Notes under the pieces: model-generated
What the model saw: only the letters and a program-made list of their open reading frames with translations
Database searches by the model: none
What the model was told of the DNA's origin: nothing
Translations under genes and position numbers: made by a program
Source of the DNA: Alphaproteobacteria bacterium
GTDB lineage: Bacteria; Pseudomonadota; Alphaproteobacteria; RF32; CAG-239
Length of the DNA: 64,000 nt
Direction: 5' to 3'
NCBI GenBank assembly: GCA_017635595.1
Contig: JAGBLF010000027.1
Location: forward strand, 24,530-88,529
In this document: piece after piece, positions 1 through 64,000 of the stretch
Layout of the letters: every line of letters starts with the position of its first letter
Numbering within the stretch: position 1 is the stretch's first letter

Positions 1-1
1 T

Positions 2-961
2 ACCGGCGGCACGGTTGATAAATTGGAAGCAATTCCGAACTATAATACTCAGGCAGATAATAATCTATTTCGTCGTACGGTAAAAAATGTCGGTTGTGCC
101 ATTATCGGACAAACCGGTAATTTAGCACCGGCCGATAAAAAGATTTATGCCGTCCGCGATGTCTGCGGTACGGTTGAATCCATTCCGCTGATAACCGCTT
201 CCATTCTTTCTAAAAAATTGGCGGCCGGTTTGCAATATCTGGTTATGGATTTAAAATGCGGCAATGGTGCTTTTATGCAAAACCTTGCCGATGCCAAATC
301 ATTGGCACAATCTATTGTTGATGTCGCCAACGGCGCAGGAACCAAAACCCGCGCTGTTTTGACCGATATAAATCAGGTTTTGGGCACCACCGCCGGCAAC
401 GCTGTCGAAATCCGCGAAACACTTGACTATCTGAATAATAAAAATATTAACGTCCGTCTTGACAACGTTGTTAAAACTCTTTGCAGTACATTACTTTGTC
501 AGTGCGGCCGTTGTCAAACACCGGACGAAGGTTTGCAATTGTCTGAAAAAGCCCTATCCTCCGGTCAAGCTATGGAAAAATTTGCTAAAATGGTATCTTC
601 TCTCGGCGGTCCGAACGATTTTGTTGAAAATGCCGATAAATACCTGCCGACAGCTGCTCATCAAAAAGCAATTTACGCACCGGCGGAAGGCTATATTTCC
701 GCTATGGATACGCGTGCCGTCGGAATGAGTGTCATTAAGCTGAAAGGCGGACGTGCTTACCCGGGGCAGGCACTTGATTTGGCAACCGGTTATTCAGACT
801 TTATCCAAATCGGTGATAAGGTTGATAATAAAACTCCGTTGGCCATTGTCCATTACCAAACCGAAGAACAATTTGAAACGGTCAAAAAAGATATTCTTAA
901 TGCCATCAAAATAGCCCCGCAAAAACCGGAAATTAAAAACCCGATTATCATGACGATTTAA
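2..961 (+). CDS. deoA: Thymidine/pyrimidine-nucleoside phosphorylase. The 5' end lies outside the window; about 315 C-terminal residues are present.
   Basis: The ORF 23..961 continues in frame to the window edge. Conserved blocks VGCAIIGQTGNLAPADKKIYAVRD, SIPLITASILSKKLAAG and VMDLKCGNGAFM match the DeoA/Pdp family as I recall it for E. coli DeoA from about residue 120 onward. Confidence 0.85.
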   Translation, partial: TGGTVDKLEAIPNYNTQADNNLFRRTVKNVGCAIIGQTGNLAPADKKIYAVRDVCGTVESIPLITASILSKKLAAGLQYLVMDLKCGNGAFMQNLADAKSLAQSIVDVANGAGTKTRAVLTDINQVLGTTAGNAVEIRETLDYLNNKNINVRLDNVVKTLCSTLLCQCGRCQTPDEGLQLSEKALSSGQAMEKFAKMVSSLGGPNDFVENADKYLPTAAHQKAIYAPAEGYISAMDTRAVGMSVIKLKGGRAYPGQALDLATGYSDFIQIGDKVDNKTPLAIVHYQTEEQFETVKKDILNAIKIAPQKPEIKNPIIMTI

Positions 962-980
962 TCTCATGCTCATTTAAATA

Positions 981-1013
981 AAAAAGCTCCGCCATCACAG
1001 CGGAGTTTTTTTT
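981..1013. terminator. Bidirectional rho-independent terminator between the converging deoA and AsmA-like genes.
   Basis: Hairpin CTCCGC-catcaca-GCGGAG, with an A-run upstream and a T8 run downstream. Confidence 0.7.
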
Positions 1014-1028
1014 ATTCACAGTGACAGA

Positions 1029-2015
1029 TTATTTGAATAATCCACCGACACCGTTTACCAGCCCTTTGGCACCGTCAACGGCTGCTCCGGCGGCTTTTCC
1101 GGCACCATCTACGGCTGCACCGGCGGCTTTTCCGGCACCATCTACGGCTGCACCGGCGGCTTTTCCGGCACCATCTACGGCTGCACCGGCGGCTTTTCCG
1201 GCACCGTCAATAGCCGCACCGGCTATATTGCCGACACCGCTTAGCAAACCGCTCAAGTCAGCTTTTGCGACAACATTTGTTGTTGTTTTCAAAATTTCCT
1301 GAAAAATGCGGGCAATACCGTCTTCAATGGTAATACCTTGCTTTTCAGTACCTAAATTGGCAATGGTAACCGTTGGCAAATTCAGGCTTAAAGACTGTGA
1401 TGCACCGAGCAAATTAGCGGCAACCGTAGCATTTCCGTCAGCAATCACAACTTTTTTAATAGCAACTTTATACTGTGTCGCGTCTTTATCTGCAACTTTA
1501 GCCGGCTCTTTTGCTGATGAAGCCGTATTTTTCTTGATATTGGCTAAAATATCATCAACGTTATTTTGCTTTAAGCTCATCAGCTCATAAGTCACTTCTG
1601 GTCTATCGACTTTGATTTCATTGATAACGACGGTTTTAACTTTCGAGCCGGTTCCCTTCAAGCTTTCTTCCGCCAATTTTTTGACAGAATTTACATCAAC
1701 GCTGACATGTACGCCGCCCAATTTAATGATATAATCCTGACTGTATCCCTTCGGATTGGCAACCGAAATACTGTTGACACCGCCTTTGCCGTCGGTCAAA
1801 GATAAATCTATTTTACCTATATTAACACTGGTTCCGACAACTTCCGAACCTTTTTCATGCACCAGATTGCGCACAATCCCCTGCCAATCCAGATAATTAA
1901 ACGCATAATAAACACCGCCGGCGATTAATAAAATCAGCACGACCACACTCATAACAATCCACTTCAAAAACTTTTTAAAGCGGCCTTTTTTAGTTTGTTT
2001 CTTTTCTTCAGACAT
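1029..2015 (-). CDS. Short AsmA-family membrane-anchored protein with a C-terminal tandem 11-aa repeat (GAAVDGAGKAA, 5 copies).
   Basis: It has a basic N-terminus followed by a single TM helix (WIVMSVVVLILLIAGGVYYAF). The downstream stretch VGTSVNIGKIDLSL...ISVANPKGYSQDYIIKLGGVHVSVDVNS resembles the AsmA N-terminal domain. The C-terminus is encoded by perfect 33-bp repeats. Confidence 0.6.
   Translation of the reverse strand: MSEEKKQTKKGRFKKFLKWIVMSVVVLILLIAGGVYYAFNYLDWQGIVRNLVHEKGSEVVGTSVNIGKIDLSLTDGKGGVNSISVANPKGYSQDYIIKLGGVHVSVDVNSVKKLAEESLKGTGSKVKTVVINEIKVDRPEVTYELMSLKQNNVDDILANIKKNTASSAKEPAKVADKDATQYKVAIKKVVIADGNATVAANLLGASQSLSLNLPTVTIANLGTEKQGITIEDGIARIFQEILKTTTNVVAKADLSGLLSGVGNIAGAAIDGAGKAAGAAVDGAGKAAGAAVDGAGKAAGAAVDGAGKAAGAAVDGAKGLVNGVGGLFK
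1068..1232. repeat. Tandem 33-bp repeat, unit GGCACCATCTACGGCTGCACCGGCGGCTTTTCC. There are 3 perfect copies (1101-1199) flanked by 2 diverged copies.
   Basis: The repeats are directly visible in the sequence. They are in frame within CDS 1029..2015 and encode (GAAVDGAGKAA)n. The plus-strand ORF 1021..1302 (PAPSTAAPAAF repeats) is the opposite-strand shadow of the same repeat. Confidence 0.9.
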
Positions 2016-2125
2016 TTTTGTAATCTCCTTTTTTCTGTACTCAGTATGTTTTAATCAATATCTTTGAATAATGCAAATAATTTATTGTTTTTATTTAAGA
2101 TTTGTTTATGATTTCTTTGTGAGGT

Positions 2126-3673
2126 TTGATTATGAAAAAAATTATATTTTTGCTTATTTGTGTTTTGCTGTATGGTTGTAAACAACCGGAAAATTTGAAG
2201 ATAAATCTTATACATACCAATGATTTACACGCCCACTTATTGCCTTTTAACGAATACGGTGATTGCACGATTGATAGTCAAAATTGCTTAGGCGGTTTTG
2301 CGCGCATTACCTCTTTTATGCTCAAAGAAAAACAAGAACATCCGGACAGCATTATATTAGATGCCGGCGATCGTTTTACCGGCACGGCTTTCTATACGCT
2401 TACAAAAAGCCGATATTTGCTGCCGCTGTTTGAATTGATGCCTTATGATGCTGCCACACTCGGCAACCATGAATTTGACGATAATTTAAGCGAGACAGTT
2501 CATTTTATCAGCCGTTGGCATACTCCGATTTTGGCCGCCAATATTTTATCGTCGGCAAAAGAACCTATATCACAGTATATTAAGCCGTCTAAGATTATCG
2601 AGCGCGACGGCCGTAAAATCGGCATTATCGGTGTTACAACGCCGGAAATCAATATTTTAGGCGGTGCCGCCATTGAAATTACCCCGATTAAACAGGCGAT
2701 TGCCGACGAAATTCAAAAATTGAAAAATAAGCAAATCAACATTATTATCGTGCTTTCGCATATCGGTCTGACGCAAGATATCAAACTGGCAAAAGCCCTG
2801 CCGGATATTGATATCATTGTCGGCGGTCATTCGCATTCATTACTGACCAACGATAAAAGTATTGCCCACCGTCGCGGCGAATATCCGATGACGGTCAATA
2901 AAGGCAAAACATTGATTGTGACTTGCGGCATGGGCGGGCAATATGTCGGCAAATTACAGGCTGAATTTAATGCCGACGGCGAAATCATCAGCTATAACGG
3001 TGATGCCGTACCGATGACGGTTGATACGGGAGTAAATCCGCAAGCAACTAAAATCATAGCTAATGCGCAAGCCGAACTTAACAATATTTTAAGCGAAAAA
3101 ATCATCGAATTACCGCAAAGTTACGGCTATACAGACGGTACCGATTATTGCAGTCAGGAATGTCCTGTCGGTGAATATATTACCTTTTTATTGGCGCAGG
3201 AGTATCCTGAAGTCGACGGCGTAATCCTCAATTCCGGTGCTGTTCGCAGTGCTTTGCCTGCCGGCACAATCACATTTAATCAAATACTTGAAGTTTATCC
3301 GTACGATAATCCGGCGGTGATTATTGAGTTGAGCGGTAAAGAATTAAAAAAATTTCTGCGGCACGGTATCGCCCATTATCACAAGCGCGGTAAGACAAAT
3401 GAGTTGCTGCAAACATCGGGAATCAGTTATGCGTTCACGACCGATGATAAGCGTATTGAAAACGTTATGATTAAAGGTCAGCCTTTGGATTTAAATAAAA
3501 AATACAAACTTTTAACGTCTATGTTTATTGCCAACGGCGGCGATCGTTATCCGATTAAGAGCTATACGGAAACCGGTTCGACCGTGCGTGAAATTATTGT
3601 CAACCAAATGAAAAATCCGCAAAACAGAGTGTATTATTTAAAAAAGAATGTGCAAATAATCAAAAATAATTAA
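2126..3673 (+). CDS. ushA: UshA-family bifunctional metallophosphatase/5'-nucleotidase, lipoprotein.
   Basis: It has a signal peptide with a lipobox (LLYGC). The metallophosphoesterase motifs are DLHAH, GDRFTG, GNHEFD and GGHSHS. A 5'-nucleotidase C-terminal domain follows. Confidence 0.8.
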   Translation: MIMKKIIFLLICVLLYGCKQPENLKINLIHTNDLHAHLLPFNEYGDCTIDSQNCLGGFARITSFMLKEKQEHPDSIILDAGDRFTGTAFYTLTKSRYLLPLFELMPYDAATLGNHEFDDNLSETVHFISRWHTPILAANILSSAKEPISQYIKPSKIIERDGRKIGIIGVTTPEINILGGAAIEITPIKQAIADEIQKLKNKQINIIIVLSHIGLTQDIKLAKALPDIDIIVGGHSHSLLTNDKSIAHRRGEYPMTVNKGKTLIVTCGMGGQYVGKLQAEFNADGEIISYNGDAVPMTVDTGVNPQATKIIANAQAELNNILSEKIIELPQSYGYTDGTDYCSQECPVGEYITFLLAQEYPEVDGVILNSGAVRSALPAGTITFNQILEVYPYDNPAVIIELSGKELKKFLRHGIAHYHKRGKTNELLQTSGISYAFTTDDKRIENVMIKGQPLDLNKKYKLLTSMFIANGGDRYPIKSYTETGSTVREIIVNQMKNPQNRVYYLKKNVQIIKNN

Positions 3674-3725
3674 AAAAACTATTGCAAAAAAAATTATAAT
3701 GTTTTATACAAGTGATGTTTCGCAT

Positions 3726-3802
3726 GCGTGCGTAGCTCAGTTGGCTAGAGCAACTGACTCTTAATCAGTGGGTCCAGGGTTCGAATCCCTGCGCGCGTAC
3801 CA
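3726..3802 (+). tRNA. tRNA-Lys(CTT), with encoded CCA.
   Basis: Hand-folded cloverleaf: acceptor GCGTGCG/CGCGCGT (two G-U pairs), D-arm GCTC-AGTTGGCTA-GAGC, anticodon stem ACTGA/TCAGT with loop CTCTTAA (anticodon CTT), T-arm CAGGG-TTCGAAT-CCCTG, then A-CCA. Confidence 0.85.
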
Positions 3803-4124
3803 ATAAATAAACCGGCTTTATGCCGGTTTTTTTGTTGGTAGGAGTTGTAAGGGAGACGAACCCTGAAGAAAGGGCAGAAGAAAAGAAAAATATCCTGCGG
3901 ATATTTTTCTGACGACTGACAAAGGTTGCCTTTGAGCAAGCGAGCGACAGCGATACAAAGCGAAAAGATCGCAACCGAGTGACCGAAGCCTAAATTTTCC
4001 TATTATAGAAATAAGAAAATAAATTTAGGCAAGAAAGACGACGAAAGCGAGACGAACGTATCGCGGTGAGCTTTAGCGAATGAGCGCTGGGGCGGCGAAG
4101 CCAATCCAAGCGCGTACCAATAAA
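3793..4124. other. A 15-bp direct repeat (GCGCGTACCAATAAA), with copies at 3793-3807 (the tRNA-Lys 3' end) and 4110-4124, brackets an approximately 300-bp purine-rich non-coding segment. It may be an att remnant.
   Basis: Exact 15/15 match read in the sequence; the first copy overlaps the tRNA acceptor/CCA end. The intervening + strand is strongly G+A-rich, with no credible ORF on either strand. Confidence 0.5.
3810..3834 (+). terminator. Rho-independent terminator immediately after tRNA-Lys.
   Basis: Hairpin ACCGGC-tttat-GCCGGT followed by a T7 run. Confidence 0.75.
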
Positions 4125-4147
4125 GGTGCTACCCCCTCGCGGTGTTT

Positions 4148-6793
4148 TCATTTAATCTGTTTGCGGCGGTTTAGATATATCAAAACAAAGGCTAAAATCG
4201 CAGACAGCAAACTGATGATGAACCCGATGCGTAAATATGGCGTTTCATATTTCAATTCAATATGATACTTTCCAATATCCAGCAATAACGCCATAAAGGC
4301 AATGTCCGCTTTAATAATCGGTGTTTCGATTCCGTTAACATAGGCTTTCCACCCTTTTGAATAAGGTATGGATATAAATACATATTGCTTTTTACTAAGC
4401 TCGGCATCAAAAGTATATTTATTGGTGCCCATTACTATATTTTGTCCCAGAGGCTGCAAACGCGCTATATTTCTTTCAATATCTGTGGCAGAACGTGCAT
4501 ATAATTCCAAGTTTTTAATCTCATAAAGACCGTTCGGTCGTATATACATCTGAATTTCATCAATCGGCTCTTTTATATACCCGAGATTGACCAACCACTC
4601 ATGTTTATTACCGTAAATATGGCTGTAACGATTGTTGCCGAATATATCCGTAGCCATACTTTCTGTATTAAATGGCTTTCCTTTGATTACATTGATGGTG
4701 TACATTCTCGGACTTTTTTTCTTATAATCAATGCCGTCTATATATAAATAAAGTTCCGCATTCCGCTGCGCCGCAAATTTTATTGTAAAGTGGCTTTGAA
4801 AGGGAGCTTTGACTTTCAATTTATGATAATCGAGAAGTTCATCATTACTGTGAAAAGTAAAAGGTATCTTGTTGTTTTCAATAATGAAATTATCTGTATA
4901 CAGTTGTTTGTCAGTTTCAGGAACAACAACGGCCTGCATTAATATCTGTTGTCTTTCATAAGGCGAAAATTGCTCATATTCTTCAACGGGAATTGCTTTG
5001 TCAAAACCATATACCAATGAAGTAGGCGTATCAGAAGCATAAACTTCGTATTCCTGATTGTTATCCGGTTGTTGTGATACTAAACGATTATATGCCGCAA
5101 ATTGCGTATTTTTGTATTGTGTCGGTTTAAGGATATATTCAACACCTAACAAAGTTTCTAATTCAGCACGTTGATTGAGCCCCGTATACTCAGTCACCCA
5201 AGGTAACGTGCGCAAAGCTATCGAACGATGAAACTGATCGATTTTATCATTGTATATACTCATATATAAGCCGAAACCGCTCAGATGATACAACCATGCC
5301 GCATTAATCTTATCAAAGACTCCGAATTGAATAGAGTTGACGCGTCTGATATCATTGACAAGAACTTGCCGAGCAGTACTCAATTCTGCATCATTTGTTA
5401 ATTTATTGTAGGCTGTCCCGTATGCAATATTTTCTTTAACATATTTTCCTTCTTTGCTGTTAAAATACAAACCTCCGGACAAAATGACCGATACTAACAG
5501 GCTGATAAAAACAAGTATTTGCCGTTTTTTCTGATAAATGTATAATGCATAGTACCAGAAAAATGCCACATATACACAAACTGCAAAAACAATAACCGTA
5601 ATTATTTCGCGGTATAGAACCGCGCATAATACAGCATATCCGAATATAAAAAGACATGCAGATTTAAAATCGCTTTTACGCAGCATCGACACCGAATTTG
5701 TTACAATATAAGCAACCACAAGGCAATAGGCCCAAACCCAGCGATTCACCGGATAGCTGAATCCGTTTAATATATGCCCAAAATATGGAACACATAAACC
5801 GAGCGTTAATAAAATAAATTCGATTTTAATCCGATTGTTACCCTTGTTTCGGAAAAAAACATATAATAAAGGAAGAGTAATAAATCCAAATCCTATAATA
5901 CAATCACGTTCCAGCATTCTGGTCGGACGAACAAAACTCAAAAGTAAATCTTTGTAATAATCCCCGTCATACAGCATCGGTAAATCATAATCTATGCCCA
6001 TTCTGCCCTGCTGCAGTATATTATCGGCTATCGGCAGTAAAACAACGGCCGAAAGCCCTATTCCCAAAACTGAATATAACGCAACCCCGCACAGCTTTGT
6101 TATAAGAAGCTTAAAACTTTTGCCCCTGCAATAATATTCATAACTTTGCAACACCCCATATCCGAACAGAAATATACTCATCATGTAAGCAAAATAAAAG
6201 TGATTAAACCAGCAAATTGCCAAAACACCAATGTATGCACCGCCTTTTCCTTTACTCCACAGGCGATCAAACGCTGTAACCAACAGCGGAAACAGATACA
6301 TCGGATTTATAAAATAGGTTTGCGCAAAGACAATATACGCCGAACCGCAAAATGTATAAATTAAGGCACCGGCAAGGATGTCCGGCCATTTATGACCGCG
6401 ATAATAAGCAAAATAACTGTAGGCCAAACCGCAGAGATACAACTTAACAACAATGATACCGTTATATACATTTTCCGACCACGAAGACGGAAATACAACC
6501 GATAAATAATTGAACGGATCAAAAATATACGCAACCATGGTTGTCGGAATATCGCCGCCGTATCCTATACCGTGATTCCATAACGGAACATCGTTACCGG
6601 AAATTATACTGTGCCAAATTTCATTAACCCAAATCCCGAAATATAAAAAAGCCGCATAATGTTGCTGAAGGCCATCAATTTTCCCAAACAGCGATTTACC
6701 TTCCGATGCAAAATAAATACCGCAGCAACCTATGAACAGACCGATAAATAAGACTGTATAGAGCGCAATGTATTTAAGTATTTTTTTGTTCAT
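4148..6793 (-). CDS. YfhO-family polytopic membrane protein (putative glycosyltransferase).
   Basis: 881 aa. The N-terminal ~420 aa are multi-TM and aromatic-rich, followed by a large soluble domain and a single C-terminal TM (IGFIISLLSAILAFVLIYL) then RRKQIK. This topology and size match YfhO. The family assignment is from memory of the family architecture. Confidence 0.5.
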   Translation of the reverse strand: MNKKILKYIALYTVLFIGLFIGCCGIYFASEGKSLFGKIDGLQQHYAAFLYFGIWVNEIWHSIISGNDVPLWNHGIGYGGDIPTTMVAYIFDPFNYLSVVFPSSWSENVYNGIIVVKLYLCGLAYSYFAYYRGHKWPDILAGALIYTFCGSAYIVFAQTYFINPMYLFPLLVTAFDRLWSKGKGGAYIGVLAICWFNHFYFAYMMSIFLFGYGVLQSYEYYCRGKSFKLLITKLCGVALYSVLGIGLSAVVLLPIADNILQQGRMGIDYDLPMLYDGDYYKDLLLSFVRPTRMLERDCIIGFGFITLPLLYVFFRNKGNNRIKIEFILLTLGLCVPYFGHILNGFSYPVNRWVWAYCLVVAYIVTNSVSMLRKSDFKSACLFIFGYAVLCAVLYREIITVIVFAVCVYVAFFWYYALYIYQKKRQILVFISLLVSVILSGGLYFNSKEGKYVKENIAYGTAYNKLTNDAELSTARQVLVNDIRRVNSIQFGVFDKINAAWLYHLSGFGLYMSIYNDKIDQFHRSIALRTLPWVTEYTGLNQRAELETLLGVEYILKPTQYKNTQFAAYNRLVSQQPDNNQEYEVYASDTPTSLVYGFDKAIPVEEYEQFSPYERQQILMQAVVVPETDKQLYTDNFIIENNKIPFTFHSNDELLDYHKLKVKAPFQSHFTIKFAAQRNAELYLYIDGIDYKKKSPRMYTINVIKGKPFNTESMATDIFGNNRYSHIYGNKHEWLVNLGYIKEPIDEIQMYIRPNGLYEIKNLELYARSATDIERNIARLQPLGQNIVMGTNKYTFDAELSKKQYVFISIPYSKGWKAYVNGIETPIIKADIAFMALLLDIGKYHIELKYETPYLRIGFIISLLSAILAFVLIYLNRRKQIK

Positions 6794-6809
6794 TCTTTAT
6801 TTCTTGGGT

Positions 6810-7721
6810 TTAAGCCAGAATAAAACCTTCTTCAAAGTTGAATCCGCGTAAAAGCTCATCTATTGACATTGAACGCTTGCCCTGACGTTGAATTTCTTTT
6901 ATCTTGAGAGCACCGTCCTTGCATGCAATAATCAATTCATGTTTACCGGCGATAATTTCCCCTATTTGACCGGAATCGATCATTTTTTCGGCTTTCATAA
7001 CCTTAAAACGCTCACCCTTATAATCAAAATACATCGCCGGATACGGACTGAAAGCACGAATTTTGTTGTATAGCATATCTATCGGCATTGAAAAATCAAT
7101 TTTACATTCGGCCTTATCGATTTTTTGAGCATAGCAGGCTCCCTCTTCGCTTTGCGGCTGTGGCTTATATTTTGTAACATCCGCCAAAACTTTAGAAATC
7201 AAATCGGCACCCAATTCGGACATCTTATCATGCAGCTCACCGCCGGTCATTGTATTGGTTATATCGATATAGCCTTTAAGAAGCATATCGCCGGTATCCA
7301 AACCTTCGGCCACCTGCATAATCGTTACCCCGCCCTCTTTATCGCCGGCTTCGATACAGCGCTGAATCGGTGCGGCACCGCGCCAACGCGGTAATAATGA
7401 AGCGTGAATATTTAAGCACCCCAACGGATATGCCTCCAACACCGGCAAAGGCAAAATCAACCCATAGGCGGCAACCACCGCCACATCTGCCTTCAATGCT
7501 GCAAATTTTTGCTGTTCTTCGACTGAACGCAGGCTCTTCGGTGTCCGCACTTCTATGCCATATTCTTCCGCGACCGAATGAATCGGCGTTTTGCTTAATT
7601 TATTACCGCGACCGGCAATTTTCGGTTCACGCGTATAAACACAAACCACTTGGTGTTCGGCTATTAAACGACGGAGCGCCGGAACTGAAAAGTCCGGCGT
7701 TCCCATAAAAACGACTCTCAT
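6810..7721 (-). CDS. fmt: Methionyl-tRNA formyltransferase.
   Basis: VVFMGTPDFSVP, HASLLPRWRGAAPIQ and the C-terminal domain are conserved. Confidence 0.92.
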   Translation of the reverse strand: MRVVFMGTPDFSVPALRRLIAEHQVVCVYTREPKIAGRGNKLSKTPIHSVAEEYGIEVRTPKSLRSVEEQQKFAALKADVAVVAAYGLILPLPVLEAYPLGCLNIHASLLPRWRGAAPIQRCIEAGDKEGGVTIMQVAEGLDTGDMLLKGYIDITNTMTGGELHDKMSELGADLISKVLADVTKYKPQPQSEEGACYAQKIDKAECKIDFSMPIDMLYNKIRAFSPYPAMYFDYKGERFKVMKAEKMIDSGQIGEIIAGKHELIIACKDGALKIKEIQRQGKRSMSIDELLRGFNFEEGFILA

Positions 7722-9595
7722 TCTTCGTTCAATCCTACACGATGTTGATTAACTTCAATTTTATAATCTTTGGCAAAGTCTTGTAACAAAGCTTCCGTCA
7801 TTTCGCGAACATTTTCGTTATATAATGTCTGCAGAATCATCTTCTTATCGGCATCCGATAATGAAGCCGAGTCATCAAAGATATCACTTGTTACCGCGAT
7901 GACGTAATCATCACCTGACTTAATGATTTGCGGTTCATCTTTAAGAGCGGCAAATAACGTACGCATATCATCTGTCGTCAAAACATCGATTTTTTCATCA
8001 CGTGTTACCGGCATGGTATTTTTAACCGACAGATTATAGCGGTGGGCAACAGAGGTTAAATCATCACCGGCATCCACATCATGCTGAATGTTATCAACCA
8101 ATTCCTGAACAATGGAAGCTCGTTCGTTTTCCAGCCAAAATTCTCTTAATTTTGCTTCAGCTTCGTCACGCGGTTGCTCATGGCTTTCAATAATACCATC
8201 GACCTTAACGACGGCAATTCCGTCATCGGTTTCGACGGCTTGACCTGTTTCACCTTCGTTATAAGAGAAAGCGGTATCAATAACATCTTTATTTTTAAGT
8301 ATTTCGGACAAAGTATCATCGGCGCTGTCATATCTGCCGTCCTCAGACACTCCTTTAACATTATACAAAGACACACCGTAAGATTCGGCTATGGCTGCCA
8401 AATCGGCACCGGCGCCGAGTTTATCCTCAATTTCGGATACAACCTCATAACTGTTATCATAGGCTTTATCCTGTCTGATTTCGTTAATAATCTTGGCTTC
8501 AGCCTGCGTTTTAGGCATTTTAATTGCTTCTTTTGCCTCGATGACTTTCAAAATTTGCCAACTGTCGGCAACTTTTTGAACTTCTGAAATTTTATTGAGC
8601 GGTAAAGCAAAAATAATTTCGGACAGCTCATCAGCCAAATCATCTTTGCCGACGAATCCTAAATCGGTATCGGCTTCGGTCTGACCGGCTTCCTTAGCTT
8701 CGGTCATAAAATCGGCACCTTCTTGTAACTTGGCATAAGCAACGTTAGCTTTTTCTTCGTTTTCAAATACCATTTGTAAAACGTGACGTTGTGCCGGTTG
8801 TTCAAATTCATCGATATGTTCTTTATAATAAGCGGCAATTTCTTCCGGTGTTACCTCGATTTTGTTAGCCAAATCGTTCTGTGCCAAATACAAAACCGTC
8901 AGGTCACGTTTTTCCGGAATCATCAATTCTTCTTTCATATCATCATAATATTGATCAAGTTCGTCTTTGCTCGGGCTGCGTGTTACTTTAACATTTTTAT
9001 TTTCTACTTTAACATATTTAAATGTACGGCGCTGACCGACAACTTTAGCCATCATCTGCTGAGCTATTTCCGGAACATTGGCATAAGAAACCTGAGAATC
9101 GAGCAAAACACTACGAGCCAAATTAAGTTTCAAGTTTTTGATATATTCTTTTTCCTCAACGCCGCCTTGGCGCAAATACCAGTTAAACTGTTCACGACTG
9201 AACTGACCGTTTACAGAAAATTGCGGCGTCACTAAAATGATTTCTCGAACCAAACTTGTCGGAAAATCGACATTATATTTTTTCATCGTATTTTCCAAAA
9301 TCATTTCATCCACCTTAGCTTTCAGCAACGCATCGGTAATTTGCGATTTTTGTTCGGCATGTTCTTCTAAATCGATACCGCTCATATTCTTGAACTCGAG
9401 TAATTTTCTTTGCAGAAAATAGTTGAACTCACTTTGAGTCATTTCCAAATCATCGACTTTTACAACCGTCTTATTGCTGTTGGCCGAGGTAATATATCCC
9501 GACACACCAAACAACGACATAAAGCTCAGAGCCGTAACGGTTAAGATAATTTTCGTAAACACACTGTTATGCATTTTGGCAAATTTATTAATCAT
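7718..9595 (-). CDS. ppiD: Periplasmic chaperone / peptidyl-prolyl isomerase PpiD-like (SurA-family domains with an N-terminal TM anchor).
   Basis: It has an N-terminal TM helix and is 625 aa with chaperone and parvulin-like regions. It overlaps fmt by 4 nt. Confidence 0.7.
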   Translation of the reverse strand: MINKFAKMHNSVFTKIILTVTALSFMSLFGVSGYITSANSNKTVVKVDDLEMTQSEFNYFLQRKLLEFKNMSGIDLEEHAEQKSQITDALLKAKVDEMILENTMKKYNVDFPTSLVREIILVTPQFSVNGQFSREQFNWYLRQGGVEEKEYIKNLKLNLARSVLLDSQVSYANVPEIAQQMMAKVVGQRRTFKYVKVENKNVKVTRSPSKDELDQYYDDMKEELMIPEKRDLTVLYLAQNDLANKIEVTPEEIAAYYKEHIDEFEQPAQRHVLQMVFENEEKANVAYAKLQEGADFMTEAKEAGQTEADTDLGFVGKDDLADELSEIIFALPLNKISEVQKVADSWQILKVIEAKEAIKMPKTQAEAKIINEIRQDKAYDNSYEVVSEIEDKLGAGADLAAIAESYGVSLYNVKGVSEDGRYDSADDTLSEILKNKDVIDTAFSYNEGETGQAVETDDGIAVVKVDGIIESHEQPRDEAEAKLREFWLENERASIVQELVDNIQHDVDAGDDLTSVAHRYNLSVKNTMPVTRDEKIDVLTTDDMRTLFAALKDEPQIIKSGDDYVIAVTSDIFDDSASLSDADKKMILQTLYNENVREMTEALLQDFAKDYKIEVNQHRVGLNEE

Positions 9596-9769
9596 TTTTA
9601 TTTCCTATTTTTAAAGTTATTTTTGGGCTATTATAAAAATTTATATAATTATTGCAATTCTTAAATTGAATTATGCAACACAATAAAACAGTGGCTAAAG
9701 TATTTTTTTTGTAGAAAGTTATATTTTAGTATGTTACAAGTATGCAGTTTTAGTTTTTTAAGAGGTTTT

Positions 9770-10534
9770 ATGAACATGGCTAGAAAAAAATTGATTGCCG
9801 GCAACTGGAAAATGAACTGTTTGACGGAAGAAGGTATTGCTTTGGCCAAGGCTGTTGCCGCTAAAGTAAAAGAAAATAAGTTTAATTGCGATTTCTTGAT
9901 TTGTCCGCCGTTTACGTTATTGGCTTCGGTTAAAAAATGTCTGCGCGGTACCAAAATTGCTTTGGGAGCACAGGATGTCCATTTTGCCGAAAAAGGCGCG
10001 CATACAGGAGATATCAGTCCTCTGATGCTGACAGACTTAGGTTGTAATTACACAATTATCGGTCACTCCGAACGCCGTGTTGATCATTTTGAATCAAACG
10101 AATTAATCAACAAAAAAGCCGTTGCCGCGCATGCTGCCGGTTTGAACACGGTTATCTGCATCGGTGAAACAGGTGAAGAGCGCGATGCCGGCAAAACTAT
10201 TAAAGTTTGCCAAGATGAAATCAACGGTTCCGTTCCGGAAGATGCCACTGCTAAAAATACGGTTATTGCTTATGAACCTATTTGGGCTATCGGTACGGGT
10301 AAAACACCGACGGCTGCCGATGTTCAGGAAGTTCATGCCGCTGTTCGTAAAGCTTTGGCCAAAAAGCTGGGGCGTGCAACCGCTAACAAAATGAGAATTT
10401 TGTACGGCGGGTCCGTTAAACCGGGTAACGCTGCCGAATTATTGAACTTACCGGATGTTGACGGTGCTTTAATCGGCGGTGCCAGCTTGAAAGCTGATGA
10501 TTTTATTGCCATTGCTCAAAACTCATGTAAATAA
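9770..10534 (+). CDS. tpiA: Triosephosphate isomerase.
   Basis: LIAGNWKMN, IGHSERR and AYEPIWAIGTG are present. Start chosen at the ATG (MNMARKK) preceded by AAGAGG; the longer ORF from 9731 has no RBS. Confidence 0.92.
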   Translation: MNMARKKLIAGNWKMNCLTEEGIALAKAVAAKVKENKFNCDFLICPPFTLLASVKKCLRGTKIALGAQDVHFAEKGAHTGDISPLMLTDLGCNYTIIGHSERRVDHFESNELINKKAVAAHAAGLNTVICIGETGEERDAGKTIKVCQDEINGSVPEDATAKNTVIAYEPIWAIGTGKTPTAADVQEVHAAVRKALAKKLGRATANKMRILYGGSVKPGNAAELLNLPDVDGALIGGASLKADDFIAIAQNSCK

Positions 10535-10548
10535 GAAAGGATAAAAGA

Positions 10549-10914
10549 ATGGGTTCAGTTTTATTGGTTTTACAGTTAATTGTAGCTATTTTCTTGGTTG
10601 CGGTTATTTTAATGCAACGTTCCAACGGCGGAGCCTTGAGCGGCTTGGGCGGTGACAGCGGCATCGGCGGTTTGATCAGCGCACGCGGCAAAGGTAATAT
10701 TTTAACCAGAATTACGGCCGTATTAGCCACCTTATTTTTTGCGCTGAGTATGGCTATTTCCATTTATTTCAGCCGCGTTGAAGTTAAATCATCGTCTATT
10801 GTAGACGGTGCAGCAAGTGCTCCTGTTGTACCGGCATTGCCTACAACAGAAAACAATGATGCTCCGGCTGAACCTGCAGCACCGGCAGAGCCTGAAGTTC
10901 CGGTAGCGGAATAA
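10549..10914 (+). CDS. secG: Preprotein translocase subunit SecG, with a Pro/Ala/Glu-rich C-terminal extension.
   Basis: Two TM helices plus the glycine-rich loop GGALSGLGGDSGIGG typical of SecG. The tpiA-secG-pyrG order is typical of Alphaproteobacteria. Confidence 0.85.
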   Translation: MGSVLLVLQLIVAIFLVAVILMQRSNGGALSGLGGDSGIGGLISARGKGNILTRITAVLATLFFALSMAISIYFSRVEVKSSSIVDGAASAPVVPALPTTENNDAPAEPAAPAEPEVPVAE

Positions 10915-10937
10915 TCAAATGAATCTTGTTTCGACAT

Positions 10938-10964
10938 AAGGCACTTTTTTGCAAAGTGCCTTTG
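10938..10964 (+). terminator. Stable 9-bp hairpin between secG and pyrG (possible terminator or attenuator).
   Basis: AAGGCACTT-ttttgca-AAGTGCCTT, followed by a short T-rich tract. Confidence 0.45.
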
Positions 10965-10997
10965 TCGCTTAGAAAGTAATAAATCTGGGAAAAAATA

Positions 10998-12650
10998 ATG
11001 TCCGAATATGTTTTAAATCCGAAATCTCGCTTTATATTTATCACCGGCGGCGTGGTATCTTCTTTAGGTAAAGGTTTGGCTTCTGCCTCATTGGCGGCCA
11101 TTTTGCAGGCGCGAGGCTACAAAGTCAGACTGCGTAAACTTGACCCTTACTTAAACGTTGATCCGGGTACAATGAACCCTTGCCAGCACGGTGAAGTGTT
11201 TGTTACCGATGACGGTACCGAAGCCGATTTGGATTTAGGGCACTATGAGCGTTTTTCCGGCGTACCGGCCAAACGCACCGACAGTATCACAACCGGTAAA
11301 ATTTATCAACGCGTTATAGAAAAGGAGCGCCACGGTTACTATCTCGGCTCGACAATTCAAGTTATTCCACACGTCACAAACGAAATCAAAGATTTTATTT
11401 TATCAGACATTACCGATGAAGATTTTGTCTTATGCGAAATCGGCGGTACAGTCGGTGATATCGAGGGGCAGCCGTATTTGGAAACCATTCGTCAGGTTGC
11501 CTATGAGCTCGGCAGAGACAGAACCATGTTCATTCACGTTACCTTATTGCCATATATTCCGACTGCCGGTGAGTTAAAAACAAAACCGACACAGCACTCG
11601 GTTAAAAAATTACAGGAATACGGTATTCAACCGGATATGATTTTGTGCCGCACTCAAATAGCCATTCCGGAAAACGAAAAGCGCAAACTTGCCTTATTCT
11701 GCAACATCCGCGAAGAAAACGTTATTACAGCTATGGATGCCGCCAGCATTTATCAGGTACCTTTAGCCTACTCGGCTGAAGGTATGGATCGCCAAGTATG
11801 CAAACATTTTAATCTGCCTTATGATAAGCCGACCGATTTATCGAAATGGAGCAATATCGTCGACATACTAAAATCACCTGAAGGTGAAGTTCGTATTGCA
11901 GTTGTCGGAAAGTACATGATGCTTCTGGAAGCCTACAAATCATTGCACGAAGCACTTATTCACGGCGGTATTGCCAATCATTACAAAGTTCGCCTTAAGT
12001 GGGTGGATTCCGAAACACTTGAAACCGAAGATGCCGACAGCATATTAAGCGATGTCAGCGCCATACTGGTACCGGGCGGTTTCGGATTACGCGGAACGCA
12101 GGGAATGATTAACGCCATTAAATATGCACGTGAGCATAAAGTACCGTTTTTGGGTATTTGCTTTGGTATGCAAATGGCGGTTATCGAAACCATGCGTAAC
12201 ATCTGCGGTATTAAAAATGCCAATACGACCGAACTCGATGAAAATTGCGAACCGGTTATCGGCCTGATGACGGAATGGGACAAAGACGGGGCCAAACAAA
12301 TTCGCCACAAAGACGGTGACTTGGGCGGCACAATGCGTTTAGGGGCCTATGAGTGTGATTTGAAAGCAGGTTCAAAAGTTGCCGAAATTTATGGCACAAC
12401 TAAAATCTTTGAACGTCACAGACATCGTTATGAGGTTAATATAAAATATAAAGATATGCTCAATAAAGCCGGCATGGTCATTACCGGAATATCTCCGGAC
12501 GGTCAGTTGCCGGAAATTGTCGAACTTCCTGATCATCCGTGGTTTATAGGCGTTCAATTCCATCCGGAATTGAAATCACGTCCGTTTGAACCTCATCCGC
12601 TGTTTGTATCGTTTGTTAAGGCGGCAATAGACAATTCACGTTTGGTATAG
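10998..12650 (+). CDS. pyrG: CTP synthase.
   Basis: The N-terminal synthetase P-loop is [13 protein letters not shown]; the C-terminal glutamine amidotransferase has GICFGMQ. Confidence 0.97.
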
Positions 12651-12665
12651 TTAGGAGAACTTAAG

Positions 12666-13964
12666 ATGAAAATCGCTATTATCGGTACTGGTTATGTCGG
12701 GTTACCTTCCGGAGTCGGTTTTGCCGAATTGGGTAACGATGTTTATTGCATTGATAACAACGTATCTAAAATTAATATGTTAAACAAAGGGATTCTGACC
12801 TTATACGAAAATGGTCTGGAGGAATTATTTCGGCATAACGTCAAAGAAGGCCGACTGCATTTTACCACCTCAATGTCTGAAGGTATAAAAGATGCGGATT
12901 TGGTCATTATTGCCGTCGGTACGCCGCCACATCCGATTACCAAAGAAGCCGACTTACAATATATTGAAGCCGCGGCTCAAGAATTGGCACCGCATTTGAC
13001 GGGTTATACCGTTGTCGCAACAAAGTCGACAGTGCCGGTCGGTACCGGTGATAAGGTAGAAGCTATTATTCGCAAATTTAATTCTAAAGCCGATGTCGAT
13101 ATCATATCTTTACCGGAATTCTTACGCGAAGGCTTTGCCATATACGATTTCTTTAATCCGGAACGTATTGTTGTCGGCACAGATTCAGAACGTGCCCGTC
13201 AACTTATCCGAGACCTGTATGTTTCGTTTAAAAACACAAAATTGTTGTTTGTTAATCGTAAGTCGAGCGAAACCATCAAATATGCCTCTAATGCCTTTTT
13301 GGCCATTAAGCTTAACTACATTAATGAAATGGCTAATTTTTGCGAAAAATCGGGGGCGGATATTGACGAAGTTGCCGAAGGTATGGGATTGGACAGTCGT
13401 ATCGGCAACAAATTTTTGAAAGCAGGACCGGGGTACGGCGGCAGTTGCTTTCCAAAAGACACCAATGCCATGTCATACATGGCACGCCAATATGGTGTAA
13501 CCATGCCGCTGATTGATACAACCATTGCCGAAAATGATGCCCGTCCGGCATTGATGGCTCAACGTATTTTAAGCATGGCCGGTAATGATGCCAAAATCGC
13601 TGTATTGGGATTGGCATTTAAAAACGGAACCGATGATTGCCGCACCAGTCCGGCCATTCAGATCATTGAAAAAATGCTTGAGAAAAAAGCCAATATCATT
13701 GCCTATGATCCGCAAGCCAATATTTCGGCCTTAAAAATACTGGGTAATAAAATTGCTTATGCCGATGATGCCTACGGTGCGGTTAAAGATGCGGACATCA
13801 TTGCCGTTTTGACCGAATGGAAAGAATTTGCCGAACTTGATTGGCAAAAAATTTCCGGTATGGTAAAACAAAAAAATATTATGGATTGCCGCAACATTTT
13901 AGACGGTAATACCCTTAAAGAGTTAGGTTTTAAATATCGGTGTATCGGTCAAAAACCGGAATAA
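12666..13964 (+). CDS. ugd: UDP-glucose 6-dehydrogenase.
   Basis: Rossmann motif IAIIGTGYVG and the catalytic GGSCFPKD motif. Confidence 0.9.
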   Translation: MKIAIIGTGYVGLPSGVGFAELGNDVYCIDNNVSKINMLNKGILTLYENGLEELFRHNVKEGRLHFTTSMSEGIKDADLVIIAVGTPPHPITKEADLQYIEAAAQELAPHLTGYTVVATKSTVPVGTGDKVEAIIRKFNSKADVDIISLPEFLREGFAIYDFFNPERIVVGTDSERARQLIRDLYVSFKNTKLLFVNRKSSETIKYASNAFLAIKLNYINEMANFCEKSGADIDEVAEGMGLDSRIGNKFLKAGPGYGGSCFPKDTNAMSYMARQYGVTMPLIDTTIAENDARPALMAQRILSMAGNDAKIAVLGLAFKNGTDDCRTSPAIQIIEKMLEKKANIIAYDPQANISALKILGNKIAYADDAYGAVKDADIIAVLTEWKEFAELDWQKISGMVKQKNIMDCRNILDGNTLKELGFKYRCIGQKPE

Positions 13965-14012
13965 GCCGAATATAAAAATAATTTCTCTTTGCGCATTTTT
14001 TGTAAAAAATAT

Positions 14013-14032
14013 CCCCGACCGAACGGCCGGGG
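14013..14032. terminator. Bidirectional terminator hairpin between the converging ugd and ftsZ genes.
   Basis: CCCCGACC-gaac-GGCCGGGG, 7 of 8 bp paired. A-run on the + side; T-run on the minus-strand side. Confidence 0.6.
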
Positions 14033-14052
14033 ATTTCGCTGCTTACTGCGAC

Positions 14053-15720
14053 TTACTTTCTTCTTAAGAATGCCGGAATATCCAAGTCTTCACCGGATGC
14101 ATCGGAATCATCCGTTCCGGTTTTATCAAAAGAAGGAAAATCCACATCGTTATGAGGTTCTTCTTGCGTTTTTTTGCGCGTACGAATTCCCATAACGCGT
14201 TCTATAAAGGTCGGTCGGCTTTCCGTTTCTTCCTCCGCTGCTTCTGCAACAGTCGGTTCTGGTTCTACCGGGCGGGTGTCCTTAAAAAGTGATGTATCAT
14301 TGTTTTTAAACAGAATCGGTTCTTCTTCATTTACCACGTTTTCTATTGAAGTATTACTGGAAAAGAAATCATCCTGAGCCAATGCGGAATTATTAAACTC
14401 AAAATCTGCTTTAGCAATTTCTTCAGATTTATTATCATTTTTCGTCAGCGCGGTAAATAAAGCCGAGGCTTGTGGCACTTCCGGAAGCTCTTCAGACATA
14501 TCAAGCGAGGCGAAGTCATCTTCCAAAGCGTTGCTTTCTTCCGATACAAAGTTTTCGGTATTCTCTTCATCTCCGGTTTCGCTGTCGAACATATCTTCCA
14601 AAGAAACATCTTCATCTGTCGGTTCCAAAGAAACAGGTTCAGCCTCAAATTCATCAACATTTACCGTCGGTACGAAAGATGTGTCATCATAACTTTGGTC
14701 AATCAAAGAAGGTTCCGGTGCCTTTTGAGTTTCTGTTTTGCGCGGCATACCGTCACTGATACCGGTAACGACGATAGAAACACGAATTTTACCGGCCAAG
14801 TTATCATCATAGCTTGAACCGAAAATGATATTGGCATCATCGCCGACTTCCTCTTTAATGGTGTTGGCAGCTTCATCCAACTCCGGCAAAGTAATATCCT
14901 GACCGCCGGTAATATTAATCAAAACGCCTTTAGCACCTTTCATAATACAGTCATCCAATAACGGATTCGATAAAGCTTGACGAGCCGCTTCTTTAGCGCG
15001 ACCTTTGCCTTCGGCCTCACCGGTTCCCATAATAGCTTTTCCTTTATCTTCCATAATATTTTTAACATCGGCAAAGTCGAGGTTAATCAAGCCCGGCATC
15101 ATCATTAAATCAGTTATGGAACGAACACCCGAATACAGAACATTATCTGCCATTTTAAAGGCCGTAGACAATGTTGTGTTTTCATCAGCGATACGGAACA
15201 GATTTTGATTAGGAATGATAATGATACTGTCAACTTCTTTAGTAAAGGTACTCAACGCATTGTCTGCAATTTCCATACGTTTTTTACCTTCAAAACTGAA
15301 AGGTTTGGTCACAACGCCGACGGTTAAAATGCCTTTTTCCTTAGCTATATGTGCGACAACAGGCGCAGCACCCGAGCCGGTTCCGCCGCCCATACCCGCG
15401 GTAATAAATACCATATTAACGCCGTCAAGCGATTCGGCGATTTTATCTTTGGCTTCTTCGGCAGCCATTTTACCTATTTCCGGCCGCGCACCTGCGCCCA
15501 AGCCCTGAGTAATTTCAAGACCGAGTTGGATTTTTTTACCGGCAGTTGAATGAGCTAAAGCCTGAGCATCCGTGTTGGCAACAATAAAGTCCACGCCTTC
15601 CAAATTTTGTGAAATCATATTATTAACGGCATTACCGCCGCCACCGCCGACACCGATTACGGCAATGCGAGGTTTCAAATATGATACGGCTGTATCTGCG
15701 ACACCTAAATTTATTGACAT
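14053..15720 (-). CDS. ftsZ: Cell division GTPase FtsZ with a long acidic C-terminal linker.
   Basis: [13 protein letters not shown], the tubulin signature GGGTGSG and the C-terminal conserved peptide DIPAFLRRK. Residues ~320-540 form a D/E/S-rich linker. Confidence 0.97.
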
Positions 15721-15799
15721 GTATTCATTCTCCTGCTGATAAAGTTTCCAAATATTATATGCAGTTTAAATGAAATAAATTAAGTTTTAGTTACCAAGT

Positions 15800-17041
15800 T
15801 TAAGAATTCTGACGTATCCAGTTAAATATTTTGGCTATTTTACTGCCGTCATTATTTGCATTGCTGATAATTTTAGTCGGTTTACGCTCAGTGTTGTTGG
15901 TGGCAAACAAAAGCATGCCGAGTGCGGTAGAAAAAATCGGGTTATTATGCAGTTTTTCGGGAATTCCGGCAATATTACGCGGGCCGCCCAAACGCACCTG
16001 CTTATCCAAAATCAAATTAGCAACATCGCTGATTCCCGGCAATTGGCTGCAACCGCCGGTTAAAACAACTCGGTGATTTTGTTTGTTTTTCAAGCCGTGA
16101 GCATCTAATTTACGTGATACCAACTCAAAAATTTCTTCAACACGCGGTGAAATAATTTGTATCAAATCCGATCGGTGCATTTGGCGAATCGAACTGTCAT
16201 CTTCCTCGCCCAACGGATAAACATTGATTGTTTCATATCGGTCATGCGAAACACCGAATGCACAACCGCAGCGAATCTTCAAATCTTCAGCATGTTCAAA
16301 CGAGGTTGTCAAACCTTGTGTAATATCACGGGTAATATTGATACCGCCGACAGGTATGGTCGAAAAGGCAATCGGGTAACCGCTTTTGAACGTGGCAATG
16401 CTGGTCGTACCGCCACCGATATCGATAATTGTTGCACCGTATTCGCGTTCGTCTTCAACTAAGCAGGCCATACCCGAAGCATAAGCCGTCAAAACACGAT
16501 TTTCGATACCTAAGTGTGCTGCCTCGACAACCGAGGATAAATTACGATACTGAATATGCGGATACATACCGAGCAAAATATTAACCGTCAGCTCTTCACC
16601 GTACAAATTCATCGGATCTTTAACTTCTTCACCGCCGTCAATACGATAATTGGTAAAAAGACAGTGTATTAACTCGTTATTTTCAACATTAACTTTGCCG
16701 ACACCCTTGGATTGCAATTTATTCAAATCGACATCACTGATTGCCCGATTTTTTCTTAATGCGATTGAGGCACTGCGTAATGTACTGGATGTTTTATCGC
16801 CGGATACGTTTAAGATAACACTGTCAATGCGCTCGTTTGCTTTCTGTTCGGCATCTTCAACCGCATTACAAACCGAAATCGTTGCCTGATTGATATCGGT
16901 AATCACGCCGTTTTTAATACCGTTTGAGGCATTATACCCATATCCGACAATTTTGATTTTTTTGTCTTTATTAACATGGGCAATAATGCAACAAACCTTG
17001 GACGAGCCTATATCCAGAGCAGCAATCGTAGAGCGGTTCAA
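15800..17041 (-). CDS. ftsA: Cell division protein FtsA.
   Basis: Actin-like ATPase blocks ALDIGSSKV and IIDIGGGTT; it sits between ftsQ and ftsZ. Confidence 0.92.
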   Translation of the reverse strand: MNRSTIAALDIGSSKVCCIIAHVNKDKKIKIVGYGYNASNGIKNGVITDINQATISVCNAVEDAEQKANERIDSVILNVSGDKTSSTLRSASIALRKNRAISDVDLNKLQSKGVGKVNVENNELIHCLFTNYRIDGGEEVKDPMNLYGEELTVNILLGMYPHIQYRNLSSVVEAAHLGIENRVLTAYASGMACLVEDEREYGATIIDIGGGTTSIATFKSGYPIAFSTIPVGGINITRDITQGLTTSFEHAEDLKIRCGCAFGVSHDRYETINVYPLGEEDDSSIRQMHRSDLIQIISPRVEEIFELVSRKLDAHGLKNKQNHRVVLTGGCSQLPGISDVANLILDKQVRLGGPRNIAGIPEKLHNNPIFSTALGMLLFATNNTERKPTKIISNANNDGSKIAKIFNWIRQNS

Positions 17042-17075
17042 TTTGACTTCCTTAATTAATGTAAATTAGCGCTAT

Positions 17076-17879
17076 TTATTCTGTGTCATCGTCTTCGTTA
17101 TTTATACGGACAATAACTTTATTTTTTAACCTTAAATCAATAAAAGTTAATTTTCGTTTAAGAATTCCGCGAGTTTTATCCAACTTAACTAATTTTTTCC
17201 AAGCTTCTTCAAAATTTTCTTCAGGCATTTTGACGGTCACACCGTTTTCGACATCATCAAAAATCAGATTCCAGCGACGATTTGAAATAAAATTTGCCGC
17301 TTTCAAGCGCGATGCCAATTCTTTATCCTTTTCAATAACTTTCAGCAAGTCGTTAAAATGTTCGGGTGCACCGGCGCCGATAATCTGCAACAGATTTCTC
17401 TCCGGCACATATTCACTTTCGATGATTTTACCATCTTCATCAATCGGATAAAATTCATTTTGGTATTGCCAGATGGATTTAACCGTTTTCTCTTTTATGC
17501 TTATTTGAATGACATTTGGAAAATAACGGCGTGAAACAACGGCTTCCTTTACCCACGGCAGCATTTTGACTTTATCGCAAACGTCTTTTAAATCTATCTC
17601 CAAAATATTATCACCGCGTTTTAATTCAATTGCCTGTAAAACAGCTTCCTTTGATGTTTTTTCACGTCCTTCCAAAGTAATATCGTCCAGTCCCCAACCG
17701 ACAATTGCGGTTTTTTGATAAATTTCATCTAGCAATGAATCTATTTGTTTTCCGACAAGATTGTGCCGTATGGTAATCACGCCGAGAGTTACGGACCAGA
17801 CAGCGCCTAACAACAACATATTACCTATCAGGCGATACGGCCATATCACACTTTCATATATTCTGTTTTCGCCGACCAA
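17076..17879 (-). CDS. ftsQ: Cell division protein FtsQ.
   Basis: N-terminal TM helix, then POTRA and FtsQ domains, in the conserved position upstream of ftsA. Confidence 0.8.
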   Translation of the reverse strand: MVGENRIYESVIWPYRLIGNMLLLGAVWSVTLGVITIRHNLVGKQIDSLLDEIYQKTAIVGWGLDDITLEGREKTSKEAVLQAIELKRGDNILEIDLKDVCDKVKMLPWVKEAVVSRRYFPNVIQISIKEKTVKSIWQYQNEFYPIDEDGKIIESEYVPERNLLQIIGAGAPEHFNDLLKVIEKDKELASRLKAANFISNRRWNLIFDDVENGVTVKMPEENFEEAWKKLVKLDKTRGILKRKLTFIDLRLKNKVIVRINNEDDDTE

Positions 17880-17883
17880 AATT

Positions 17884-18792
17884 CTACTCCCGTCCGATAA
17901 TTTTGATTTCCCATTTTAAATCGACACCTGTTTTTTCTTTAACAGCCGCTATAATATTATGCCCTAATTTTTCAACATCCGCAGCCGTTGCCGTATCCGA
18001 GACCTGCAAAAAATTGCAGTGCATATCCGACATTTTGGCTCCGCCGACAACCATATCGGCACCACCGGAATTTTTAATCAATTCCCATGCTCGATAACCT
18101 TCGGGATTTTTAAAAGTCGATCCGGCTGTCCTAATTCCTTGCGGTTGATACTTTTGTCTGTATTCATCATTTGCCTGAATTTGTTCACGAACAACCTTCG
18201 GATCTTTTTTTTCAAACTTCAGACAAACTTCCAATACAATCCAATCGGCCGGAAAATCGCTGTGGCGATATCCGAAATTAAAATCTTTGAGGTCTGCTTC
18301 AAAAATATCGCCCTTTCCGTTGATAACGGTTGCTTTCTTAAAAACGGTTGACAAGTCCGAACCGAAACAGCCGGCATTACTGCGAAGCATACCGCCGAGA
18401 CTGCCCGGAATGGAGCATAAAAATTCCAACCCGCCCAAACTGTTTTCAATAACCGTCTTTTTTAAGGCAGAATTAAGTAAGCCCGCACCGCAGTATATTG
18501 TATCGTTCTCAATTCGAACATTCTTAAAATTATCGTTTTGTAATTTGATAACCATACCGCCGATACCGCCGTCACGCACCAAAAGGTTTGAACCTGCGCC
18601 CAAAGTAAATACGGACAAACCGGCAGGTTTATTTTGCAAAAAAGATTGTAAATCTTCTTTATCTTCAGGAAAATACATAACATCTGCCGGACCGCCGACC
18701 TTTAGCCACACATATTTGCTCAAAGGCTCGGCAAACTTGTATTCACCCCTGACTTTCGGCAATTTTGCCAACAATTCGTTTTTTTCAATCAT
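17884..18792 (-). CDS. murB: UDP-N-acetylenolpyruvoylglucosamine reductase.
   Basis: FAD-binding domain (GGPADV, GAGSNLL) and the MurB C-terminal domain. Confidence 0.9.
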   Translation of the reverse strand: MIEKNELLAKLPKVRGEYKFAEPLSKYVWLKVGGPADVMYFPEDKEDLQSFLQNKPAGLSVFTLGAGSNLLVRDGGIGGMVIKLQNDNFKNVRIENDTIYCGAGLLNSALKKTVIENSLGGLEFLCSIPGSLGGMLRSNAGCFGSDLSTVFKKATVINGKGDIFEADLKDFNFGYRHSDFPADWIVLEVCLKFEKKDPKVVREQIQANDEYRQKYQPQGIRTAGSTFKNPEGYRAWELIKNSGGADMVVGGAKMSDMHCNFLQVSDTATAADVEKLGHNIIAAVKEKTGVDLKWEIKIIGRE

Positions 18793-19922
18793 TCTGCCAT
18801 ATCCTTGTCTTCCGATGCCGTATTCTGGCGCGTAACCGCCAACAACATTCCTATTTCGATAGCACTGGCCAACAATGAAGACCCGCCGTATGAAATAAAC
18901 GGCAAAGTCATACCCTTTGTCGGAATAACGTGCAGTGAAGATGCCATATTAACAAAGGCTTGTAACCCGAGCGAAGCCGCTAAACCGACTTCGGCATACA
19001 TCACAAATAAATTTGTCTCTTTTAATGATATCCGCAGCGTGCGGAAAATAATAACGGCAAACAGCGCTATGATAATCAGGCACATCCACAAACCGTATTC
19101 TTCACCGGCCACCGCAAAAATAAAATCGGTATGAGCATCCGGAATCAGCAATTTAACCGTACCTTCACCCGGTCCTTGTCCGACAAGATTGCCGTGCTGA
19201 AAAGCCTCCATGGCTCGGTTAATTTGATAGCTGGTTTCGTTGCTGCCGTATAAAAATTGATCAACGCGCGCATGAAAGTGCGGAAACGTAAAATACAGCA
19301 CAAACAGTGATGCTATACCTGCTCCGCCGAGTACGAAAACCAACAATAACGGCAAACCCGCCAAAAAGAGCTGTAAACCGAATATTGCCGTAATCAACAG
19401 TGTCATTCCCACATCCGGTTGCAGCAGTAATAAACCGGCAACAAGCCCGTACAAAGCCAGAGACACCCACGAACCCGGAAAGTAATCATATTTTTTACCG
19501 ATATCCAACAGCCATGCCGTCACAATAATAAAAATCGGCTTAATAAATTCTGAAGCCTGTACCGAAATGCCGCCCAAGCTTATCCAGCGTTTGGCACCCT
19601 TCACCTCGTAACCGAAAAAAAGCGTTAAAATCAGCAGCCCCATCAACACAACAAAACCGGCAATTGAAATTCGCCGTATTGTTTTAAGCCGAAACAGCGA
19701 TAAAATCAAAATCGTCACCAAAGAAATACCGACGTATACCAATTGTTTGCGGACAAACAAATAGTCATCACCGCCTATACGACGGGCAACGGCCGGACTG
19801 GCCGTAATATCCAATATCACGCCGAGAGCAATTAAAATCAGCGATGCAATTAAAATAATTTTATCTACTGTCCATAACCACTTAGCTAAAGCACTGTGAC
19901 TCTGACGTGAAAAATTTACCAT
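18789..19922 (-). CDS. ftsW: Lipid II flippase/peptidoglycan polymerase FtsW (SEDS family).
   Basis: Ten TM helices and the SEDS motifs QPSEF-like (QASEFIKP) and PDAHTDFIFA. It overlaps murB by 4 nt. Confidence 0.9.
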   Translation of the reverse strand: MVNFSRQSHSALAKWLWTVDKIILIASLILIALGVILDITASPAVARRIGGDDYLFVRKQLVYVGISLVTILILSLFRLKTIRRISIAGFVVLMGLLILTLFFGYEVKGAKRWISLGGISVQASEFIKPIFIIVTAWLLDIGKKYDYFPGSWVSLALYGLVAGLLLLQPDVGMTLLITAIFGLQLFLAGLPLLLVFVLGGAGIASLFVLYFTFPHFHARVDQFLYGSNETSYQINRAMEAFQHGNLVGQGPGEGTVKLLIPDAHTDFIFAVAGEEYGLWMCLIIIALFAVIIFRTLRISLKETNLFVMYAEVGLAASLGLQAFVNMASSLHVIPTKGMTLPFISYGGSSLLASAIEIGMLLAVTRQNTASEDKDMAE

Positions 19923-19934
19923 TTACGTCTCCGC

Positions 19935-20981
19935 TCAAATAAATATTAACGAACCGATTGCCGCCAATGCCAGTGCAGCCGTCCAAAAACTGAATACAAC
20001 TTTTTTTTCCGACCACCCGAGTTGTTCAAAGTGGTGGTGAATCGGTGCCATTTTGAAAAAGCGTTTACCGGTGGTCTTAAAATATAAAACTTGTATAATA
20101 ACCGAAATTGTCTCAATCACAAAAACACCGCCGACAAAAGCGAGCATAATTTCATGCTTAGTCATAATGGCGACAGCACCCAGTATAGCACCCAACGGCA
20201 ATGAACCCGTATCTCCCATAAACACTTTTGCTTTTGGTTTATTAAAGTATAAAAAGCCAAAGCACGAACCGAGCAGTGATGCGCATACGACCGTCATTTC
20301 GCCACAACGCGGAATAAACAGCATGTGATGATCAACTGCCGTATGTAATCCGCAATAGTAAGCGACTGCGGCAAAAAACGTGAATGATATAATCAACAAA
20401 CCGGTAGCTAAACCGTCTAAGCCGTCACTTAAATTAACGCCGTTGGAAGCACCGGACATAACAACCACGGCAAACGGTACATATAACCATGACAAATTTA
20501 AGAAAAACTGATGAAAATACGGGACGGTCAGTACCGTATTAATACCCCGCGGCGTTGCCGCCGTAATAATACTGGCCGCAATTAGTGCCGTCAAAAATTG
20601 CATAAATAACTTTGTTTGCGCTGTCATGGCATTTGAATTTTGACGCTTAATTTTCCAATAATCATCGACAAAGCCTGTTAATCCGTACATAATCAAGATA
20701 AAGATACTTACCCAAACAAAGTGATATCTGATATTGGCATACAAAATAATCGAAACCAGAGAAGTGCCTAAAATAAGCAATCCGCCCATTGTCGGCGTAC
20801 CTTTTTTGGTTTTAAGATGGCTTTTCGGGCCGTCTTCGCGAATCGGCTGACCTTTCTTTTGGTGATGGTGCAAATAATTAATCAGCGGATTTCCGCAAAT
20901 CAAGCTCAAAATTAATGCGGTAGCAAAAGCCAAACCGGCCCGTGTGAGAACAGTCAATCCCCAATCGAAAAACGTTAACAT
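19935..20981 (-). CDS. mraY: Phospho-N-acetylmuramoyl-pentapeptide transferase.
   Basis: KKGTPTMGG, the DD(x)xD loop (VDDYWKI), NGVNLSDGLDG and HHHFE. Confidence 0.95.
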   Translation of the reverse strand: MLTFFDWGLTVLTRAGLAFATALILSLICGNPLINYLHHHQKKGQPIREDGPKSHLKTKKGTPTMGGLLILGTSLVSIILYANIRYHFVWVSIFILIMYGLTGFVDDYWKIKRQNSNAMTAQTKLFMQFLTALIAASIITAATPRGINTVLTVPYFHQFFLNLSWLYVPFAVVVMSGASNGVNLSDGLDGLATGLLIISFTFFAAVAYYCGLHTAVDHHMLFIPRCGEMTVVCASLLGSCFGFLYFNKPKAKVFMGDTGSLPLGAILGAVAIMTKHEIMLAFVGGVFVIETISVIIQVLYFKTTGKRFFKMAPIHHHFEQLGWSEKKVVFSFWTAALALAAIGSLIFI

Positions 20982-21118
20982 TTCTGATATCTCCTTATAT
21001 TTGCAGGCAGTTTAATACAAATATCTAAAATAAGTCTTAAAAAAATATAATTTGTGTTTAAATTTACTGGAATTTTACTATTATCTTGGTATGCTAGGTT
21101 CAGAAAAGGAAATAAAAC

Positions 21119-21895
21119 ATGAAAAAACCGTATTACCTTCTTGCCGTATCTTGTGGACTCAGCTTGATATCTGCGCCGTCTTTTGCCGAAGAAGATTTAT
21201 TCGGCGAAGAAGAAGATTCTTTTTTGGCACAACAAGTTGCCGAACCGGAAGTATCGGAAGAACAAAAAAATATTCCGTTGTCGACTTTTTTAAGTACACG
21301 CGTTTCCGATGATGCCGCCAAAAACATCAATAAGGCCGAAAAAATATTTTGCTACACGGTTGATTACAAATCTGCCGATTATACCGGATATGAAATAGAC
21401 GGTCTGGCCGTTAAAGGCTCATGCGGTGAGTTGTCCGATACCGGTAAACAACTGATTCAAAATGCTTTATTACATAATAACGGTGCTTTTTCAACCAACA
21501 GAGATGACTGTCAGGTTGTTCCGAAAATTATGCTGCGTTATGTTTACGGACCGGATCACACAGATGTTTTGCTATCTGCCCCTTGTTATTCTTTGACCTT
21601 TTTCCACGGCACGGACGTTATGTCCATTAATGCTGCACCGGGTGCGCAAATTATCGAAAAAATCGTCAAAGCTTATACCGGTCTGGAAGAAAAGTATCTT
21701 TCACCGGCTTTATTGGGACAAATTGTCGCGAACGGCCAAATTCTTACACAATCACAAAAAGAGATTGTCCGTCGTATGTCTCCAACCGAAGCGCCTATTA
21801 AAAAATGGGGTAATGAGCAACAAGCCGAAACAACACAAGCTCCGACAAGTTTACCGACTGCTGCTCCGAAAAAAGGTTGGGGTAAACTTAAGTAA
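21119..21895 (+). CDS. Secreted hypothetical protein with a signal peptide and an acidic N-terminal region.
   Basis: Signal peptide MKKPYYLLAVSCGLSLISAPSFA, followed by an EED-rich segment. No recognisable domain. Confidence 0.5.
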   Translation: MKKPYYLLAVSCGLSLISAPSFAEEDLFGEEEDSFLAQQVAEPEVSEEQKNIPLSTFLSTRVSDDAAKNINKAEKIFCYTVDYKSADYTGYEIDGLAVKGSCGELSDTGKQLIQNALLHNNGAFSTNRDDCQVVPKIMLRYVYGPDHTDVLLSAPCYSLTFFHGTDVMSINAAPGAQIIEKIVKAYTGLEEKYLSPALLGQIVANGQILTQSQKEIVRRMSPTEAPIKKWGNEQQAETTQAPTSLPTAAPKKGWGKLK

Positions 21896-21910
21896 TAACG
21901 GAATTGTATT

Positions 21911-22465
21911 GTGAAAACAGACTCAAAATTAAAAGCGGCAATGATTTATGCTCAAGCACTTTATGAATGCTCGGATAACGCTGAGGATATTAATGCCTGC
22001 TATGAAAATGCCACTTCCTTGCGGGCTGTTTTACCGGATTGCATGGAAGGCTTTACCCTCTTGAATAATCCGTTATGGAATACCCAGCAAAAATATGAAG
22101 TTGTCGATGCTCTCGGGAAAAAATTAAAATTACATCCGCATATTATCAATACGCTGAAGGTATTGGTACAACACCGCAAGATAAATCTGTTACCGGAAGT
22201 TATTCGTCAGTTTATATCCGTTTATAATGATAAACACGATATTGCCGAAATCGAAGTAACATCCGTTATTCCGCTAACCGGCGAGCAAGACACTTTACTC
22301 AAAAAAAAATTAGCCTCCATTTTTGCAAAAAAAGTTATCATCAATTATTCAACGGATTCTCAAATAATAGGCGGTCTTGTCATTAAATACGGAACACATT
22401 TGATAGATGCCTCCGTTCGCAATAAATTGAACGCTTTAGAAAATTTTATGAAAGGAAATCAATAG
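21911..22465 (+). CDS. atpH: F1 ATP synthase delta subunit (GTG start).
   Basis: The size (184 aa) and the C-terminal GGLVIKYGTHLIDASVRNKLNAL match the OSCP/delta family. It lies directly upstream of atpA. Confidence 0.8.
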   Translation: MKTDSKLKAAMIYAQALYECSDNAEDINACYENATSLRAVLPDCMEGFTLLNNPLWNTQQKYEVVDALGKKLKLHPHIINTLKVLVQHRKINLLPEVIRQFISVYNDKHDIAEIEVTSVIPLTGEQDTLLKKKLASIFAKKVIINYSTDSQIIGGLVIKYGTHLIDASVRNKLNALENFMKGNQ

Positions 22466-24019
22466 ATGCCTGTACAAGCAGATGAAATCTCATCCCTTTT
22501 GAAAGAAAAAATTGCCGAATTCGATTTAGCAACCGATATGTCCGAAATCGGCCGTGTTTTATCCGTCGGTGACGGCATAGTACGCGTTTACGGCTTGGAT
22601 AAAGTACAGCTCAACGAAATGGTTGAATTTCCGAACGGCATTGTCGGAATGGCCCTGAATTTGGAAGAAGATACAGTCAGTGTCGTATTGTTCGGTGATG
22701 ATGAAGGCATTAAAGAAGGCGATGTCGTTAAAAGAACCGGTAAAATCGTCAGTGTTCCGGTCGGTAAGGGTTTGCTCGGCCGCGTGGTTGATGCCTTAGG
22801 TAATCCGATAGACGGCTTAGGTGAAATCAAGGCTGAAAAATACAGCAATGCCGAAATTAAAGCCTTGGGCATTATTGCCAGAAGAAGCGTTCATGAACCG
22901 GTACAAACCGGATTAAAAGTTATTGACTCGCTTATACCAATCGGCCGCGGTCAGCGTGAATTGATTATCGGTGACCGACAAACAGGTAAAACCTCCATAA
23001 TCATAGATACAATTATTAATCAAAAGCGAATTAATGATGCTGCCCAAAATGATAAAGAAAAATTGTTTTGTATTTATGTGGCCGTCGGGCAGAAGCGTTC
23101 TTCAGTCGCACAGGTGGTCAAAACTTTGCGCGAACACGGTGCGATGGATTACACCATTGTTGTTGCCGCCACCGCTTCCGAAGCGGCACCTTTGCAATTT
23201 TTAGCTCCTTATGCCGGCACGGCTATGGGTGAATATTTCCGCGACAACGGCATGCACGCCGTCATCTTTTATGATGATTTATCCAAGCAAGCCGTTGCCT
23301 ATCGTCAAATGTCATTATTAATTCGCCGTCCGCCGGGACGTGAAGCCTATCCGGGCGATGTATTTTATTTACACTCCCGTCTGTTGGAACGTGCTGCCAA
23401 ATTAGATGAAAAATATGGTTCCGGTTCTTTAACGGCTATGCCTGTAATTGAAACACAGGCGGGCGATGTTTCTGCATACATCCCGACTAATGTTATTTCC
23501 ATTACCGACGGTCAGATTTTTTTGGAAACAGGTTTGTTCTATCAAGGTGTTCGTCCGGCGGTTAATGTCGGTATTTCAGTATCTCGTGTCGGTTCGGCCG
23601 CACAAATCAAAGCCATGAAACAGGTTTCAGGTTCGATTAAACTGGATTTGGCACAATACCGTGAAATGGCAGCCTTCTCACAATTTGCTTCCGACTTGGA
23701 TAAGTCCACCCGCTATCTTTTGGATAAAGGCGCCAAATTAACCGAACTTTTGAAACAACCGGTGCATCAGCCGATGGCTACCGAGGATGAAATTGTTTCT
23801 ATATTTTCCGGTGTTCAAGGTTATTTAAGCAAAATTAATTTGAATAACATAAAAGATTTTGAGAAAACAGGTCTGGAAAAATTGCATCTCGAGCATCCGG
23901 AGTATTTCGAAGAAATCAAAGAAAAACGTGTTATTTCCTCCGAGTTAGAGGAAAAACTTAAAGCTTTCTACGAGGATTTTGTTAACAGCTACATCCAAAA
24001 GCAGGAAAAGGCAGCATAA
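22466..24019 (+). CDS. atpA: F1 ATP synthase alpha subunit.
   Basis: Walker A GDRQTGKT and the alpha-subunit signature blocks. Confidence 0.97.
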
Positions 24020-24954
24020 TGGCACAACTTAAAGAATTACGCACCCGTATCGAAGCTATCAAATCAACGCAGAAAATTACTTCGGCGATGAAAATGATTG
24101 CGGCGGCACGCTTGCGCAAAGTGCAAATTTTGGTTGATAAAAACATGGCGTATGTCGACAATTTGCGCCGCTCGGCATTGCGTGTTTTAACGGCAATAGA
24201 ACAGGAAGAAAAAAACAAAAAGATTGTCTATCCGCGCCCGATTTATTTGCGGCAGGTCAAAAATCCGCGCAATTACATTTTGTATGTTTTTTCTTCCGAC
24301 CGCGGCTTGTGCGGCTCGTATAATACGACCATAGCCAAAAAAGCAATCACGCGGATAAATCAGCTTCTTAAAGCCGGTAAAAAAATTAAAGTCGTTTGCT
24401 ACGGCAAAAAAGCTTTTAAAACATTGCGTCACACTTTTGCCGGTGTCGATGCCGACTTAAAAATATCTGCCGCTTCGTATGATGTTAAAGAAATGTCTTA
24501 TGCCGAACTGGCCGGAAAAATATCGCATACCCTATTAAACCAATTTGAAAATAAAGAATTTGATGTTTGCGAATTTATATATGCCAACTTTATCACTGCT
24601 TTATCCCGCATTTTTGAATGCGAACAGGTTTTTCCTATTAATTTGAATACCGAAAATCTTTCCGATACAGAGTTGGGACGGTTATTGCTTTCCGGCTCAG
24701 CCTGCTATGAATATCTGCCGGATAAAATGACGGTACTGACCGATATTTTGCCGATATTATTTACCGACACCATTTTTCAGATTATCGTCAATGCGGAAGC
24801 TTCCGAGCACAGTGCGCGGATGAGTTCTATGGATAATGCAACACGCAATGCAAAAAAAATAATAAGCGAATTAACATTGAAGTACAACAGTTTACGACAA
24901 GCGGCCATCACAACCGAATTGATTGAGATTATCGCCGGCGCCGAAGCTATTTAA
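24019..24954 (+). CDS. atpG: F1 ATP synthase gamma subunit.
   Basis: The N-terminus ([34 protein letters not shown]) and C-terminus (LTLKYNSLRQAAITTELIEIIAGAEA) are conserved. Confidence 0.92.
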   Translation: MAQLKELRTRIEAIKSTQKITSAMKMIAAARLRKVQILVDKNMAYVDNLRRSALRVLTAIEQEEKNKKIVYPRPIYLRQVKNPRNYILYVFSSDRGLCGSYNTTIAKKAITRINQLLKAGKKIKVVCYGKKAFKTLRHTFAGVDADLKISAASYDVKEMSYAELAGKISHTLLNQFENKEFDVCEFIYANFITALSRIFECEQVFPINLNTENLSDTELGRLLLSGSACYEYLPDKMTVLTDILPILFTDTIFQIIVNAEASEHSARMSSMDNATRNAKKIISELTLKYNSLRQAAITTELIEIIAGAEAI

Positions 24955-24967
24955 AATACAGGAGTAA

Positions 24968-26415
<1,448 letters not shown>

Positions 26416-26416
<1 letters not shown>

Positions 26417-26796
26417 TGGCTCGAAACATCAAATTAGAAATTTATACGCCCGAAAAGACTGCACTGAATAAAAATATTTATCGTGTGGTTTTACCGTACG
26501 GAAACACTAATCTGACCATTATCGAAGACCGAGCCCCGACATCTCTCGTGCTGCATGCCGGACCGCTGAAGATACTCAGTGAAAACAACCAAATTGAAGA
26601 CTTGTATTTTATAGACGGCGGCGTCGTTGATGTTGCACAAAATGTTTGCAAAATTTCTGTATGTCATATTATTCATCGCCGCGATATAAGCATTGAACAA
26701 GCAAAAGGACTTGCCGTCGAAGAACCGCAAAACGCCGTATTTTATAAAATGATTGCAGATTACATTAATGCTTTTGAAACTAAGGGTGCAAAATGA
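26416..26796 (+). CDS. atpC: F1 ATP synthase epsilon subunit.
   Basis: 126 aa, immediately overlapping the atpD stop. It has the epsilon-like beta-sandwich N-terminal region. Confidence 0.8.
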
Positions 26797-27407
26797 TGAT
26801 TAAATGTATAGGTGCTATCGGCGACAGTATTACCCATGGTTTCTATGATGATCAAAATCTCGGCTGGTTTACCCGCTTGGGACAAATGATTTTAGCCGAA
26901 CATTCCGGCGAATACGTTTTTAACAATATGTCGCAAGCCGGTGATACGATCGCCGATGCCGTTCATCGTTCCCTTTATGAAGTTCTGTCGCGCCATTTTG
27001 ATTTAATCATTGTTAATATCGGCATTAATGATTTACGGCGTCGTAAAAACAGTGATATGCAACTCGATTTTTCTGAAGGCCGACGTGCGGAATATTGGCA
27101 GCAATTACTTACAGTGTTGCAAAAAACCGGTGCCAAAATCGTGGTTACCGACTTATTGCCGGTGGTTGAAAGCCGTTACACACCTGAAGCAACATTACTG
27201 CGCCGCAACAGCGATGTCGAGTGCTATAATCGGCAAATTAAAGAATTATGCGGTCAGAATAATATTCCGTTTTTTGAACGTTATCCGGATTGGAAAGACC
27301 GCAATATCGAATCGCTTTATAAAGATGCATTGCATCCGAATACACAAGGTCATCAGCTTATTGCTCGGCAGATGTTTGATTTTTTAAAAGCCGAAAATTT
27401 GATATAA
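26793..27407 (+). CDS. SGNH/GDSL-family hydrolase (lipase/esterase-like).
   Basis: N-terminal GDSITHG motif (catalytic Ser), an internal GINDL block and a C-terminal DALHPN (catalytic His). It overlaps the atpC stop by 4 nt. Confidence 0.7.
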   Translation: MMIKCIGAIGDSITHGFYDDQNLGWFTRLGQMILAEHSGEYVFNNMSQAGDTIADAVHRSLYEVLSRHFDLIIVNIGINDLRRRKNSDMQLDFSEGRRAEYWQQLLTVLQKTGAKIVVTDLLPVVESRYTPEATLLRRNSDVECYNRQIKELCGQNNIPFFERYPDWKDRNIESLYKDALHPNTQGHQLIARQMFDFLKAENLI

Positions 27408-27454
27408 CTCAATACATAATACCTTGTCAGTGTCTGATTAACGAGGATAAATAA

Positions 27455-27958
27455 ATGATATGGCTCGGATATTTTTTTACATTTCTTAATTACGTCTGCT
27501 ATTGTTTAAGCCGCTTTATGAAGCATAAAAAGATGATGCTTCTGCTTGATTTATCGGCAAAAGTCTTCACGGCTTTGGGATTGTATTTTTTAAATTCATT
27601 AAGCGGTGCCTATATATTTATGGCCGTCTTTTTTATGTTGATAATCGCTAACATCAAGGAAAGACTGCATAAAAAATGGCTGTTAGGCTACATTTTTTTC
27701 CAATGCCTGTATCTGGTTATTTTATATTACACCTACGCCGGTATTTCATCCATTTTGGTTGTGACTACAGTATCGGTCACCTTATTCTGTATTTGGTGGT
27801 TACCGCCGCAACAGATGCGTATCATCGGCGGATTAAATTGCTTTACTTATTTAGCGTATCAGATAAGCATTAAAAATTGGGCAGGACTGTTGGAAATATT
27901 GGTTATTTTAAGTAATTTGTTTTCGTTTTTAAAATATAAAAAATCCGACAAACACTAG
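27455..27958 (+). CDS. Small polytopic inner-membrane protein, hypothetical (about 5 TM helices).
   Basis: Hydrophobic helices throughout, with no soluble domain. Confidence 0.45.
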   Translation: MIWLGYFFTFLNYVCYCLSRFMKHKKMMLLLDLSAKVFTALGLYFLNSLSGAYIFMAVFFMLIIANIKERLHKKWLLGYIFFQCLYLVILYYTYAGISSILVVTTVSVTLFCIWWLPPQQMRIIGGLNCFTYLAYQISIKNWAGLLEILVILSNLFSFLKYKKSDKH

Positions 27959-28212
27959 AAAAATATAGCTTACATCGGGCTTTCGAGTACTTTTTAAGGT
28001 CGTTCCGAAAAAAATAACCAGTTATCATAAGGCCGAATCTGACAGAATCGGAGTCGTTTTCAAAGATTCAATAAGTTAACACCGCCGACTAAATTTTTGC
28101 ATAATTTAAGCAAAATTTTCAATCAAATTCTTAAAATAAATATTTAGATGAGCTTGAATGTCTAACTATATGAAATTATATACATTTTAAATAAGGTGTG
28201 TATAAAAAATAA

Positions 28213-28259
28213 ATACTATATATTGTTTGTTTACTTTTTGTTAACCCTATATGTAGTAA
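28213..28259 (+). promoter_or_regulatory. Two tandem NrdR-box-like 16-bp palindromic sites (ATACTATATATTGTTT and ACCCTATATGTAGTAA), 31 bp start-to-start, upstream of the NrdD-like mini-ORF.
   Basis: Compared with the NrdR box consensus acaCwAtATaTwGtgt recalled from the literature: box 1 matches 14 of 16 positions and box 2 matches 12 of 16. The spacing and promoter-proximal position resemble known NrdR operators. Confidence 0.3.
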
Positions 28260-28297
28260 AAATTACAACAGTTGCACATTTAATAGGGAGATACACA

Positions 28298-28510
28298 ATG
28301 ACAGTTATTAATTTTGAAAATATTGCTTTATCCGATTCCGAAAGACAACCTTGCGAAGTATGGACCAGAGTTATGGGCTACCACCGTCCGGTTTCCGAAT
28401 TTAACAAAGGTAAAAAATCAGAATATTACTCCCGTAAATGTTTTGTAGAAGAAAAAGCAACCTCTCACTTGGATATGAGCGAAGAAGCTTGTTCTTGCGC
28501 TGCCGAATAG
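28298..28510 (+). CDS. 70-aa protein with an NrdD-like glycyl-radical motif. It may be a class III RNR C-terminal remnant or a stand-alone glycyl-radical mini-protein.
   Basis: Strong RBS AGGGAG 7 nt upstream of the ATG. TRVMGYHRPVSEFNKGKKSE resembles the NrdD C-terminal radical-loop region (RVCGY...FN/WNxGKxxE, from memory). A terminator follows. The Cys4 zinc ribbon is absent. Confidence 0.4.
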   Translation: MTVINFENIALSDSERQPCEVWTRVMGYHRPVSEFNKGKKSEYYSRKCFVEEKATSHLDMSEEACSCAAE

Positions 28511-28530
28511 TTGCCATCAGGACAGTTGCA

Positions 28531-28566
28531 TAAAAAAACACCGGTATTTTACCGGTGTTTTTTTAT
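28531..28566. terminator. Bidirectional rho-independent terminator between the NrdD-like ORF (+) and the autotransporter (-).
   Basis: ACACCGGT-atttt-ACCGGTGT with an A7 run upstream and a T8 run downstream. Confidence 0.8.
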
Positions 28567-28577
28567 GGTTTTATTTA

Positions 28578-31500
28578 TCAAAAATTATATTTTATGCTCA
28601 ACATTCCCGTATTGTCATAGTAATTTTGGCGAATTCGTCCTTCGTATGAAGCTGTAACGTCCATGGCATCATAGAATTCAGCAGTCAAACCGACACCAAA
28701 TTCTCCCCCCATACGTTTCATTCCGCGTCCGTCAACTATATAAGAAGCCCCGTTAGCCATTGTGACGGTATAATTAGCATTGTCATTAACAAAGTCATAC
28801 GTCAGTGCACCACGAACTTCCGGTTTCAGCGCAATACCGTTATTAAGAGTAAAACGCTTGCCGATACGCCCGCCTATAACACCGGTAAATGTATCGGATT
28901 TATCGCCGCTGAAATGGGTTCCCAAACCGTCATCATGAGATTCTTGCGTAAAATGAACATAGCGTGCGCCAACTTCCGGTGTCAGAGTTAAATTTTCGAT
29001 GTTAAAGTCATAACCGGTCGCTACTTGTGCGGCTATTGTATCAACACCGTAATCCCCTTTTACCGTGCGACCGAGAACTCTTTTCTTTTCGTCATAGTGC
29101 GACCAATTCCAAGAAAATGCTCCGTTCACAAACCAATTACTCGGTTTATACTCACCATAGGCAAACGCTGTATGTGTCCAAGCGTCTATATCACGACTGT
29201 CCGGATCAATATCGGATTTGGTATAGCCGTAACCGAAACCTAATTTAACGTCTTTTGATACAAAACGTTCAAAGCCCAAAGCGACACCATTGGATTTTGC
29301 TTCAAACCCTTTGACGTTATGAGTCGTGTCATCATCCATACGCGCACGGTTATGCAAAACTTTAGCCCAAACACTGCCGATTTCGGAATCACCGGAAGCA
29401 ATACCTTCGTTACCTGCCGTTACCGATCCGCTGCTCAAACGGGTAGAAATTGCCCCGAATACTTGGTGTACGGTTTCAATTTGAGTACGATACACGACAG
29501 GGGTTTCTTCAGCCGACATAGCTTCTACCGAATTAATTGCCTCTTTAATTTGCGCAGGATCACCGGATTGCAACATCGTCGTCAACTCATCTGAAATTTC
29601 ATTAAACAACTTGTTAGATTTTGAGGCGCCTGCCGTCACAGCATTGATAGCTTCGGCAACATTTTGATTAACACCCATCTCATCAGCAATTTCTTCAGAA
29701 GATTTCTTTTCTAAAACAATCTGACCAAGCGATGCATCCGGTGCTTCACTTTTACCTTTAAGAATATTATAAAGGCTGTTTTTGGCAATATCAAATTTAT
29801 CATCAAAATCATTTGCTTTAACAAAATCATATGTGCCTTCTTCGGTTCCGTTTGCAATAATCAAATTCAATTTTGCACCGTTTGCTTTTACGCTATCGGC
29901 AGCAATTGTTGTTTTATCGACGGTTGCCGTAACAGAAGCAGTTTTAGCAAATTCGACCTTACCGTCTCCGGTTATACCGCTATCCAAAATCAAATCGCCT
30001 TTAACATTAACCGTACCGTCATTATAGATATCGGCAGAATCACTTCCCGAGGCTTTTGCTTCCAATGAGCCGATTACATTCAAAACGCTGTCAACATCAA
30101 CACTTACGCCGTATCCCTCACTATTGCCGGTTGCCACCGCAACAGTTTTGCCGTTCAGGTTTAACGTACTTGCTCCGGACAAATACAAAGCATTTGCATA
30201 ATCACCGGTCGTACTGACCGTTAAATTATCCGTTGTCAATACACCGTCATCTAAATTAATACCCCAAGCAAAATCATTTGCATCTGCGGATATGCTGACG
30301 TCACCCTTAAGATCAGCCTCACCGCCGGACAGACAAATGCCTTCTGCCCCGTATTCGGCTGTTGATGATAATACGGTATTTGTATCATCTGTTCCGACAA
30401 CCACACTATCGGCATCATTAATATTAAGTGCCGTAGCCCAAGTTGTTCCTTGTGCCTCAGCGTTTAACTGTTTTATCGTCAAACTGGCTCCATTCGAAAC
30501 ATCAACCGCCTTTGCATTTTCCCCCAGAGCTTTCGCATTGATTTTGTTTGCCGTAAATGAACCTGTGTTTGAAGAACCGACAGCTATCGCCGTGGTAGCT
30601 TGAGCTGTAACGTTCAGTTCCCCTTCGGATATAATTTTACCGGCTGAACCATCCCACCACGATGCTTCTATACCAATAGCGCTGCCATCTTCGGATGTTG
30701 CATTAATAGTTGTTACCGTCCCGCTATACAAATGTACCGTACCTGAAAATTGAGACGTCAAACCGTGGGCTATCCTTTCACTGCTTACATCTATCGTCAG
30801 ATTTTGGCTGTTAATATCAACCGTGCAGGTAAACCCGCTGGCATAAATTCCCCAAGCATCCCAATTTCCCACAGTTGAGCTGGTGAGAGATATATTATCA
30901 CCGGATAAAGAAACATAAGAATCGTGCACCGGACTCGGATTGCTTTCCAGTGCAATAACACGCGCCCGACCGGTAGTGTTTTGAGCACTCAGATTAGCAT
31001 CACCTTTAATGTTGACCGAACCACCGTTCACAAAAACGGCATTTGCAAAGTTACCGCCTTTTACCGAAATATTGGTTTGCTCGGCTTCAAAGTTAGCTAC
31101 GGCACCGGCATCTTCATAAATTTGCACGCCGTATGAATAATAGCCGGAAGATTTTTCGGTTTTCAAATCTGTCAGTTTCCCCTTAAAGGTAACTTCGGAA
31201 CCGCCCCAAATATCAACGGCAATGGCATTGTTTGTATCGGAAAAAACGCCTACTTTTACCGAACCGTCAAACAACAATTTTGACTCAGCATTGGTTCTGA
31301 TTCCGCGATTATCGCTTGAACCGGTACCAATATCCGTTGCATCTAAATTGCCTGTAAACTTAAAGTCAGTACCAGCTGTAACCGTGTTAAAAATATAGTT
31401 TCGCGCACTAGCTTGGTCAGCTGTTACCGTCAGTGTATAGTCACCGGTTGAAATAGAAGTATCTCCGGCGGCTAAAATAGCTGTTCCCCTACCGCTACTC

Positions 31501-31691
31501 TCTGTAGGAACATCATTTACAATGGATGTATTTGCCGACAAAACAACTTTATCGCCATCTTTCAAATCATAACCATTGGCTAGTGCCGGCAATGCTAAGG
31601 CACACATACCCAAATTCAATAATATGCATTTTATTAAAACACTTTTGTATTGTGCATTCAGCATCCCCAAAGCAGCTCTTGAATATTTCAT
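28578..31691 (-). CDS. Autotransporter (type Va) outer-membrane protein with a ~750-aa passenger of G/S/T/N-rich repeats and a C-terminal beta-barrel translocator.
   Basis: Start set at MKYSR with an AGGAG RBS. Signal peptide ...ALALPALANG. The C-terminal ~280 aa show alternating amphipathic beta-strands and end ...LSIKYNF (terminal aromatic), which is diagnostic of an autotransporter barrel. Confidence 0.85.
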   Translation of the reverse strand: MKYSRAALGMLNAQYKSVLIKCILLNLGMCALALPALANGYDLKDGDKVVLSANTSIVNDVPTESSGRGTAILAAGDTSISTGDYTLTVTADQASARNYIFNTVTAGTDFKFTGNLDATDIGTGSSDNRGIRTNAESKLLFDGSVKVGVFSDTNNAIAVDIWGGSEVTFKGKLTDLKTEKSSGYYSYGVQIYEDAGAVANFEAEQTNISVKGGNFANAVFVNGGSVNIKGDANLSAQNTTGRARVIALESNPSPVHDSYVSLSGDNISLTSSTVGNWDAWGIYASGFTCTVDINSQNLTIDVSSERIAHGLTSQFSGTVHLYSGTVTTINATSEDGSAIGIEASWWDGSAGKIISEGELNVTAQATTAIAVGSSNTGSFTANKINAKALGENAKAVDVSNGASLTIKQLNAEAQGTTWATALNINDADSVVVGTDDTNTVLSSTAEYGAEGICLSGGEADLKGDVSISADANDFAWGINLDDGVLTTDNLTVSTTGDYANALYLSGASTLNLNGKTVAVATGNSEGYGVSVDVDSVLNVIGSLEAKASGSDSADIYNDGTVNVKGDLILDSGITGDGKVEFAKTASVTATVDKTTIAADSVKANGAKLNLIIANGTEEGTYDFVKANDFDDKFDIAKNSLYNILKGKSEAPDASLGQIVLEKKSSEEIADEMGVNQNVAEAINAVTAGASKSNKLFNEISDELTTMLQSGDPAQIKEAINSVEAMSAEETPVVYRTQIETVHQVFGAISTRLSSGSVTAGNEGIASGDSEIGSVWAKVLHNRARMDDDTTHNVKGFEAKSNGVALGFERFVSKDVKLGFGYGYTKSDIDPDSRDIDAWTHTAFAYGEYKPSNWFVNGAFSWNWSHYDEKKRVLGRTVKGDYGVDTIAAQVATGYDFNIENLTLTPEVGARYVHFTQESHDDGLGTHFSGDKSDTFTGVIGGRIGKRFTLNNGIALKPEVRGALTYDFVNDNANYTVTMANGASYIVDGRGMKRMGGEFGVGLTAEFYDAMDVTASYEGRIRQNYYDNTGMLSIKYNF

Positions 31692-31839
31692 TGTATTTCT
31701 CCTTATGTTTATTGATAAGAAAATGGTATATGAAAAACGGCATAACACAAGTATTAATTTTTCTAATACACTGTTTTTTATATATAAAATGTTTTATGAT
31801 GGCTTTCAACGTTATTTTATGATAAAGTTTGGTTCAAAT

Positions 31840-31868
31840 CTTGCATTCGGCAAATTATTTCCCTATAT
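31840..31868 (+). promoter_or_regulatory. Candidate sigma-32 (RpoH) heat-shock promoter for clpB.
   Basis: cTTGcat, then 14 nt, then CCCtATaT, against the consensus CTTGAAA-N13-15-CCCCATnT. It lies ~30 nt upstream of the AAGGAG RBS. Confidence 0.35.
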
Positions 31869-31895
31869 ATTTTTTATGTAAGGAGTGTAACTGAT

Positions 31896-34424
31896 ATGAA
31901 CTTAGATAAATATACAGATAAAAGTCAGGGCTATTTGCATGATTCCGAAAAAATTGCCAGCAGTCATAACCATCAGTTTATTACGCCGGCACATTTACTG
32001 AAAGCAATGTTGTCCGAACCGAAGAGTATGGTCGTCAATTTACTCTCGCAGGCAGGCAGTAATGCTAAAGATATATTATCTGCCGTTGAGGCCGATTTGC
32101 AAAAACTGCCGTCCGTCGAGGGACAGACCGTACAACTCAGTGTATCGCAAGATTTAATGAAGGTGCTTGCCAATGCCGAACAAATGGCAACCAAAGCTAA
32201 AGATACTTATGTATCGGTTGAACGCCTTTTACAGGCAGCCTTAATGCACAAATCTTACGGTGTTGATCTACAAAAATTAAACGCAGCCGTTAACGCCATG
32301 CGCCAAGGCCGGACAGCAGATTCGGCCAGTGCCGAGGATAATTTTCAGGCATTAAAACGCTATGCCATCGATTATACCGAGCGTGCGGCACAGGGTAAAG
32401 TTGACCCGATTATCGGCCGTGATGAAGAAATCCGCCGCACCATACAGGTTTTGTCGCGCCGCACCAAAAACAATCCGATTCTTATCGGTGAGCCGGGTGT
32501 CGGTAAAACCGCTATTGTCGAAGGCTTAGCTCAACGTATTATCAACGGCGATGTTCCGAGCACATTGGCTCATAAAAAACTGATGGCTTTGGATATGGGG
32601 GCTTTGATTGCCGGTGCCAAGTTCCGAGGTGAATTCGAAGAACGTTTGAAAGCGGTGTTGCAAGAAGTACAGAGTTCAAACGGCAACGTTATTTTGTTTA
32701 TTGATGAAATGCATACGGTTGTCGGTGCCGGTGCATCCGAAGGTTCAATGGATGCTTCAAACCTCTTAAAGCCGGCGCTTGCCCGCGGTGAACTGCATTG
32801 TATCGGCGCAACAACCCTCAAAGAATACCAAAAATATATTGAAAAAGATGCCGCTTTTGCACGGCGTTTTCAAACGGTTTATGTCGGCGAGACCGATGTC
32901 AACGATACAATTTCGATTTTGCGCGGTATTAAAGAAAAGTATGAATTGCACCACGGTGTCCATATTTCCGATGCCGCATTGGTAGCCGCCGCAACCTTAT
33001 CGAATCGTTACATCAGTGATCGTTTTTTGCCGGATAAAGCAATTGATTTGGTTGATGAAGCCGCCAGCAAGCTGAAAATGGCAATTGATTCCAAACCTGA
33101 AGAACTTGATGAAATCGATCGTCGGTTAATTCAGCTTAAAATTGAACGCGAAGCTTTGCGTAAAGAAACCGACGATGTTTCTCTTGAGCGTTTGGCCAAA
33201 ATAGAAGTTGAAATCGATAAACTGGAGCATTTATCGGCCGAAAAAACCGAGCAGTGGAATCAGCGTAAAAGCAACTTAAATGAAGCTAATAACTTACGTG
33301 AACAAATCGATAACGCCAAAATCGAAGCCGAAAAAGCTTTGAGAAACGGGCAATTTGAACGTGCCGGACAATTGCAATACCGCGATATTCCGGAGCTTGA
33401 AAAACGTTTGAGTTCGTTACAGGTTGACAGCCCTAAACACCAAGACATCGAAACCGTTACACCGGATATGATTGCCTCGGTTGTTTCAAAATGGACAGGG
33501 ATTCCCGTCGATAAATTAGTCGGCAGTGAGCGTGATAAGTTGCTCAACTTGGAAAAGAATTTAGCCCGCCGCGTTGTCGGCCAGAATGCCGCCTTAATAT
33601 CCGTTGCCAATGCGGTACGGCGTTCGCGTTCCGGTTTGAAAGACCCTAATCGCCCGATCGGCTCGTTTTTATTCTTAGGTCCGACCGGTGTCGGTAAAAC
33701 CGAGCTGGCCAAAGCTTTAGCCGAATTTTTGTTTGACGAAGAAGGTGCTTACATTCGTATTGATATGTCCGAATATATGGAAAAGCACGCCGTCGCTCGT
33801 TTAATCGGTGCACCGCCGGGATATGTCGGTTATGATGAAGGCGGCGTTTTAACCGAAGCCGTTCGCCGCCGTCCGTATCAGGTTATTTTGTTTGATGAGG
33901 TTGAGAAGGCACATCCGGATGTATTTAATCTGTTACTGCAGGTTTTAGATGAAGGACATTTGACCGATGGCAAAGGGCGTACGGTTGACTTTAAGAACAC
34001 CTTTATCATTTTGACATCGAATCTGGTAACCGGAATTGAGAAAAAGGAAATAATGGAAATTCTGAAGTCATTTTTCAAACCGGAATTTTTAAACCGTTTG
34101 GATGAAATTATTGCCTTTAAGCCGTTACAAAAAGATGATATCCGCAAAATTGTCGATATCCAAATTGAACGATTGCAAACTCGCCTTAACGAGCGCCATA
34201 TCAAATTGCATTTAAATGATTCGGCTAAAGACTGGCTTGCCGAAAACGGTTACAGTGCCGAATTCGGTGCCCGACCTTTAAAGCGTCTGATTGTTCAAGA
34301 AATCGAAAACCCGCTGGCCTTAAAACTGTTAAGCGGAGAGATTTCCGATAATCAGGTGGTTGAAATAAGTGCATCCGATGATGGATTAGATATTCAAAGA
34401 CAGAAAAGAATATCATTCAACTAG
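31896..34424 (+). CDS. clpB: ATP-dependent chaperone/disaggregase ClpB.
   Basis: Two AAA+ modules (GEPGVGKT and GPTGVGKT Walker A motifs), a long coiled-coil middle domain and an N-terminal Clp_N domain; 842 aa. Confidence 0.97.
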
Positions 34425-34454
34425 AAAAAAAGCTCTCCTCGGAGAGCTTTTTAT
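34424..34454. terminator. Bidirectional terminator after clpB.
   Basis: AGCTCTCC-tc-GGAGAGCT perfect inverted repeat followed by a T-run. Confidence 0.7.
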
Positions 34455-34456
34455 TT

Positions 34457-35899
34457 TCAGTAAGTATGTGCCATGTTCTTCACGGCCTGCAGAGCAATCA
34501 TCTGATTTCCATCGCCGCCTTGTGCTTTTTGGCGCAATTCATTAATGGTTTTATTAATTAATTTTTGTTCTTGTGGTGTGCGAACACCGTCCATATCGCA
34601 ATCTCTGACCACGGCGAGTAAACCGCTGATTCGTTCATAGGCTTCTTTATTGGTTTCACTGTTTTGGGTCAACGATGCAAACCCGCCGTCAAGGAACGGA
34701 CTGCAATCTTTGCTTAACTGCTGATTTAACTCAAAATCCGGATTAATCACGCTGCGCATATCACCCAGATATTTGACATCCTTAAACATTTCATCAACAC
34801 GCCGCAGATATTCCTGATGAGCTTCTTCGGTATCTTCGATATGAGCCCCGACAAAAGAAGATTCTATATTCATATAGTCGTTTGCGGTAACCGAGGCAAT
34901 TTGCTGCGAATAAGGTGAATTTTCCACATTATAAGTTTCCATCCACTTATCAAAAATAAACTTACCTGTATGCTGCTTTTGCGTATCCTTAAAAGTATGT
35001 TCTTTCAATTCATTTTGCAGCGTAAGCGTATCAACCTCGCAATTTACCGGCGCAAAGTGAGCTGCGTTACCGTCTTTAGAATATTGTTCCAAAGCTCTGC
35101 CGGCCTGTGTCATGGTTGCTTTGACTTCAGTCAGACAATGAAGTTTTGCCAAATATTTTGCCGGTATATTCGGAATAAACAGATTTTTTTCAAAATCATC
35201 TCTATGAGATTCTTCATGCTCACGAACACTTTCAACAAAATCCTGATTGGTCATTTCCTGATATATTACGTTAACCAGACTATCTGCCTCATGCTCGTTA
35301 CGATTCGTCACTTCCATAACCTTAGCGACGGCTTCTTCTTTGCCCTGCATGGTAATATGATGAATTGTAATCCGATTGCCCTCATAATCGTATTCGGCAA
35401 CCGAGCAGCCTCCTTCTTTCAGAACATCGTTAATACCCATACTATCGACCACATATTCGGTCGGATTCGCAAATCTTTGAGCTTGCTCGGCCAAATAGAT
35501 TTCAGATATTTTATCATAATTCAATTCATCCGGAAAAATTAAAAAGCCGGAATTGTCTGTTTCAGCCCCATAAGTGTTATCTGTCGGATTATAACGAATA
35601 TCAAAACCGGTTTGCCGAATATTCTCTTTTACGGCCCGTTCCAGACTGTCTTTTTGCAATTGTTCGCGACGCAATTTTGACATTTCGGCATTTTGCTGCA
35701 TAGCTTCTTTCAGCGAAATGGTATTTTCAGCATTTTTATTTGCGCTTTTTTGAGAAATTTGCGTTTCCGTCGGTGTTTTCTGCGGTTCAAAATCTGCCGA
35801 ATGTACTCCAGTCGGCGCACCCAATTTCATCGGTGCAACCAATGTTGCTGCGATATTCAGTTTGAGAAGCAAATTATTTATTCTATCCTTAACACTCAT
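34457..35899 (-). CDS. Hypothetical 480-aa protein, a possible secreted/effector-type protein. It contains an HEESH (HExxH-like) motif.
   Basis: No homology recognised. Hydrophilic, with no signal peptide or TM. The motif REHEESHRDD sits mid-protein. Confidence 0.45.
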   Translation of the reverse strand: MSVKDRINNLLLKLNIAATLVAPMKLGAPTGVHSADFEPQKTPTETQISQKSANKNAENTISLKEAMQQNAEMSKLRREQLQKDSLERAVKENIRQTGFDIRYNPTDNTYGAETDNSGFLIFPDELNYDKISEIYLAEQAQRFANPTEYVVDSMGINDVLKEGGCSVAEYDYEGNRITIHHITMQGKEEAVAKVMEVTNRNEHEADSLVNVIYQEMTNQDFVESVREHEESHRDDFEKNLFIPNIPAKYLAKLHCLTEVKATMTQAGRALEQYSKDGNAAHFAPVNCEVDTLTLQNELKEHTFKDTQKQHTGKFIFDKWMETYNVENSPYSQQIASVTANDYMNIESSFVGAHIEDTEEAHQEYLRRVDEMFKDVKYLGDMRSVINPDFELNQQLSKDCSPFLDGGFASLTQNSETNKEAYERISGLLAVVRDCDMDGVRTPQEQKLINKTINELRQKAQGGDGNQMIALQAVKNMAHTY

Positions 35900-35932
35900 C
35901 GCTCAATCCTTACCTTTTCAATACATCGGGTG

Positions 35933-36418
35933 TCAGATTTCAGGTCCGACTGAAGTATATGTATATCGCCCGGTTTGTTTCATACTGACTTTTTTCTCGA
36001 CACGCTTGTCTTTTTCATATTGCTTACGAACAACTTTAGACATTTTATCTGCACGCTTATTAAAATAAGAAAGGACAGTGCCGTCGTGACAATGCCCTTT
36101 TATCCAAAACAGAGTACTGCCCAGTTCTGCCATACTTTGCTGAATAGATTCGACCAATGTTCTTACGGTTTCACGGAAATTGCCGTTGCGGATGGCATTG
36201 ATAGCATAAGATGAATCGGTAAAAATAACAACTTTGTGGTCGGTCTTATCTCTGACAAAATCCAGTGCATATAAAATCGCAGTCAATTCTGCGGTATTGT
36301 TATCGCCTTTTTCGATAACCATACCTTTTTTGTACACTTCTTTGTCACGAGAATTTGTCGCAACAAAGGCTATTCCGGATATGCTCCCGCGAGAACTGGC
36401 ATCAGTATATACACGCAT
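35933..36418 (-). CDS. rnhA: Ribonuclease H (RNase HI-type fold, without the basic protrusion).
   Basis: Catalytic DEDD pattern: TDAS...NNTAEL...FTDSSY...KGH...ADK. Confidence 0.6.
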   Translation of the reverse strand: MRVYTDASSRGSISGIAFVATNSRDKEVYKKGMVIEKGDNNTAELTAILYALDFVRDKTDHKVVIFTDSSYAINAIRNGNFRETVRTLVESIQQSMAELGSTLFWIKGHCHDGTVLSYFNKRADKMSKVVRKQYEKDKRVEKKVSMKQTGRYTYTSVGPEI

Positions 36419-36569
36419 TGACCACCTCTTTGATGTTGTCCCTATGCTCTATTATACAATTTTATGTCTAAAAAAATCAAGTCTTATTTTATCATTTGTC
36501 AACATTTATGGTTAAACTTGACATTTTATGTTTTTCATTTAAATTGACTGCATATTTTAAGGAGATTTA

Positions 36570-37232
36570 ATGGTAGATATCATTACACCTGCTGAGGCAG
36601 TACATTTTTTTAAAAACAATCAAACAATTATGGTCGGCGGCTTTTTAAACTGCGGTGTACCTAATTTGGTTCTTGATGAATTAGTCAAAACACCGCTGAC
36701 AGGCTTTACACTTATATCAAATGATACAGGTGAAGCCGGTAAAAATCGCGGACAGCTTATTCATGCCGGCAAAATAAAAAAAGCCGTTGTCTCACACATC
36801 GGGACCAATCCGGAAACGGTTCAGTTGTATGGCGAAGGCAAAATAGAAATCGATTTACAACCACAAGGTTCGTTGGCCGAACGCATCAGAGCTGACGGTG
36901 CCGGTTTGGGTGGTTTTTTGACGGCTGTCGGTCTTGATACCGAAGTTGAAAAAGGCAAACAAAAAATTATCGTTAGCGGCAAAACTTATTTATTGGAAAC
37001 ACCTTTACATGCCGATATAGCTGTCGTTTATGCCACTTACGCCGACAAATACGGCAATTTAGCCTTTCACGGTTCGACGCGCAATTTCAATGCCCTGATG
37101 CCGATGGCGGCCGATATTGTTATTGTCGAGGCTGAACATATTACTGACGAACCTTTATCACCGGATAATATCGTTATACCGGGGATTTTTGTGGATTATT
37201 TAGTCGACGGAGGTGCAAATGGAGCTGACTAA
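36570..37232 (+). CDS. scoA: 3-oxoacid CoA-transferase subunit A.
   Basis: MVGGFLNCGVP and the conserved CoA-transferase family I alpha blocks. Confidence 0.9.
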   Translation: MVDIITPAEAVHFFKNNQTIMVGGFLNCGVPNLVLDELVKTPLTGFTLISNDTGEAGKNRGQLIHAGKIKKAVVSHIGTNPETVQLYGEGKIEIDLQPQGSLAERIRADGAGLGGFLTAVGLDTEVEKGKQKIIVSGKTYLLETPLHADIAVVYATYADKYGNLAFHGSTRNFNALMPMAADIVIVEAEHITDEPLSPDNIVIPGIFVDYLVDGGANGAD

Positions 37233-37866
37233 AGATCAAATTCAGGAAATTATCGCACGCCGAGTTGCCAAAGAATTTCATAACGGTGATGTTGTTACGC
37301 TCGGTATCGGTCTGCCGACCAAAGCTGTCAGCTACTTACCGAAAGACATCAAAATCATTGTCCAATCCGAAAACGGGGTTTTGGGTGTCGGTGCTTACCA
37401 AACCGATGCAACGCGCGACAAGCATATTATCAATGCCGGCGGTGTCGGTGTGACCATTAATCCGGGCGGTTGCTTTGTTGACAGCGCCATGTCATTTGCC
37501 TTGATGCGCGGCGGACACATTGATATTACGGTATTAGGTGCATTACAGGTCGATGCAGAAGGAAATTTGGCTAACTGGTGTATTCCGGGCAAATTTACGC
37601 CGGGTATGGGCGGCGCCATGGATTTGGTTGTCGGTACAAAAAAACTGATTATTGCAATGGAACACACAGCCAAAGGTGCACCGAAAATACTAAAAAAATG
37701 CAATCTTCCGCTGACGGTAGCCCACAAAGTTAATATGATTATTACCGAAAAAGGCGTGTTTGAAGTTACGCCGCAAGGCCTTGTCTTGCGCGAAATCAGT
37801 CCGTATTCGTCTTTGGAAGATCTCAAAAATACTACAGATGCGGAGTTTATAGTAAATTTAGTCTAA
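37213..37866 (+). CDS. scoB: 3-oxoacid CoA-transferase subunit B.
   Basis: It overlaps scoA. The catalytic Glu region is present in the GGAMDLV neighbourhood. Confidence 0.9.
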   Translation: MQMELTKDQIQEIIARRVAKEFHNGDVVTLGIGLPTKAVSYLPKDIKIIVQSENGVLGVGAYQTDATRDKHIINAGGVGVTINPGGCFVDSAMSFALMRGGHIDITVLGALQVDAEGNLANWCIPGKFTPGMGGAMDLVVGTKKLIIAMEHTAKGAPKILKKCNLPLTVAHKVNMIITEKGVFEVTPQGLVLREISPYSSLEDLKNTTDAEFIVNLV

Positions 37867-37934
37867 ATTTTTGTTGAAAATTGACAAAATATACATTATA
37901 CTATAAGTAATATATGTTTTTAAGGAGAATAACT

Positions 37935-38522
37935 ATGGCTGAGTTGAAATATGAGGACTTAATATCGGACAAAGAAATAAGTCCTAAAGAAGCGCAAAGA
38001 TATTTTATTGATTCTAACAAAATGTCAGATGAAGAAATGAAATCCGTAACCAAAGAAATTTTAACGCAAAAACTTGTTATGCCTATATACGAACCTGCCG
38101 GTATTAAGCCGGAAGAAGTTGGTGATTTTATAGCTAAAATACAGGAATCACGTGCCGATATGGATAATATTATTGCTGGTGCCTATACAGCTTTGGGATT
38201 AGGAGAAATGAGCAATAAAGCAGATGGAATTATTGATGAAAAGGAACGTTTTGCCGTTACTGCCGGTTTTGCTCAACGATATTCTTCTCATATGCAACGT
38301 TTTAAGAGAAATCAGAAAAAACCGAATATTGTTGATAAATTTAAGAATAAACTGAAAGAACCTTTCAAAAAGATGGCGGAATCTGTTAAACGGGTAAAGA
38401 TATCTTTTGGTCCTGCCAGAATTATCTCAACAGGCGATTGCGACAATGTTCAGACCGCTTATGTACCGGGAAATAATAAAATTCAAAATATTACCCGAAC
38501 ATCCGGTCCGCGCGATTTATAA
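37935..38522 (+). CDS. Hypothetical protein (charged, Lys/Glu-rich).
   Basis: ATG at 37935 with an AGGAG RBS 7 nt upstream; no recognisable domain. Confidence 0.45.
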   Translation: MAELKYEDLISDKEISPKEAQRYFIDSNKMSDEEMKSVTKEILTQKLVMPIYEPAGIKPEEVGDFIAKIQESRADMDNIIAGAYTALGLGEMSNKADGIIDEKERFAVTAGFAQRYSSHMQRFKRNQKKPNIVDKFKNKLKEPFKKMAESVKRVKISFGPARIISTGDCDNVQTAYVPGNNKIQNITRTSGPRDL

Positions 38523-38542
38523 ATCAAAGACAAAAACTAAAC

Positions 38543-38571
38543 GCCACTGTTCATCAGTGGCTTTTTTTTTG
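38543..38571 (+). terminator. Rho-independent terminator.
   Basis: GCCACTG-ttcat-CAGTGGC followed by a T9 run. Confidence 0.8.
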
Positions 38572-38591
38572 CTTACCTTATATAGAAAAAA

Positions 38592-39074
38592 CTATCTTGC
38601 ACCAACCGCTGTACGGTAATGGCTGCGCGTAATAGCCATTGCCAATGCATCAGACGAATCGTTATTTTTAGGCTGGCACCCCGGCAAAAGAATTTTCACC
38701 ATCGTTTCAACCTGTGTTTTCTCGGCACGCCCTACCCCGACCAAAGCCTTTTTAACTTTTGTCGGATCAAATTCATACAGCGGAATTTTATTGTATCCGG
38801 CAGCTAAAACCACAACGCCGCGCGCCATACTCAATTTTAACGAGCTTTCCGGATTTTGATTTAAAAAAGTTTTTTCAATTGCCGCCTCTTGCGGTTTATA
38901 TAAATCAATCACTTCACATAAAGTGCGGAATATAACATCCAAACGCTCTTCTATCGGCATTTTGGTGTCGGTTGGAATAAAACCGTCTGCAACATATTGC
39001 AGACGGTTTCCGTTGACTTCAATAACACCCCAACCTGTTGAGGTTAAACTCGGATCAAGGCCCAAGATACGCAT
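38592..39074 (-). CDS. ruvC: Holliday junction resolvase RuvC.
   Basis: ILGLDPSLTSTGWGV; catalytic Asp and Glu residues are in conserved positions. Confidence 0.9.
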   Translation of the reverse strand: MRILGLDPSLTSTGWGVIEVNGNRLQYVADGFIPTDTKMPIEERLDVIFRTLCEVIDLYKPQEAAIEKTFLNQNPESSLKLSMARGVVVLAAGYNKIPLYEFDPTKVKKALVGVGRAEKTQVETMVKILLPGCQPKNNDSSDALAMAITRSHYRTAVGAR

Positions 39075-39078
39075 ATTA

Positions 39079-39834
39079 TTATTCTGCCTCTAATTGAGCC
39101 ATCACATCATCCGAAATTTCGGCATTGTGATAAACGTGTTGAACATCTTCGTCTTCTTCTAAAGCATCAATAAAGTCTAAGAACTTACGAGCGGTTTCAA
39201 CATCGGTAATATCAACTTTAACCACCGGTTTCCAATCCAAACGAGAGGCAGACGGCGTACCGTATTTGGCTTCTAAAGCCGAAGTGACGGCAGATAAGTC
39301 ATCCGGCAAAGTTTCAATACTGTGAATTTCTTCATCCGAAACCACATCATTGGCACCGGCTTCCAATGCATTTTCAAACATTTCATCAGCATTTGCCGTA
39401 GCGGCCGGATATTCGATATAACCGATACGCTCAAAGTTGAACACAACTGAACCGCTTTCGCCCATCGCACCGCCGCGTTTACCGAAAATGGTGCGGACAT
39501 TACCGGCTGTACGATTTTTATTATCGGTTAAAGCTTCAACAATAACTGAAACTTTATTCGGCGAAAAGCCCTCATAACGCATGGTTACGAAATCGGCACC
39601 GCCGGCAACCGTGGTTGCTTTGGCAATAGCGCGTTCAATATTATCTTTCGGCATACTTTCGGCGCGTGCAGCTTGAATAGCCAAACGCAAACGCGGATTT
39701 TTATCAGGTTCCGGCAAACCGCTTTTGGCGGCAACGGTAATTTCACGAGCCAACTTGGCAAAGACGCGTGCTTTTTTAGCATCTTGAGCGCCCTTTCTGT
39801 ACATAATATTCTTAAATTGCGAGTGTCCTGACAT
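39079..39834 (-). CDS. yebC: YebC/PmpR-family transcriptional regulator.
   Basis: MSGHSQFKNIMYRKGAQDAKK at the N-terminus is the family signature; the yebC-ruvC pairing is conserved. Confidence 0.9.
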   Translation of the reverse strand: MSGHSQFKNIMYRKGAQDAKKARVFAKLAREITVAAKSGLPEPDKNPRLRLAIQAARAESMPKDNIERAIAKATTVAGGADFVTMRYEGFSPNKVSVIVEALTDNKNRTAGNVRTIFGKRGGAMGESGSVVFNFERIGYIEYPAATANADEMFENALEAGANDVVSDEEIHSIETLPDDLSAVTSALEAKYGTPSASRLDWKPVVKVDITDVETARKFLDFIDALEEDEDVQHVYHNAEISDDVMAQLEAE

Positions 39835-39994
39835 TTTTATCTCCTAAATTTTAATTTCTTATGGCGCTTTTATAGCGTAATTTCATACAAATATTCAAGT
39901 TTTTTTTACAAAAAAAACACAAGTTACGCAAATAAACAGCCCCCGAATTTCAATTCCGAATATTCAGGGGCACTCTTTTATAAAATAGTCTTAA

Positions 39995-40849
39995 TCAGTC
40001 ATCCGCGGCAAGTTCGACTTTTGTCAGCAAAAATGCCGGCGTATGACGCCCGAAAGTATGATGCTTGCGCGCTAAATACAAAGCCTCCGAATCCTGTTCG
40101 GTGTCGGTTTTATCCTTTTTTTTCGACTTACGTTCCTTTTTAAAAGGTATCTTTTCTTCATTTTTAATCGGTTGCTCGGCAACTTCCGGACGTATCGGAA
40201 TAACCTCGGCCTGCGGTTCATTTTCCTCTTGAACGGCCTCTTGTTCTTTGGCTTTATCAATTTTAATTTCGGCCGGTGTTTTCAAAATTTTATCCAAAAT
40301 GCTCTGAGTTTCTTTAGAGCGGCGATTGGTATAAATAATGTTTTGCTTATCGGCCGGCAAAACCTCAAGAATTTTTTCCAAATTATCGAGCTGATGCAAT
40401 TTTTTGATTAAATTGATATCATCGACCACCAAAATATTTATTTGTGATAAGTCAACTTTTTCTTCTTTCAACAAATCGATTAACAAATTCGGCGAAGCGA
40501 TGATAACATTAGCCTCATTATCAACATTTTCTTCATCATCGGTAACGGTGCTTTCAGTGATTTCATGATATTTGTTGAAAACGGCAAACCGATCGGAAAC
40601 AATAACCGACTGCTTGGAATTGGCCGTAATAATCAAAATATTCTTAGCCTCATGCCGAGACATAATCTCAATCAGCGGAAAAACATACGAGCAGGTTTTG
40701 CCGCAAACGGCCGGTGCAATCGTAAATACATCTTTACCGGCCAAAATAGACGGGATAACATCCGTTTGAACGGTTGTCGGCATCGTAATTCCGGCTTCGT
40801 TAATAGCCTTAATGGTTTTTTCGCTTAATCCTAATTCTTTAAAATCCAT
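39995..40849 (-). CDS. Degenerate DEAD-box-like protein. It has RecA-like domain 1 only; motif II is VVDD rather than DEAD, there is no helicase C domain, and it ends in a Lys-rich tail.
   Basis: The Q-motif region FKELGLSEKTIKAINEAGITMPTTVQ matches. The Walker A motif is degraded (APAVCGKT). ILVVDDINL stands in for motif II, and no motifs IV-VI are present. Confidence 0.55.
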   Translation of the reverse strand: MDFKELGLSEKTIKAINEAGITMPTTVQTDVIPSILAGKDVFTIAPAVCGKTCSYVFPLIEIMSRHEAKNILIITANSKQSVIVSDRFAVFNKYHEITESTVTDDEENVDNEANVIIASPNLLIDLLKEEKVDLSQINILVVDDINLIKKLHQLDNLEKILEVLPADKQNIIYTNRRSKETQSILDKILKTPAEIKIDKAKEQEAVQEENEPQAEVIPIRPEVAEQPIKNEEKIPFKKERKSKKKDKTDTEQDSEALYLARKHHTFGRHTPAFLLTKVELAADD

Positions 40850-40858
40850 TTTAACCTC

Positions 40859-42727
40859 TTATACTTCCGGTACCGAAACTTTGGTTTGTTTTTCCGGCGG
40901 AACAGGTGTCTGTTCGCTGCGGTTAAGCGGTTTGCCCGCTATAACTTCTTTTATTTCGTCTCCGGTTAATGTTTCATATTCCATCAAAGCCTGAGCCAGT
41001 CGCTCCAGCTCCGTATCATATTTTTTCAAAATATTGGTGGCTTCCTCATGCGCCTCGGTCAGAAAACGCTTAATTTCGGCATCTACCAAGCGAGCGGTAT
41101 CTTCGCTCATATTCTTATTTTGGGTGACGGCACGGCCTAAAAATACTTCATTTGAATTTTCGGCATACAAAACCGGTCCCAATAAATCACTCATACCCCA
41201 TTCAGTTACCATCGAACGCGCTAAATTGGTGGCCGATGCAATATCGGCCGAAGCTCCGGATGTTACTTTGTCATAACCAAACTTCAACTCTTCACTGGCG
41301 CGACCGCCCATGCAAATAATCAAACGTGACAGCATTTTAGCGCGCGTATATGAATATTGATCTTTTTCCGGTAATTGCTGAACCATACCCAAAGCACGGC
41401 CTCTCGGAATAATTGTCGCCTTATGGATAGGGTCTGTTTCCGGCACATGTATCGAACAAATGGCATGTCCGGCTTCATGATAAGCCGTCAGCTTTTTCTC
41501 TTCTTCATCCATAGCCATTGATTTGCGTTCATTGCCCATCAGCACTTTATCTTTGGCATTATCAAAATCAACGGCGGTTACTTTGCGCTTATTGCGGCGT
41601 GCGGCCAATAAAGCTGCCTCATTAACAAGATTTGCCAAATCAGCGCCGGAAAAACCCGGTGTACCGCGGGCAATAACCGACAAATCAACATCACGAGCCA
41701 ACGGAACTTTACGTGCATGAACGTGCAAAATAGCCTCACGTCCTTTGATATCCGGATTGCTGACAACAACCTGACGATCAAAACGTCCCGGACGCAACAA
41801 CGCCGGATCCAAAACATCAGGCCGGTTGGTGGCGGCTATCAAAATTACATTTTCATTAGCCTCGAAACCATCCATTTCAACCAAAAGTTGGTTTAATGTT
41901 TGCTCGCGTTCATCATTACCGCCGCCCAAACCGGCACCGCGGTGACGACCGACGGCATCAATTTCATCAATAAATAAAATGCACGGCGAGTGTTTTTTGG
42001 CCTGTTCAAACATATCTCTGACACGTGAAGCACCGACACCGACAAACATCTCCACAAAATCCGAACCGGAAATAGAGAAAAACGGCACATTTGCCTCACC
42101 GGCAACGGCACGTGCCAACAACGTTTTACCCGTACCCGGAGGGCCTACCAATAAAACACCCTTTGGAATTTTGCCGCCCAAACGTTGAAACTTCATCGGA
42201 TCTTTTAAGAAGTCGATAATCTCCTCTAACTCTTGTTTTGACTCATCGGCGCCGGCAACATCCTTAAATGTAACCTTTTTATTATTTTCAATCAACCGAG
42301 CGCGCGATTTACCGAAACTCAAAGCTTTATTATTGCCGGCATTGGCCTGACGCATAAAGAAAATCCAAACGCCGACCAACAATATCATCGGGAACCATGA
42401 AATAAAAATGCTCCAAAACGTATCGCCTGATGTATCTTTCGGGCGGGCCTCGACTTTAACATTATTTTCAATAAGCGTATCAATGGTTGTCGGGCTGTAA
42501 GGTGCTACGGTCGTAAACTTGCGGCCATCGGTTGTCATACCGTAAATTTCAGGTCCGGTAATCGTTACATCGGCAACATGCTTATCTTTAACTTTATTCA
42601 TAAAGTCGGAAAACGCTATTTGCTCCGAGCCGGCCATACCGATTTTTTGACTGTCGGCAAGTCCGAATATTATCGTCAGAACAACAAAAATCGCTATCCA
42701 TATAATTGCATTTTTTCCAAATTTCAT
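40859..42727 (-). CDS. ftsH: ATP-dependent zinc metalloprotease FtsH.
   Basis: Two N-terminal TM helices, an AAA module ([13 protein letters not shown]), an SRH region and the HEAGHA zinc motif. Confidence 0.97.
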
Positions 42728-42799
42728 TTAACTTCCTTATCCTTAATGACTTTATGTATATATAATTTGTAAAAACTGAAAACTCAAGTATTTTCTAAC

Positions 42800-43732
42800 T
42801 TAATCCCCGATTGCGTTACGTCCTTTAAATACACCATTTTCATACCCCTGTATTGTTTTATTTTCATCGGCATCGGCCAAGCGTTTCATGCTCAAAGCCA
42901 CATACTTGCGCTCACGCTCAATGCCCAAAAAGCGCCGACCGAGTTTTTTGGCCGCCACCGCCGTTGTCCCCGAACCGACAAACGGATCAAAAACCATATC
43001 ACCTGCATTGCTGGATGCCAAAATCAATTTAGCGATAAGCTTTTCCGGTTTTTGTGTCGGATGCTCGGTATTCTCCCCCATAGACCAAAACGGGATGGTA
43101 ATATCTGTCCAAATATTCGACGGGGCCGTATAACGAATCTTATTTCCGTTCTTTTCGTGCCAATCTTTCGGTAATCCCTGACTGTCGCGGTACGGTGCAA
43201 TGACGCGGCGCTCAACTTTTACGGCATCCAAATTAAAAGTATAGGTATCCGATTTGGTAAAAAACCAGATATCCTCCAAGCAATTTTTCCAGTTGTTTTG
43301 GGCAGCCCGTCCCTTTTCACGCTCCCAGGAAATACGGTTACGCAGTGCAAAATATTTGCAGGCGACCTGCGGTATAACAATAGAACTCTGCCAATCCGAA
43401 CAAATATACAAAGAAGCATTCGGTTTCATTATCCGCCCCAATTTAGAGAGCCATTTATCAAGCCATTTGCGGTAATCGCTCAAATCCATCTGCCGAAATA
43501 CATTCTGACCGAAGTTTTTAGTCAGATTATACGGCGGATCAACAATAATCAAATCGGCAAAATTGTCCGGAATGTAGCGCAACGCATAAAAAGTATCCTG
43601 CCAGATAATTTGATTATCCAAGGAAAAGTTATGATTCTGCGGCGAAAATTTAACGGCTTTGGCCGCATAATCAATTTCCTCTCGGTGCGAAAGGATTATT
43701 GTTTTATTGCGCGGTGCGATGTTTTTTTTCAC
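42800..43732 (-). CDS. ccrM: Beta-class N6-adenine DNA methyltransferase of the CcrM/M.HinfI family. It is an orphan with no adjacent restriction endonuclease and lacks the CcrM C-terminal extension.
   Basis: Motif IV IIVDPPYNL, HPTQKPE and motif I FDPFVGSGTT, in beta-class order. HPTQKPE is identical to my recollection of C. crescentus CcrM. It overlaps the HPr stop by 4 nt. Confidence 0.75.
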   Translation of the reverse strand: MKKNIAPRNKTIILSHREEIDYAAKAVKFSPQNHNFSLDNQIIWQDTFYALRYIPDNFADLIIVDPPYNLTKNFGQNVFRQMDLSDYRKWLDKWLSKLGRIMKPNASLYICSDWQSSIVIPQVACKYFALRNRISWEREKGRAAQNNWKNCLEDIWFFTKSDTYTFNLDAVKVERRVIAPYRDSQGLPKDWHEKNGNKIRYTAPSNIWTDITIPFWSMGENTEHPTQKPEKLIAKLILASSNAGDMVFDPFVGSGTTAVAAKKLGRRFLGIERERKYVALSMKRLADADENKTIQGYENGVFKGRNAIGD

Positions 43733-44007
43733 TCTTCTTCACCAAAACGAGAATTAACCAAACGAGTTAAATTATCAAGGGCCGTTTTTGCTTCGCTACC
43801 CGATGTTTTAACTTTGATAACACTGCCTTTTGAAGCGGCAAGCATCATTAAGCTTAAAATTGAGCTGCCGTCAACTTCCTGCCCGTCTTTTTCGACCGTA
43901 ACCTCAGCATCCGTACAAGATACGCACTTGACAAATGCCGCTGCTGCACGGGCATGCAAGCCTTTTTGGTTGCATATTGTCAGTTCTTTTTCCAAAACTT
44001 CACTCAT
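43729..44007 (-). CDS. ptsH: Phosphocarrier protein HPr/NPr.
   Basis: GLHARAAA active-site His15 region; 92 aa. Confidence 0.8.
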   Translation of the reverse strand: MSEVLEKELTICNQKGLHARAAAAFVKCVSCTDAEVTVEKDGQEVDGSSILSLMMLAASKGSVIKVKTSGSEAKTALDNLTRLVNSRFGEEE

Positions 44008-44432
44008 TTGGAAGTCCCATTCAATAATTGTGAGGCTACATTAATGTATTTTTTGCCGGCATCCTGAGCACATTCGACACATTCGCCCAAGCTTTTATCT
44101 TTGCGAGCCGAAGCTAGTTTAATCAACATCGGCAAATTAACACCGGCGATAACGTCGAAATTACCATGTCCGATAACCGACATTGCCAAATTTGACGGTG
44201 TTCCGCCGAACATATCGGTCAGCAACAAAACGCCCTTTCCGTCATCAACAGATTTGGCTTTATCCAAAATTTCCTGCCGGCGAGCATCCATATCATCATC
44301 CGGCCCGATACATACACAGGCCACTTTTTCTTGCGTACCGACAACGTGCTGCATAGCCGCCAAAAACTCCACGGCTAAATTGCCGTGTGTGACAAAAACC
44401 AATCCGATCATTTTGTTGCTCCGCCTGTCCAA
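44004..44432 (-). CDS. PTS EIIA component, mannose/fructose family (ManX-like, regulatory).
   Basis: IGLVFVTHGNLA (His10 region) and the EIIA-Man fold signature. The position directly upstream of HPr follows the alphaproteobacterial hprK-EIIA-npr module. Confidence 0.75.
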   Translation of the reverse strand: MDRRSNKMIGLVFVTHGNLAVEFLAAMQHVVGTQEKVACVCIGPDDDMDARRQEILDKAKSVDDGKGVLLLTDMFGGTPSNLAMSVIGHGNFDVIAGVNLPMLIKLASARKDKSLGECVECAQDAGKKYINVASQLLNGTSK

Positions 44433-44827
44433 GTTTTGATGGCGCCGAAGGATTTTAAGATTTCTTCTTTACTCTTAGCTCTGAACAATTCATCGGCGCG
44501 GGTACGACGACCATTCAAAACAATTTCTTCCACATTTTCAACTGCCACGGCATACACACGGTCAACAACCTCGCCGTGCAGTTCCACAATCATAACAACT
44601 TCAGACTCGGCCAAAACGGCAGCGGTTTCCGGATCGATATTGTCTAAAATAATGGAACGACGATCATCACGGCGCAACAAAGCCGTTTTTTTACTGTCAA
44701 ATTGCAGCAAAGGTTCATGCGGTTCATCGTCACGCGCATCGATAAAAATAGCTAATTCACCGTATTTGTTTTCGATAATTTCAAAAAAGTCTTGCTTTTC
44801 CATTAATGTATAATATTGGTTTTCCAT
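44408..44827 (-). CDS. Hypothetical 139-aa acidic protein occupying the position where HprK would be expected; it has no P-loop.
   Basis: Start chosen at the ATG (MENQYY) with a GGGGAAG RBS; the longer ORF begins at TTG. No Walker A motif, so it is not HprK. It overlaps the EIIA gene by 25 nt. Confidence 0.4.
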   Translation of the reverse strand: MENQYYTLMEKQDFFEIIENKYGELAIFIDARDDEPHEPLLQFDSKKTALLRRDDRRSIILDNIDPETAAVLAESEVVMIVELHGEVVDRVYAVAVENVEEIVLNGRRTRADELFRAKSKEEILKSFGAIKTWTGGATK

Positions 44828-44906
44828 TCTTCTTCCCCAATAAGTTTTCAAAGTTACCTGAGTTTAAAACATTTTTTTATAAAAGTAAATCTTAACTTTA
44901 TGCTTG

Positions 44907-45797
44907 TTATCTGACTTTGTCATTTTTCTTCAAGGATTCCTTTAACAGTTCTTTCATCTGAACCGAATATGATTTACCGCCGCTCTTTTGTTTGTCTTCA
45001 GGTTTACGTGATGTTGTTTGGTGCTTTATTTCTGACAGGCGTGCCGTTTGTCCCGATTTTTTCAAAATCAGTTCGGCAGTTTCATTTTGCGACATATTTT
45101 TTTGTGCAATATTTTTAACATCATCCATCTTAAGCGACTTTACTTTACGGTTTTCGGTCACATCTCTGACTTTGCGAACACCCTCGACAATTTTACCTTC
45201 GTTATGCTTGGTTACGTTACCTTCAATTCCCAGTTTTTCGGTAATATTGTGCGCCAAAGCCTCACGGCGCAAACGACTCGGATTATAAATGGCATCTTGC
45301 ATTTCTTTGGTAAATTCATCGGTAGTCATTTTTCTAAGACCGGCCTGTCTGAGTTTAGTATCGGCATGTTCCAACGCATCTTGTCTGCCGGCATCTTGCT
45401 CATGCCGCGTAATTTCGATATTGGTGTTTTGCATAATTTGCCGGCGTTCATTTTCCGACAGCGAATTAATCAGCGTATTATCGCCGTTTGAGGCATCGGT
45501 TTGATTAATTTGCAGTTCTTGCAGCGAACGGATAACATCTTCGTCCATACTGCCGTCATCTTCTTCATCATACGAATCGCGTACTTTTTTACGCAATTTC
45601 TTCATATTTTTCGGAAGTGCGCTGATTTTCTTTTTTCCCTTTTCGGCGCTATATTGCTCGGCTTCCTGCACATTTATTTTAAGAGTGAGACGCTCGTTAT
45701 TGTCGAATCCCTTTTTATCGGATTTGCCGTTTTTTTGCTGAGCATCCTTTTTATCTTCCCGTTCGTCGTCTGTTTCTTCGTATTTGATATCTGCCAT
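44907..45797 (-). CDS. Hypothetical highly charged (K/E/D-rich) low-complexity protein.
   Basis: 296 aa, ~45% charged residues, with no TM and no recognised domain. Long ORF consistent with coding. Confidence 0.4.
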   Translation of the reverse strand: MADIKYEETDDEREDKKDAQQKNGKSDKKGFDNNERLTLKINVQEAEQYSAEKGKKKISALPKNMKKLRKKVRDSYDEEDDGSMDEDVIRSLQELQINQTDASNGDNTLINSLSENERRQIMQNTNIEITRHEQDAGRQDALEHADTKLRQAGLRKMTTDEFTKEMQDAIYNPSRLRREALAHNITEKLGIEGNVTKHNEGKIVEGVRKVRDVTENRKVKSLKMDDVKNIAQKNMSQNETAELILKKSGQTARLSEIKHQTTSRKPEDKQKSGGKSYSVQMKELLKESLKKNDKVR

Positions 45798-45850
45798 TTT
45801 AATTCCTTTACACTTTTTTCAATATAGCGTGTTATCGATAAAAATACAAT

Positions 45851-47503
45851 TTATTTTATGGTATACGTTATCATAATAGAACCGTCATAAAAAATTTGCG
45901 GAGACACATCGATTTTAACATTATCATCGCGCGACAGATTAAATTTGCGACCTTCTGTAATATTGGCAATCATGCTTTGTCTGAAAGTGTCCCAATCTTC
46001 GATATTGGAGAAAAACAGCTTTTGATACGCGATAATTTCCTCTAATTTCGGTTCATCCTGCAATTTTACGAAATCTATACTCCATAATTTCAAATACGCT
46101 TTATTATAAAATTTTAAACGCTGATTGGCACCGAATATAACAACCGAATCTGTCAGATTATCCAAAATATTTTGCTGCATTGAGGTCAACTCGTTTAAAC
46201 GGCGCATGGTTGCCAAACGGTCTGAAACATCTTCATAAGCAAAAATAACACCGTTCGGATGCGGCGCACGCAGGCGGCGAATCGTTCGGCCGTCAGAAAG
46301 GTGCAACAAGTCTTCTTTAGGCTCGAGCAAATTATCGAAAATACTCATTTCATCTTCTTTATAAGCCTTAAAGTCAGGTACCGGCGGTAACATTTTATGC
46401 TCGCGAACATTATCTAAAAACTGTAAATAAGTCGGCGTTTTTTCCAAAAATTCCGCTTCCAGATTCCACAAATAACGAAAAGACGTATTAGAAAAAAACA
46501 ATTTCATTTTAGAATCGTAAATTGCAATCGCTGTACCGAGTGCCGATAGAATGCCCAAATGATTATTTTGATTAATACGGAAATTACGTTTGGCTTTTTC
46601 TAACTCGGTAATATCGTTCAAATAACCGACCGTACCGATTTTATCCAGTATATCACCGACAAAATAAGGGGTTTCCTGAACCTCGTAATTATACAATTCT
46701 CCCTTATGCGCCATATTAAACGTCATTTTTTGAATTTTTTTGGTTTTCTGTGCTTCTTGAGCAATTTTTTTGGCGACGGCTTCACCTTTACCATTGCTCA
46801 ATTCGACATTTTTGCGCAAAACTTCGTCTTTACTGCTCAGGCCGCTGTACTCAAGATACTTTTTATTCACAACCAGCAGATTCAAATTTTCATCACGCAG
46901 CCACAGCGGATAATTTAAGCCGTCTACCATGTTTTCATATTGTTTCAGCGAATGTTTAATACTTTGTTTTTCATTTTCCAAATCCGCCAATCTGGCAGCC
47001 TCAGCCGTTACTTCGCGAAACCAAACCGTATCGCAATACAAATTATTATCTCGTCCGTTAACACGATTTCCGTAAACACAAACATAACGATGTTTACCTT
47101 TAAGGGCTAAAATATCTTCAAAAGCCAGTCCTTCTTGCTTGAGCATTACGACATATTTTTTGAGTATGCGAGCATCTTCCTTGGTAAAAGAATCGGCAAT
47201 TTCATCAAATGATGATGCCGTACCGTTTTTAAGCCCGAGCATTACCGACAAGCGCCGAGAACACTTTTCGACAATACCTTTTTGCGGATCTTTAACTTTT
47301 TGGTCGGGATACACAAAACAAAAATAACCGTCTTTGGCAGAAAACAAAAGTTCATGACAGCGCTCGCGATCACGCTTGATAAAATAGATTTTACACTTAT
47401 ATTTGTATAAAAGGACCTGCATATAAATAATAATACCTATCATTATTATTTCAAAAAGCAGGCTCAATATAACAAGATCTCTGAATATTTCTTCTTCGTT
47501 CAT
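45851..47503 (-). CDS. Membrane-anchored multi-PAS-domain protein with no transmitter (kinase) domain.
   Basis: N-terminal TM (LVILSLLFEIIMIGIIIYMQVLL). There are at least three PAS-like segments (…LNYPLWLRDENLNLLVVNKKYLEYSGLS…, …ILSALGTAIAIYDSKMKLFFSN…, …ILDNLTDSVVIFGANQRLKFYNKAYLKLW…). No H-box or HATPase motifs. Confidence 0.55.
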   Translation of the reverse strand: MNEEEIFRDLVILSLLFEIIMIGIIIYMQVLLYKYKCKIYFIKRDRERCHELLFSAKDGYFCFVYPDQKVKDPQKGIVEKCSRRLSVMLGLKNGTASSFDEIADSFTKEDARILKKYVVMLKQEGLAFEDILALKGKHRYVCVYGNRVNGRDNNLYCDTVWFREVTAEAARLADLENEKQSIKHSLKQYENMVDGLNYPLWLRDENLNLLVVNKKYLEYSGLSSKDEVLRKNVELSNGKGEAVAKKIAQEAQKTKKIQKMTFNMAHKGELYNYEVQETPYFVGDILDKIGTVGYLNDITELEKAKRNFRINQNNHLGILSALGTAIAIYDSKMKLFFSNTSFRYLWNLEAEFLEKTPTYLQFLDNVREHKMLPPVPDFKAYKEDEMSIFDNLLEPKEDLLHLSDGRTIRRLRAPHPNGVIFAYEDVSDRLATMRRLNELTSMQQNILDNLTDSVVIFGANQRLKFYNKAYLKLWSIDFVKLQDEPKLEEIIAYQKLFFSNIEDWDTFRQSMIANITEGRKFNLSRDDNVKIDVSPQIFYDGSIMITYTIK

Positions 47504-47618
47504 TAAAATATTTCTTTACAAAAAAGATTTGCGCTTGCGTAGATTTTATATTATATACATCATAAAGCAAATAATTTTTTACGATGGTTGATAATTTTTT
47601 AGACAATGGAAGATATAT

Positions 47619-48278
47619 ATGTATACGCTTGCCTTTGATACAACAGCCGACGGATGCTGTATTGCACTGTTGAAAGATACGCACGTTATCGATAAGTTTG
47701 AACAAAATACCGACTTCGGTCAGGCTGAGCTTTTAATGGTAGAAATTGATAATATGCTGAAAAAAAATAATCTGATGTTTGAAAATATCGGATTATTGTG
47801 TGTATGTATCGGGCCGGGTTCATTTACCGGCGTACGCTCGTCGATTGCCGCCGCACGGGCTTTTTCTTATGCTTTACCAAATATGAAAATCATCGGAGTT
47901 TCGGCTTTTGAGGCCTATGTACATTCGCTTGATATGAGCGAACTTTCGGAATATAACGCCGTTATTATTGAAACAAAGCGCGAAGACTTTTATTTTCAGC
48001 TGTTTAACGGCAGGCTTGAAAAGCTTTGCGAACCGGCGGCTCTCCCTTATGAAGAAATTATTGATATGCTTAAAGGAAAAACCGTTACGCTTATCGGCAA
48101 CGGAGTCGAACGCTTTTTAGATAAGCCGAGCGGACTTGTTTTACACGCCATTCGTATGGATAAAAATGCTTCCGTAATAGATCTTGCCGCCTGCGGATTG
48201 CAAAAATTTAACGCTAAAAAACTGAATTATCCCAAACCGCTATATTTGCGCGCACCTGATGTTTGTGTAAAATCGTAA
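47619..48278 (+). CDS. tsaB: tRNA threonylcarbamoyladenosine biosynthesis protein TsaB (YeaZ).
   Basis: N-terminal LAFDTTADGCCIALL and GPGSFTGVR are family signatures. Confidence 0.8.
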   Translation: MYTLAFDTTADGCCIALLKDTHVIDKFEQNTDFGQAELLMVEIDNMLKKNNLMFENIGLLCVCIGPGSFTGVRSSIAAARAFSYALPNMKIIGVSAFEAYVHSLDMSELSEYNAVIIETKREDFYFQLFNGRLEKLCEPAALPYEEIIDMLKGKTVTLIGNGVERFLDKPSGLVLHAIRMDKNASVIDLAACGLQKFNAKKLNYPKPLYLRAPDVCVKS

Positions 48279-48355
48279 AAATTATATGGATATATTAAAC
48301 AGAAAAGTGTATTAGTGTAAAAAACATTGTTTAACTTATTTAAAGTGAGGATAAA

Positions 48356-48640
48356 GTGACCAGATCAGAATTAATAGAAAAAATTGCAGCTCAGATGCCT
48401 AATTTAACTATTAAAGATATTGAAAGTATCGTTAATGTCGTATTTGATAAATTAACAAATGCGTTGGCTGCCGGTGACCGTATTGAAATCAGAGGTTTCG
48501 GTGCATTTTCAGTCAGAACCAGAAAACCGCGCATTGCCATTAACCCTAAAAATAAAGCCAGGGTTGAAGTTCCGTCTAAAAATATTATTCACTTTAAAAC
48601 CGGAAAAGAATTACACGACAGATTGAATCCGGCTTCATAA
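48356..48640 (+). CDS. ihfB: Integration host factor beta subunit (GTG start).
   Basis: SELIEKIA...RIEIRGFGAFSVRTRKPRIAINPKNKARVEVPSKNIIHFKTGKELHDR closely matches IhfB as recalled. GAGGAT RBS. Confidence 0.8.
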   Translation: MTRSELIEKIAAQMPNLTIKDIESIVNVVFDKLTNALAAGDRIEIRGFGAFSVRTRKPRIAINPKNKARVEVPSKNIIHFKTGKELHDRLNPAS

Positions 48641-48673
48641 CCAAAATTTTATCATTTAACACAGGAGAACGAT

Positions 48674-49093
48674 ATGAAATTTACATATTACATTATTGTT
48701 ATACCGGTTATCGCATTGTTAATTTGGCTGCTGTATGGTGTAGAAACTTCCGAAGAAGGCATTTCGTTTGCCCCATACCCGCAAGATTGCTTTAATCCGC
48801 AAATCGTTCTCATTTTGTGTGTTGCCGTCGGTTATGTTATCGGTAAGCTGAATTCGTGGTTTAATTATCTGCCGTTACGCCGCGATTTACGCCAGCAGAA
48901 AAAAGCCAATAAGGCCTTAAATCTTGAACAGCAAAAGCTTAATAATACCGTTAACGGCTTAAAGCAAGATATCGCCGGCTTACAGGAAAAAGTTCAATCG
49001 AATCCGACAGTCGCCGTTATTTCCGAAAAAAAAGGAATTAAAGCCTTCTTTTCGAAAATAATGCCTGCATTCGGTTCTAAGAAAGGAAACTGA
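48674..49093 (+). CDS. LapA-like (DUF1049) inner-membrane protein with a coiled-coil C-terminus.
   Basis: Two N-terminal TM helices, then the heptad-like LNLEQQKLNNTVNGLKQDIAGLQEKV. The position just downstream of ihfB is typical for lapA. Confidence 0.5.
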   Translation: MKFTYYIIVIPVIALLIWLLYGVETSEEGISFAPYPQDCFNPQIVLILCVAVGYVIGKLNSWFNYLPLRRDLRQQKKANKALNLEQQKLNNTVNGLKQDIAGLQEKVQSNPTVAVISEKKGIKAFFSKIMPAFGSKKGN

Positions 49094-49096
49094 TTT

Positions 49097-49951
49097 ATGA
49101 ATTGGCTAACCGATATTGTTCGCCCTAAAATTCAAAAAACAACACCGAAAGAAATAGCGGATAACCTTTGGATAAGATGTCCGAACTGTAATCAGATGCT
49201 GTTTTCCAAAGAGTTAAAAGAATCGCACTATGTATGTACTTCTTGCGGACACCATTTACGTTTATACGTTGATAATCGTTTTCGCCTGCTGTTTGACGAT
49301 TCGCAATACACCATGCTTGATTTACCGCCGGTTATTGATGATCCGCTTAAATTTAAGGATGTTCAAAAATACAGTGACCGCTTAAAAGCTAACCGAAAAA
49401 AAGCCGGTACCAATGATGCTATTCAGGTAGCATACGGCACAATCGGCGGCATTAGCAGCGTCGTTGCCGTTATGGACTTTTCATTTATGGGCGGTTCTAT
49501 GGGAATTGCCGTCGGTGAAGGTATCGTTGCCGCAGCGCATTATGCTTTGGTGCACAAGATTCCGCTTATAACCGTTGCCTCGTCAGGTGGTGCGCGTATG
49601 CAGGAAGGCATGTTATCGCTCATGCAAATGGCCCGTACGACAGCCGCCGTCAATGAGCTTAAAGAAGCCGGAATTCCGTTTATTTCTATTTTGACCGATC
49701 CGACAACCGGCGGTGTTTCAGCATCGTTTGCCATGCTCGGCGACGTTAATATTGCCGAAAAAGGTTGTTTAATCGGCTTTGCAGGCCCACGAGTTATAGA
49801 GCAAACCATCCACGAAAAACTTCCTGAAGGTTTTCAACGCGCCGAATATCTTTTGGAACATGGTATGGTCGATATGGTGGTGGAACGCGGCAAAATGAAA
49901 GAAGAATTGGTTAAAGTACTCAAAGTTTTAACCGCACATATCAAAAAATAA
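49097..49951 (+). CDS. accD: Acetyl-CoA carboxylase carboxyltransferase beta subunit.
   Basis: N-terminal Cys4 zinc finger (CPNCNQ...CTSCGHH) and the carboxyltransferase domain. Confidence 0.95.
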   Translation: MNWLTDIVRPKIQKTTPKEIADNLWIRCPNCNQMLFSKELKESHYVCTSCGHHLRLYVDNRFRLLFDDSQYTMLDLPPVIDDPLKFKDVQKYSDRLKANRKKAGTNDAIQVAYGTIGGISSVVAVMDFSFMGGSMGIAVGEGIVAAAHYALVHKIPLITVASSGGARMQEGMLSLMQMARTTAAVNELKEAGIPFISILTDPTTGGVSASFAMLGDVNIAEKGCLIGFAGPRVIEQTIHEKLPEGFQRAEYLLEHGMVDMVVERGKMKEELVKVLKVLTAHIKK

Positions 49952-49972
49952 TTTACAAAACAAGGTAAATTT

Positions 49973-50010
49973 CAAAAGTCAACATATCTGCAAATATGTT
50001 GACTTTTTTT
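49973..50010 (+). terminator. Rho-independent terminator after accD.
   Basis: GTCAACATAT-ctgca-AATATGTTGAC followed by a T7 run. Confidence 0.8.
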
Positions 50011-50059
50011 CTGTCCGGCGTATACTTCTGTCTAATGATTTATTAATTTATATATATTT

Positions 50060-50947
50060 ATGACACACAGAATTTTTTACCCGCTCAAACTTGTTCTTAT
50101 AGAAAATAAAGGCAAGTTTACACTCTACAAGAGTGAAACACCGATTCCGCATACAGGTGAATTAGCGCAGTTACAAGCCGTCGATTTCATCAGGGAAAAT
50201 GCCGATTATATCGCCGTTTACCCCGAATGCGGTCTGATTATTGCCGACAGTTTGCTGTATTCGGTTCAAGGACAAAAAATCACAGATTATCCGCTTGACG
50301 GTATACAAATCTGCTCAAAACAAGGTATTTATATTTTAACATCCGCTTCTTCGACTTACCAAAGCAATCATCTTCTTTTGTGGGATGGTTCGAAAGTTTT
50401 GCTGAGCGTAAAATACCAAAAGTATATTGAGAGCGATTTTTATTTTGCCGTGTATGCCGATAAAAAGTGGTCTGTCTACGATTGGGAAGGTCACCTGAAA
50501 AACGGAAACTATCCGTTAGCTGAGGAAGATATCAGCATAGAAGGACATTTTTTAGTCAAGGTCAGTGCCGGTAATCATGAATTATATTCACTGAAATACG
50601 GACAACTCTTACGACAAAAACAAAATGTTGTCTTGTGCAGTAAAACCGCTGATTTTGCCGTGTGCGCCTCTTTAAACCATCGGCTTGAGGTATTCGATGA
50701 CGGCGTGTGGCATTATCTTGATGATTTTACTTTCTTTAATTTGCTTGACAATATAAATATGTTTTGTATTCAGCAAGGAGATAAGTACTATCTGTATCGC
50801 TACCCGCGATTAAGACCATTCTTAAGCAGAAAGTTTCCGCAAGGCTTGGATTTCGTTTCGTATGATGAGCAAACGCAGACATTGCTTGTCAAATCTTCAG
50901 GCAAATCCTTTGTTATCAGTAAAAGAAAAGCTCTCGGCAAATGCTGA
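50060..50947 (+). CDS. Hypothetical protein with possible WG-type beta-repeats.
   Basis: Recurrent Y/W-rich segments (DKKWSVYDWEGHL, YYLYRYPRL). No signal peptide. Weak assignment. Confidence 0.4.
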   Translation: MTHRIFYPLKLVLIENKGKFTLYKSETPIPHTGELAQLQAVDFIRENADYIAVYPECGLIIADSLLYSVQGQKITDYPLDGIQICSKQGIYILTSASSTYQSNHLLLWDGSKVLLSVKYQKYIESDFYFAVYADKKWSVYDWEGHLKNGNYPLAEEDISIEGHFLVKVSAGNHELYSLKYGQLLRQKQNVVLCSKTADFAVCASLNHRLEVFDDGVWHYLDDFTFFNLLDNINMFCIQQGDKYYLYRYPRLRPFLSRKFPQGLDFVSYDEQTQTLLVKSSGKSFVISKRKALGKC

Positions 50948-50965
50948 GAGCTTTTCTTTTGTTTT
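50927..50965. terminator. Bidirectional terminator hairpin shared by the converging 50060..50947 gene and the giant gene.
   Basis: AAAGCTCTC-(10-nt loop)-GAGAGCTTT followed by a T-rich run. Confidence 0.6.
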
Positions 50966-50970
50966 TATGC

Positions 50971-53900
50971 CTACCAAACCTCGTTATACTTAAGGTTAGG
51001 GTCATTCAAACGGTTGAGATATTGATCCGGTGCCGCTTTGTGATAACTATCCGGAATAGTTGATTTCAGCGGGTGATAAATATCAACATAAGCGCTGTAA
51101 CCATCAGCAAACGGCTCGGTTTGTAAGTTGGCTCGGTTAAAGTAACAATAGGTTGTCACCGTTGCCTCGAGAGTGTCTTTAACCACAGGGAAAACATTCC
51201 ATGAAAGAGTTCCCTTTGAATTAACATGTTTCGAACCGGTACCGCTCAGATATTCATCATAAATATATGTCGGATAAACAAAGCCTAACAATATGGCCCA
51301 TGCTTTTGTATATTGACCATCGCACGCTGTTGATCCGACGGTAGTATCCGCACCACACAACGGAACCGTCAAAGCTTTAAGCCATGTATTTTGTTGGAAA
51401 ATAAAAGGCTTTAATGTTTTAGAAACATCCTTGGCCGTTAATACATAATGAACTTGAGAACCATCTTTGGCGTAAGAACGTGCCGTCATATTGCTGATAT
51501 CTTCAACAACAAACTCATCAGAATATCCCGCGAATCTCATTCTGGCTCGGTAATCACTATAAGTGTCCTCTACGCTCAACTGGCGATATTGCGGCAAAAT
51601 GTTATCTTTCAGGTTAGCGTCAGAATATGTATCATTCATAGCTCTTGCCGCTTCCGAAGTTGCCATTAATTGTTCTTCAACAAGATAATGCGGACCGGAA
51701 TTCTTCGTATCCGTTTGTACAAGGTTGCCGGCTTGTGCCATGTTCATACTCAGCGGATTTACCGTAATTACACGCATATACCCCGGCGGACATTGCGGAG
51801 TCGGAACCGATCCGGTATATGGTGAAGCCCAATCGACATCACTGGATGTTAAAACTTGTTGACCGCCGACACGACCATTTGCAACGTCATTGTAATTAAA
51901 GGTAAAGTTAGTAATATTATCATCTTTATTATTATTGGCAATGTAAATGCCTTTGGTAATAAAGTCAGGCAACACATCGCTCAAACGAGCACCGCCGCGT
52001 GTTGTCAATTTAATATCATGCATGACGGACGTATATGCCGGATTAACCATATAGGTATCATATCTGTTCAGATGAGCAGAACCGTTATACGTATTATATG
52101 TTTCTTGCTTTACCAATGGCGGAACAGAAACATAGTCTCCATTTGCATCCAAATTATTAGCCACAAAACGGCTGGCCTGAACTGAACCGCTTGACGATTT
52201 TGCAACCATATTACCGTTACCCCCGACATCATCGGACGGTCTTGACGGCATAATACTTACGGACCCCTTGCGGATATACACCGTTCCCGGATCAATTTTT
52301 TGACTATTGACCGTAAACTGTGAGTAACCGTCATAGCTAGGACTTTCATCATATGTTGTATCTTTGTGCTGCAAATCAAACATCACGGCTTTTTCATCTC
52401 TTGTTGTAGAATCGGCATAGATATCAATACCGGCATCTGCATCATACTTACCGATAGCCATATATTTATAGTTGTTATTGATTGAATCGGAATACAGATC
52501 CGGTGTAAAAGCGACCTGACCGTGTACAGCCATATCATAATGGATATTGCGGCTGCCGTTTACCATATCATCATGGTAGTTTCGATAATAATTCGAACCG
52601 CCATATATCTCTTCCTGGTCTCTGTCATTACCGGCAATAGAGACCACTTTTGAACCATCTTCCCTGATAACATTGAAATTAGAACCGACTAAGTCCAAAC
52701 TACCGTTTCCGCCGATTAGAACGCGGAAATTGGAATAAGAATCCGAAATACTATCCAAATCAGCACCAAAATAAATTTCATTTGCCGTTATTTGTTCTTT
52801 TAAGTGCTCATTGCCTATTGTTATCTTCCCGTCTTGCTTTGCTGTCAAATCAATATCATGTGCCGTCGCTTTTACAGAGTTATCCGAATAACCGTCGGAT
52901 GGATTATTGACCGCAAAAGTTGCTGCCTCGCCATCAGATTCATCATCGGTGCCATCACCGCCGGAACGAATTCTGAAACCATTATGGTCGATATCCACCG
53001 CAACTTTAGCCGAACCGTCTTCACGGCGCTGATAATCATACATTTTGATACCGTCTTTATCTACATCGAGCCATTGATACTGATCATCAACCTTTTCAGA
53101 ACCGGTTTTTAAGGTCGCGGTTCTGATACGATTGGTATCAATCTGGTCAGCTGCCAATAAACCGCGAACGCGCGTATTTGAACCGATTATAACCGGAAAT
53201 ACTTGTTTACCGTTATCACTATACTGGATTGCCCCGATTGTCGACTTTATACCGCCTTCATTAATTTTATTATAGCCATCCTTCATCATAGTGATTTGTC
53301 CGTTCTTTTCAGATGAATCATAGCTTATATCATCACTGTATGCGTTGCTTCCTTCCGTTTCCATATGAAACATATTTTCACGTACCAAACTCAACTCCGT
53401 GCCGGATGAATGTATACCGTGTGTTGCACTGATAACAAAGTCTTTACCGTCCCAGCCTCTGCCACCGATATGAACCATACCGCAATAGGCATCTGATGCA
53501 AAACCTTCGGCTAAGCTGAGGTTACCGTATTGTGACATATCACCCTGATAGGAAGTGATTTGAAACAGATAATCTCCGCCGTGAGTCAAAGACTGAGAAC
53601 CGCTTTTTTTAGCAAATTGCAACTTGGCTGAATCAGCAAAGAATTGTTCTGCAGCCGCTTTTACCGAGCCGCCGATAATAGCATTTTTATTTGCGGCATC
53701 CGGCGAAACATACAAACCGACATTGCTAACACCGGAAGGTACATTTTCAGTTCCGATAATCATGCTGTCAACGCTGCGAATACTGTGCATGGTTGCACCC
53801 TCCGGCGTATCAAGCGGGTGTTCATCGCCGTCGTTATACCCCCCCATATACAAATCCGTACGCATTGTGTTGCGCCATTTTTCTTCATCGCCTTCATAAG

Positions 53901-54558
53901 TTCTTTGCAAATATTTGGAATTATCCAAATCACCGCCTTGTGTGCTACCGTTTACGGCATTTGAGGTCGATGCAACCAATGAATATACCGGAGAATTGTC
54001 ACTCGGAAATACTTTAGAATAATCAGCGCCGTTCAAAGTCCAGATACCGCCGACACCGCGCGCACTGTTCGGCCCTCTGACATAACCGCCGTTGGCACCG
54101 ACTAATGAGGCAATACGGGCTGTTCTCTCCTGGCCGATACTGTCATCCTCATTTTCAGCTCGAGCCGGAAACAGAGCAAATGCCGTTAAATTGGTGCCGT
54201 TTTTAACAATGCTTATTTTCGGTGTTCCATATTCATATAAAGCATGATCTACTTGGAAATTATATGGTAAGAACGCATCTAAGTCACCCCCGCTGACATT
54301 AACCTCCTTAACGTCACTGCCGTTGTCCTCCATGTCTTTAACAATAGTTGTATAGTTGGCGGCCATTAAAGAATTAACGGCATTCATATATGTACGAACC
54401 GTCGTTGCCGTGTTAATATCTTCAACTTCCAGAGTTCTTTCTGCAGATTTTTTATACATTGTCGGCGTAACGACAGCCATTAAACCAAGCATCGCCAGCG
54501 CTTCTACCATCATACCACCTTTCTCGAGTATGGATTTTTTGTTAATAAATTTTTTCAT
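50971..54558 (-). CDS. Giant (1195 aa) secreted/surface protein with a prepilin/TadE-like N-terminal hydrophobic helix (conserved Glu) and a D/G/S/N/Y-rich body. Function unknown.
   Basis: The N-terminus is MKKFINKKSILEKG|GMMVEALAMLGLMAVVTP: a short basic leader, Gly, Glu at +5 after a putative Gly-Gly cleavage, and a ~20-aa hydrophobic helix. This resembles the class III (prepilin) signal and the TadE_N motif (VEFAL...P). The remainder is acidic and glycine-rich with no recognised domain. Downstream terminator. Confidence 0.55.
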   Translation of the reverse strand: MKKFINKKSILEKGGMMVEALAMLGLMAVVTPTMYKKSAERTLEVEDINTATTVRTYMNAVNSLMAANYTTIVKDMEDNGSDVKEVNVSGGDLDAFLPYNFQVDHALYEYGTPKISIVKNGTNLTAFALFPARAENEDDSIGQERTARIASLVGANGGYVRGPNSARGVGGIWTLNGADYSKVFPSDNSPVYSLVASTSNAVNGSTQGGDLDNSKYLQRTYEGDEEKWRNTMRTDLYMGGYNDGDEHPLDTPEGATMHSIRSVDSMIIGTENVPSGVSNVGLYVSPDAANKNAIIGGSVKAAAEQFFADSAKLQFAKKSGSQSLTHGGDYLFQITSYQGDMSQYGNLSLAEGFASDAYCGMVHIGGRGWDGKDFVISATHGIHSSGTELSLVRENMFHMETEGSNAYSDDISYDSSEKNGQITMMKDGYNKINEGGIKSTIGAIQYSDNGKQVFPVIIGSNTRVRGLLAADQIDTNRIRTATLKTGSEKVDDQYQWLDVDKDGIKMYDYQRREDGSAKVAVDIDHNGFRIRSGGDGTDDESDGEAATFAVNNPSDGYSDNSVKATAHDIDLTAKQDGKITIGNEHLKEQITANEIYFGADLDSISDSYSNFRVLIGGNGSLDLVGSNFNVIREDGSKVVSIAGNDRDQEEIYGGSNYYRNYHDDMVNGSRNIHYDMAVHGQVAFTPDLYSDSINNNYKYMAIGKYDADAGIDIYADSTTRDEKAVMFDLQHKDTTYDESPSYDGYSQFTVNSQKIDPGTVYIRKGSVSIMPSRPSDDVGGNGNMVAKSSSGSVQASRFVANNLDANGDYVSVPPLVKQETYNTYNGSAHLNRYDTYMVNPAYTSVMHDIKLTTRGGARLSDVLPDFITKGIYIANNNKDDNITNFTFNYNDVANGRVGGQQVLTSSDVDWASPYTGSVPTPQCPPGYMRVITVNPLSMNMAQAGNLVQTDTKNSGPHYLVEEQLMATSEAARAMNDTYSDANLKDNILPQYRQLSVEDTYSDYRARMRFAGYSDEFVVEDISNMTARSYAKDGSQVHYVLTAKDVSKTLKPFIFQQNTWLKALTVPLCGADTTVGSTACDGQYTKAWAILLGFVYPTYIYDEYLSGTGSKHVNSKGTLSWNVFPVVKDTLEATVTTYCYFNRANLQTEPFADGYSAYVDIYHPLKSTIPDSYHKAAPDQYLNRLNDPNLKYNEVW

Positions 54559-54599
54559 CTGCGTTCTCCTTTATACTTTCCGACCATAATAATTAACTC

Positions 54600-55412
54600 C
54601 TAATGCGATGAATAAGGGTACGAATCCCCCATTAATGTTTTACAGTGATGTCCCTTATCAGAAGTCAAAAATCTCTCGTATGCAAACAAACAAGGTATTG
54701 TTGTACCGCATTTTTCTCCGAAGTGTGGCATATTCCAGATTAGGGAGTTAGAAGGTATTTTAGTATATTTCTGTACGATTTTATCATCAACTTTTTCGGT
54801 TGTGCCTACTCTGGTGCTGTAACCGCGTAATATACATTGTAAATTAAAACCCGCCTGCCCCGAGCAATCAGTCCAACCGTAAAGCGAGCCGGCGCCTGTC
54901 GCCTTTGCCATCAAATTGACCAGCGTCGGTAATGGTTTTACAATGCCCTCGTTTTGATCAATATCCTTAGAAAGCCATCTGTCAGGAATTTGAGCGTACG
55001 ATATGGCGTACCTGTAACTCGTGGAAGTGCAATTTTCAAACGAATTACCATCCTCTTCTTCAAGCTTTTTTTTGGTGCATACAACCACATGGTACACATC
55101 CAAAAGATTAGTGGTTTGTTCATAACCTATCGGCAAATTACTGGCATAATCGGTATACGGCAAATTATTCATATTTTCTATCGTAATGTCATGCGGTGAA
55201 GTCAATGCATAATTTTTCCAAGAACCGTTATCGGTGTGCATAATAAGTTCGCATTCCATTGAGTGAACAAATGCCAAATGTTCGGCACGAAAACGATTAA
55301 CGGTAATAGAAGCTTTTACCTCATTCACGGCATTATCCGTATCTGAACGAGGCGAAAGATTAAAAAAGCTCAGCGCAACCATTATTGTTGCCAGAAAAAT
55401 CCATATGTACAT
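54600..55412 (-). CDS. Membrane-anchored, Cys-rich 270-aa protein. It is the first gene of an operon with the giant pilin-like protein.
   Basis: N-terminal hydrophobic helix (MYIWIFLATIMVALSFF), 10 Cys in the extracytoplasmic part, a GGAG RBS, and 41 bp upstream of the giant ORF. Confidence 0.45.
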   Translation of the reverse strand: MYIWIFLATIMVALSFFNLSPRSDTDNAVNEVKASITVNRFRAEHLAFVHSMECELIMHTDNGSWKNYALTSPHDITIENMNNLPYTDYASNLPIGYEQTTNLLDVYHVVVCTKKKLEEEDGNSFENCTSTSYRYAISYAQIPDRWLSKDIDQNEGIVKPLPTLVNLMAKATGAGSLYGWTDCSGQAGFNLQCILRGYSTRVGTTEKVDDKIVQKYTKIPSNSLIWNMPHFGEKCGTTIPCLFAYERFLTSDKGHHCKTLMGDSYPYSSH

Positions 55413-55589
55413 AACATATCACTCCGATAAAGGAAACTCCTTTACTATGAAAGTAACATAAAATTATCGAAAACACCAGAATTATTGCAAATTCCAATGT
55501 ATTCTTCATATTTTTGTAATATTTAACATCGTGCCGGTAAAAAAAATATTAAAGGTCTTCCGTGTATATTTACCTGTTTACAAAAAAAT

Positions 55590-55625
55590 ACCCCGAAACT
55601 CTTTTTCGGGGTATTTGGGGATTTT
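55590..55625 (-). terminator. Rho-independent terminator after the DsbA-like gene (minus strand).
   Basis: The minus strand reads ACCCCGAAA-aagag-TTTCGGGGT followed by a T7 run. Confidence 0.8.
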
Positions 55626-55642
55626 CTCAGATATAATACCGA

Positions 55643-56068
55643 TTACTTTGTATATGCTTTTATCCACATATCGAGCATTTTTTTATCTTCATCACTCCAA
55701 CCCATAACATAGTTCCGTCCGAAACAAATCAGCGGTGTGCCCGCTGTATTACCTATTTTATAGGTTTTAACCGCTTCGGTAAACAATTTCATATTACCCG
55801 GCATTTTTATATTTAACGCCTTAATTTTGGCATCCGGGTGATTTTCATGCAAATATGCCGCCGCATCGTGGCAGTGTGGACAAGTTTCCTGATAAAAAAA
55901 GTAAACTTCGGAAGCACTTAAATCTATAATACTTTTTTCTCCGGATTCTGCCGCAGCCGTATTTGCGGTATCCGGCGTTGTCTCATTTTTCGGTTCTTCC
56001 GAATTGCAGGCTGCAACCAGCAAAAACCCGCATAAACACACCAATAAACTTAATAATCTATGCGTCAT
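55643..56068 (-). CDS. Thioredoxin-fold lipoprotein with a CPHC active site (DsbA-like thiol:disulfide oxidoreductase).
   Basis: Lipobox LLVAAC. The CPHC motif is identical to the DsbA active-site tetrad. 141 aa. Confidence 0.6.
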   Translation of the reverse strand: MTHRLLSLLVCLCGFLLVAACNSEEPKNETTPDTANTAAAESGEKSIIDLSASEVYFFYQETCPHCHDAAAYLHENHPDAKIKALNIKMPGNMKLFTEAVKTYKIGNTAGTPLICFGRNYVMGWSDEDKKMLDMWIKAYTK

Positions 56069-56072
56069 TTTT

Positions 56073-56681
56073 TTACTCTATACAACAATTAACGGCTTTA
56101 CGAACAATATTTTTCATTTTGGATAAAGCACTGCCGCCGGTTTCCGCCTCGGTAACGCTGACTTCAACCTTTTCTTCAACTTTTACCGGAGCATTATTTA
56201 AAGCTTCGTTGGCTTTAACCGCCAATTTTTTTACTTCTTCAACATCCGGCTCAAGCCATTTCAGGTCTTTCGTTTCCATCATGCCCATATTTAATCCCCA
56301 AAACAGACAATACATATCGTAAGCCGAGTTAAACAATTTATAGGCTTCTTCATCGTTACCCAAAGATTGCTGTTTGGTTCCGACTTCCATTAAGCGCATA
56401 GAGGTTGCAAGTAGGTGTTTGGACATACACCAAACTTCACCTTCATAGCTTGGAATAATCTTTTGCAACAAATTTTTACGCGTTTCACGGACTTCTTTAA
56501 TTAAATCATAATATGAATTTTTACCGGTTTTTGCCCCCGAAAATACCAAATGTTCTTCAATGGAAATCAGGTTCATAATGGCAATACTTAAATCCTGATC
56601 TGAAGATAAATCTTTCGGGTTTAATTTTTTTGCAGCATCGATTCTTTCTACAAATTCTTTAACATTTCCTGCTTTTTTCAT
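56073..56681 (-). CDS. Hypothetical 202-aa protein, co-transcribed with the DsbA-like lipoprotein.
   Basis: No signal peptide. The C-terminus ends ...AVNCCIE. No recognised domain. Confidence 0.4.
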   Translation of the reverse strand: MKKAGNVKEFVERIDAAKKLNPKDLSSDQDLSIAIMNLISIEEHLVFSGAKTGKNSYYDLIKEVRETRKNLLQKIIPSYEGEVWCMSKHLLATSMRLMEVGTKQQSLGNDEEAYKLFNSAYDMYCLFWGLNMGMMETKDLKWLEPDVEEVKKLAVKANEALNNAPVKVEEKVEVSVTEAETGGSALSKMKNIVRKAVNCCIE

Positions 56682-56822
56682 CTTATTTTACTCCCTCAAG
56701 CTTGAAATATGTGTTTAACATAATAAGAAACATATTTAATGTCAAGGCAAACCTCTTTGTTGTTTGTTTATTATTGATTTCAATTTTTCTTTTTGTTATG
56801 CTCACCATTAAGGAGAAAAACT

Positions 56823-57215
56823 ATGGGAGCATTACTTTCATACATACCGTTTGCATCTGTGGGCAGCGGTGTTTTGGGTGTCACATTTTCACTTTTACTG
56901 GTAACGATTATGCTCGGGTTATGGGTGCTGGTTCTTATGGTATTGCATCCGCTGCACGCAACATTTTTTCTGATAACGGCACTGGCCGAATACGGGATTA
57001 TAACTTGGACCGGTTTCAATCTCTGGCCGGATTTTTTTGCTTTTTTCGGAATTTATATTTTTTTATTTGGCACTTATTCTCTGTTGTTGCGTAAATGGCT
57101 TCCGTTGCCTCAAACAGAAATAGAGCAACTAATTAAACTAACCCAACTAAAGCAAGACGGCTTATTGAATGACGATGAATTCAAAGCTGCCAAAAAAAAG
57201 CTCTTAAAGCTTTAA
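56823..57215 (+). CDS. Membrane protein with a C-terminal SHOCT-like domain.
   Basis: Start at ATG 56823 with an AGGAG RBS. Three or four TM helices. The C-terminal LKQDGLLNDDEFKAAKKKLL matches the SHOCT short C-terminal domain pattern. Confidence 0.5.
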   Translation: MGALLSYIPFASVGSGVLGVTFSLLLVTIMLGLWVLVLMVLHPLHATFFLITALAEYGIITWTGFNLWPDFFAFFGIYIFLFGTYSLLLRKWLPLPQTEIEQLIKLTQLKQDGLLNDDEFKAAKKKLLKL

Positions 57216-57216
57216 T

Positions 57217-57876
57217 TTAATATTCATCATCGCCGATTTCCGAGTCTATCCACAGCGAATTGATAAATGCTTGCTGACGGTCGTGCACGGTGTCGCAAGA
57301 AATTTTGCCGTTTTGGTCGGCGAGACACTGAACCCCCACATCGGCAGACTGATAGTTACCGTATTTACCATAAATATCTAAGATAAGCGGCAGCATATCT
57401 TCCGTTTCCATAACCGTTTGCGCACAAAATGATGATGTATAACGCGGCGCTGACGTCTCACGCCGACCTATATTCAGCGTAAAGCAGGTTTTATCACGAT
57501 CGACCACCATATTGGCATTACCGGTATAGTCCAGTGAGGTTCCATCTTCTTCCGCTGTAAACAAAGCAGAATCGGAACGTGTATTGGCATACGATTTATT
57601 TTTATACTCAGCGGTTTGCCGGTAAAAAGTTTCAATATCAAAAATAGCTATAAAATCGGCACTTTCGGCCGTTGCCGATGTTTTCATACCTATTTCCCCG
57701 AATTTATTGCTTAAAACACGGCGAATCTGTCCGGCATAACTGCTGCGCAGATTGCTGCGAAAATAAATGCTTTGTCCGTGATCTTCCGTCATATTGTTTT
57801 CTATTTTTAAGTGATACGCATCTTGTGTGCAAGCTGCTAAAATCAAACAAGTCAAAATCGTCAAACTTTTTTTCAT
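57217..57876 (-). CDS. Hypothetical lipoprotein.
   Basis: Signal peptide with lipobox ILAAC; no recognised domain. Confidence 0.5.
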   Translation of the reverse strand: MKKSLTILTCLILAACTQDAYHLKIENNMTEDHGQSIYFRSNLRSSYAGQIRRVLSNKFGEIGMKTSATAESADFIAIFDIETFYRQTAEYKNKSYANTRSDSALFTAEEDGTSLDYTGNANMVVDRDKTCFTLNIGRRETSAPRYTSSFCAQTVMETEDMLPLILDIYGKYGNYQSADVGVQCLADQNGKISCDTVHDRQQAFINSLWIDSEIGDDEY

Positions 57877-57973
57877 TTTCGCCCTCTTTATTTTTATCTG
57901 CGATATTTTTTTAATATTTTCTTGATATTCTCTAGAATATATGTATTTTATCTTTCGTCAAAAGTAAAACAAA

Positions 57974-59455
57974 ATGGATACACAGAATATTGACATCAAC
58001 CTGTTTGCCTTAACGGACTGCCATCAGGAAGCCCGCAAACTTTGTCAGTTGTTCAGCGGTATCATTCGCCGTGCGCCGGATAATGGCCGTAATACACTGA
58101 TTTGTGATTGCGGCGACTTATTTAAAGGTATTTATGACCGCAATTTGTGTGTTGAAAGTTATTTACAACTGCGCCGCCAAATGCCAGAAGCAAAAATTGT
58201 TTTGGCACTCGGTAACAATGATTTCGGGTTTAATGCCGAAAGTTTTTACTTTTTAAAACAAACAGCCAAACGCTTTAATCAGGCCAATATCCACCTTTTA
58301 TGCGCCAACCTGCGTGATATCGACACCGATTCTTATCCGCAATGGGTTGATCCGTACATTTTACTCAATATCAATCAAAAGAAAATTCTGGTAACTGCTT
58401 TTTGCGTAAATTATATTCGTTTACAAAAATACGGGCTTTATTTAGAAAAAATTTCCGATGCTTTTTTACGTTTGAAAGAAACGATTAAATATATTCAGCC
58501 CGATGCCTGCATTGTCTTAAATCACGCGTTAATGCCCAGCAGTCTGGAATTGCGCCGAATAGCCGATGAAAATGAAATACCGCTTGATCTTATTATCGGC
58601 GGACACGAACACGCACCGCTTGAGCCTGATGAAAAAAATCATATATATTATCCTGCAGCCTTCAGCCGAACGGCCTTGAGGTTTGGTATCCGTTTCTTTG
58701 ATAATCAACGATGCCGAATAGACTATACCGAGACAATAAATTGCAAACAAGAAGATGTGCTGCCAGACTTTTTACCGGCTTTGGAAGAATACGAAAATGC
58801 CGTCGGTTTGAATTTGCCTATAGCACCGAGTGTCCTTAATTTGGAACGTCAATATGCCAATCCGTGCGCCATCGGAACATTTATTGCCGATTTGATGAAA
58901 AATGCCGCTCATACCGATATCGGCCTGATTTCAACCGGTTACATTGTTCATGCACTGCGTTACGAACATGGAAAAATTTTAACCCATTACAATGTCGAAC
59001 GTGCTTTTTCAGCCCAAACGCCTCTACAAACCGTGACCATTCATCCGTTTGATTTAAAAAATATTTTTGAAAACGTATTCCGTTACAGATATTCTCTACT
59101 GTCCGGAAACACCCGCTTTTTACAAGGATCGCAAAACATTAAAATTATCGGCGAAAGACAGGCCGATAACAGCGGCACCGTTCGTCAGATTTATTTAAAT
59201 AACGAGCCTTTGTTAAATGATGAAGGGCAAGCTTTACATCCCGAAGATAACATTACTTGCGCCATTGATCCGTTTATCGGTACGGGTGAACTCGGTTTTG
59301 ATGCTTTCAAATCTTATCCTAAAGAAACTTTAATGAAAAATAATCGTCTGATATATATAAAAGACTTATTTATCAAGGCTATTAAAGATGCGCCGAAAAA
59401 ATATGCCGAAGGTTCGTCCTATCCGGCATATAAAATCATTGATGAAAATTTCTGA
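57974..59455 (+). CDS. Second UshA-family metallophosphoesterase/5'-nucleotidase paralogue, apparently cytoplasmic (no signal peptide).
   Basis: Motifs DCHQE, CDCGDLFKG, GNNDF and GGHEH, plus a C-terminal 5'-nucleotidase-like domain. Confidence 0.65.
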   Translation: MDTQNIDINLFALTDCHQEARKLCQLFSGIIRRAPDNGRNTLICDCGDLFKGIYDRNLCVESYLQLRRQMPEAKIVLALGNNDFGFNAESFYFLKQTAKRFNQANIHLLCANLRDIDTDSYPQWVDPYILLNINQKKILVTAFCVNYIRLQKYGLYLEKISDAFLRLKETIKYIQPDACIVLNHALMPSSLELRRIADENEIPLDLIIGGHEHAPLEPDEKNHIYYPAAFSRTALRFGIRFFDNQRCRIDYTETINCKQEDVLPDFLPALEEYENAVGLNLPIAPSVLNLERQYANPCAIGTFIADLMKNAAHTDIGLISTGYIVHALRYEHGKILTHYNVERAFSAQTPLQTVTIHPFDLKNIFENVFRYRYSLLSGNTRFLQGSQNIKIIGERQADNSGTVRQIYLNNEPLLNDEGQALHPEDNITCAIDPFIGTGELGFDAFKSYPKETLMKNNRLIYIKDLFIKAIKDAPKKYAEGSSYPAYKIIDENF

Positions 59456-60286
59456 TTATTTGAACATGGTCTGATAAACAATACCTATACGTCTCATTAA
59501 CCCTATTTTCGGTTTTGGCGATATAATTTCCCAACCACGCTCTTTCATTATTTCATACTGACAATAGCAAATATTTTTAATCAGTTTCAACGGCATTATA
59601 TCATTACTATTCATTTTACCGAGCAAACGGTCCGCCTTTTTAAAACAACTTTCAACCTGTTTTGAAAAGCTCTCTCTGGCTAAAGTAAGATTTTTATTTT
59701 CAACCATATTTCGCGGGGTATCGATTTTAACACCGGCTTTAGCAAGAATCTCTCTCGGAATATACAGGTGGCCGTTTTTGGCATCATCCTTAATATCACG
59801 CAGCATATACGTTACCATAACGGCACGCCCCAAATTTTTTGCCAGTTCTTCATTTGCCGACGGGTGAGTATTGGCAACAACCGACAGAGCCAATTTCAGC
59901 GGCACAACGGCCATACCATTGATATACTTTTCAAACGTTTCAATATCCGGTGCCTGCAAAGGCTTTGCCGCATTTAACAAAGCACTGTCCAAAATTTCTT
60001 TCCATGCAACTTTAGGTAAATCGAATCGCATACAGTTTTTATAGATTTTGCGTCCGATATTTGAAGCAGGAACACCTTTATCGTAAATATTATCCAACTC
60101 TTCACGCCAAGCTTGAAGCAATTCACTTTTTTCTTCCGGCGCCATGGTTGAGCGCACAATACCATCGATATGCTGACAAAAAGCAAATAATGTATAAACA
60201 GCCTCACGTTCTGATTTCGGCAAAGCACGCGTACACCAAAACAGTGATGGTTGCGATTTTTTAACAATACCTCCGACAGAAAGCAT
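59456..60286 (-). CDS. Squalene/phytoene synthase-family protein (HpnD/CrtB-like) that has lost the first Asp-rich motif.
   Basis: LPKSEREAVYTLFAFCQHIDGIV...LLQAWREEL matches the isoprenoid synthase N-terminal region, but QHIDGIVRS replaces DDxxD. The second motif region YMLRDIKDDAKNGHLYIP is retained. Confidence 0.55.
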   Translation of the reverse strand: MLSVGGIVKKSQPSLFWCTRALPKSEREAVYTLFAFCQHIDGIVRSTMAPEEKSELLQAWREELDNIYDKGVPASNIGRKIYKNCMRFDLPKVAWKEILDSALLNAAKPLQAPDIETFEKYINGMAVVPLKLALSVVANTHPSANEELAKNLGRAVMVTYMLRDIKDDAKNGHLYIPREILAKAGVKIDTPRNMVENKNLTLARESFSKQVESCFKKADRLLGKMNSNDIMPLKLIKNICYCQYEIMKERGWEIISPKPKIGLMRRIGIVYQTMFK

Positions 60287-61012
60287 CTAAATTCCTTTTT
60301 TTGTTACCGTTTGTTTGCGGATGAATAAAAACTGGGAAAAACTATACAAATAAATCCTCAAAACGTCAAGAAAGGATAAGAACATTTGTTGATTTTTTTC
60401 ATATTTTTCGACCAAAACTGCAGCTGTATTAAGTAAAATTGCTGCTTTGTATTTCAAGCGTTTTGAGCGCACAATAGAGAGCAATACGCCGGCATTTTTC
60501 AGTAGCCCCGTCAATTTACTGCAGCGTTGTTTTTTACTCCATTTAACCGATTTCAACAGAGGTGATTTGTTTTGAAACATATCTGAAAACACCAGTAATG
60601 CCAACAGGGATTGCATCGGCAGATAGGTGCTCGGATTTTCATTATTCAAAACCATTAAAAGACGGGCCAAAGGTGATGTTTCGTAGCCGATAATGTCCGA
60701 AACCTGAGTTTCCGACGTCGGCTGCTTACCGGTTGCTGTGTAGCGCCAAGCTAAAAGCGGATCTAACAACAAATACAACGATAAATTTTCAGTTACAAAC
60801 TGTTTTTGCAAGCGGGCAATAATATTGTCTTGCTGCGGAAAATCGCGGCGAATTCCCCTTTCCAGCAATCGAATTTTCTCGGCTTTGACCTCTGCCGACA
60901 CACCTTTTTGCCCAAAATGTTCATTTCCGATTTTCAAATATTTGATATAAAGATCAACCAGTGGCTGCTGGTACGGCCTGACCAAATCTGTTATCAGTGC
61001 TTGCTTAAACAT
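60287..61012 (-). CDS. Degenerate squalene-synthase-like (HpnC-like) paralogue with no Asp-rich motifs.
   Basis: Weak resemblance to the HpnC core ([10 protein letters not shown]; [12 protein letters not shown]...[14 protein letters not shown]). Separated from the next ORF only by an in-frame TAG. Confidence 0.35.
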
Positions 61013-62351
61013 TCAACAGCTCCCGCCAGTTTTTGAAATCGGCAAGAGCGCGTTTACAATATGCTTCTTTTCGGTCGGCTCCTTTTATTTTCCGAAATTT
61101 TCCGTTCACGGTTATTTCTCCCCGAATAGTCGGGAAAATACCGAAATTAATGTTCATCGGCTGATAGCACCCCGTTGTATCTTGCAAATGTTGTAACATT
61201 GCACCGGTTGCCGTGGTTTTCGGCGGCACAATCGGCGTTAATCCGTTGACAAGCGCGGCAGCATAATAACCGGCAAGCATGCCGACATCAGCACTTTCGA
61301 CATATCCTTCACAGCCGCTTATCTGCCCGGCAAACATAACGTTCGGTTGCGCTTTTAGGCGTAAAAATTCATCCAACAACTCGGGACTTTTTATAAACGT
61401 GTTTTTATGTATACCGCCCAGCCTTGCAAATTCGGCATGTTCCAATCCGGGAATCATTCTGAAGATCCGTTCTTGTTCACCGTATTTCAATTTGGTTTGA
61501 AAACCGACTATATTGCGCAAAGTATCTTCTTTATTATCCTGACGCAACTGTACAACGGCATACGGTTTTTCCGTACTGTGCGGGTTAGTTAAACCGACAG
61601 GTTTCATAGGGCCGAACAGCAAAGTATCGCGGCCGCGTTCGGCCATAACTTCGATAGGCAGACAACCGTCAAAGTAATTAGGTGCTTCAAAGTCATGAAA
61701 CGGCATTTTTTCGGCACTCAACAGTGCATCAACGAATTGATAATACTGTTCCTCACTCATCGGGCAGTTGATGTAATCAAATTTATCGCCTTTATCATAG
61801 CGAGATTGATACCAAGCTTTTGTAAAATCTATACTTTCTTTATAAACAACCGGTGCAATGGCATCGTAAAATGACAATGAATTATGATTGACTTTTTGCA
61901 ATATTGCCTCAATAAAATCCGGACTGGTCAGCGGTCCCGTGGCAATAATGGTCAGCGGATCATCGGCTTGAGGAAACGCGGTTATTTCACCGGTAATGAT
62001 CTCGATATTAGAAAATTTTGATAACTCTGCCGTTACCATCGCCGAAAAACCTTCTCTATCAACCGCCAATGCCCCGCCGGCCGGAACTTTGCAAGTATCG
62101 GCACAGCGCATAATCAGCGAATCAAACAACCGCATTTCCTGATGCATTAACCCGACGGCATTATGCTCATAGTCATCGGCTCGAAAAGAATTTGAACACA
62201 CCAATTCCGCAAAATTATTACTCTTGTGCGCCGGTGAAAATTTACCGGGCTTCATCTCAAATAATTTAACGTTGATTCCTCTTTTAGCCAATTGCCAAGC
62301 GGCCTCACAACCGGCTAAACCGGCGCCAATGATATGCACTGTTTTATCCAT
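61005..62351 (-). CDS. trmFO: Methylenetetrahydrofolate--tRNA-(uracil54-C5)-methyltransferase TrmFO.
   Basis: FAD-binding [21 protein letters not shown] and the TrmFO/Gid family blocks throughout; 448 aa. Confidence 0.9.
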
Positions 62352-62475
62352 TTTTTACCCCTTGAGCTAATTTAATGCCTTTTTGTACGCTTGTAAACCT
62401 GAAATATTTGAGTTATTAAGCTTTTTTTAAATTGAATCCTTTATTATGTGCAACAAGTAAAACAAGAGGAAATCA

Positions 62476-63348
62476 ATGAAGTCACTTACCGATTGTTACA
62501 TTTGCATTGCTGTATTTGCCTTATTTATAGGACTTTCATCGGCAGCTTCGGCAGAAAATACGCCTCAAGTTGTAGATGATGGTACTTCGTTTGCCGATTT
62601 TGTACAGCAAAATGCACCGGAAGCAGAAAATACGCCTTCTTCAAAAGAAGACGAAGATTCGGGTTGGTGGGGAAGCAATATAGCTTCCAAAATAGCCTCT
62701 AAAACTTTGTCTGCCGTCCAGAACGATAAACCGGCAGTCGCTAAGCGCTCTAATGCTTCGGTATTCGATATTGCCGGCGTTATGCTGAGAATGGATAAAG
62801 AACAGGTTATTGAAGCATTGCAAAAGCGCGGTTACAAAAAAATTTCGGAACATTTGGAAATCCCGAATTTTATCCGCTGGCGTTATGAAGAACAGTGCCG
62901 CCATCAAGATATTATCGGATATGAAAGAATTGCCAACTGCGTCTTTCTTATGGCTCGCAAAAATAATCATCAGTACGTACAACAGATGAAATTCAGCAAT
63001 TTTCACACTAAAGAAACCATGGATATCCAGTTGACCAGTAACTTTACAGGCAATAAAGCTTATCGTATATTGTATATATCTGAAGCCGCCGATATAAAAG
63101 GAAGCGGCGCAAAGGCAGATTATTTGCGTAATCTTAAAATTTTTGATTTCTGGAAAAAAATCAATCAAAAATACGGTCAACCGGATAATAAAGAGCTGGT
63201 TATGTGGGGGTTAGGCGAGAAAAAACCGAGTTTGCGTGCCAAAAACGGTAAACTTCTGCTGGAAGATCCTATGCTTTTGGAACTCGACTACACCAGAATG
63301 TCGAGAGAAGACAAAAAGTTTATGAATACGGCCATTTATACTTTTTAG
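62476..63348 (+). CDS. Secreted hypothetical protein.
   Basis: Signal peptide ...FIGLSSAASA; no recognised domain. Confidence 0.45.
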   Translation: MKSLTDCYICIAVFALFIGLSSAASAENTPQVVDDGTSFADFVQQNAPEAENTPSSKEDEDSGWWGSNIASKIASKTLSAVQNDKPAVAKRSNASVFDIAGVMLRMDKEQVIEALQKRGYKKISEHLEIPNFIRWRYEEQCRHQDIIGYERIANCVFLMARKNNHQYVQQMKFSNFHTKETMDIQLTSNFTGNKAYRILYISEAADIKGSGAKADYLRNLKIFDFWKKINQKYGQPDNKELVMWGLGEKKPSLRAKNGKLLLEDPMLLELDYTRMSREDKKFMNTAIYTF

Positions 63349-63357
63349 GAAAATTAT

Positions 63358-63966
63358 ATGTTATACAGTCATACAGAACTTGTGGAGATTGTCAGTACCC
63401 GTATAGCTCATGATATCGGCGGAAATATCGGTGCATTAGGTTCGGCTTTGGAATTGATTGCCGGCAATAACAATGAACTTGATGAAGACACTCTTAAAAT
63501 TATTACAGCGGCAACTTCTACACTTAAAGCAAGACAACGCTTTTTGCGCATTGCGTTCGGCTTAAATTCAAAAGCAACAAACGCCGATGAACTGAAATCA
63601 ATTTGTAACGATTACCTGAAAACATTGGGAAATCCGGCCACTCCGATTGAGCTGAAAATAAATTCAATTTCTCCGGATATTGCCAAATTGGTATTTTTAA
63701 GTGTTATGAGTGCAGCGGATGTTTGTATGCGCGGCGGCCAAATATCCATCGATTTAAATAAAGAAAATATGATTATTAATGTCAAATCGAATTCAAAACT
63801 TATTGCTGCAAAAATTGATGTATACCGAGATATTATAGACGGCAAAAAACCCGATGAATATATCTCGCAATATATTCAATTTATTTTCTTGCGTGAAATA
63901 TTGGGCGTGGATGTACCGATGAAATTAATGTCAACAGAAAATGAAATGACATTAATCATCGGCTAA
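63358..63966 (+). CDS. chpT: ChpT-like histidine phosphotransferase (CtrA phosphorelay).
   Basis: H-box-like RIAHDIGGNIGALGSALELI, matching the ChpT pattern RxAHDLxxPLGAI as recalled. It is ~200 aa with a degenerate HATPase-like C-terminal half. Confidence 0.6.
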   Translation: MLYSHTELVEIVSTRIAHDIGGNIGALGSALELIAGNNNELDEDTLKIITAATSTLKARQRFLRIAFGLNSKATNADELKSICNDYLKTLGNPATPIELKINSISPDIAKLVFLSVMSAADVCMRGGQISIDLNKENMIINVKSNSKLIAAKIDVYRDIIDGKKPDEYISQYIQFIFLREILGVDVPMKLMSTENEMTLIIG

Positions 63967-64000
63967 TTTTTGTTTTTCAATGTAAAAATAAACCCGCCGA

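What the first reader, a model, noticed from the sequence alone, without database searches (positions are those of the whole stretch)
42800..44851. CcrM-family orphan adenine methyltransferase translationally coupled to the HPr/EIIA(Man) regulatory PTS module, which lacks a recognisable HprK
The methyltransferase has beta-class motif order (DPPY...HPTQKPE...FxGSGTT) like CcrM/M.HinfI and has no nearby endonuclease. It is ~50 aa shorter than Caulobacter CcrM at the C-terminus. Its start overlaps the HPr stop (ATGA-type overlap), which places a cell-cycle-type DNA methyltransferase in the same transcription unit as EIIA(Man)-HPr, just upstream of ftsH. In Alphaproteobacteria this PTS module is normally hprK-EIIA-npr. 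Here the slot upstream of EIIA holds a 139-aa acidic protein with no P-loop, so HprK appears to be absent or replaced.
Basis: partly seen in the sequence, partly recalled or inferred. Interest (0 to 1): 0.55.

Follow-up and report, generated by a model that had tools for sequence, protein, structure and literature searches.

The report
Orphan adenine methylase in PTS operon
In a group of uncultured gut Alphaproteobacteria, a DNA adenine methyltransferase that is not CcrM is the last gene of a compact four-gene operon with two regulatory phosphotransferase proteins and an unknown protein, so DNA methylation is probably expressed together with nutrient signalling; the "missing" HPr kinase sits elsewhere in at least one close relative.

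Summary
The sequence facts are real. On the minus strand, four genes overlap stop-to-start: a 139-aa acidic protein, EIIA(Man), HPr/NPr and a 310-aa beta-class N6-adenine methyltransferase (MTase). They lie 72 nt upstream of ftsH, with no endonuclease nearby.

This four-gene block, headed by a sigma-70-type promoter match, is conserved in about 40 species-level gut and rumen alphaproteobacterial MAGs, although the flanking genes differ. The MTase co-diverges with EIIA and HPr. It was therefore acquired once and inherited vertically as an orphan.

1. The enzyme is not a CcrM-family member. It scores 111 bits on the NCBIfam CcrM model, whose cutoff is 830. It lacks the CcrM-specific C-terminal domain. 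It aligns over its full length to M.BceJIV, M.MboIIA, M.RsrI and YhdJ-type type II methylases. GANTC shows no special bias.

2. HprK is not lost from the clade. One member that carries the operon (L019) has a canonical short hprK overlapping tsaE, 5.5 kb away. The same tsaE-hprK block occurs in related gut contigs. The window's own genome could not be checked.

The 139-aa protein is unrelated to HprK. Its core is an unannotated ~95-aa domain that is fused to TIR domains in other bacteria.

The MTase sits where canonical Alphaproteobacteria carry sahH. This is a new variant of known kinds and is moderately interesting. The methylation target is unknown.

The parts
44861..44889 (-). Putative sigma-70-type promoter of the operon: TTTACT (44889-44884), 17-nt spacer, TAAACT (44866-44861).
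   Evidence: Read from the sequence. A positionally equivalent AAAATTGACA-N17-TAnCAT is seen in the aligned upstream regions of the other clade loci. The regex TT[GT]AC[AT]-N16-18-TAnnnT matches within 150 nt upstream of the first gene in 35 of 35 assessable loci. The scan tool scores it 10-11 of 12 in L010 and L015. In the window it matches only 8 of 12, so it is inferred from position.
44408..44827 (-). ORF139, the first cistron. Acidic 139-aa protein. Residues ~9-104 form an unannotated beta-rich domain, followed by a clade-specific C-terminal tail.
   Evidence: There are 783 homologs, most of 139 aa, all named hypothetical. No hit in Pfam, NCBIfam, PADLOC or PHROGs. The profile search finds the ~95-aa domain standalone, in tandem, C-terminal to TIR domains, and in a STAND NTPase-TPR protein. 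AF2 model pLDDT is 84.5. Foldseek finds no match in PDB or BFVD. hhalign against HprK gives probability 0.4%.
44004..44411 (-). ptsM-like EIIA of the mannose family, 135 aa. Its ATG overlaps the ORF139 stop (ATGA).
   Evidence: Pfam EIIA-man, E = 1.5e-29. The THG histidine segment is conserved in 38 sequences. Overlap read from the sequence.
43729..44007 (-). HPr/NPr-family phosphocarrier, 92 aa. Its ATG overlaps the EIIA stop (ATGA).
   Evidence: Pfam PTS-HPr, E = 5.4e-26; TIGR01003 at 91 bits. The His15 equivalent (H18) and the Ser46 equivalent (S49) are invariant in 39 sequences.
42800..43732 (-). Orphan beta-class N6-adenine DNA methyltransferase, 310 aa. GTG start overlapping the HPr stop (GTGA).
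   Evidence: Pfam N6_N4_Mtase, E = 2e-45. The best PADLOC model is a type II MTase at 221 bits; the orphan-MTase model scores 107 bits. Best PDB matches are M.BceJIV (8urk, E = 1e-32), M.MboIIA and M.RsrI, all over the full catalytic core. The start position is collinear with the ATG starts of relatives. The catalytic motifs are invariant in 47 sequences.
40859..42727 (-). ftsH, the downstream neighbour. This is context only. It follows the MTase only in the window's nearest relatives.
   Evidence: Pfam Peptidase_M41, AAA and FtsH_ext. ftsH is downstream in L004-L006 and L047 only; in the other loci LolA and XthA follow. No terminator-like site is found in the 72-nt gap.

Best explanation
A type II-like, beta-class N6-adenine DNA methyltransferase of the YhdJ / M.BceJIV / M.RsrI / M.MboIIA kind was captured once by the ancestor of a gut- and rumen-associated alphaproteobacterial lineage. 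It has been kept since then, without a partner endonuclease, as the fourth cistron of a compact operon: ORF139 - ptsM (EIIA-Man-like) - ptsO (HPr/NPr) - MTase.

The operon is transcribed from a conserved sigma-70-type promoter upstream of ORF139. The cistrons are translationally coupled or nearly so. The amount of methylase made therefore follows the expression of the regulatory PTS proteins. The enzyme most likely makes m6A at a specific but still unknown DNA motif and acts as a solitary, housekeeping or epigenetic methylase.

It is not CcrM. ORF139 is not HprK. hprK has been moved to a tsaE-hprK pair elsewhere in at least some members.

Shown: gene identities, overlaps, clade-wide conservation of the block and of a promoter-like sequence, co-divergence, non-membership in the CcrM and HprK families, and hprK elsewhere in a relative.

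Inferred: co-transcription, m6A chemistry (from the DPPY motif), orphan status genome-wide, and any functional link to the PTS.
For: Gene identities and 4-nt overlaps.

Conservation of the block:
- It is present in 38 further GTDB species representatives, all gut or rumen Alphaproteobacteria MAGs, with MTase identity of 62-91%. The flanks change from PAS/ORF296...FtsH to ABC transporter/gyrB/recF...LolA/XthA.
- Junction gaps across the clade are -4 to +41 nt (ORF139 to EIIA), -4 to +6 nt (EIIA to HPr) and -4 to +17 nt (HPr to MTase).
- A promoter-like site lies upstream of ORF139 in 35 of 35 loci.
- No promoter-like site was found directly upstream of the MTase in the window.

Vertical inheritance:
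- The clade's MTases are monophyletic in a neighbour-joining tree. Their pairwise identities track those of EIIA and HPr (Spearman 0.78 and 0.77).
- Catalytic motifs are invariant.

Family placement:
- Homologs at 45-58% identity occur in Anaerolineae, Ignavibacteria, Victivallales, Negativicutes and Firmicutes without PTS neighbours. This is the scattered distribution typical of type II methylases.
- PRK11524 (YhdJ) scores 163 bits and the CcrM model 111 bits against a cutoff of 830. There are full-length PDB alignments to M.BceJIV, M.MboIIA and M.RsrI.

hprK elsewhere.
Against: - No expression or methylome data exist, so co-transcription and activity are inferred.
- An internal promoter inside ptsM or ptsO cannot be excluded by a consensus scan.
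- Orphan status is shown only for about 10 kb on each side. A cognate endonuclease elsewhere in the genome is not excluded.
- The link to the PTS could be purely positional.
- The window's own promoter matches the consensus in only 8 of 12 positions.
- Two MAGs carry two copies of the block (L005/L006, L018/L021). These are probably mixed-strain bins, but they could indicate mobility.
Confidence: 0.6

Rival explanations
1. One reading: the enzyme is a (C-terminally shortened) CcrM-family methylase that methylates GANTC and acts as the cell-cycle methylase.
For: Beta-class motif order, orphan status and vertical inheritance within an alphaproteobacterial lineage resemble CcrM. The cofactor-binding half aligns well to CcrM, at 64.5 bits. 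GANTC is about 1.8-fold below the base-composition expectation in the window.
Against: - The NCBIfam CcrM model scores 111 bits against a cutoff of 830.
- The N-terminal half aligns to CcrM at only 21.6 bits, and the target-recognition region does not align.
- The CcrM-specific C-terminal domain, which PMC3973325 uses to define the family, is entirely missing.
- The PADLOC orphan-MTase model scores 107 bits, against 221 bits for a type II MTase model.
- GANTC ranks 6th of 16 (window) and 8th of 16 (clade) among composition-matched xyNzw controls. Its observed/expected ratio under a maximal-order Markov model is 0.85-0.88. Its intergenic-to-coding density ratio is only 1.1-1.35.
Confidence: 0.04
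2. Non-orthologous replacement. The lineage has no CcrM, and this methylase has taken over the role of the essential, clade-wide epigenetic regulator. Its synthesis, or even its activity, is controlled through NPr and EIIA(Man).
For: The gene is conserved clade-wide, inherited vertically and keeps invariant catalytic motifs. It is always the cistron after ptsO. No other beta-class methylase was seen in 0.84 Mb of held clade DNA. It occupies the slot that holds sahH, a methyl-cycle enzyme co-transcribed with ptsO, in Brucella, Agrobacterium and Sinorhizobium (PMC2937029).
Against: The presence or absence of CcrM in these genomes could not be tested. The 0.84 Mb is mostly the same locus from many genomes. 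There is no evidence of cell-cycle control or of a PTS-MTase interaction. The sahH parallel may be coincidence.
Confidence: 0.15
3. Passenger gene. The methylase is the surviving half of a former restriction-modification system, or a defensive solitary methylase. It happened to insert behind ptsO and is kept there only because the site provides steady expression. It has no functional tie to the PTS.
For: The family scores best against type II MTase models and is scattered across phyla. One homolog, in L039, is followed by a 220-aa ORF with a weak, sub-threshold HincII-endonuclease hit. GATC, GGNCC and CTAG are strongly depleted in these genomes, which suggests long exposure to restriction systems.
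Against: A neutral passenger would not be expected to keep its position, with a spacer of 17 nt or less, and its catalytic motifs through divergence down to 61% identity while both flanks were rearranged. The HincII hint was not confirmed by the PDB or PADLOC searches.
Confidence: 0.2
4. ORF139 is a degenerate HprK that has lost its P-loop.
For: It occupies the hprK position relative to ptsM-ptsO and has a similar length (139 aa, against 135-145 aa for short HprK).
Against: - hhalign of its family against an HprK alignment gives probability 0.4%.
- No Pfam Hpr_kinase_C hit at E <= 0.1 and no Walker A motif in any of 29 family members.
- The confident AF2 model is mainly beta-strand and matches no PDB fold.
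- Its remote homologs are TIR-fused and standalone ~100-aa domains.
- It coexists with a true hprK in L019.
Confidence: 0.01

Closest known systems
CcrM (Caulobacter crescentus cell-cycle-regulated GANTC methylase; PDB 6PBD)
   Same: Beta-class N6-adenine methylase. Orphan. Vertically inherited within an alphaproteobacterial lineage. Strongly similar cofactor-binding motifs (HPTQKPE ... FxGxGTT).
   Different: - No CcrM C-terminal domain.
- The target-recognition region does not align.
- Scores 111 bits against a cutoff of 830 on the CcrM model.
- About 26 extra N-terminal residues, carrying a family-specific APRNKT motif.
- Encoded as the last cistron of a PTS operon.
- No GANTC signature in the DNA.
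M.BceJIV (Burkholderia cenocepacia orphan GTWWAC methylase; PDB 8URK) and YhdJ (E. coli/Salmonella, NCBIfam PRK11524)
   Same: The best full-length matches: 117 bits to 8URK, 163 bits to PRK11524, and 33-36% identity to genes annotated yhdJ. Same compact beta-class architecture of about 280-310 aa with no extra C-terminal domain. Both are solitary methylases.
   Different: Below the PRK11524 cutoff of 292 bits, so not an equivalog. The target-recognition segment shows little similarity to M.BceJIV, so the target is probably different and is unknown. Neither YhdJ nor M.BceJIV is known to me to be encoded in a PTS operon (from memory).
Canonical alphaproteobacterial regulatory PTS locus chvI-chvG-hprK-ptsM-ptsO-sahH (Brucella, Agrobacterium, Sinorhizobium; PMC2937029)
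   Same: ptsM (EIIA-Man-like) and ptsO (NPr/HPr) are adjacent in the same order. The phosphorylatable His and the regulatory Ser of HPr are conserved. A gene connected with S-adenosylmethionine chemistry follows ptsO.
   Different: - hprK is replaced in position by the unrelated ORF139 and is found next to tsaE elsewhere.
- There is no chvI-chvG upstream. Instead there is a PAS-only protein in the window's subgroup, or a divergent ABC transporter in the others.
- sahH is replaced in position by a SAM-dependent DNA methylase.

Membership tests
CcrM family (as defined in PMC3973325) | Beta-class motif order (motif IV DPPY before motif I FxGxG) | tested here: met
   DPPY at residues 65-68, HPTQKPE at about 223-229, FVGSGTT at about 250-256.
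CcrM family (as defined in PMC3973325) | [quoted passage not shown] | tested here: not met
   The alignment to 6pbd ends at query residue 286 of 310 and at CcrM residue 259 of 366. There is no sequence left to form the domain. Definition quoted.
CcrM family (as defined in PMC3973325) | High overall similarity, including the target-recognition domain | tested here: not met
   NF050803 (CcrM, Caulobacter) scores 111 bits against a cutoff of 830. The alignment is split, 21.6 + 64.5 bits, and the region between them does not align.
CcrM family (as defined in PMC3973325) | GANTC specificity, reflected in GANTC depletion and intergenic enrichment | tested here: inconclusive
   The Markov observed/expected ratio is 0.85 (window) and 0.88 (504 kb of clade DNA). 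GANTC is mid-ranked among 16 composition-matched controls, with an intergenic-to-coding density ratio of 1.10-1.35. The specificity itself cannot be tested here.
CcrM family (as defined in PMC3973325) | Orphan and vertically transmitted | tested here: met
   No endonuclease-like neighbour. Monophyly and co-divergence with EIIA and HPr. This feature is shared with many non-CcrM orphan methylases.
YhdJ (NCBIfam PRK11524 equivalog) | Score above the curated cutoff | tested here: not met
   163 bits against a cutoff of 292. This is the best NCBIfam hit but it is sub-threshold. Identity to annotated yhdJ genes is 33-36%.
N6/N4 amino-methyltransferases, Pfam PF01555 | Domain match above the gathering score, with intact catalytic and SAM-binding motifs | tested here: met
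   155.9 bits against a cutoff of 26.7, covering profile positions 2-220 of 221. The motifs are invariant in 47 sequences.
HprK/P (for the 139-aa protein) | Hpr_kinase_C domain with a Walker A P-loop | tested here: not met
   No Pfam hit at E <= 0.1. No Walker A motif in 29 of 29 members. hhalign against an HprK alignment gives probability 0.4%. No PDB fold match.
Alphaproteobacterial regulatory PTS locus (hprK-ptsM-ptsO-sahH downstream of chvIG) | ptsM and ptsO adjacent and in this order | tested here: met
   EIIA-man followed by PTS-HPr, with gaps of -4 to +6 nt, in 39 loci.
Alphaproteobacterial regulatory PTS locus (hprK-ptsM-ptsO-sahH downstream of chvIG) | hprK immediately upstream, chvI-chvG further upstream, sahH downstream | tested here: not met
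   ORF139 lies upstream and the MTase downstream. No response regulator or histidine kinase is adjacent. hprK is next to tsaE in L019 and in L058-L062.
Type II restriction-modification system | Cognate restriction endonuclease gene adjacent to the methylase | tested here: not met
   None in the window or in clade loci. The rest of the genome was not searchable.

The most novel reading that the evidence does not exclude
This gut alphaproteobacterial lineage has replaced the CcrM paradigm with a different, non-homologous-in-family orphan m6A methylase. Its production, and possibly its activity, is tied to the nitrogen/carbon-sensing regulatory PTS (NPr, EIIA-Man) through a four-gene operon. The operon's first product, ORF139, is a new PTS-associated regulator built on a previously undescribed domain that is also found fused to TIR immune effectors. 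Under this reading, the positional swap of sahH for a SAM-consuming DNA methylase would reflect an ancestral link between the PTS and the methyl cycle.
Probability: 0.12. Interest if true: 0.7.

Novelty: new variant of a known kind. Interest (0 to 1): 0.42.

Why it matters
Orphan DNA methylases such as Dam, CcrM, CamA and M.BceJIV are the main known epigenetic regulators in bacteria. How their levels are tied to physiology is mostly unknown outside Caulobacter.

Here a solitary adenine methylase has stayed welded to the regulatory PTS genes (spacers of 17 nt or less) throughout the diversification of an abundant, uncultured group of gut and rumen Alphaproteobacteria. This gives a concrete, testable candidate for coupling between nutrient signalling and genome methylation.

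It also corrects two tempting annotations. The enzyme is not CcrM. HprK is not missing, at least in a close relative that carries the operon.

Finally, it points to an unannotated ~95-aa domain shared between a PTS-operon protein and TIR-domain proteins.

Tried and rejected
- **AF2 with a shallow alignment.** The first AF2 run on ORF139, using 29 close homologs, gave pLDDT 47 and was discarded. A diverse 58-sequence alignment gave pLDDT 84.5.
- **Sequence libraries for ORF139.** A sequence-profile search of the ORF139 family against PDB gave nothing below E = 0.4. PADLOC, PHROGs and NCBIfam found nothing for ORF139 or for its standalone homologs.
- **Genomic contexts of standalone ORF139-domain homologs.** Two were examined and were uninformative.
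- **Inferring the methylation target.**
  - GANTC, GTWWAC, ATGCAT, GAATTC, GAAGA and other motifs show no specific signal.
  - The weak HincII-endonuclease hit next to the Anaerolineae homolog (E = 0.004, below the cutoff) was not confirmed by PDB or PADLOC.
  - The closest annotated records, Prevotella F0039 at 49.5% and an unverified faecal "phage" contig at 52.5%, carry no annotation.
- **Tying an HprK to the window's own MAG.** Comparing NCBI accession series failed because most hits carry no accession. No hprK lies in the window, or in any held locus other than L019.
- **Looking for CcrM in the clade.** No second beta-class methylase was found in the 0.84 Mb of held DNA. This is far from whole genomes.
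- **Literature.** A search for the gut clade (RF32/CAG-239) found nothing on its genetics. The RF32 assignment is from my memory and is untested.
Full report
**What is there**

On the minus strand of the window, four genes follow each other with 4-nt stop/start overlaps.

- A 139-aa acidic protein at 44408-44827. The mechanical ORF from a TTG reaches 44851, but 139 aa is the length of nearly all homologs.
- An HPr-family phosphocarrier at 43729-44007.
- A 310-aa DNA methyltransferase (MTase) at 42800-43732.

The junctions read ATGA, ATGA and GTGA. The MTase therefore starts with GTG, not ATG. In relatives an ATG start lies at the collinear position, which supports this start.

ftsH begins 72 nt further on. 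No terminator-like or promoter-like site is detected in that gap.

The MTase has the beta-class motif order and a full-length Pfam N6_N4_Mtase match. Nothing resembling a restriction endonuclease lies within about 10 kb. The window is ordinary chromosome: the dcw cluster, ATP synthase, clpB, ruvC and yebC. It holds only this one amino-methyltransferase.

**Where it comes from, and how conserved it is**

The exact proteins occur on metagenome contigs, and NCBI names them "MAG: Alphaproteobacteria bacterium". A scan of one genome per GTDB species found 38 further species representatives that carry the same four genes in the same order. All are uncultured Alphaproteobacteria from human, mouse, rabbit and ruminant guts. 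From memory I suspect this is the RF32/CAG-239 lineage; that is untested.

MTase identity to the window ranges from 62% to 91%. Only the four nearest relatives share the window's flanks: the PAS protein and ORF296 upstream, and ftsH downstream. In the others a divergent ABC transporter, gyrB and recF lie upstream, and lolA and xthA lie downstream. The four-gene block is therefore the conserved unit.

Across the clade the gaps are:

- -4 to +41 nt between ORF139 and EIIA
- -4 to +6 nt between EIIA and HPr
- -4 to +17 nt between HPr and the MTase

This leaves no room for an intergenic promoter. The conserved GGxGAAGAA at the end of HPr (encoding Gly-Glu-Glu) could serve as a Shine-Dalgarno-like sequence; that is inference.

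Upstream of ORF139, the aligned sequences show a positionally conserved AAAATTGACA-N17-TAnCAT. The scan tool rates it 10-11 of 12 in two loci. A relaxed pattern is found in 35 of 35 loci. In the window the equivalent is TTTACT (44889-44884), a 17-nt spacer, and TAAACT (44866-44861). I conclude that this is a single operon. Co-transcription is inferred, not shown.

**The methyltransferase is vertically inherited but is not CcrM**

The clade's MTases form one group in a neighbour-joining tree, set apart from homologs at 45-58% identity in Anaerolineae, Ignavibacteria/Melioribacter, Victivallales, Negativicutes and Firmicutes. None of those homologs has PTS neighbours. Pairwise MTase identities track those of EIIA and HPr (Spearman 0.78 and 0.77). 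DPPY, HPTQKPE and the FxGSGT motif are invariant in 47 sequences. This is the signature of one acquisition followed by purifying selection: a domesticated orphan.

Family assignment, however, goes against CcrM.

- The NCBIfam CcrM equivalog model gives 111 bits against a cutoff of 830. The best NCBIfam hit is the YhdJ model PRK11524, at 163 bits against a cutoff of 292.
- Against solved structures, the whole catalytic core aligns to M.BceJIV, M.MboIIA and M.RsrI. M.BceJIV is 8URK/9C3U, E = 1e-32, and one search confirms it is the GTWWAC orphan methylase of Burkholderia.
- CcrM (6PBD) aligns in two pieces, 21.6 bits for the N-terminal half and 64.5 bits for the SAM-binding half. The target-recognition region between them is left out.
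- About 107 CcrM residues remain beyond the end of the alignment, against 24 here.
[quoted passage not shown] That domain is absent.
- PADLOC type II MTase models score 221 and 199 bits. Its orphan-methylase model scores 107 bits in two pieces.
- GANTC gives no help. Its observed/expected ratio under a maximal-order Markov model is 0.85 in the window and 0.88 in 504 kb of clade DNA. By base composition it is 0.56 and 0.68, but that places it 6th and 8th of 16 composition-matched xyNzw motifs. Its intergenic-to-coding density ratio is 1.10-1.35.

The DPPY motif argues for m6A rather than m4C; this rests on established knowledge of the class and was not tested. The target sequence remains unknown. 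The target-recognition segment bears little resemblance to that of M.BceJIV. A weak HincII-like neighbour of one distant homolog did not hold up.

**The 139-aa protein and HprK**

The canonical alphaproteobacterial locus is chvI-chvG-hprK-ptsM-ptsO-sahH, and it is co-transcribed in Brucella (PMC2937029). Here the hprK position is held by ORF139.

ORF139 has pI 4.73 and no Walker A motif in any of 29 family members. It has no hit in Pfam, NCBIfam, PADLOC or PHROGs. An exhaustive profile search showed that full-length relatives are confined to this clade. Residues ~9-104, however, form a ~95-aa domain that occurs in four other settings:

- as standalone ~100-aa proteins
- in tandem
- C-terminal to TIR domains
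- inside a STAND-NTPase/TPR protein

No library names this domain. With a diverse alignment, AlphaFold gives a confident model (pLDDT 84.5) that is mostly beta-strand with one helix. The model matches nothing in PDB or BFVD. A profile-profile comparison with an alignment of 20 short HprK proteins gives probability 0.4%. ORF139 is not a degenerate HprK.

HprK is not missing from the lineage.

- A motif search of the held loci found a canonical 142-aa HprK in L019: Pfam Hpr_kinase_C, E = 2.8e-19, with GASGAGKS and LVADD motifs. L019 is a roe-deer MAG that also carries the four-gene operon. There hprK overlaps tsaE and lies 5.5 kb from the MTase on the opposite strand.
- Its closest relatives (50-61% identity, 135-145 aa) sit in the same tsaE-hprK-mlaE-mlaF-radA-cvpA block on gut metagenome contigs. 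The dnaN, parE and tsf genes of those contigs are 75-86% identical to those flanking the operon in other clade members.
- The His15 and Ser46 equivalents of HPr (H18, S49) are invariant in 39 species. This is compatible with continued HprK control but does not prove it.

I could not show an hprK in the window's own genome. It is not in the 64 kb, and the accession-series approach failed.

**How it most likely works**

The best-supported reading (confidence about 0.6) is this. A type II-lineage adenine methylase was captured once and then fixed as the last cistron of the ORF139-ptsM-ptsO operon. Its synthesis is therefore slaved to the promoter and translation of the regulatory PTS genes. It acts as a solitary m6A methylase on an unknown motif.

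An attractive but unproven point is that it occupies the position of sahH. In the canonical locus, sahH is the methyl-cycle enzyme co-transcribed with ptsO.

The rivals are:

- A mere passenger, the remnant of a restriction-modification system (about 0.2). The strict positional and catalytic conservation through rearrangement of both flanks argues against it.
- A non-orthologous functional replacement of CcrM under PTS control (about 0.15). This is untestable here because whole genomes could not be searched.
- True CcrM membership (about 0.04).
- ORF139 as a degenerate HprK (about 0.01).

**Verdict**

- Supported: an orphan methylase in the PTS transcription unit, and the hprK slot filled by a different protein.
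- Not supported: CcrM-family membership, and the absence of HprK.

Nothing comparable turned up in the literature searches I ran, which were not aimed at this arrangement, so I rate it a new variant of known kinds. It is moderately interesting, mainly as a testable link between nutrient signalling and DNA methylation in an abundant uncultured gut lineage, and for the unannotated ORF139 domain.

Noticed in passing
Whole window; clade loci L004-L038, L046-L048: GATC is strongly depleted. The observed/expected ratio under a maximal-order Markov model is 0.34 in the window (78 observed, 229 expected) and 0.36 in 504 kb of clade DNA. CTAG (0.39-0.47), GGNCC (0.53-0.72) and GGCC (0.56-0.63) are also low. 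This suggests long-term exposure to GATC- and GGNCC-type restriction, or some other constraint.
   Followed up: no
window 44408-44827 (-); proteins P0256-P0389: The core of ORF139 (residues ~9-104) is an unannotated ~95-aa beta-rich domain. It is also found standalone, in tandem, C-terminal to TIR_2 domains (P0260, P0263, P0270), and inside a STAND NTPase-TPR protein (P0326). There is no Pfam, NCBIfam or PADLOC model and no PDB fold match.
   Followed up: partly
L019 14445-15318 (-); L058-L062 around 9537-10438: In this gut lineage the short-form hprK overlaps tsaE, in a conserved block tsaE-hprK-mlaE-mlaF-radA-cvpA. It does not sit next to ptsM-ptsO.
   Followed up: partly
window 45851-47503 (-) and 44907-45797 (-): Upstream of the operon lies a 550-aa protein with an N-terminal hydrophobic segment and PAS, PAS_7 and PAS_8 domains, but no HisKA, HATPase or other output domain. 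It is followed by a 296-aa Lys/Glu/Asp-rich protein with no family hit. Both are conserved only in the window's nearest relatives. They sit where chvI-chvG would lie in the canonical locus.
   Followed up: no
window 39995-40849 (-): This 284-aa protein starts 10 nt after ftsH. It has only the N-terminal DEAD domain (residues 25-172), with no Helicase_C domain, and a Lys/Glu-rich tail. It is conserved at 63-90% identity in the nearest relatives.
   Followed up: no
window 50971-54558 (-): A 1195-aa ORF with no Pfam hit on record. Several neighbouring ORFs of 200-300 aa also have none.
   Followed up: no
L005/L006 (JAFVEP01) and L018/L021 (CALYBB01): Two MAGs each carry two diverged copies of the whole four-gene block on different contigs. 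L005 and L006 are 80% and 78% identical to the window's MTase, and L018 and L021 are 65% and 67%. They are most likely mixed-strain bins, but a duplication is not excluded.
   Followed up: no
Clade loci, about 10 nt upstream of the -35 element of the operon promoter (e.g. L015 ~6795-6812): A conserved (G/A)TTAAC(T/A)(C/T)AAAA element immediately precedes TTGACA in most loci. It could be an UP element or a regulator site. In several loci it reads GTTAAC.
   Followed up: no
L039 9012-9674 (+): In an Anaerolineae MAG, the 55%-identical MTase homolog is followed 10 nt later by a 220-aa ORF. That ORF has a sub-threshold Pfam hit to restriction endonuclease HincII (E = 0.004), which PDB and PADLOC do not confirm. 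It may be the only R-M-like context in the family.
   Followed up: partly
L057 (MT836501.1) 1188-2096; L056 (NC_022111.1) 4001-4924: Full-length homologs occur on an unverified "Bacteriophage sp." contig from human faeces (52.5% identity) and in Prevotella sp. oral taxon 299 F0039 (49.5%). The Prevotella record is a 1.77-Mb replicon filed as a plasmid. Neither record is annotated.
   Followed up: no

Follow-up and report, generated by a model that had tools for sequence, protein, structure and literature searches.

What is a 1195-aa protein with a prepilin-like N-terminus doing beside a single small membrane protein, in DNA that carries no pilus machinery? Genes for type IV pilus, Tad, or T2SS machinery are missing from the window (the whole stretch of DNA analyzed, 64,000 nucleotides long), as an earlier note on this DNA had stated, and from the flanks viewed, several kilobases before its start and ~10 kb beyond its end; no peptidase or pilin gene was found there either, and this absence counts against a pilus reading. 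The same note took the source to be an alphaproteobacterium, which agrees with the NCBI name of an identical partner protein (MAG J6N49). The reading that we favor, with a probability of roughly 55%, is that in gut and rumen Alphaproteobacteria the two proteins form the tip of a type IVb pilus encoded on the chromosome; this tip module would consist of an oversized modular minor pilin, here called the giant, and a leaderless partner.

The two open reading frames have the positions, sizes, and 41-bp gap reported in the earlier note, and candidates for the pair's own promoter region and bidirectional terminator, both proposed there, could be located:

54600..55412, minus strand: partner gene, for a pilin-fold protein of 270 aa that lacks a leader and has 8 conserved cysteines.
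54559..54599, minus strand: intergenic spacer of 41 bp, with an AGGAG ribosome-binding site 7 nt ahead of the giant's ATG.
50971..54558, minus strand: giant gene, encoding a 1195-aa modular type IVb minor-pilin-like protein.
55463..55491, minus strand: promoter-like site TTTGCA-17-GATAAT, from a consensus scan only, within the 230-bp gap that precedes the partner gene.
50919..50962, no strand: hairpin with a 20-bp stem between convergent genes, a candidate bidirectional terminator.

GGAG precedes the start codon of both genes, and the partner-giant spacer is mostly 1 to 47 bp in relatives; such short spacers fit co-transcription of the two genes. The promoter-like site follows the preceding gene's terminator (55616-55586) and may function as the promoter of the pair. 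As an inverted repeat (I3), the hairpin has 19-nt arms that are 95% complementary.

The partner lies directly upstream of the giant in all 74 assessable related loci, though the neighboring genes change, and every gene family near the giant other than the partner is limited to 13 loci or fewer. The two families comprise at least 729 (giant) and at least 193 (partner) cluster representatives, and the module is stably inherited over at least 75 species-level loci. This inheritance, together with housekeeping neighbors and native GC content in the window, argues against a prophage-derived receptor-binding or tail-fiber protein with its chaperone, an origin that is extremely unlikely: no PHROG matches were obtained, tblastn of the module gave no match in 50,697 phage or 72,556 plasmid records, and no phage structural genes were seen beside the module. 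Conjugation genes are likewise absent alongside the module, no shufflon or other repeat was found at it, and a T2SSE-type ATPase motif occurs within 10 kb in 0 of 82 loci. Known type IVb minor pilins sit inside the pilus operon and the module never does, an observation that counts against the tip-module reading.

How closely does the N-terminus of the giant, MKKFINKKSILEKG|GMMVEALAMLGLMAVVTPTMYKK, follow the pattern of a prepilin? Two segments are concerned:

54517..54558, minus strand: giant residues 1-14, a variable basic leader ending in Gly14, with a predicted prepilin-peptidase cut between G14 and G15.
54322..54516, minus strand: giant residues 15-79, a hydrophobic alpha-1N with Glu19, then an amphipathic alpha-1C; conservation in the giant is highest here.

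The basic leader, the glycine, the glutamate five residues on, and the hydrophobic helix that the earlier note had described are all present, and the two key residues do not vary within the family. The 14-residue leader contains 5 Lys and 1 Glu, Gly14 (-1) is invariant in alignments of 67 and of 32 family sequences, and Glu19 (+5) is invariant across the family, with a hydrophobic stretch of 21 residues (G15-Y35). The site motif G|[GS][LM]M[IVL]E was present in every one of the 74 members examined, divergent GS-type members included. The ~45 residues after Glu(+5) are nearly invariant, and residues 26-50 reach ~97% mean identity in proteins that are otherwise just ~35% identical, indicating that the motif is not a chance feature; as in pilins, the N-terminal helix, which spans residues 6-79 in the structure model, is the best-conserved portion of the protein. 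With hhalign, ordinary type IVb pilins of the PilS/bundlin type, from the same gut Alphaproteobacteria, can be aligned to this segment in register (25 columns, E 3e-4, probability 40%). The N-terminus is thus supported, at the level of sequence comparison, as a class III prepilin signal, and the leader would be cleaved after Gly14.

Curated signatures do not recognize this signal. The earlier note had called for profile searches of the N-terminus against pilin and TadE models, and PF07963 (N_methyl), TIGR02532, and TadE gave no match at E<=10 to the first 70 to 80 residues of three giant-family members. The small pilins of the clade also fall under the curated cutoffs (15.8 versus 16.3 bits for TIGR02532 and 13.9 versus 21.2 bits for N_methyl). 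Since PF07963 and TIGR02532 are blind to the giant's signal, signature-based surveys would probably miss this protein. The lack of a curated pilin-signal profile match, and globular parts without sequence similarity to pilins, count against the tip-module reading. The former also bears on an alternative in which the helix stays uncleaved as an anchor in the inner membrane, or acts as a dedicated non-filament sorting signal, and the pair forms a membrane-anchored periplasmic or surface complex that has nothing to do with pilus assembly. Such a signal-anchored envelope protein is consistent with the missing profile match, with pilus machinery that never adjoins the module, and with a structure model in which the N-terminal 36 residues have low confidence; it leaves unexplained the invariant glycine, the glutamate exactly five residues on within a hydrophobic segment, and the in-register match to the clade's pilins.

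Does the clade possess an enzyme and a machine for such a signal? It encodes a stand-alone A24 prepilin peptidase (Peptidase_A24 match, 6e-16) with 702 homologs, among which the NCBI-named matches are labeled Alphaproteobacteria MAGs. In three relatives (L017, L019, and L034) peptidase and module share a contig, and in L034 pilin, partner, giant, and peptidase are found together on one 27-kb contig. The clade's small pilins, 190 to 240 aa long, match PilS_N (4e-17) and Bundlin (3e-12), and such pilins adjoin a complete type IVb operon with TcpQ (3e-17), Secretin (4e-16), PAP_PilO (4e-11), T2SSE (3e-65), and T2SSF (6e-26), on contigs tied to the clade through pilin similarity only, a point against the tip-module reading. 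Homologs of the giant or the partner were absent from all 13 operon loci, as were class III ORFs of >400 aa. The operon lacks both a peptidase and a large minor pilin, meaning that these two roles are left vacant there. The peptidase and machinery that the earlier note asked to look for are present in relatives, and by extension the window's own genome may encode them as well.

The comparison with TadE and TadF made in the earlier note does not fare well against the same data. The G|xxxxE motif is common to TadE and TadF, Tad loci are common in Alphaproteobacteria, and the clade's A24 peptidase is short, with the PF01478 domain only and no methyltransferase domain, like TadV. A Tad (type IVc) pseudopilin nevertheless seems very unlikely, since the TadE profile had no match at E<=10, the clade has PilS/bundlin (type IVb) pilins and not Flp, its machinery consists of TcpQ, PAP_PilO, T2SSE, and T2SSF, no Tad or Flp family was found among the proteins scanned, and the best folds are type IVb.

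Beyond the helix, the giant divides into four further regions:

53944..54321, minus strand: giant residues 80-205, the beta-sheet head that belongs to the pilin-like domain at the N-terminus.
52159..53736, minus strand: giant residues 275-800, beta-rich with variable sequence and length, presumably adhesive modules that are exposed.
51934..52083, minus strand: giant residues 826-875, nearly invariant RYDTYMVNPAYTSVMHDIKLTTRGGARLSDxLPDF, in a low-confidence part of the model.
50974..51963, minus strand: giant residues 866-1195, C-terminal alpha/beta region with a conserved LNDPxLKYNEVW at its end.

As reported earlier, the protein is rich in D, G, S, N, and Y (8.8, 8.8, 8.7, 7.2, and 6.1%) and has no recognizable domain: searches of Pfam, NCBIfam, PHROG, and PDB sequences gave no match for the giant or the partner. 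The profile of the full giant found nothing at E<=1 among PDB sequences, the N-terminal profile gave weak matches at E<=10, none of them a pilin, and the globular parts resemble no pilin or PDB chain in sequence. Residues 275-800 show low conservation and the majority of indels and are presumed to be adhesive; the model places beta strands at residues 480-770 (pLDDT about 55 to 83), with values mostly <65 before residue 480. The motif at 826-875 could, speculatively, be an interaction or oligomerization segment. Family members reach about 1480 aa in relatives.

The giant has a pilin fold, a long N-terminal alpha-1 helix on an antiparallel beta-sheet, and the leading matches of its fold search are CofB and TcpB (type IVb minor pilins), R64-type PilM, CofA, TcpA, and H-type lectins. 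These folds, the invariance of the signal, its in-register pilin alignment, and the peptidase and type IVb operon of the clade uphold the class III signal proposed earlier, and because of the signal, the clade's machinery, and the CofB/TcpB folds, a giant pilin-like adhesin or pilus-tip protein, as the earlier note had suggested, is retained as the best reading.

Another question is the nature of the partner, whose N-terminus can be summarized as follows:

55242..55412, minus strand: partner residues 1-57, in the model a hydrophobic helix at 2-17, an NLSPR kink, and a helix at 23-57, resembling pilin alpha-1.

The high-confidence model of the partner retrieves the same pilus proteins as the giant at the top of its fold search. 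In essentially all of the 193 representatives of the family, the motif MY[ILV]W..LATF..NLSxRxD begins with Met1 itself, so the protein has no leader, and it is also without Glu5, position 5 being Ile where pilins carry Glu. Profile searches with the whole protein found no Pfam match at E<=1, those with its first 75 residues found none at E<=10, and PDB sequences gave no match. The earlier description as a Cys-rich membrane partner holds for the N-terminal hydrophobic helix and overlooked the pilin fold without leader or Glu5; its count of 10 cysteines must be corrected to 8, all conserved (C54, C112, C128, C183, C193, C235, C241, and C257). A leaderless protein of this kind resembles a plain bitopic membrane protein, which suits the signal-anchored complex; type IVb pilins as the best folds for both proteins are left unexplained by it, and we consider that alternative unlikely.

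How might a tip module of this kind work? The giant would enter the inner membrane via its class III signal, and the clade's stand-alone A24 peptidase would cut the 14-residue leader behind Gly14, making Glu19 the mature Glu5. Its first ~200 residues would then act as a pilin domain that primes the filament, which the TcpQ-secretin-PilO-ATPase-platform machinery would polymerize from small PilS/bundlin-type major pilins; a priming subunit would thereby reach, and be located at, the distal tip of the pilus. The adhesin proper would be the beta-rich, variable modules that make up ~1000 residues and, as in CofB, include a part resembling H-type lectins. Lacking leader and Glu5, the partner would not need the peptidase; most likely it binds and stabilizes the pilin moiety of the giant, and it may cap the very tip, like the Glu5-less GspK and Streptococcus sanguinis PilA, or alternatively serve as an inner-membrane assembly factor like R64 PilM. 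Tip location, adhesion, and partner-giant contact are what we infer from these comparisons.

The class III signal might instead just recruit the giant to the type IVb machine for display or secretion without incorporation at the tip, with the partner as a membrane dock, for which archaeal bindosome proteins and T2SS-like pseudopili offer a comparison (PMC4471445). This arrangement shares the signal and peptidase evidence with the tip module, TcpF and CofJ are examples of proteins secreted by type IVb systems (PMC6048534, PMC10120004), and a 1195-aa subunit within a filament may pass the secretin poorly. It appears improbable, because the nearest folds of the giant are the tip minor pilins CofB and TcpB rather than secreted substrates and because the operon has no other large minor pilin to serve as initiator.

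A bolder and rather doubtful variant of the tip module makes the partner a "born-mature" pilin, leaderless and peptidase-independent, whose Met1-Tyr-Ile-Trp would pair with Glu5 of the giant and seed the filament as its terminal cap. If so, the pair would be a portable tip cassette kept away from the pilus operon and would include the largest pilin-borne adhesin known, about 1200 to 1480 aa.

Uncultured gut and rumen Alphaproteobacteria are common, and their attachment to host mucus, feed particles, and other cells is little understood. The module is a concrete candidate for their main pilus adhesin, and two unannotated families would gain an annotation. It would also imply that modular minor pilins can evade all the sequence signatures tried here and that a tip module can be encoded apart from the pilus operon, while an obligate pilin-fold partner without leader or Glu5 raises the possibility of filament seeding by a subunit that bypasses the prepilin peptidase altogether.

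The earlier note had proposed an undescribed surface appendage. Large modular tip minor pilins are already known, namely CofB, TcpB, PilV, and PilB and PilC of S. sanguinis (PMC8179133, PMC6048534), and the pair most likely belongs to a known kind of surface fiber, the type IVb pilus, rather than to a new appendage. CofB has a pilin domain, beta domains, and an H-type lectin and is a trimeric initiator at the tip (PMC6048534), and TcpB initiates pilus assembly (PMC5207764). In the giant, as in CofB, beta-rich C-terminal domains come after a type IVb pilin domain, but the giant shows no detectable sequence similarity to CofB or TcpB, which measure about 420 to 520 aa and have their genes inside the pilus operon, whereas the giant is never operon-linked. 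It is always accompanied by a leaderless pilin-fold partner, unlike CofB and TcpB, whose known partners are the secreted CofJ and TcpF.

The partner shares with R64-type PilM its fold and a gene position next to a minor-pilin gene, pilM2 adjoining pilV2 in PAPI-1 and Burkholderia pseudomallei Tfp7 (PMC3984277, PMC5297154). Solved PilM chains have 120 to 123 residues against 270 in the partner with its 8 conserved cysteines, the R64-type PilM family profile does not match it (no Pfam at E<=1), and, compared with R64-type PilV and PilM, which also occur on IncI plasmids, the gene order at the module is partner, then pilin. R64-type pili serve conjugation, whereas the module comes without conjugation genes or shufflon. 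In S. sanguinis, the Glu5-less PilA stabilizes the modular pilin PilC at the tip (PMC9934059); PilA, like GspK of the T2SS set GspK-GspI-GspJ, retains a leader, though a degenerate one, and undergoes peptidase cleavage, whereas the partner has no leader whatever. Finally, the largest modular pilin in a 2021 InterPro survey has 860 aa (PMC8179133), compared with 1195 aa for the giant, and modular minor pilins may reach about 1200 to 1480 aa, well past that extreme.

The 270-aa partner gene and the 1195-aa giant gene lie on the reverse strand, 41 bp apart, exactly where the earlier note had placed them. The pair (the module) and its flanking signals are arranged as follows:

54600-55412, reverse strand: partner, 270 aa
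50971-54558, reverse strand: giant, 1195 aa
55616-55586: strong terminator of the preceding gene
55491-55463: promoter-like site
ahead of both genes: ribosome-binding sites of the GGAG type
50919-50962: hairpin with a 20-bp stem, between the giant and a convergent gene

The surrounding DNA is ordinary chromosome, with an fts/mur division cluster, ATP synthase, ClpB, FtsH, RuvC, accD, and one autotransporter in the window and accB, accC, and LPS heptose genes in the ~10 kb beyond its end, and the GC content of the module equals that of the rest of the window. The autotransporter (PF03797; 28578-31748, reverse strand; called as 1037 aa, ORF of 1056 aa) is a second candidate surface adhesin of the window. 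Directly upstream of the partner, 55643-56068 on the reverse strand encodes a lipoprotein of 141 aa that has a CxxC motif of thioredoxin-like type and matches, weakly and below threshold (8.8e-7), TrbB, the thiol-disulfide isomerase of F-pilus assembly; it was rejected as a module member because it accompanies the module in no more than 7 syntenic loci. Rfam and tRNA scans of the window found only a tRNA-Lys at 3726. The terminator hairpin was the sole repeat detected at the DNA level, with none of shufflon-like or other type, and the giant protein has no internal repeats.

The observation holds up, and the pair is conserved. For the giant, the search gave at least 729 full-length homologs with 34 to 67% identity; those listed span 1140 to 1390 aa, apart from a few shorter and probably partial ones, and none carries a Pfam domain. 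An NCBI MAG named Alphaproteobacteria bacterium (locus tag J6N49) encodes a protein with 100% identity to the partner, and a profile search of 1.84 billion proteins found only 193 cluster representatives of the partner family. A scan of GTDB species genomes yielded 75 module loci; nearly all have titles of uncultured (alpha)proteobacterial MAGs of gut or rumen origin, and six go under other taxon names. These six contigs (L019, L034, L044, L045, L046, and L076), titled Bacteroidaceae, [Ruminococcus] gnavus, Eubacteriales, Eubacterium sp., or Lachnospiraceae, carry the alphaproteobacterial module and its syntenic genes; mislabelling or contamination of the bins is the probable cause. The gene directly ahead of the giant is the partner in 74/74 assessable loci, usually with a spacing of 1 to 47 bp, and clustering of all ORFs of 82 loci showed that any other gene family recurs in 13 loci at most. 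This constant pairing amid changing housekeeping neighbours indicates that partner and giant move as a unit. A mobile-element or phage origin was rejected, since the giant had no tblastn match in plasmids or phages.

Pfam and NCBIfam gave no match to the whole proteins, nor at E<=10 to their N-terminal 70 to 80 residues, and PHROGs gave none to either. PDB sequences were searched with three profiles (giant, giant N-terminal domain, partner) and yielded nothing meaningful, the top match being to a coiled region of BibA (E 0.009). A literature search on RF32 gut Alphaproteobacteria turned up nothing relevant.

The most conserved part of the giant is its N-terminal helix, as in pilins. All 74 members examined have the motif G|[GS][LM]M[IVL]EA[LM]AML... 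after a leader that varies in both sequence and length. The motif's first Gly is invariant and so is the Glu five positions later, even in divergent members with G|SMMIE, and residues 26 to 50 have a mean identity of ~97% in proteins whose overall identity is ~35%. Even at E<=10, this N terminus escapes the curated pilin-signal and TadE profiles, and the TadE-like reading proposed earlier is not supported; the enrichment of the giant in D, G, S, N, and Y, claimed in the same place, holds. Signal and helix align by hhalign in register with the small pilins of the gut and rumen relatives described below, across 25 columns (E 3e-4), with Gly matched to Gly and Glu5 to Glu5. Nothing aligns beyond these columns, and outside this segment the module shares no sequence homology with known pilins.

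The small pilins are ORFs of 190 to 240 aa that start with ...G|RSM[IV]EMLGVLAIIGVLS and lie in the flanks of several giant-bearing loci; they match PilS_N (4e-17) and Bundlin (3e-12) and are therefore type IVb pilins. In L017, L019, and L034, a Peptidase_A24 protein of 237 aa (6e-16) is encoded at ~2 kb distance from the module, and the 27-kb contig of L034 holds pilin, partner, giant, and peptidase together. This peptidase has 702 homologs, of which those named by NCBI are labelled as Alphaproteobacteria MAGs. It always stands alone among housekeeping genes, adjoining groES and groEL in L017, L034, and L083 but not in L084, and it is short (233 to 240 aa), with PF01478 as the only domain seen, at the following positions:

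L017:15730-16443
L083:10001-10717
L084:10001-10702

Paralogs of the pilins, too, are dispersed as single genes between housekeeping genes. Locus L048 encodes, immediately ahead of a type IVb pilin and at a distance of ~3 kb from the module, a protein of 1840 aa (L048:1371-6893) whose pectate-lyase-like adhesive domain matches PF20585 (4e-5). In the window itself, tblastn found no pilin-like or A24 peptidase genes; type IV filament genes are absent from the window, in agreement with the earlier note, and from the flanks viewed.

Scanning metagenomes with the small pilins as seeds confirmed at least 577 matches; of the 78 distinct loci retrieved from among them, 13 contain a full type IVb operon with the following genes:

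TcpQ (3e-17)
lipoprotein secretin (4e-16)
R64-type PilO (4e-11)
unknown protein of ~500 aa
T2SSE ATPase (3e-65)
T2SSF platform protein (6e-26)
bundlin-like protein without a class III signal, 191 aa with a transmembrane helix (L105:7658-8233)
one to three pilins
short second T2SSE-type ATPase after the pilins, 320 aa (L105:11365-12327)

The bundlin-like protein lacks a class III signal and is therefore a second leaderless pilin-like protein. Neither a large minor pilin nor a peptidase is present in the operon in these 13 loci. Many pilin loci share housekeeping genes with giant-bearing MAG loci at 60 to 94% identity, and the FtsH of one is 78% identical to that of the window. The operon contigs are tied to the clade by pilin similarity alone (57 to 66% identity and the common N-terminal signature G|RSM[IV]EMLGVLAII...).

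The partner is without a leader. Its ATG is preceded at 9 nt by an in-frame TGA, the match to MY[ILV]W..LATF..NLSxRxD starts at Met1 in essentially all 193 family representatives, and the fifth residue is Ile in place of Glu. Such conservation would not be expected of a Sec signal that is cleaved off, which would normally also have a positively charged start. The partner has 8 cysteines, all conserved (8/8), rather than the 10 first counted. Comparisons by hhalign with the giant N-terminal domain and with the small pilins found no relationship (probability <1%). LPxG[YF] is invariant in both proteins at about residue 95, right behind the long helix (giant residues 97 to 101, 54256-54270; partner residues 93 to 97, 55122-55136); hhalign pairs the two motifs without significance (probability 0.7%).

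The structural model of the giant is of moderate confidence only (mean pLDDT 60, pTM 0.33), with a very long helix on a sheet at residues 40 to 200 (pLDDT ~62 to 84), and Foldseek found no significant match to it. Residues 826 to 875 (51934-52083) include RYDTYMVNPAYTSVMHDIKLTTRGGARLSDxLPDF, which is almost invariant in the family and yet has a pLDDT below 50; this segment may be an interaction or oligomerisation motif.

The best explanation is that the giant is a modular type IVb minor pilin of unusual size and that the partner, obligate and leaderless, has a pilin fold. By analogy with CofB and TcpB, the giant would fill the minor-pilin role absent from the clade's operon, and it would be processed by the stand-alone A24 peptidase known from loci of relatives; we infer that the giant is cleaved, sits at the pilus tip, mediates adhesion, and contacts the partner. 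SLL-2 and HPA are H-type lectins. CofB consists of a type IVb pilin domain and two beta-rich trimerising domains, the last with an H-type lectin fold resembling discoidin I (PMC6048534), and both CofB and TcpB initiate assembly at the pilus tip (PMC6048534, PMC5207764). The partner resembles Glu5-less subunits such as GspK and the PilA of Streptococcus sanguinis, which occurs with the modular lectin-pilin PilC; such subunits enter the tip complex first and stabilise or cap it (PMC9934059). We favour a stabiliser or cap role. The partner also resembles R64-type PilM, which is needed for PAPI-1 transfer and whose gene adjoins the minor-pilin gene pilV2 in PAPI-1 and Tfp7 (PMC3984277, PMC5297154). 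The alternative that the partner is an inner-membrane assembly factor ranks below the stabiliser or cap role. Modular pilins at tips have already been described (PMC8179133), which leaves the suggestion of a new appendage unsupported; what sets this pair apart from such systems is the size of the giant, its invisibility to sequence profiles, its separation from the operon, and its leaderless partner.
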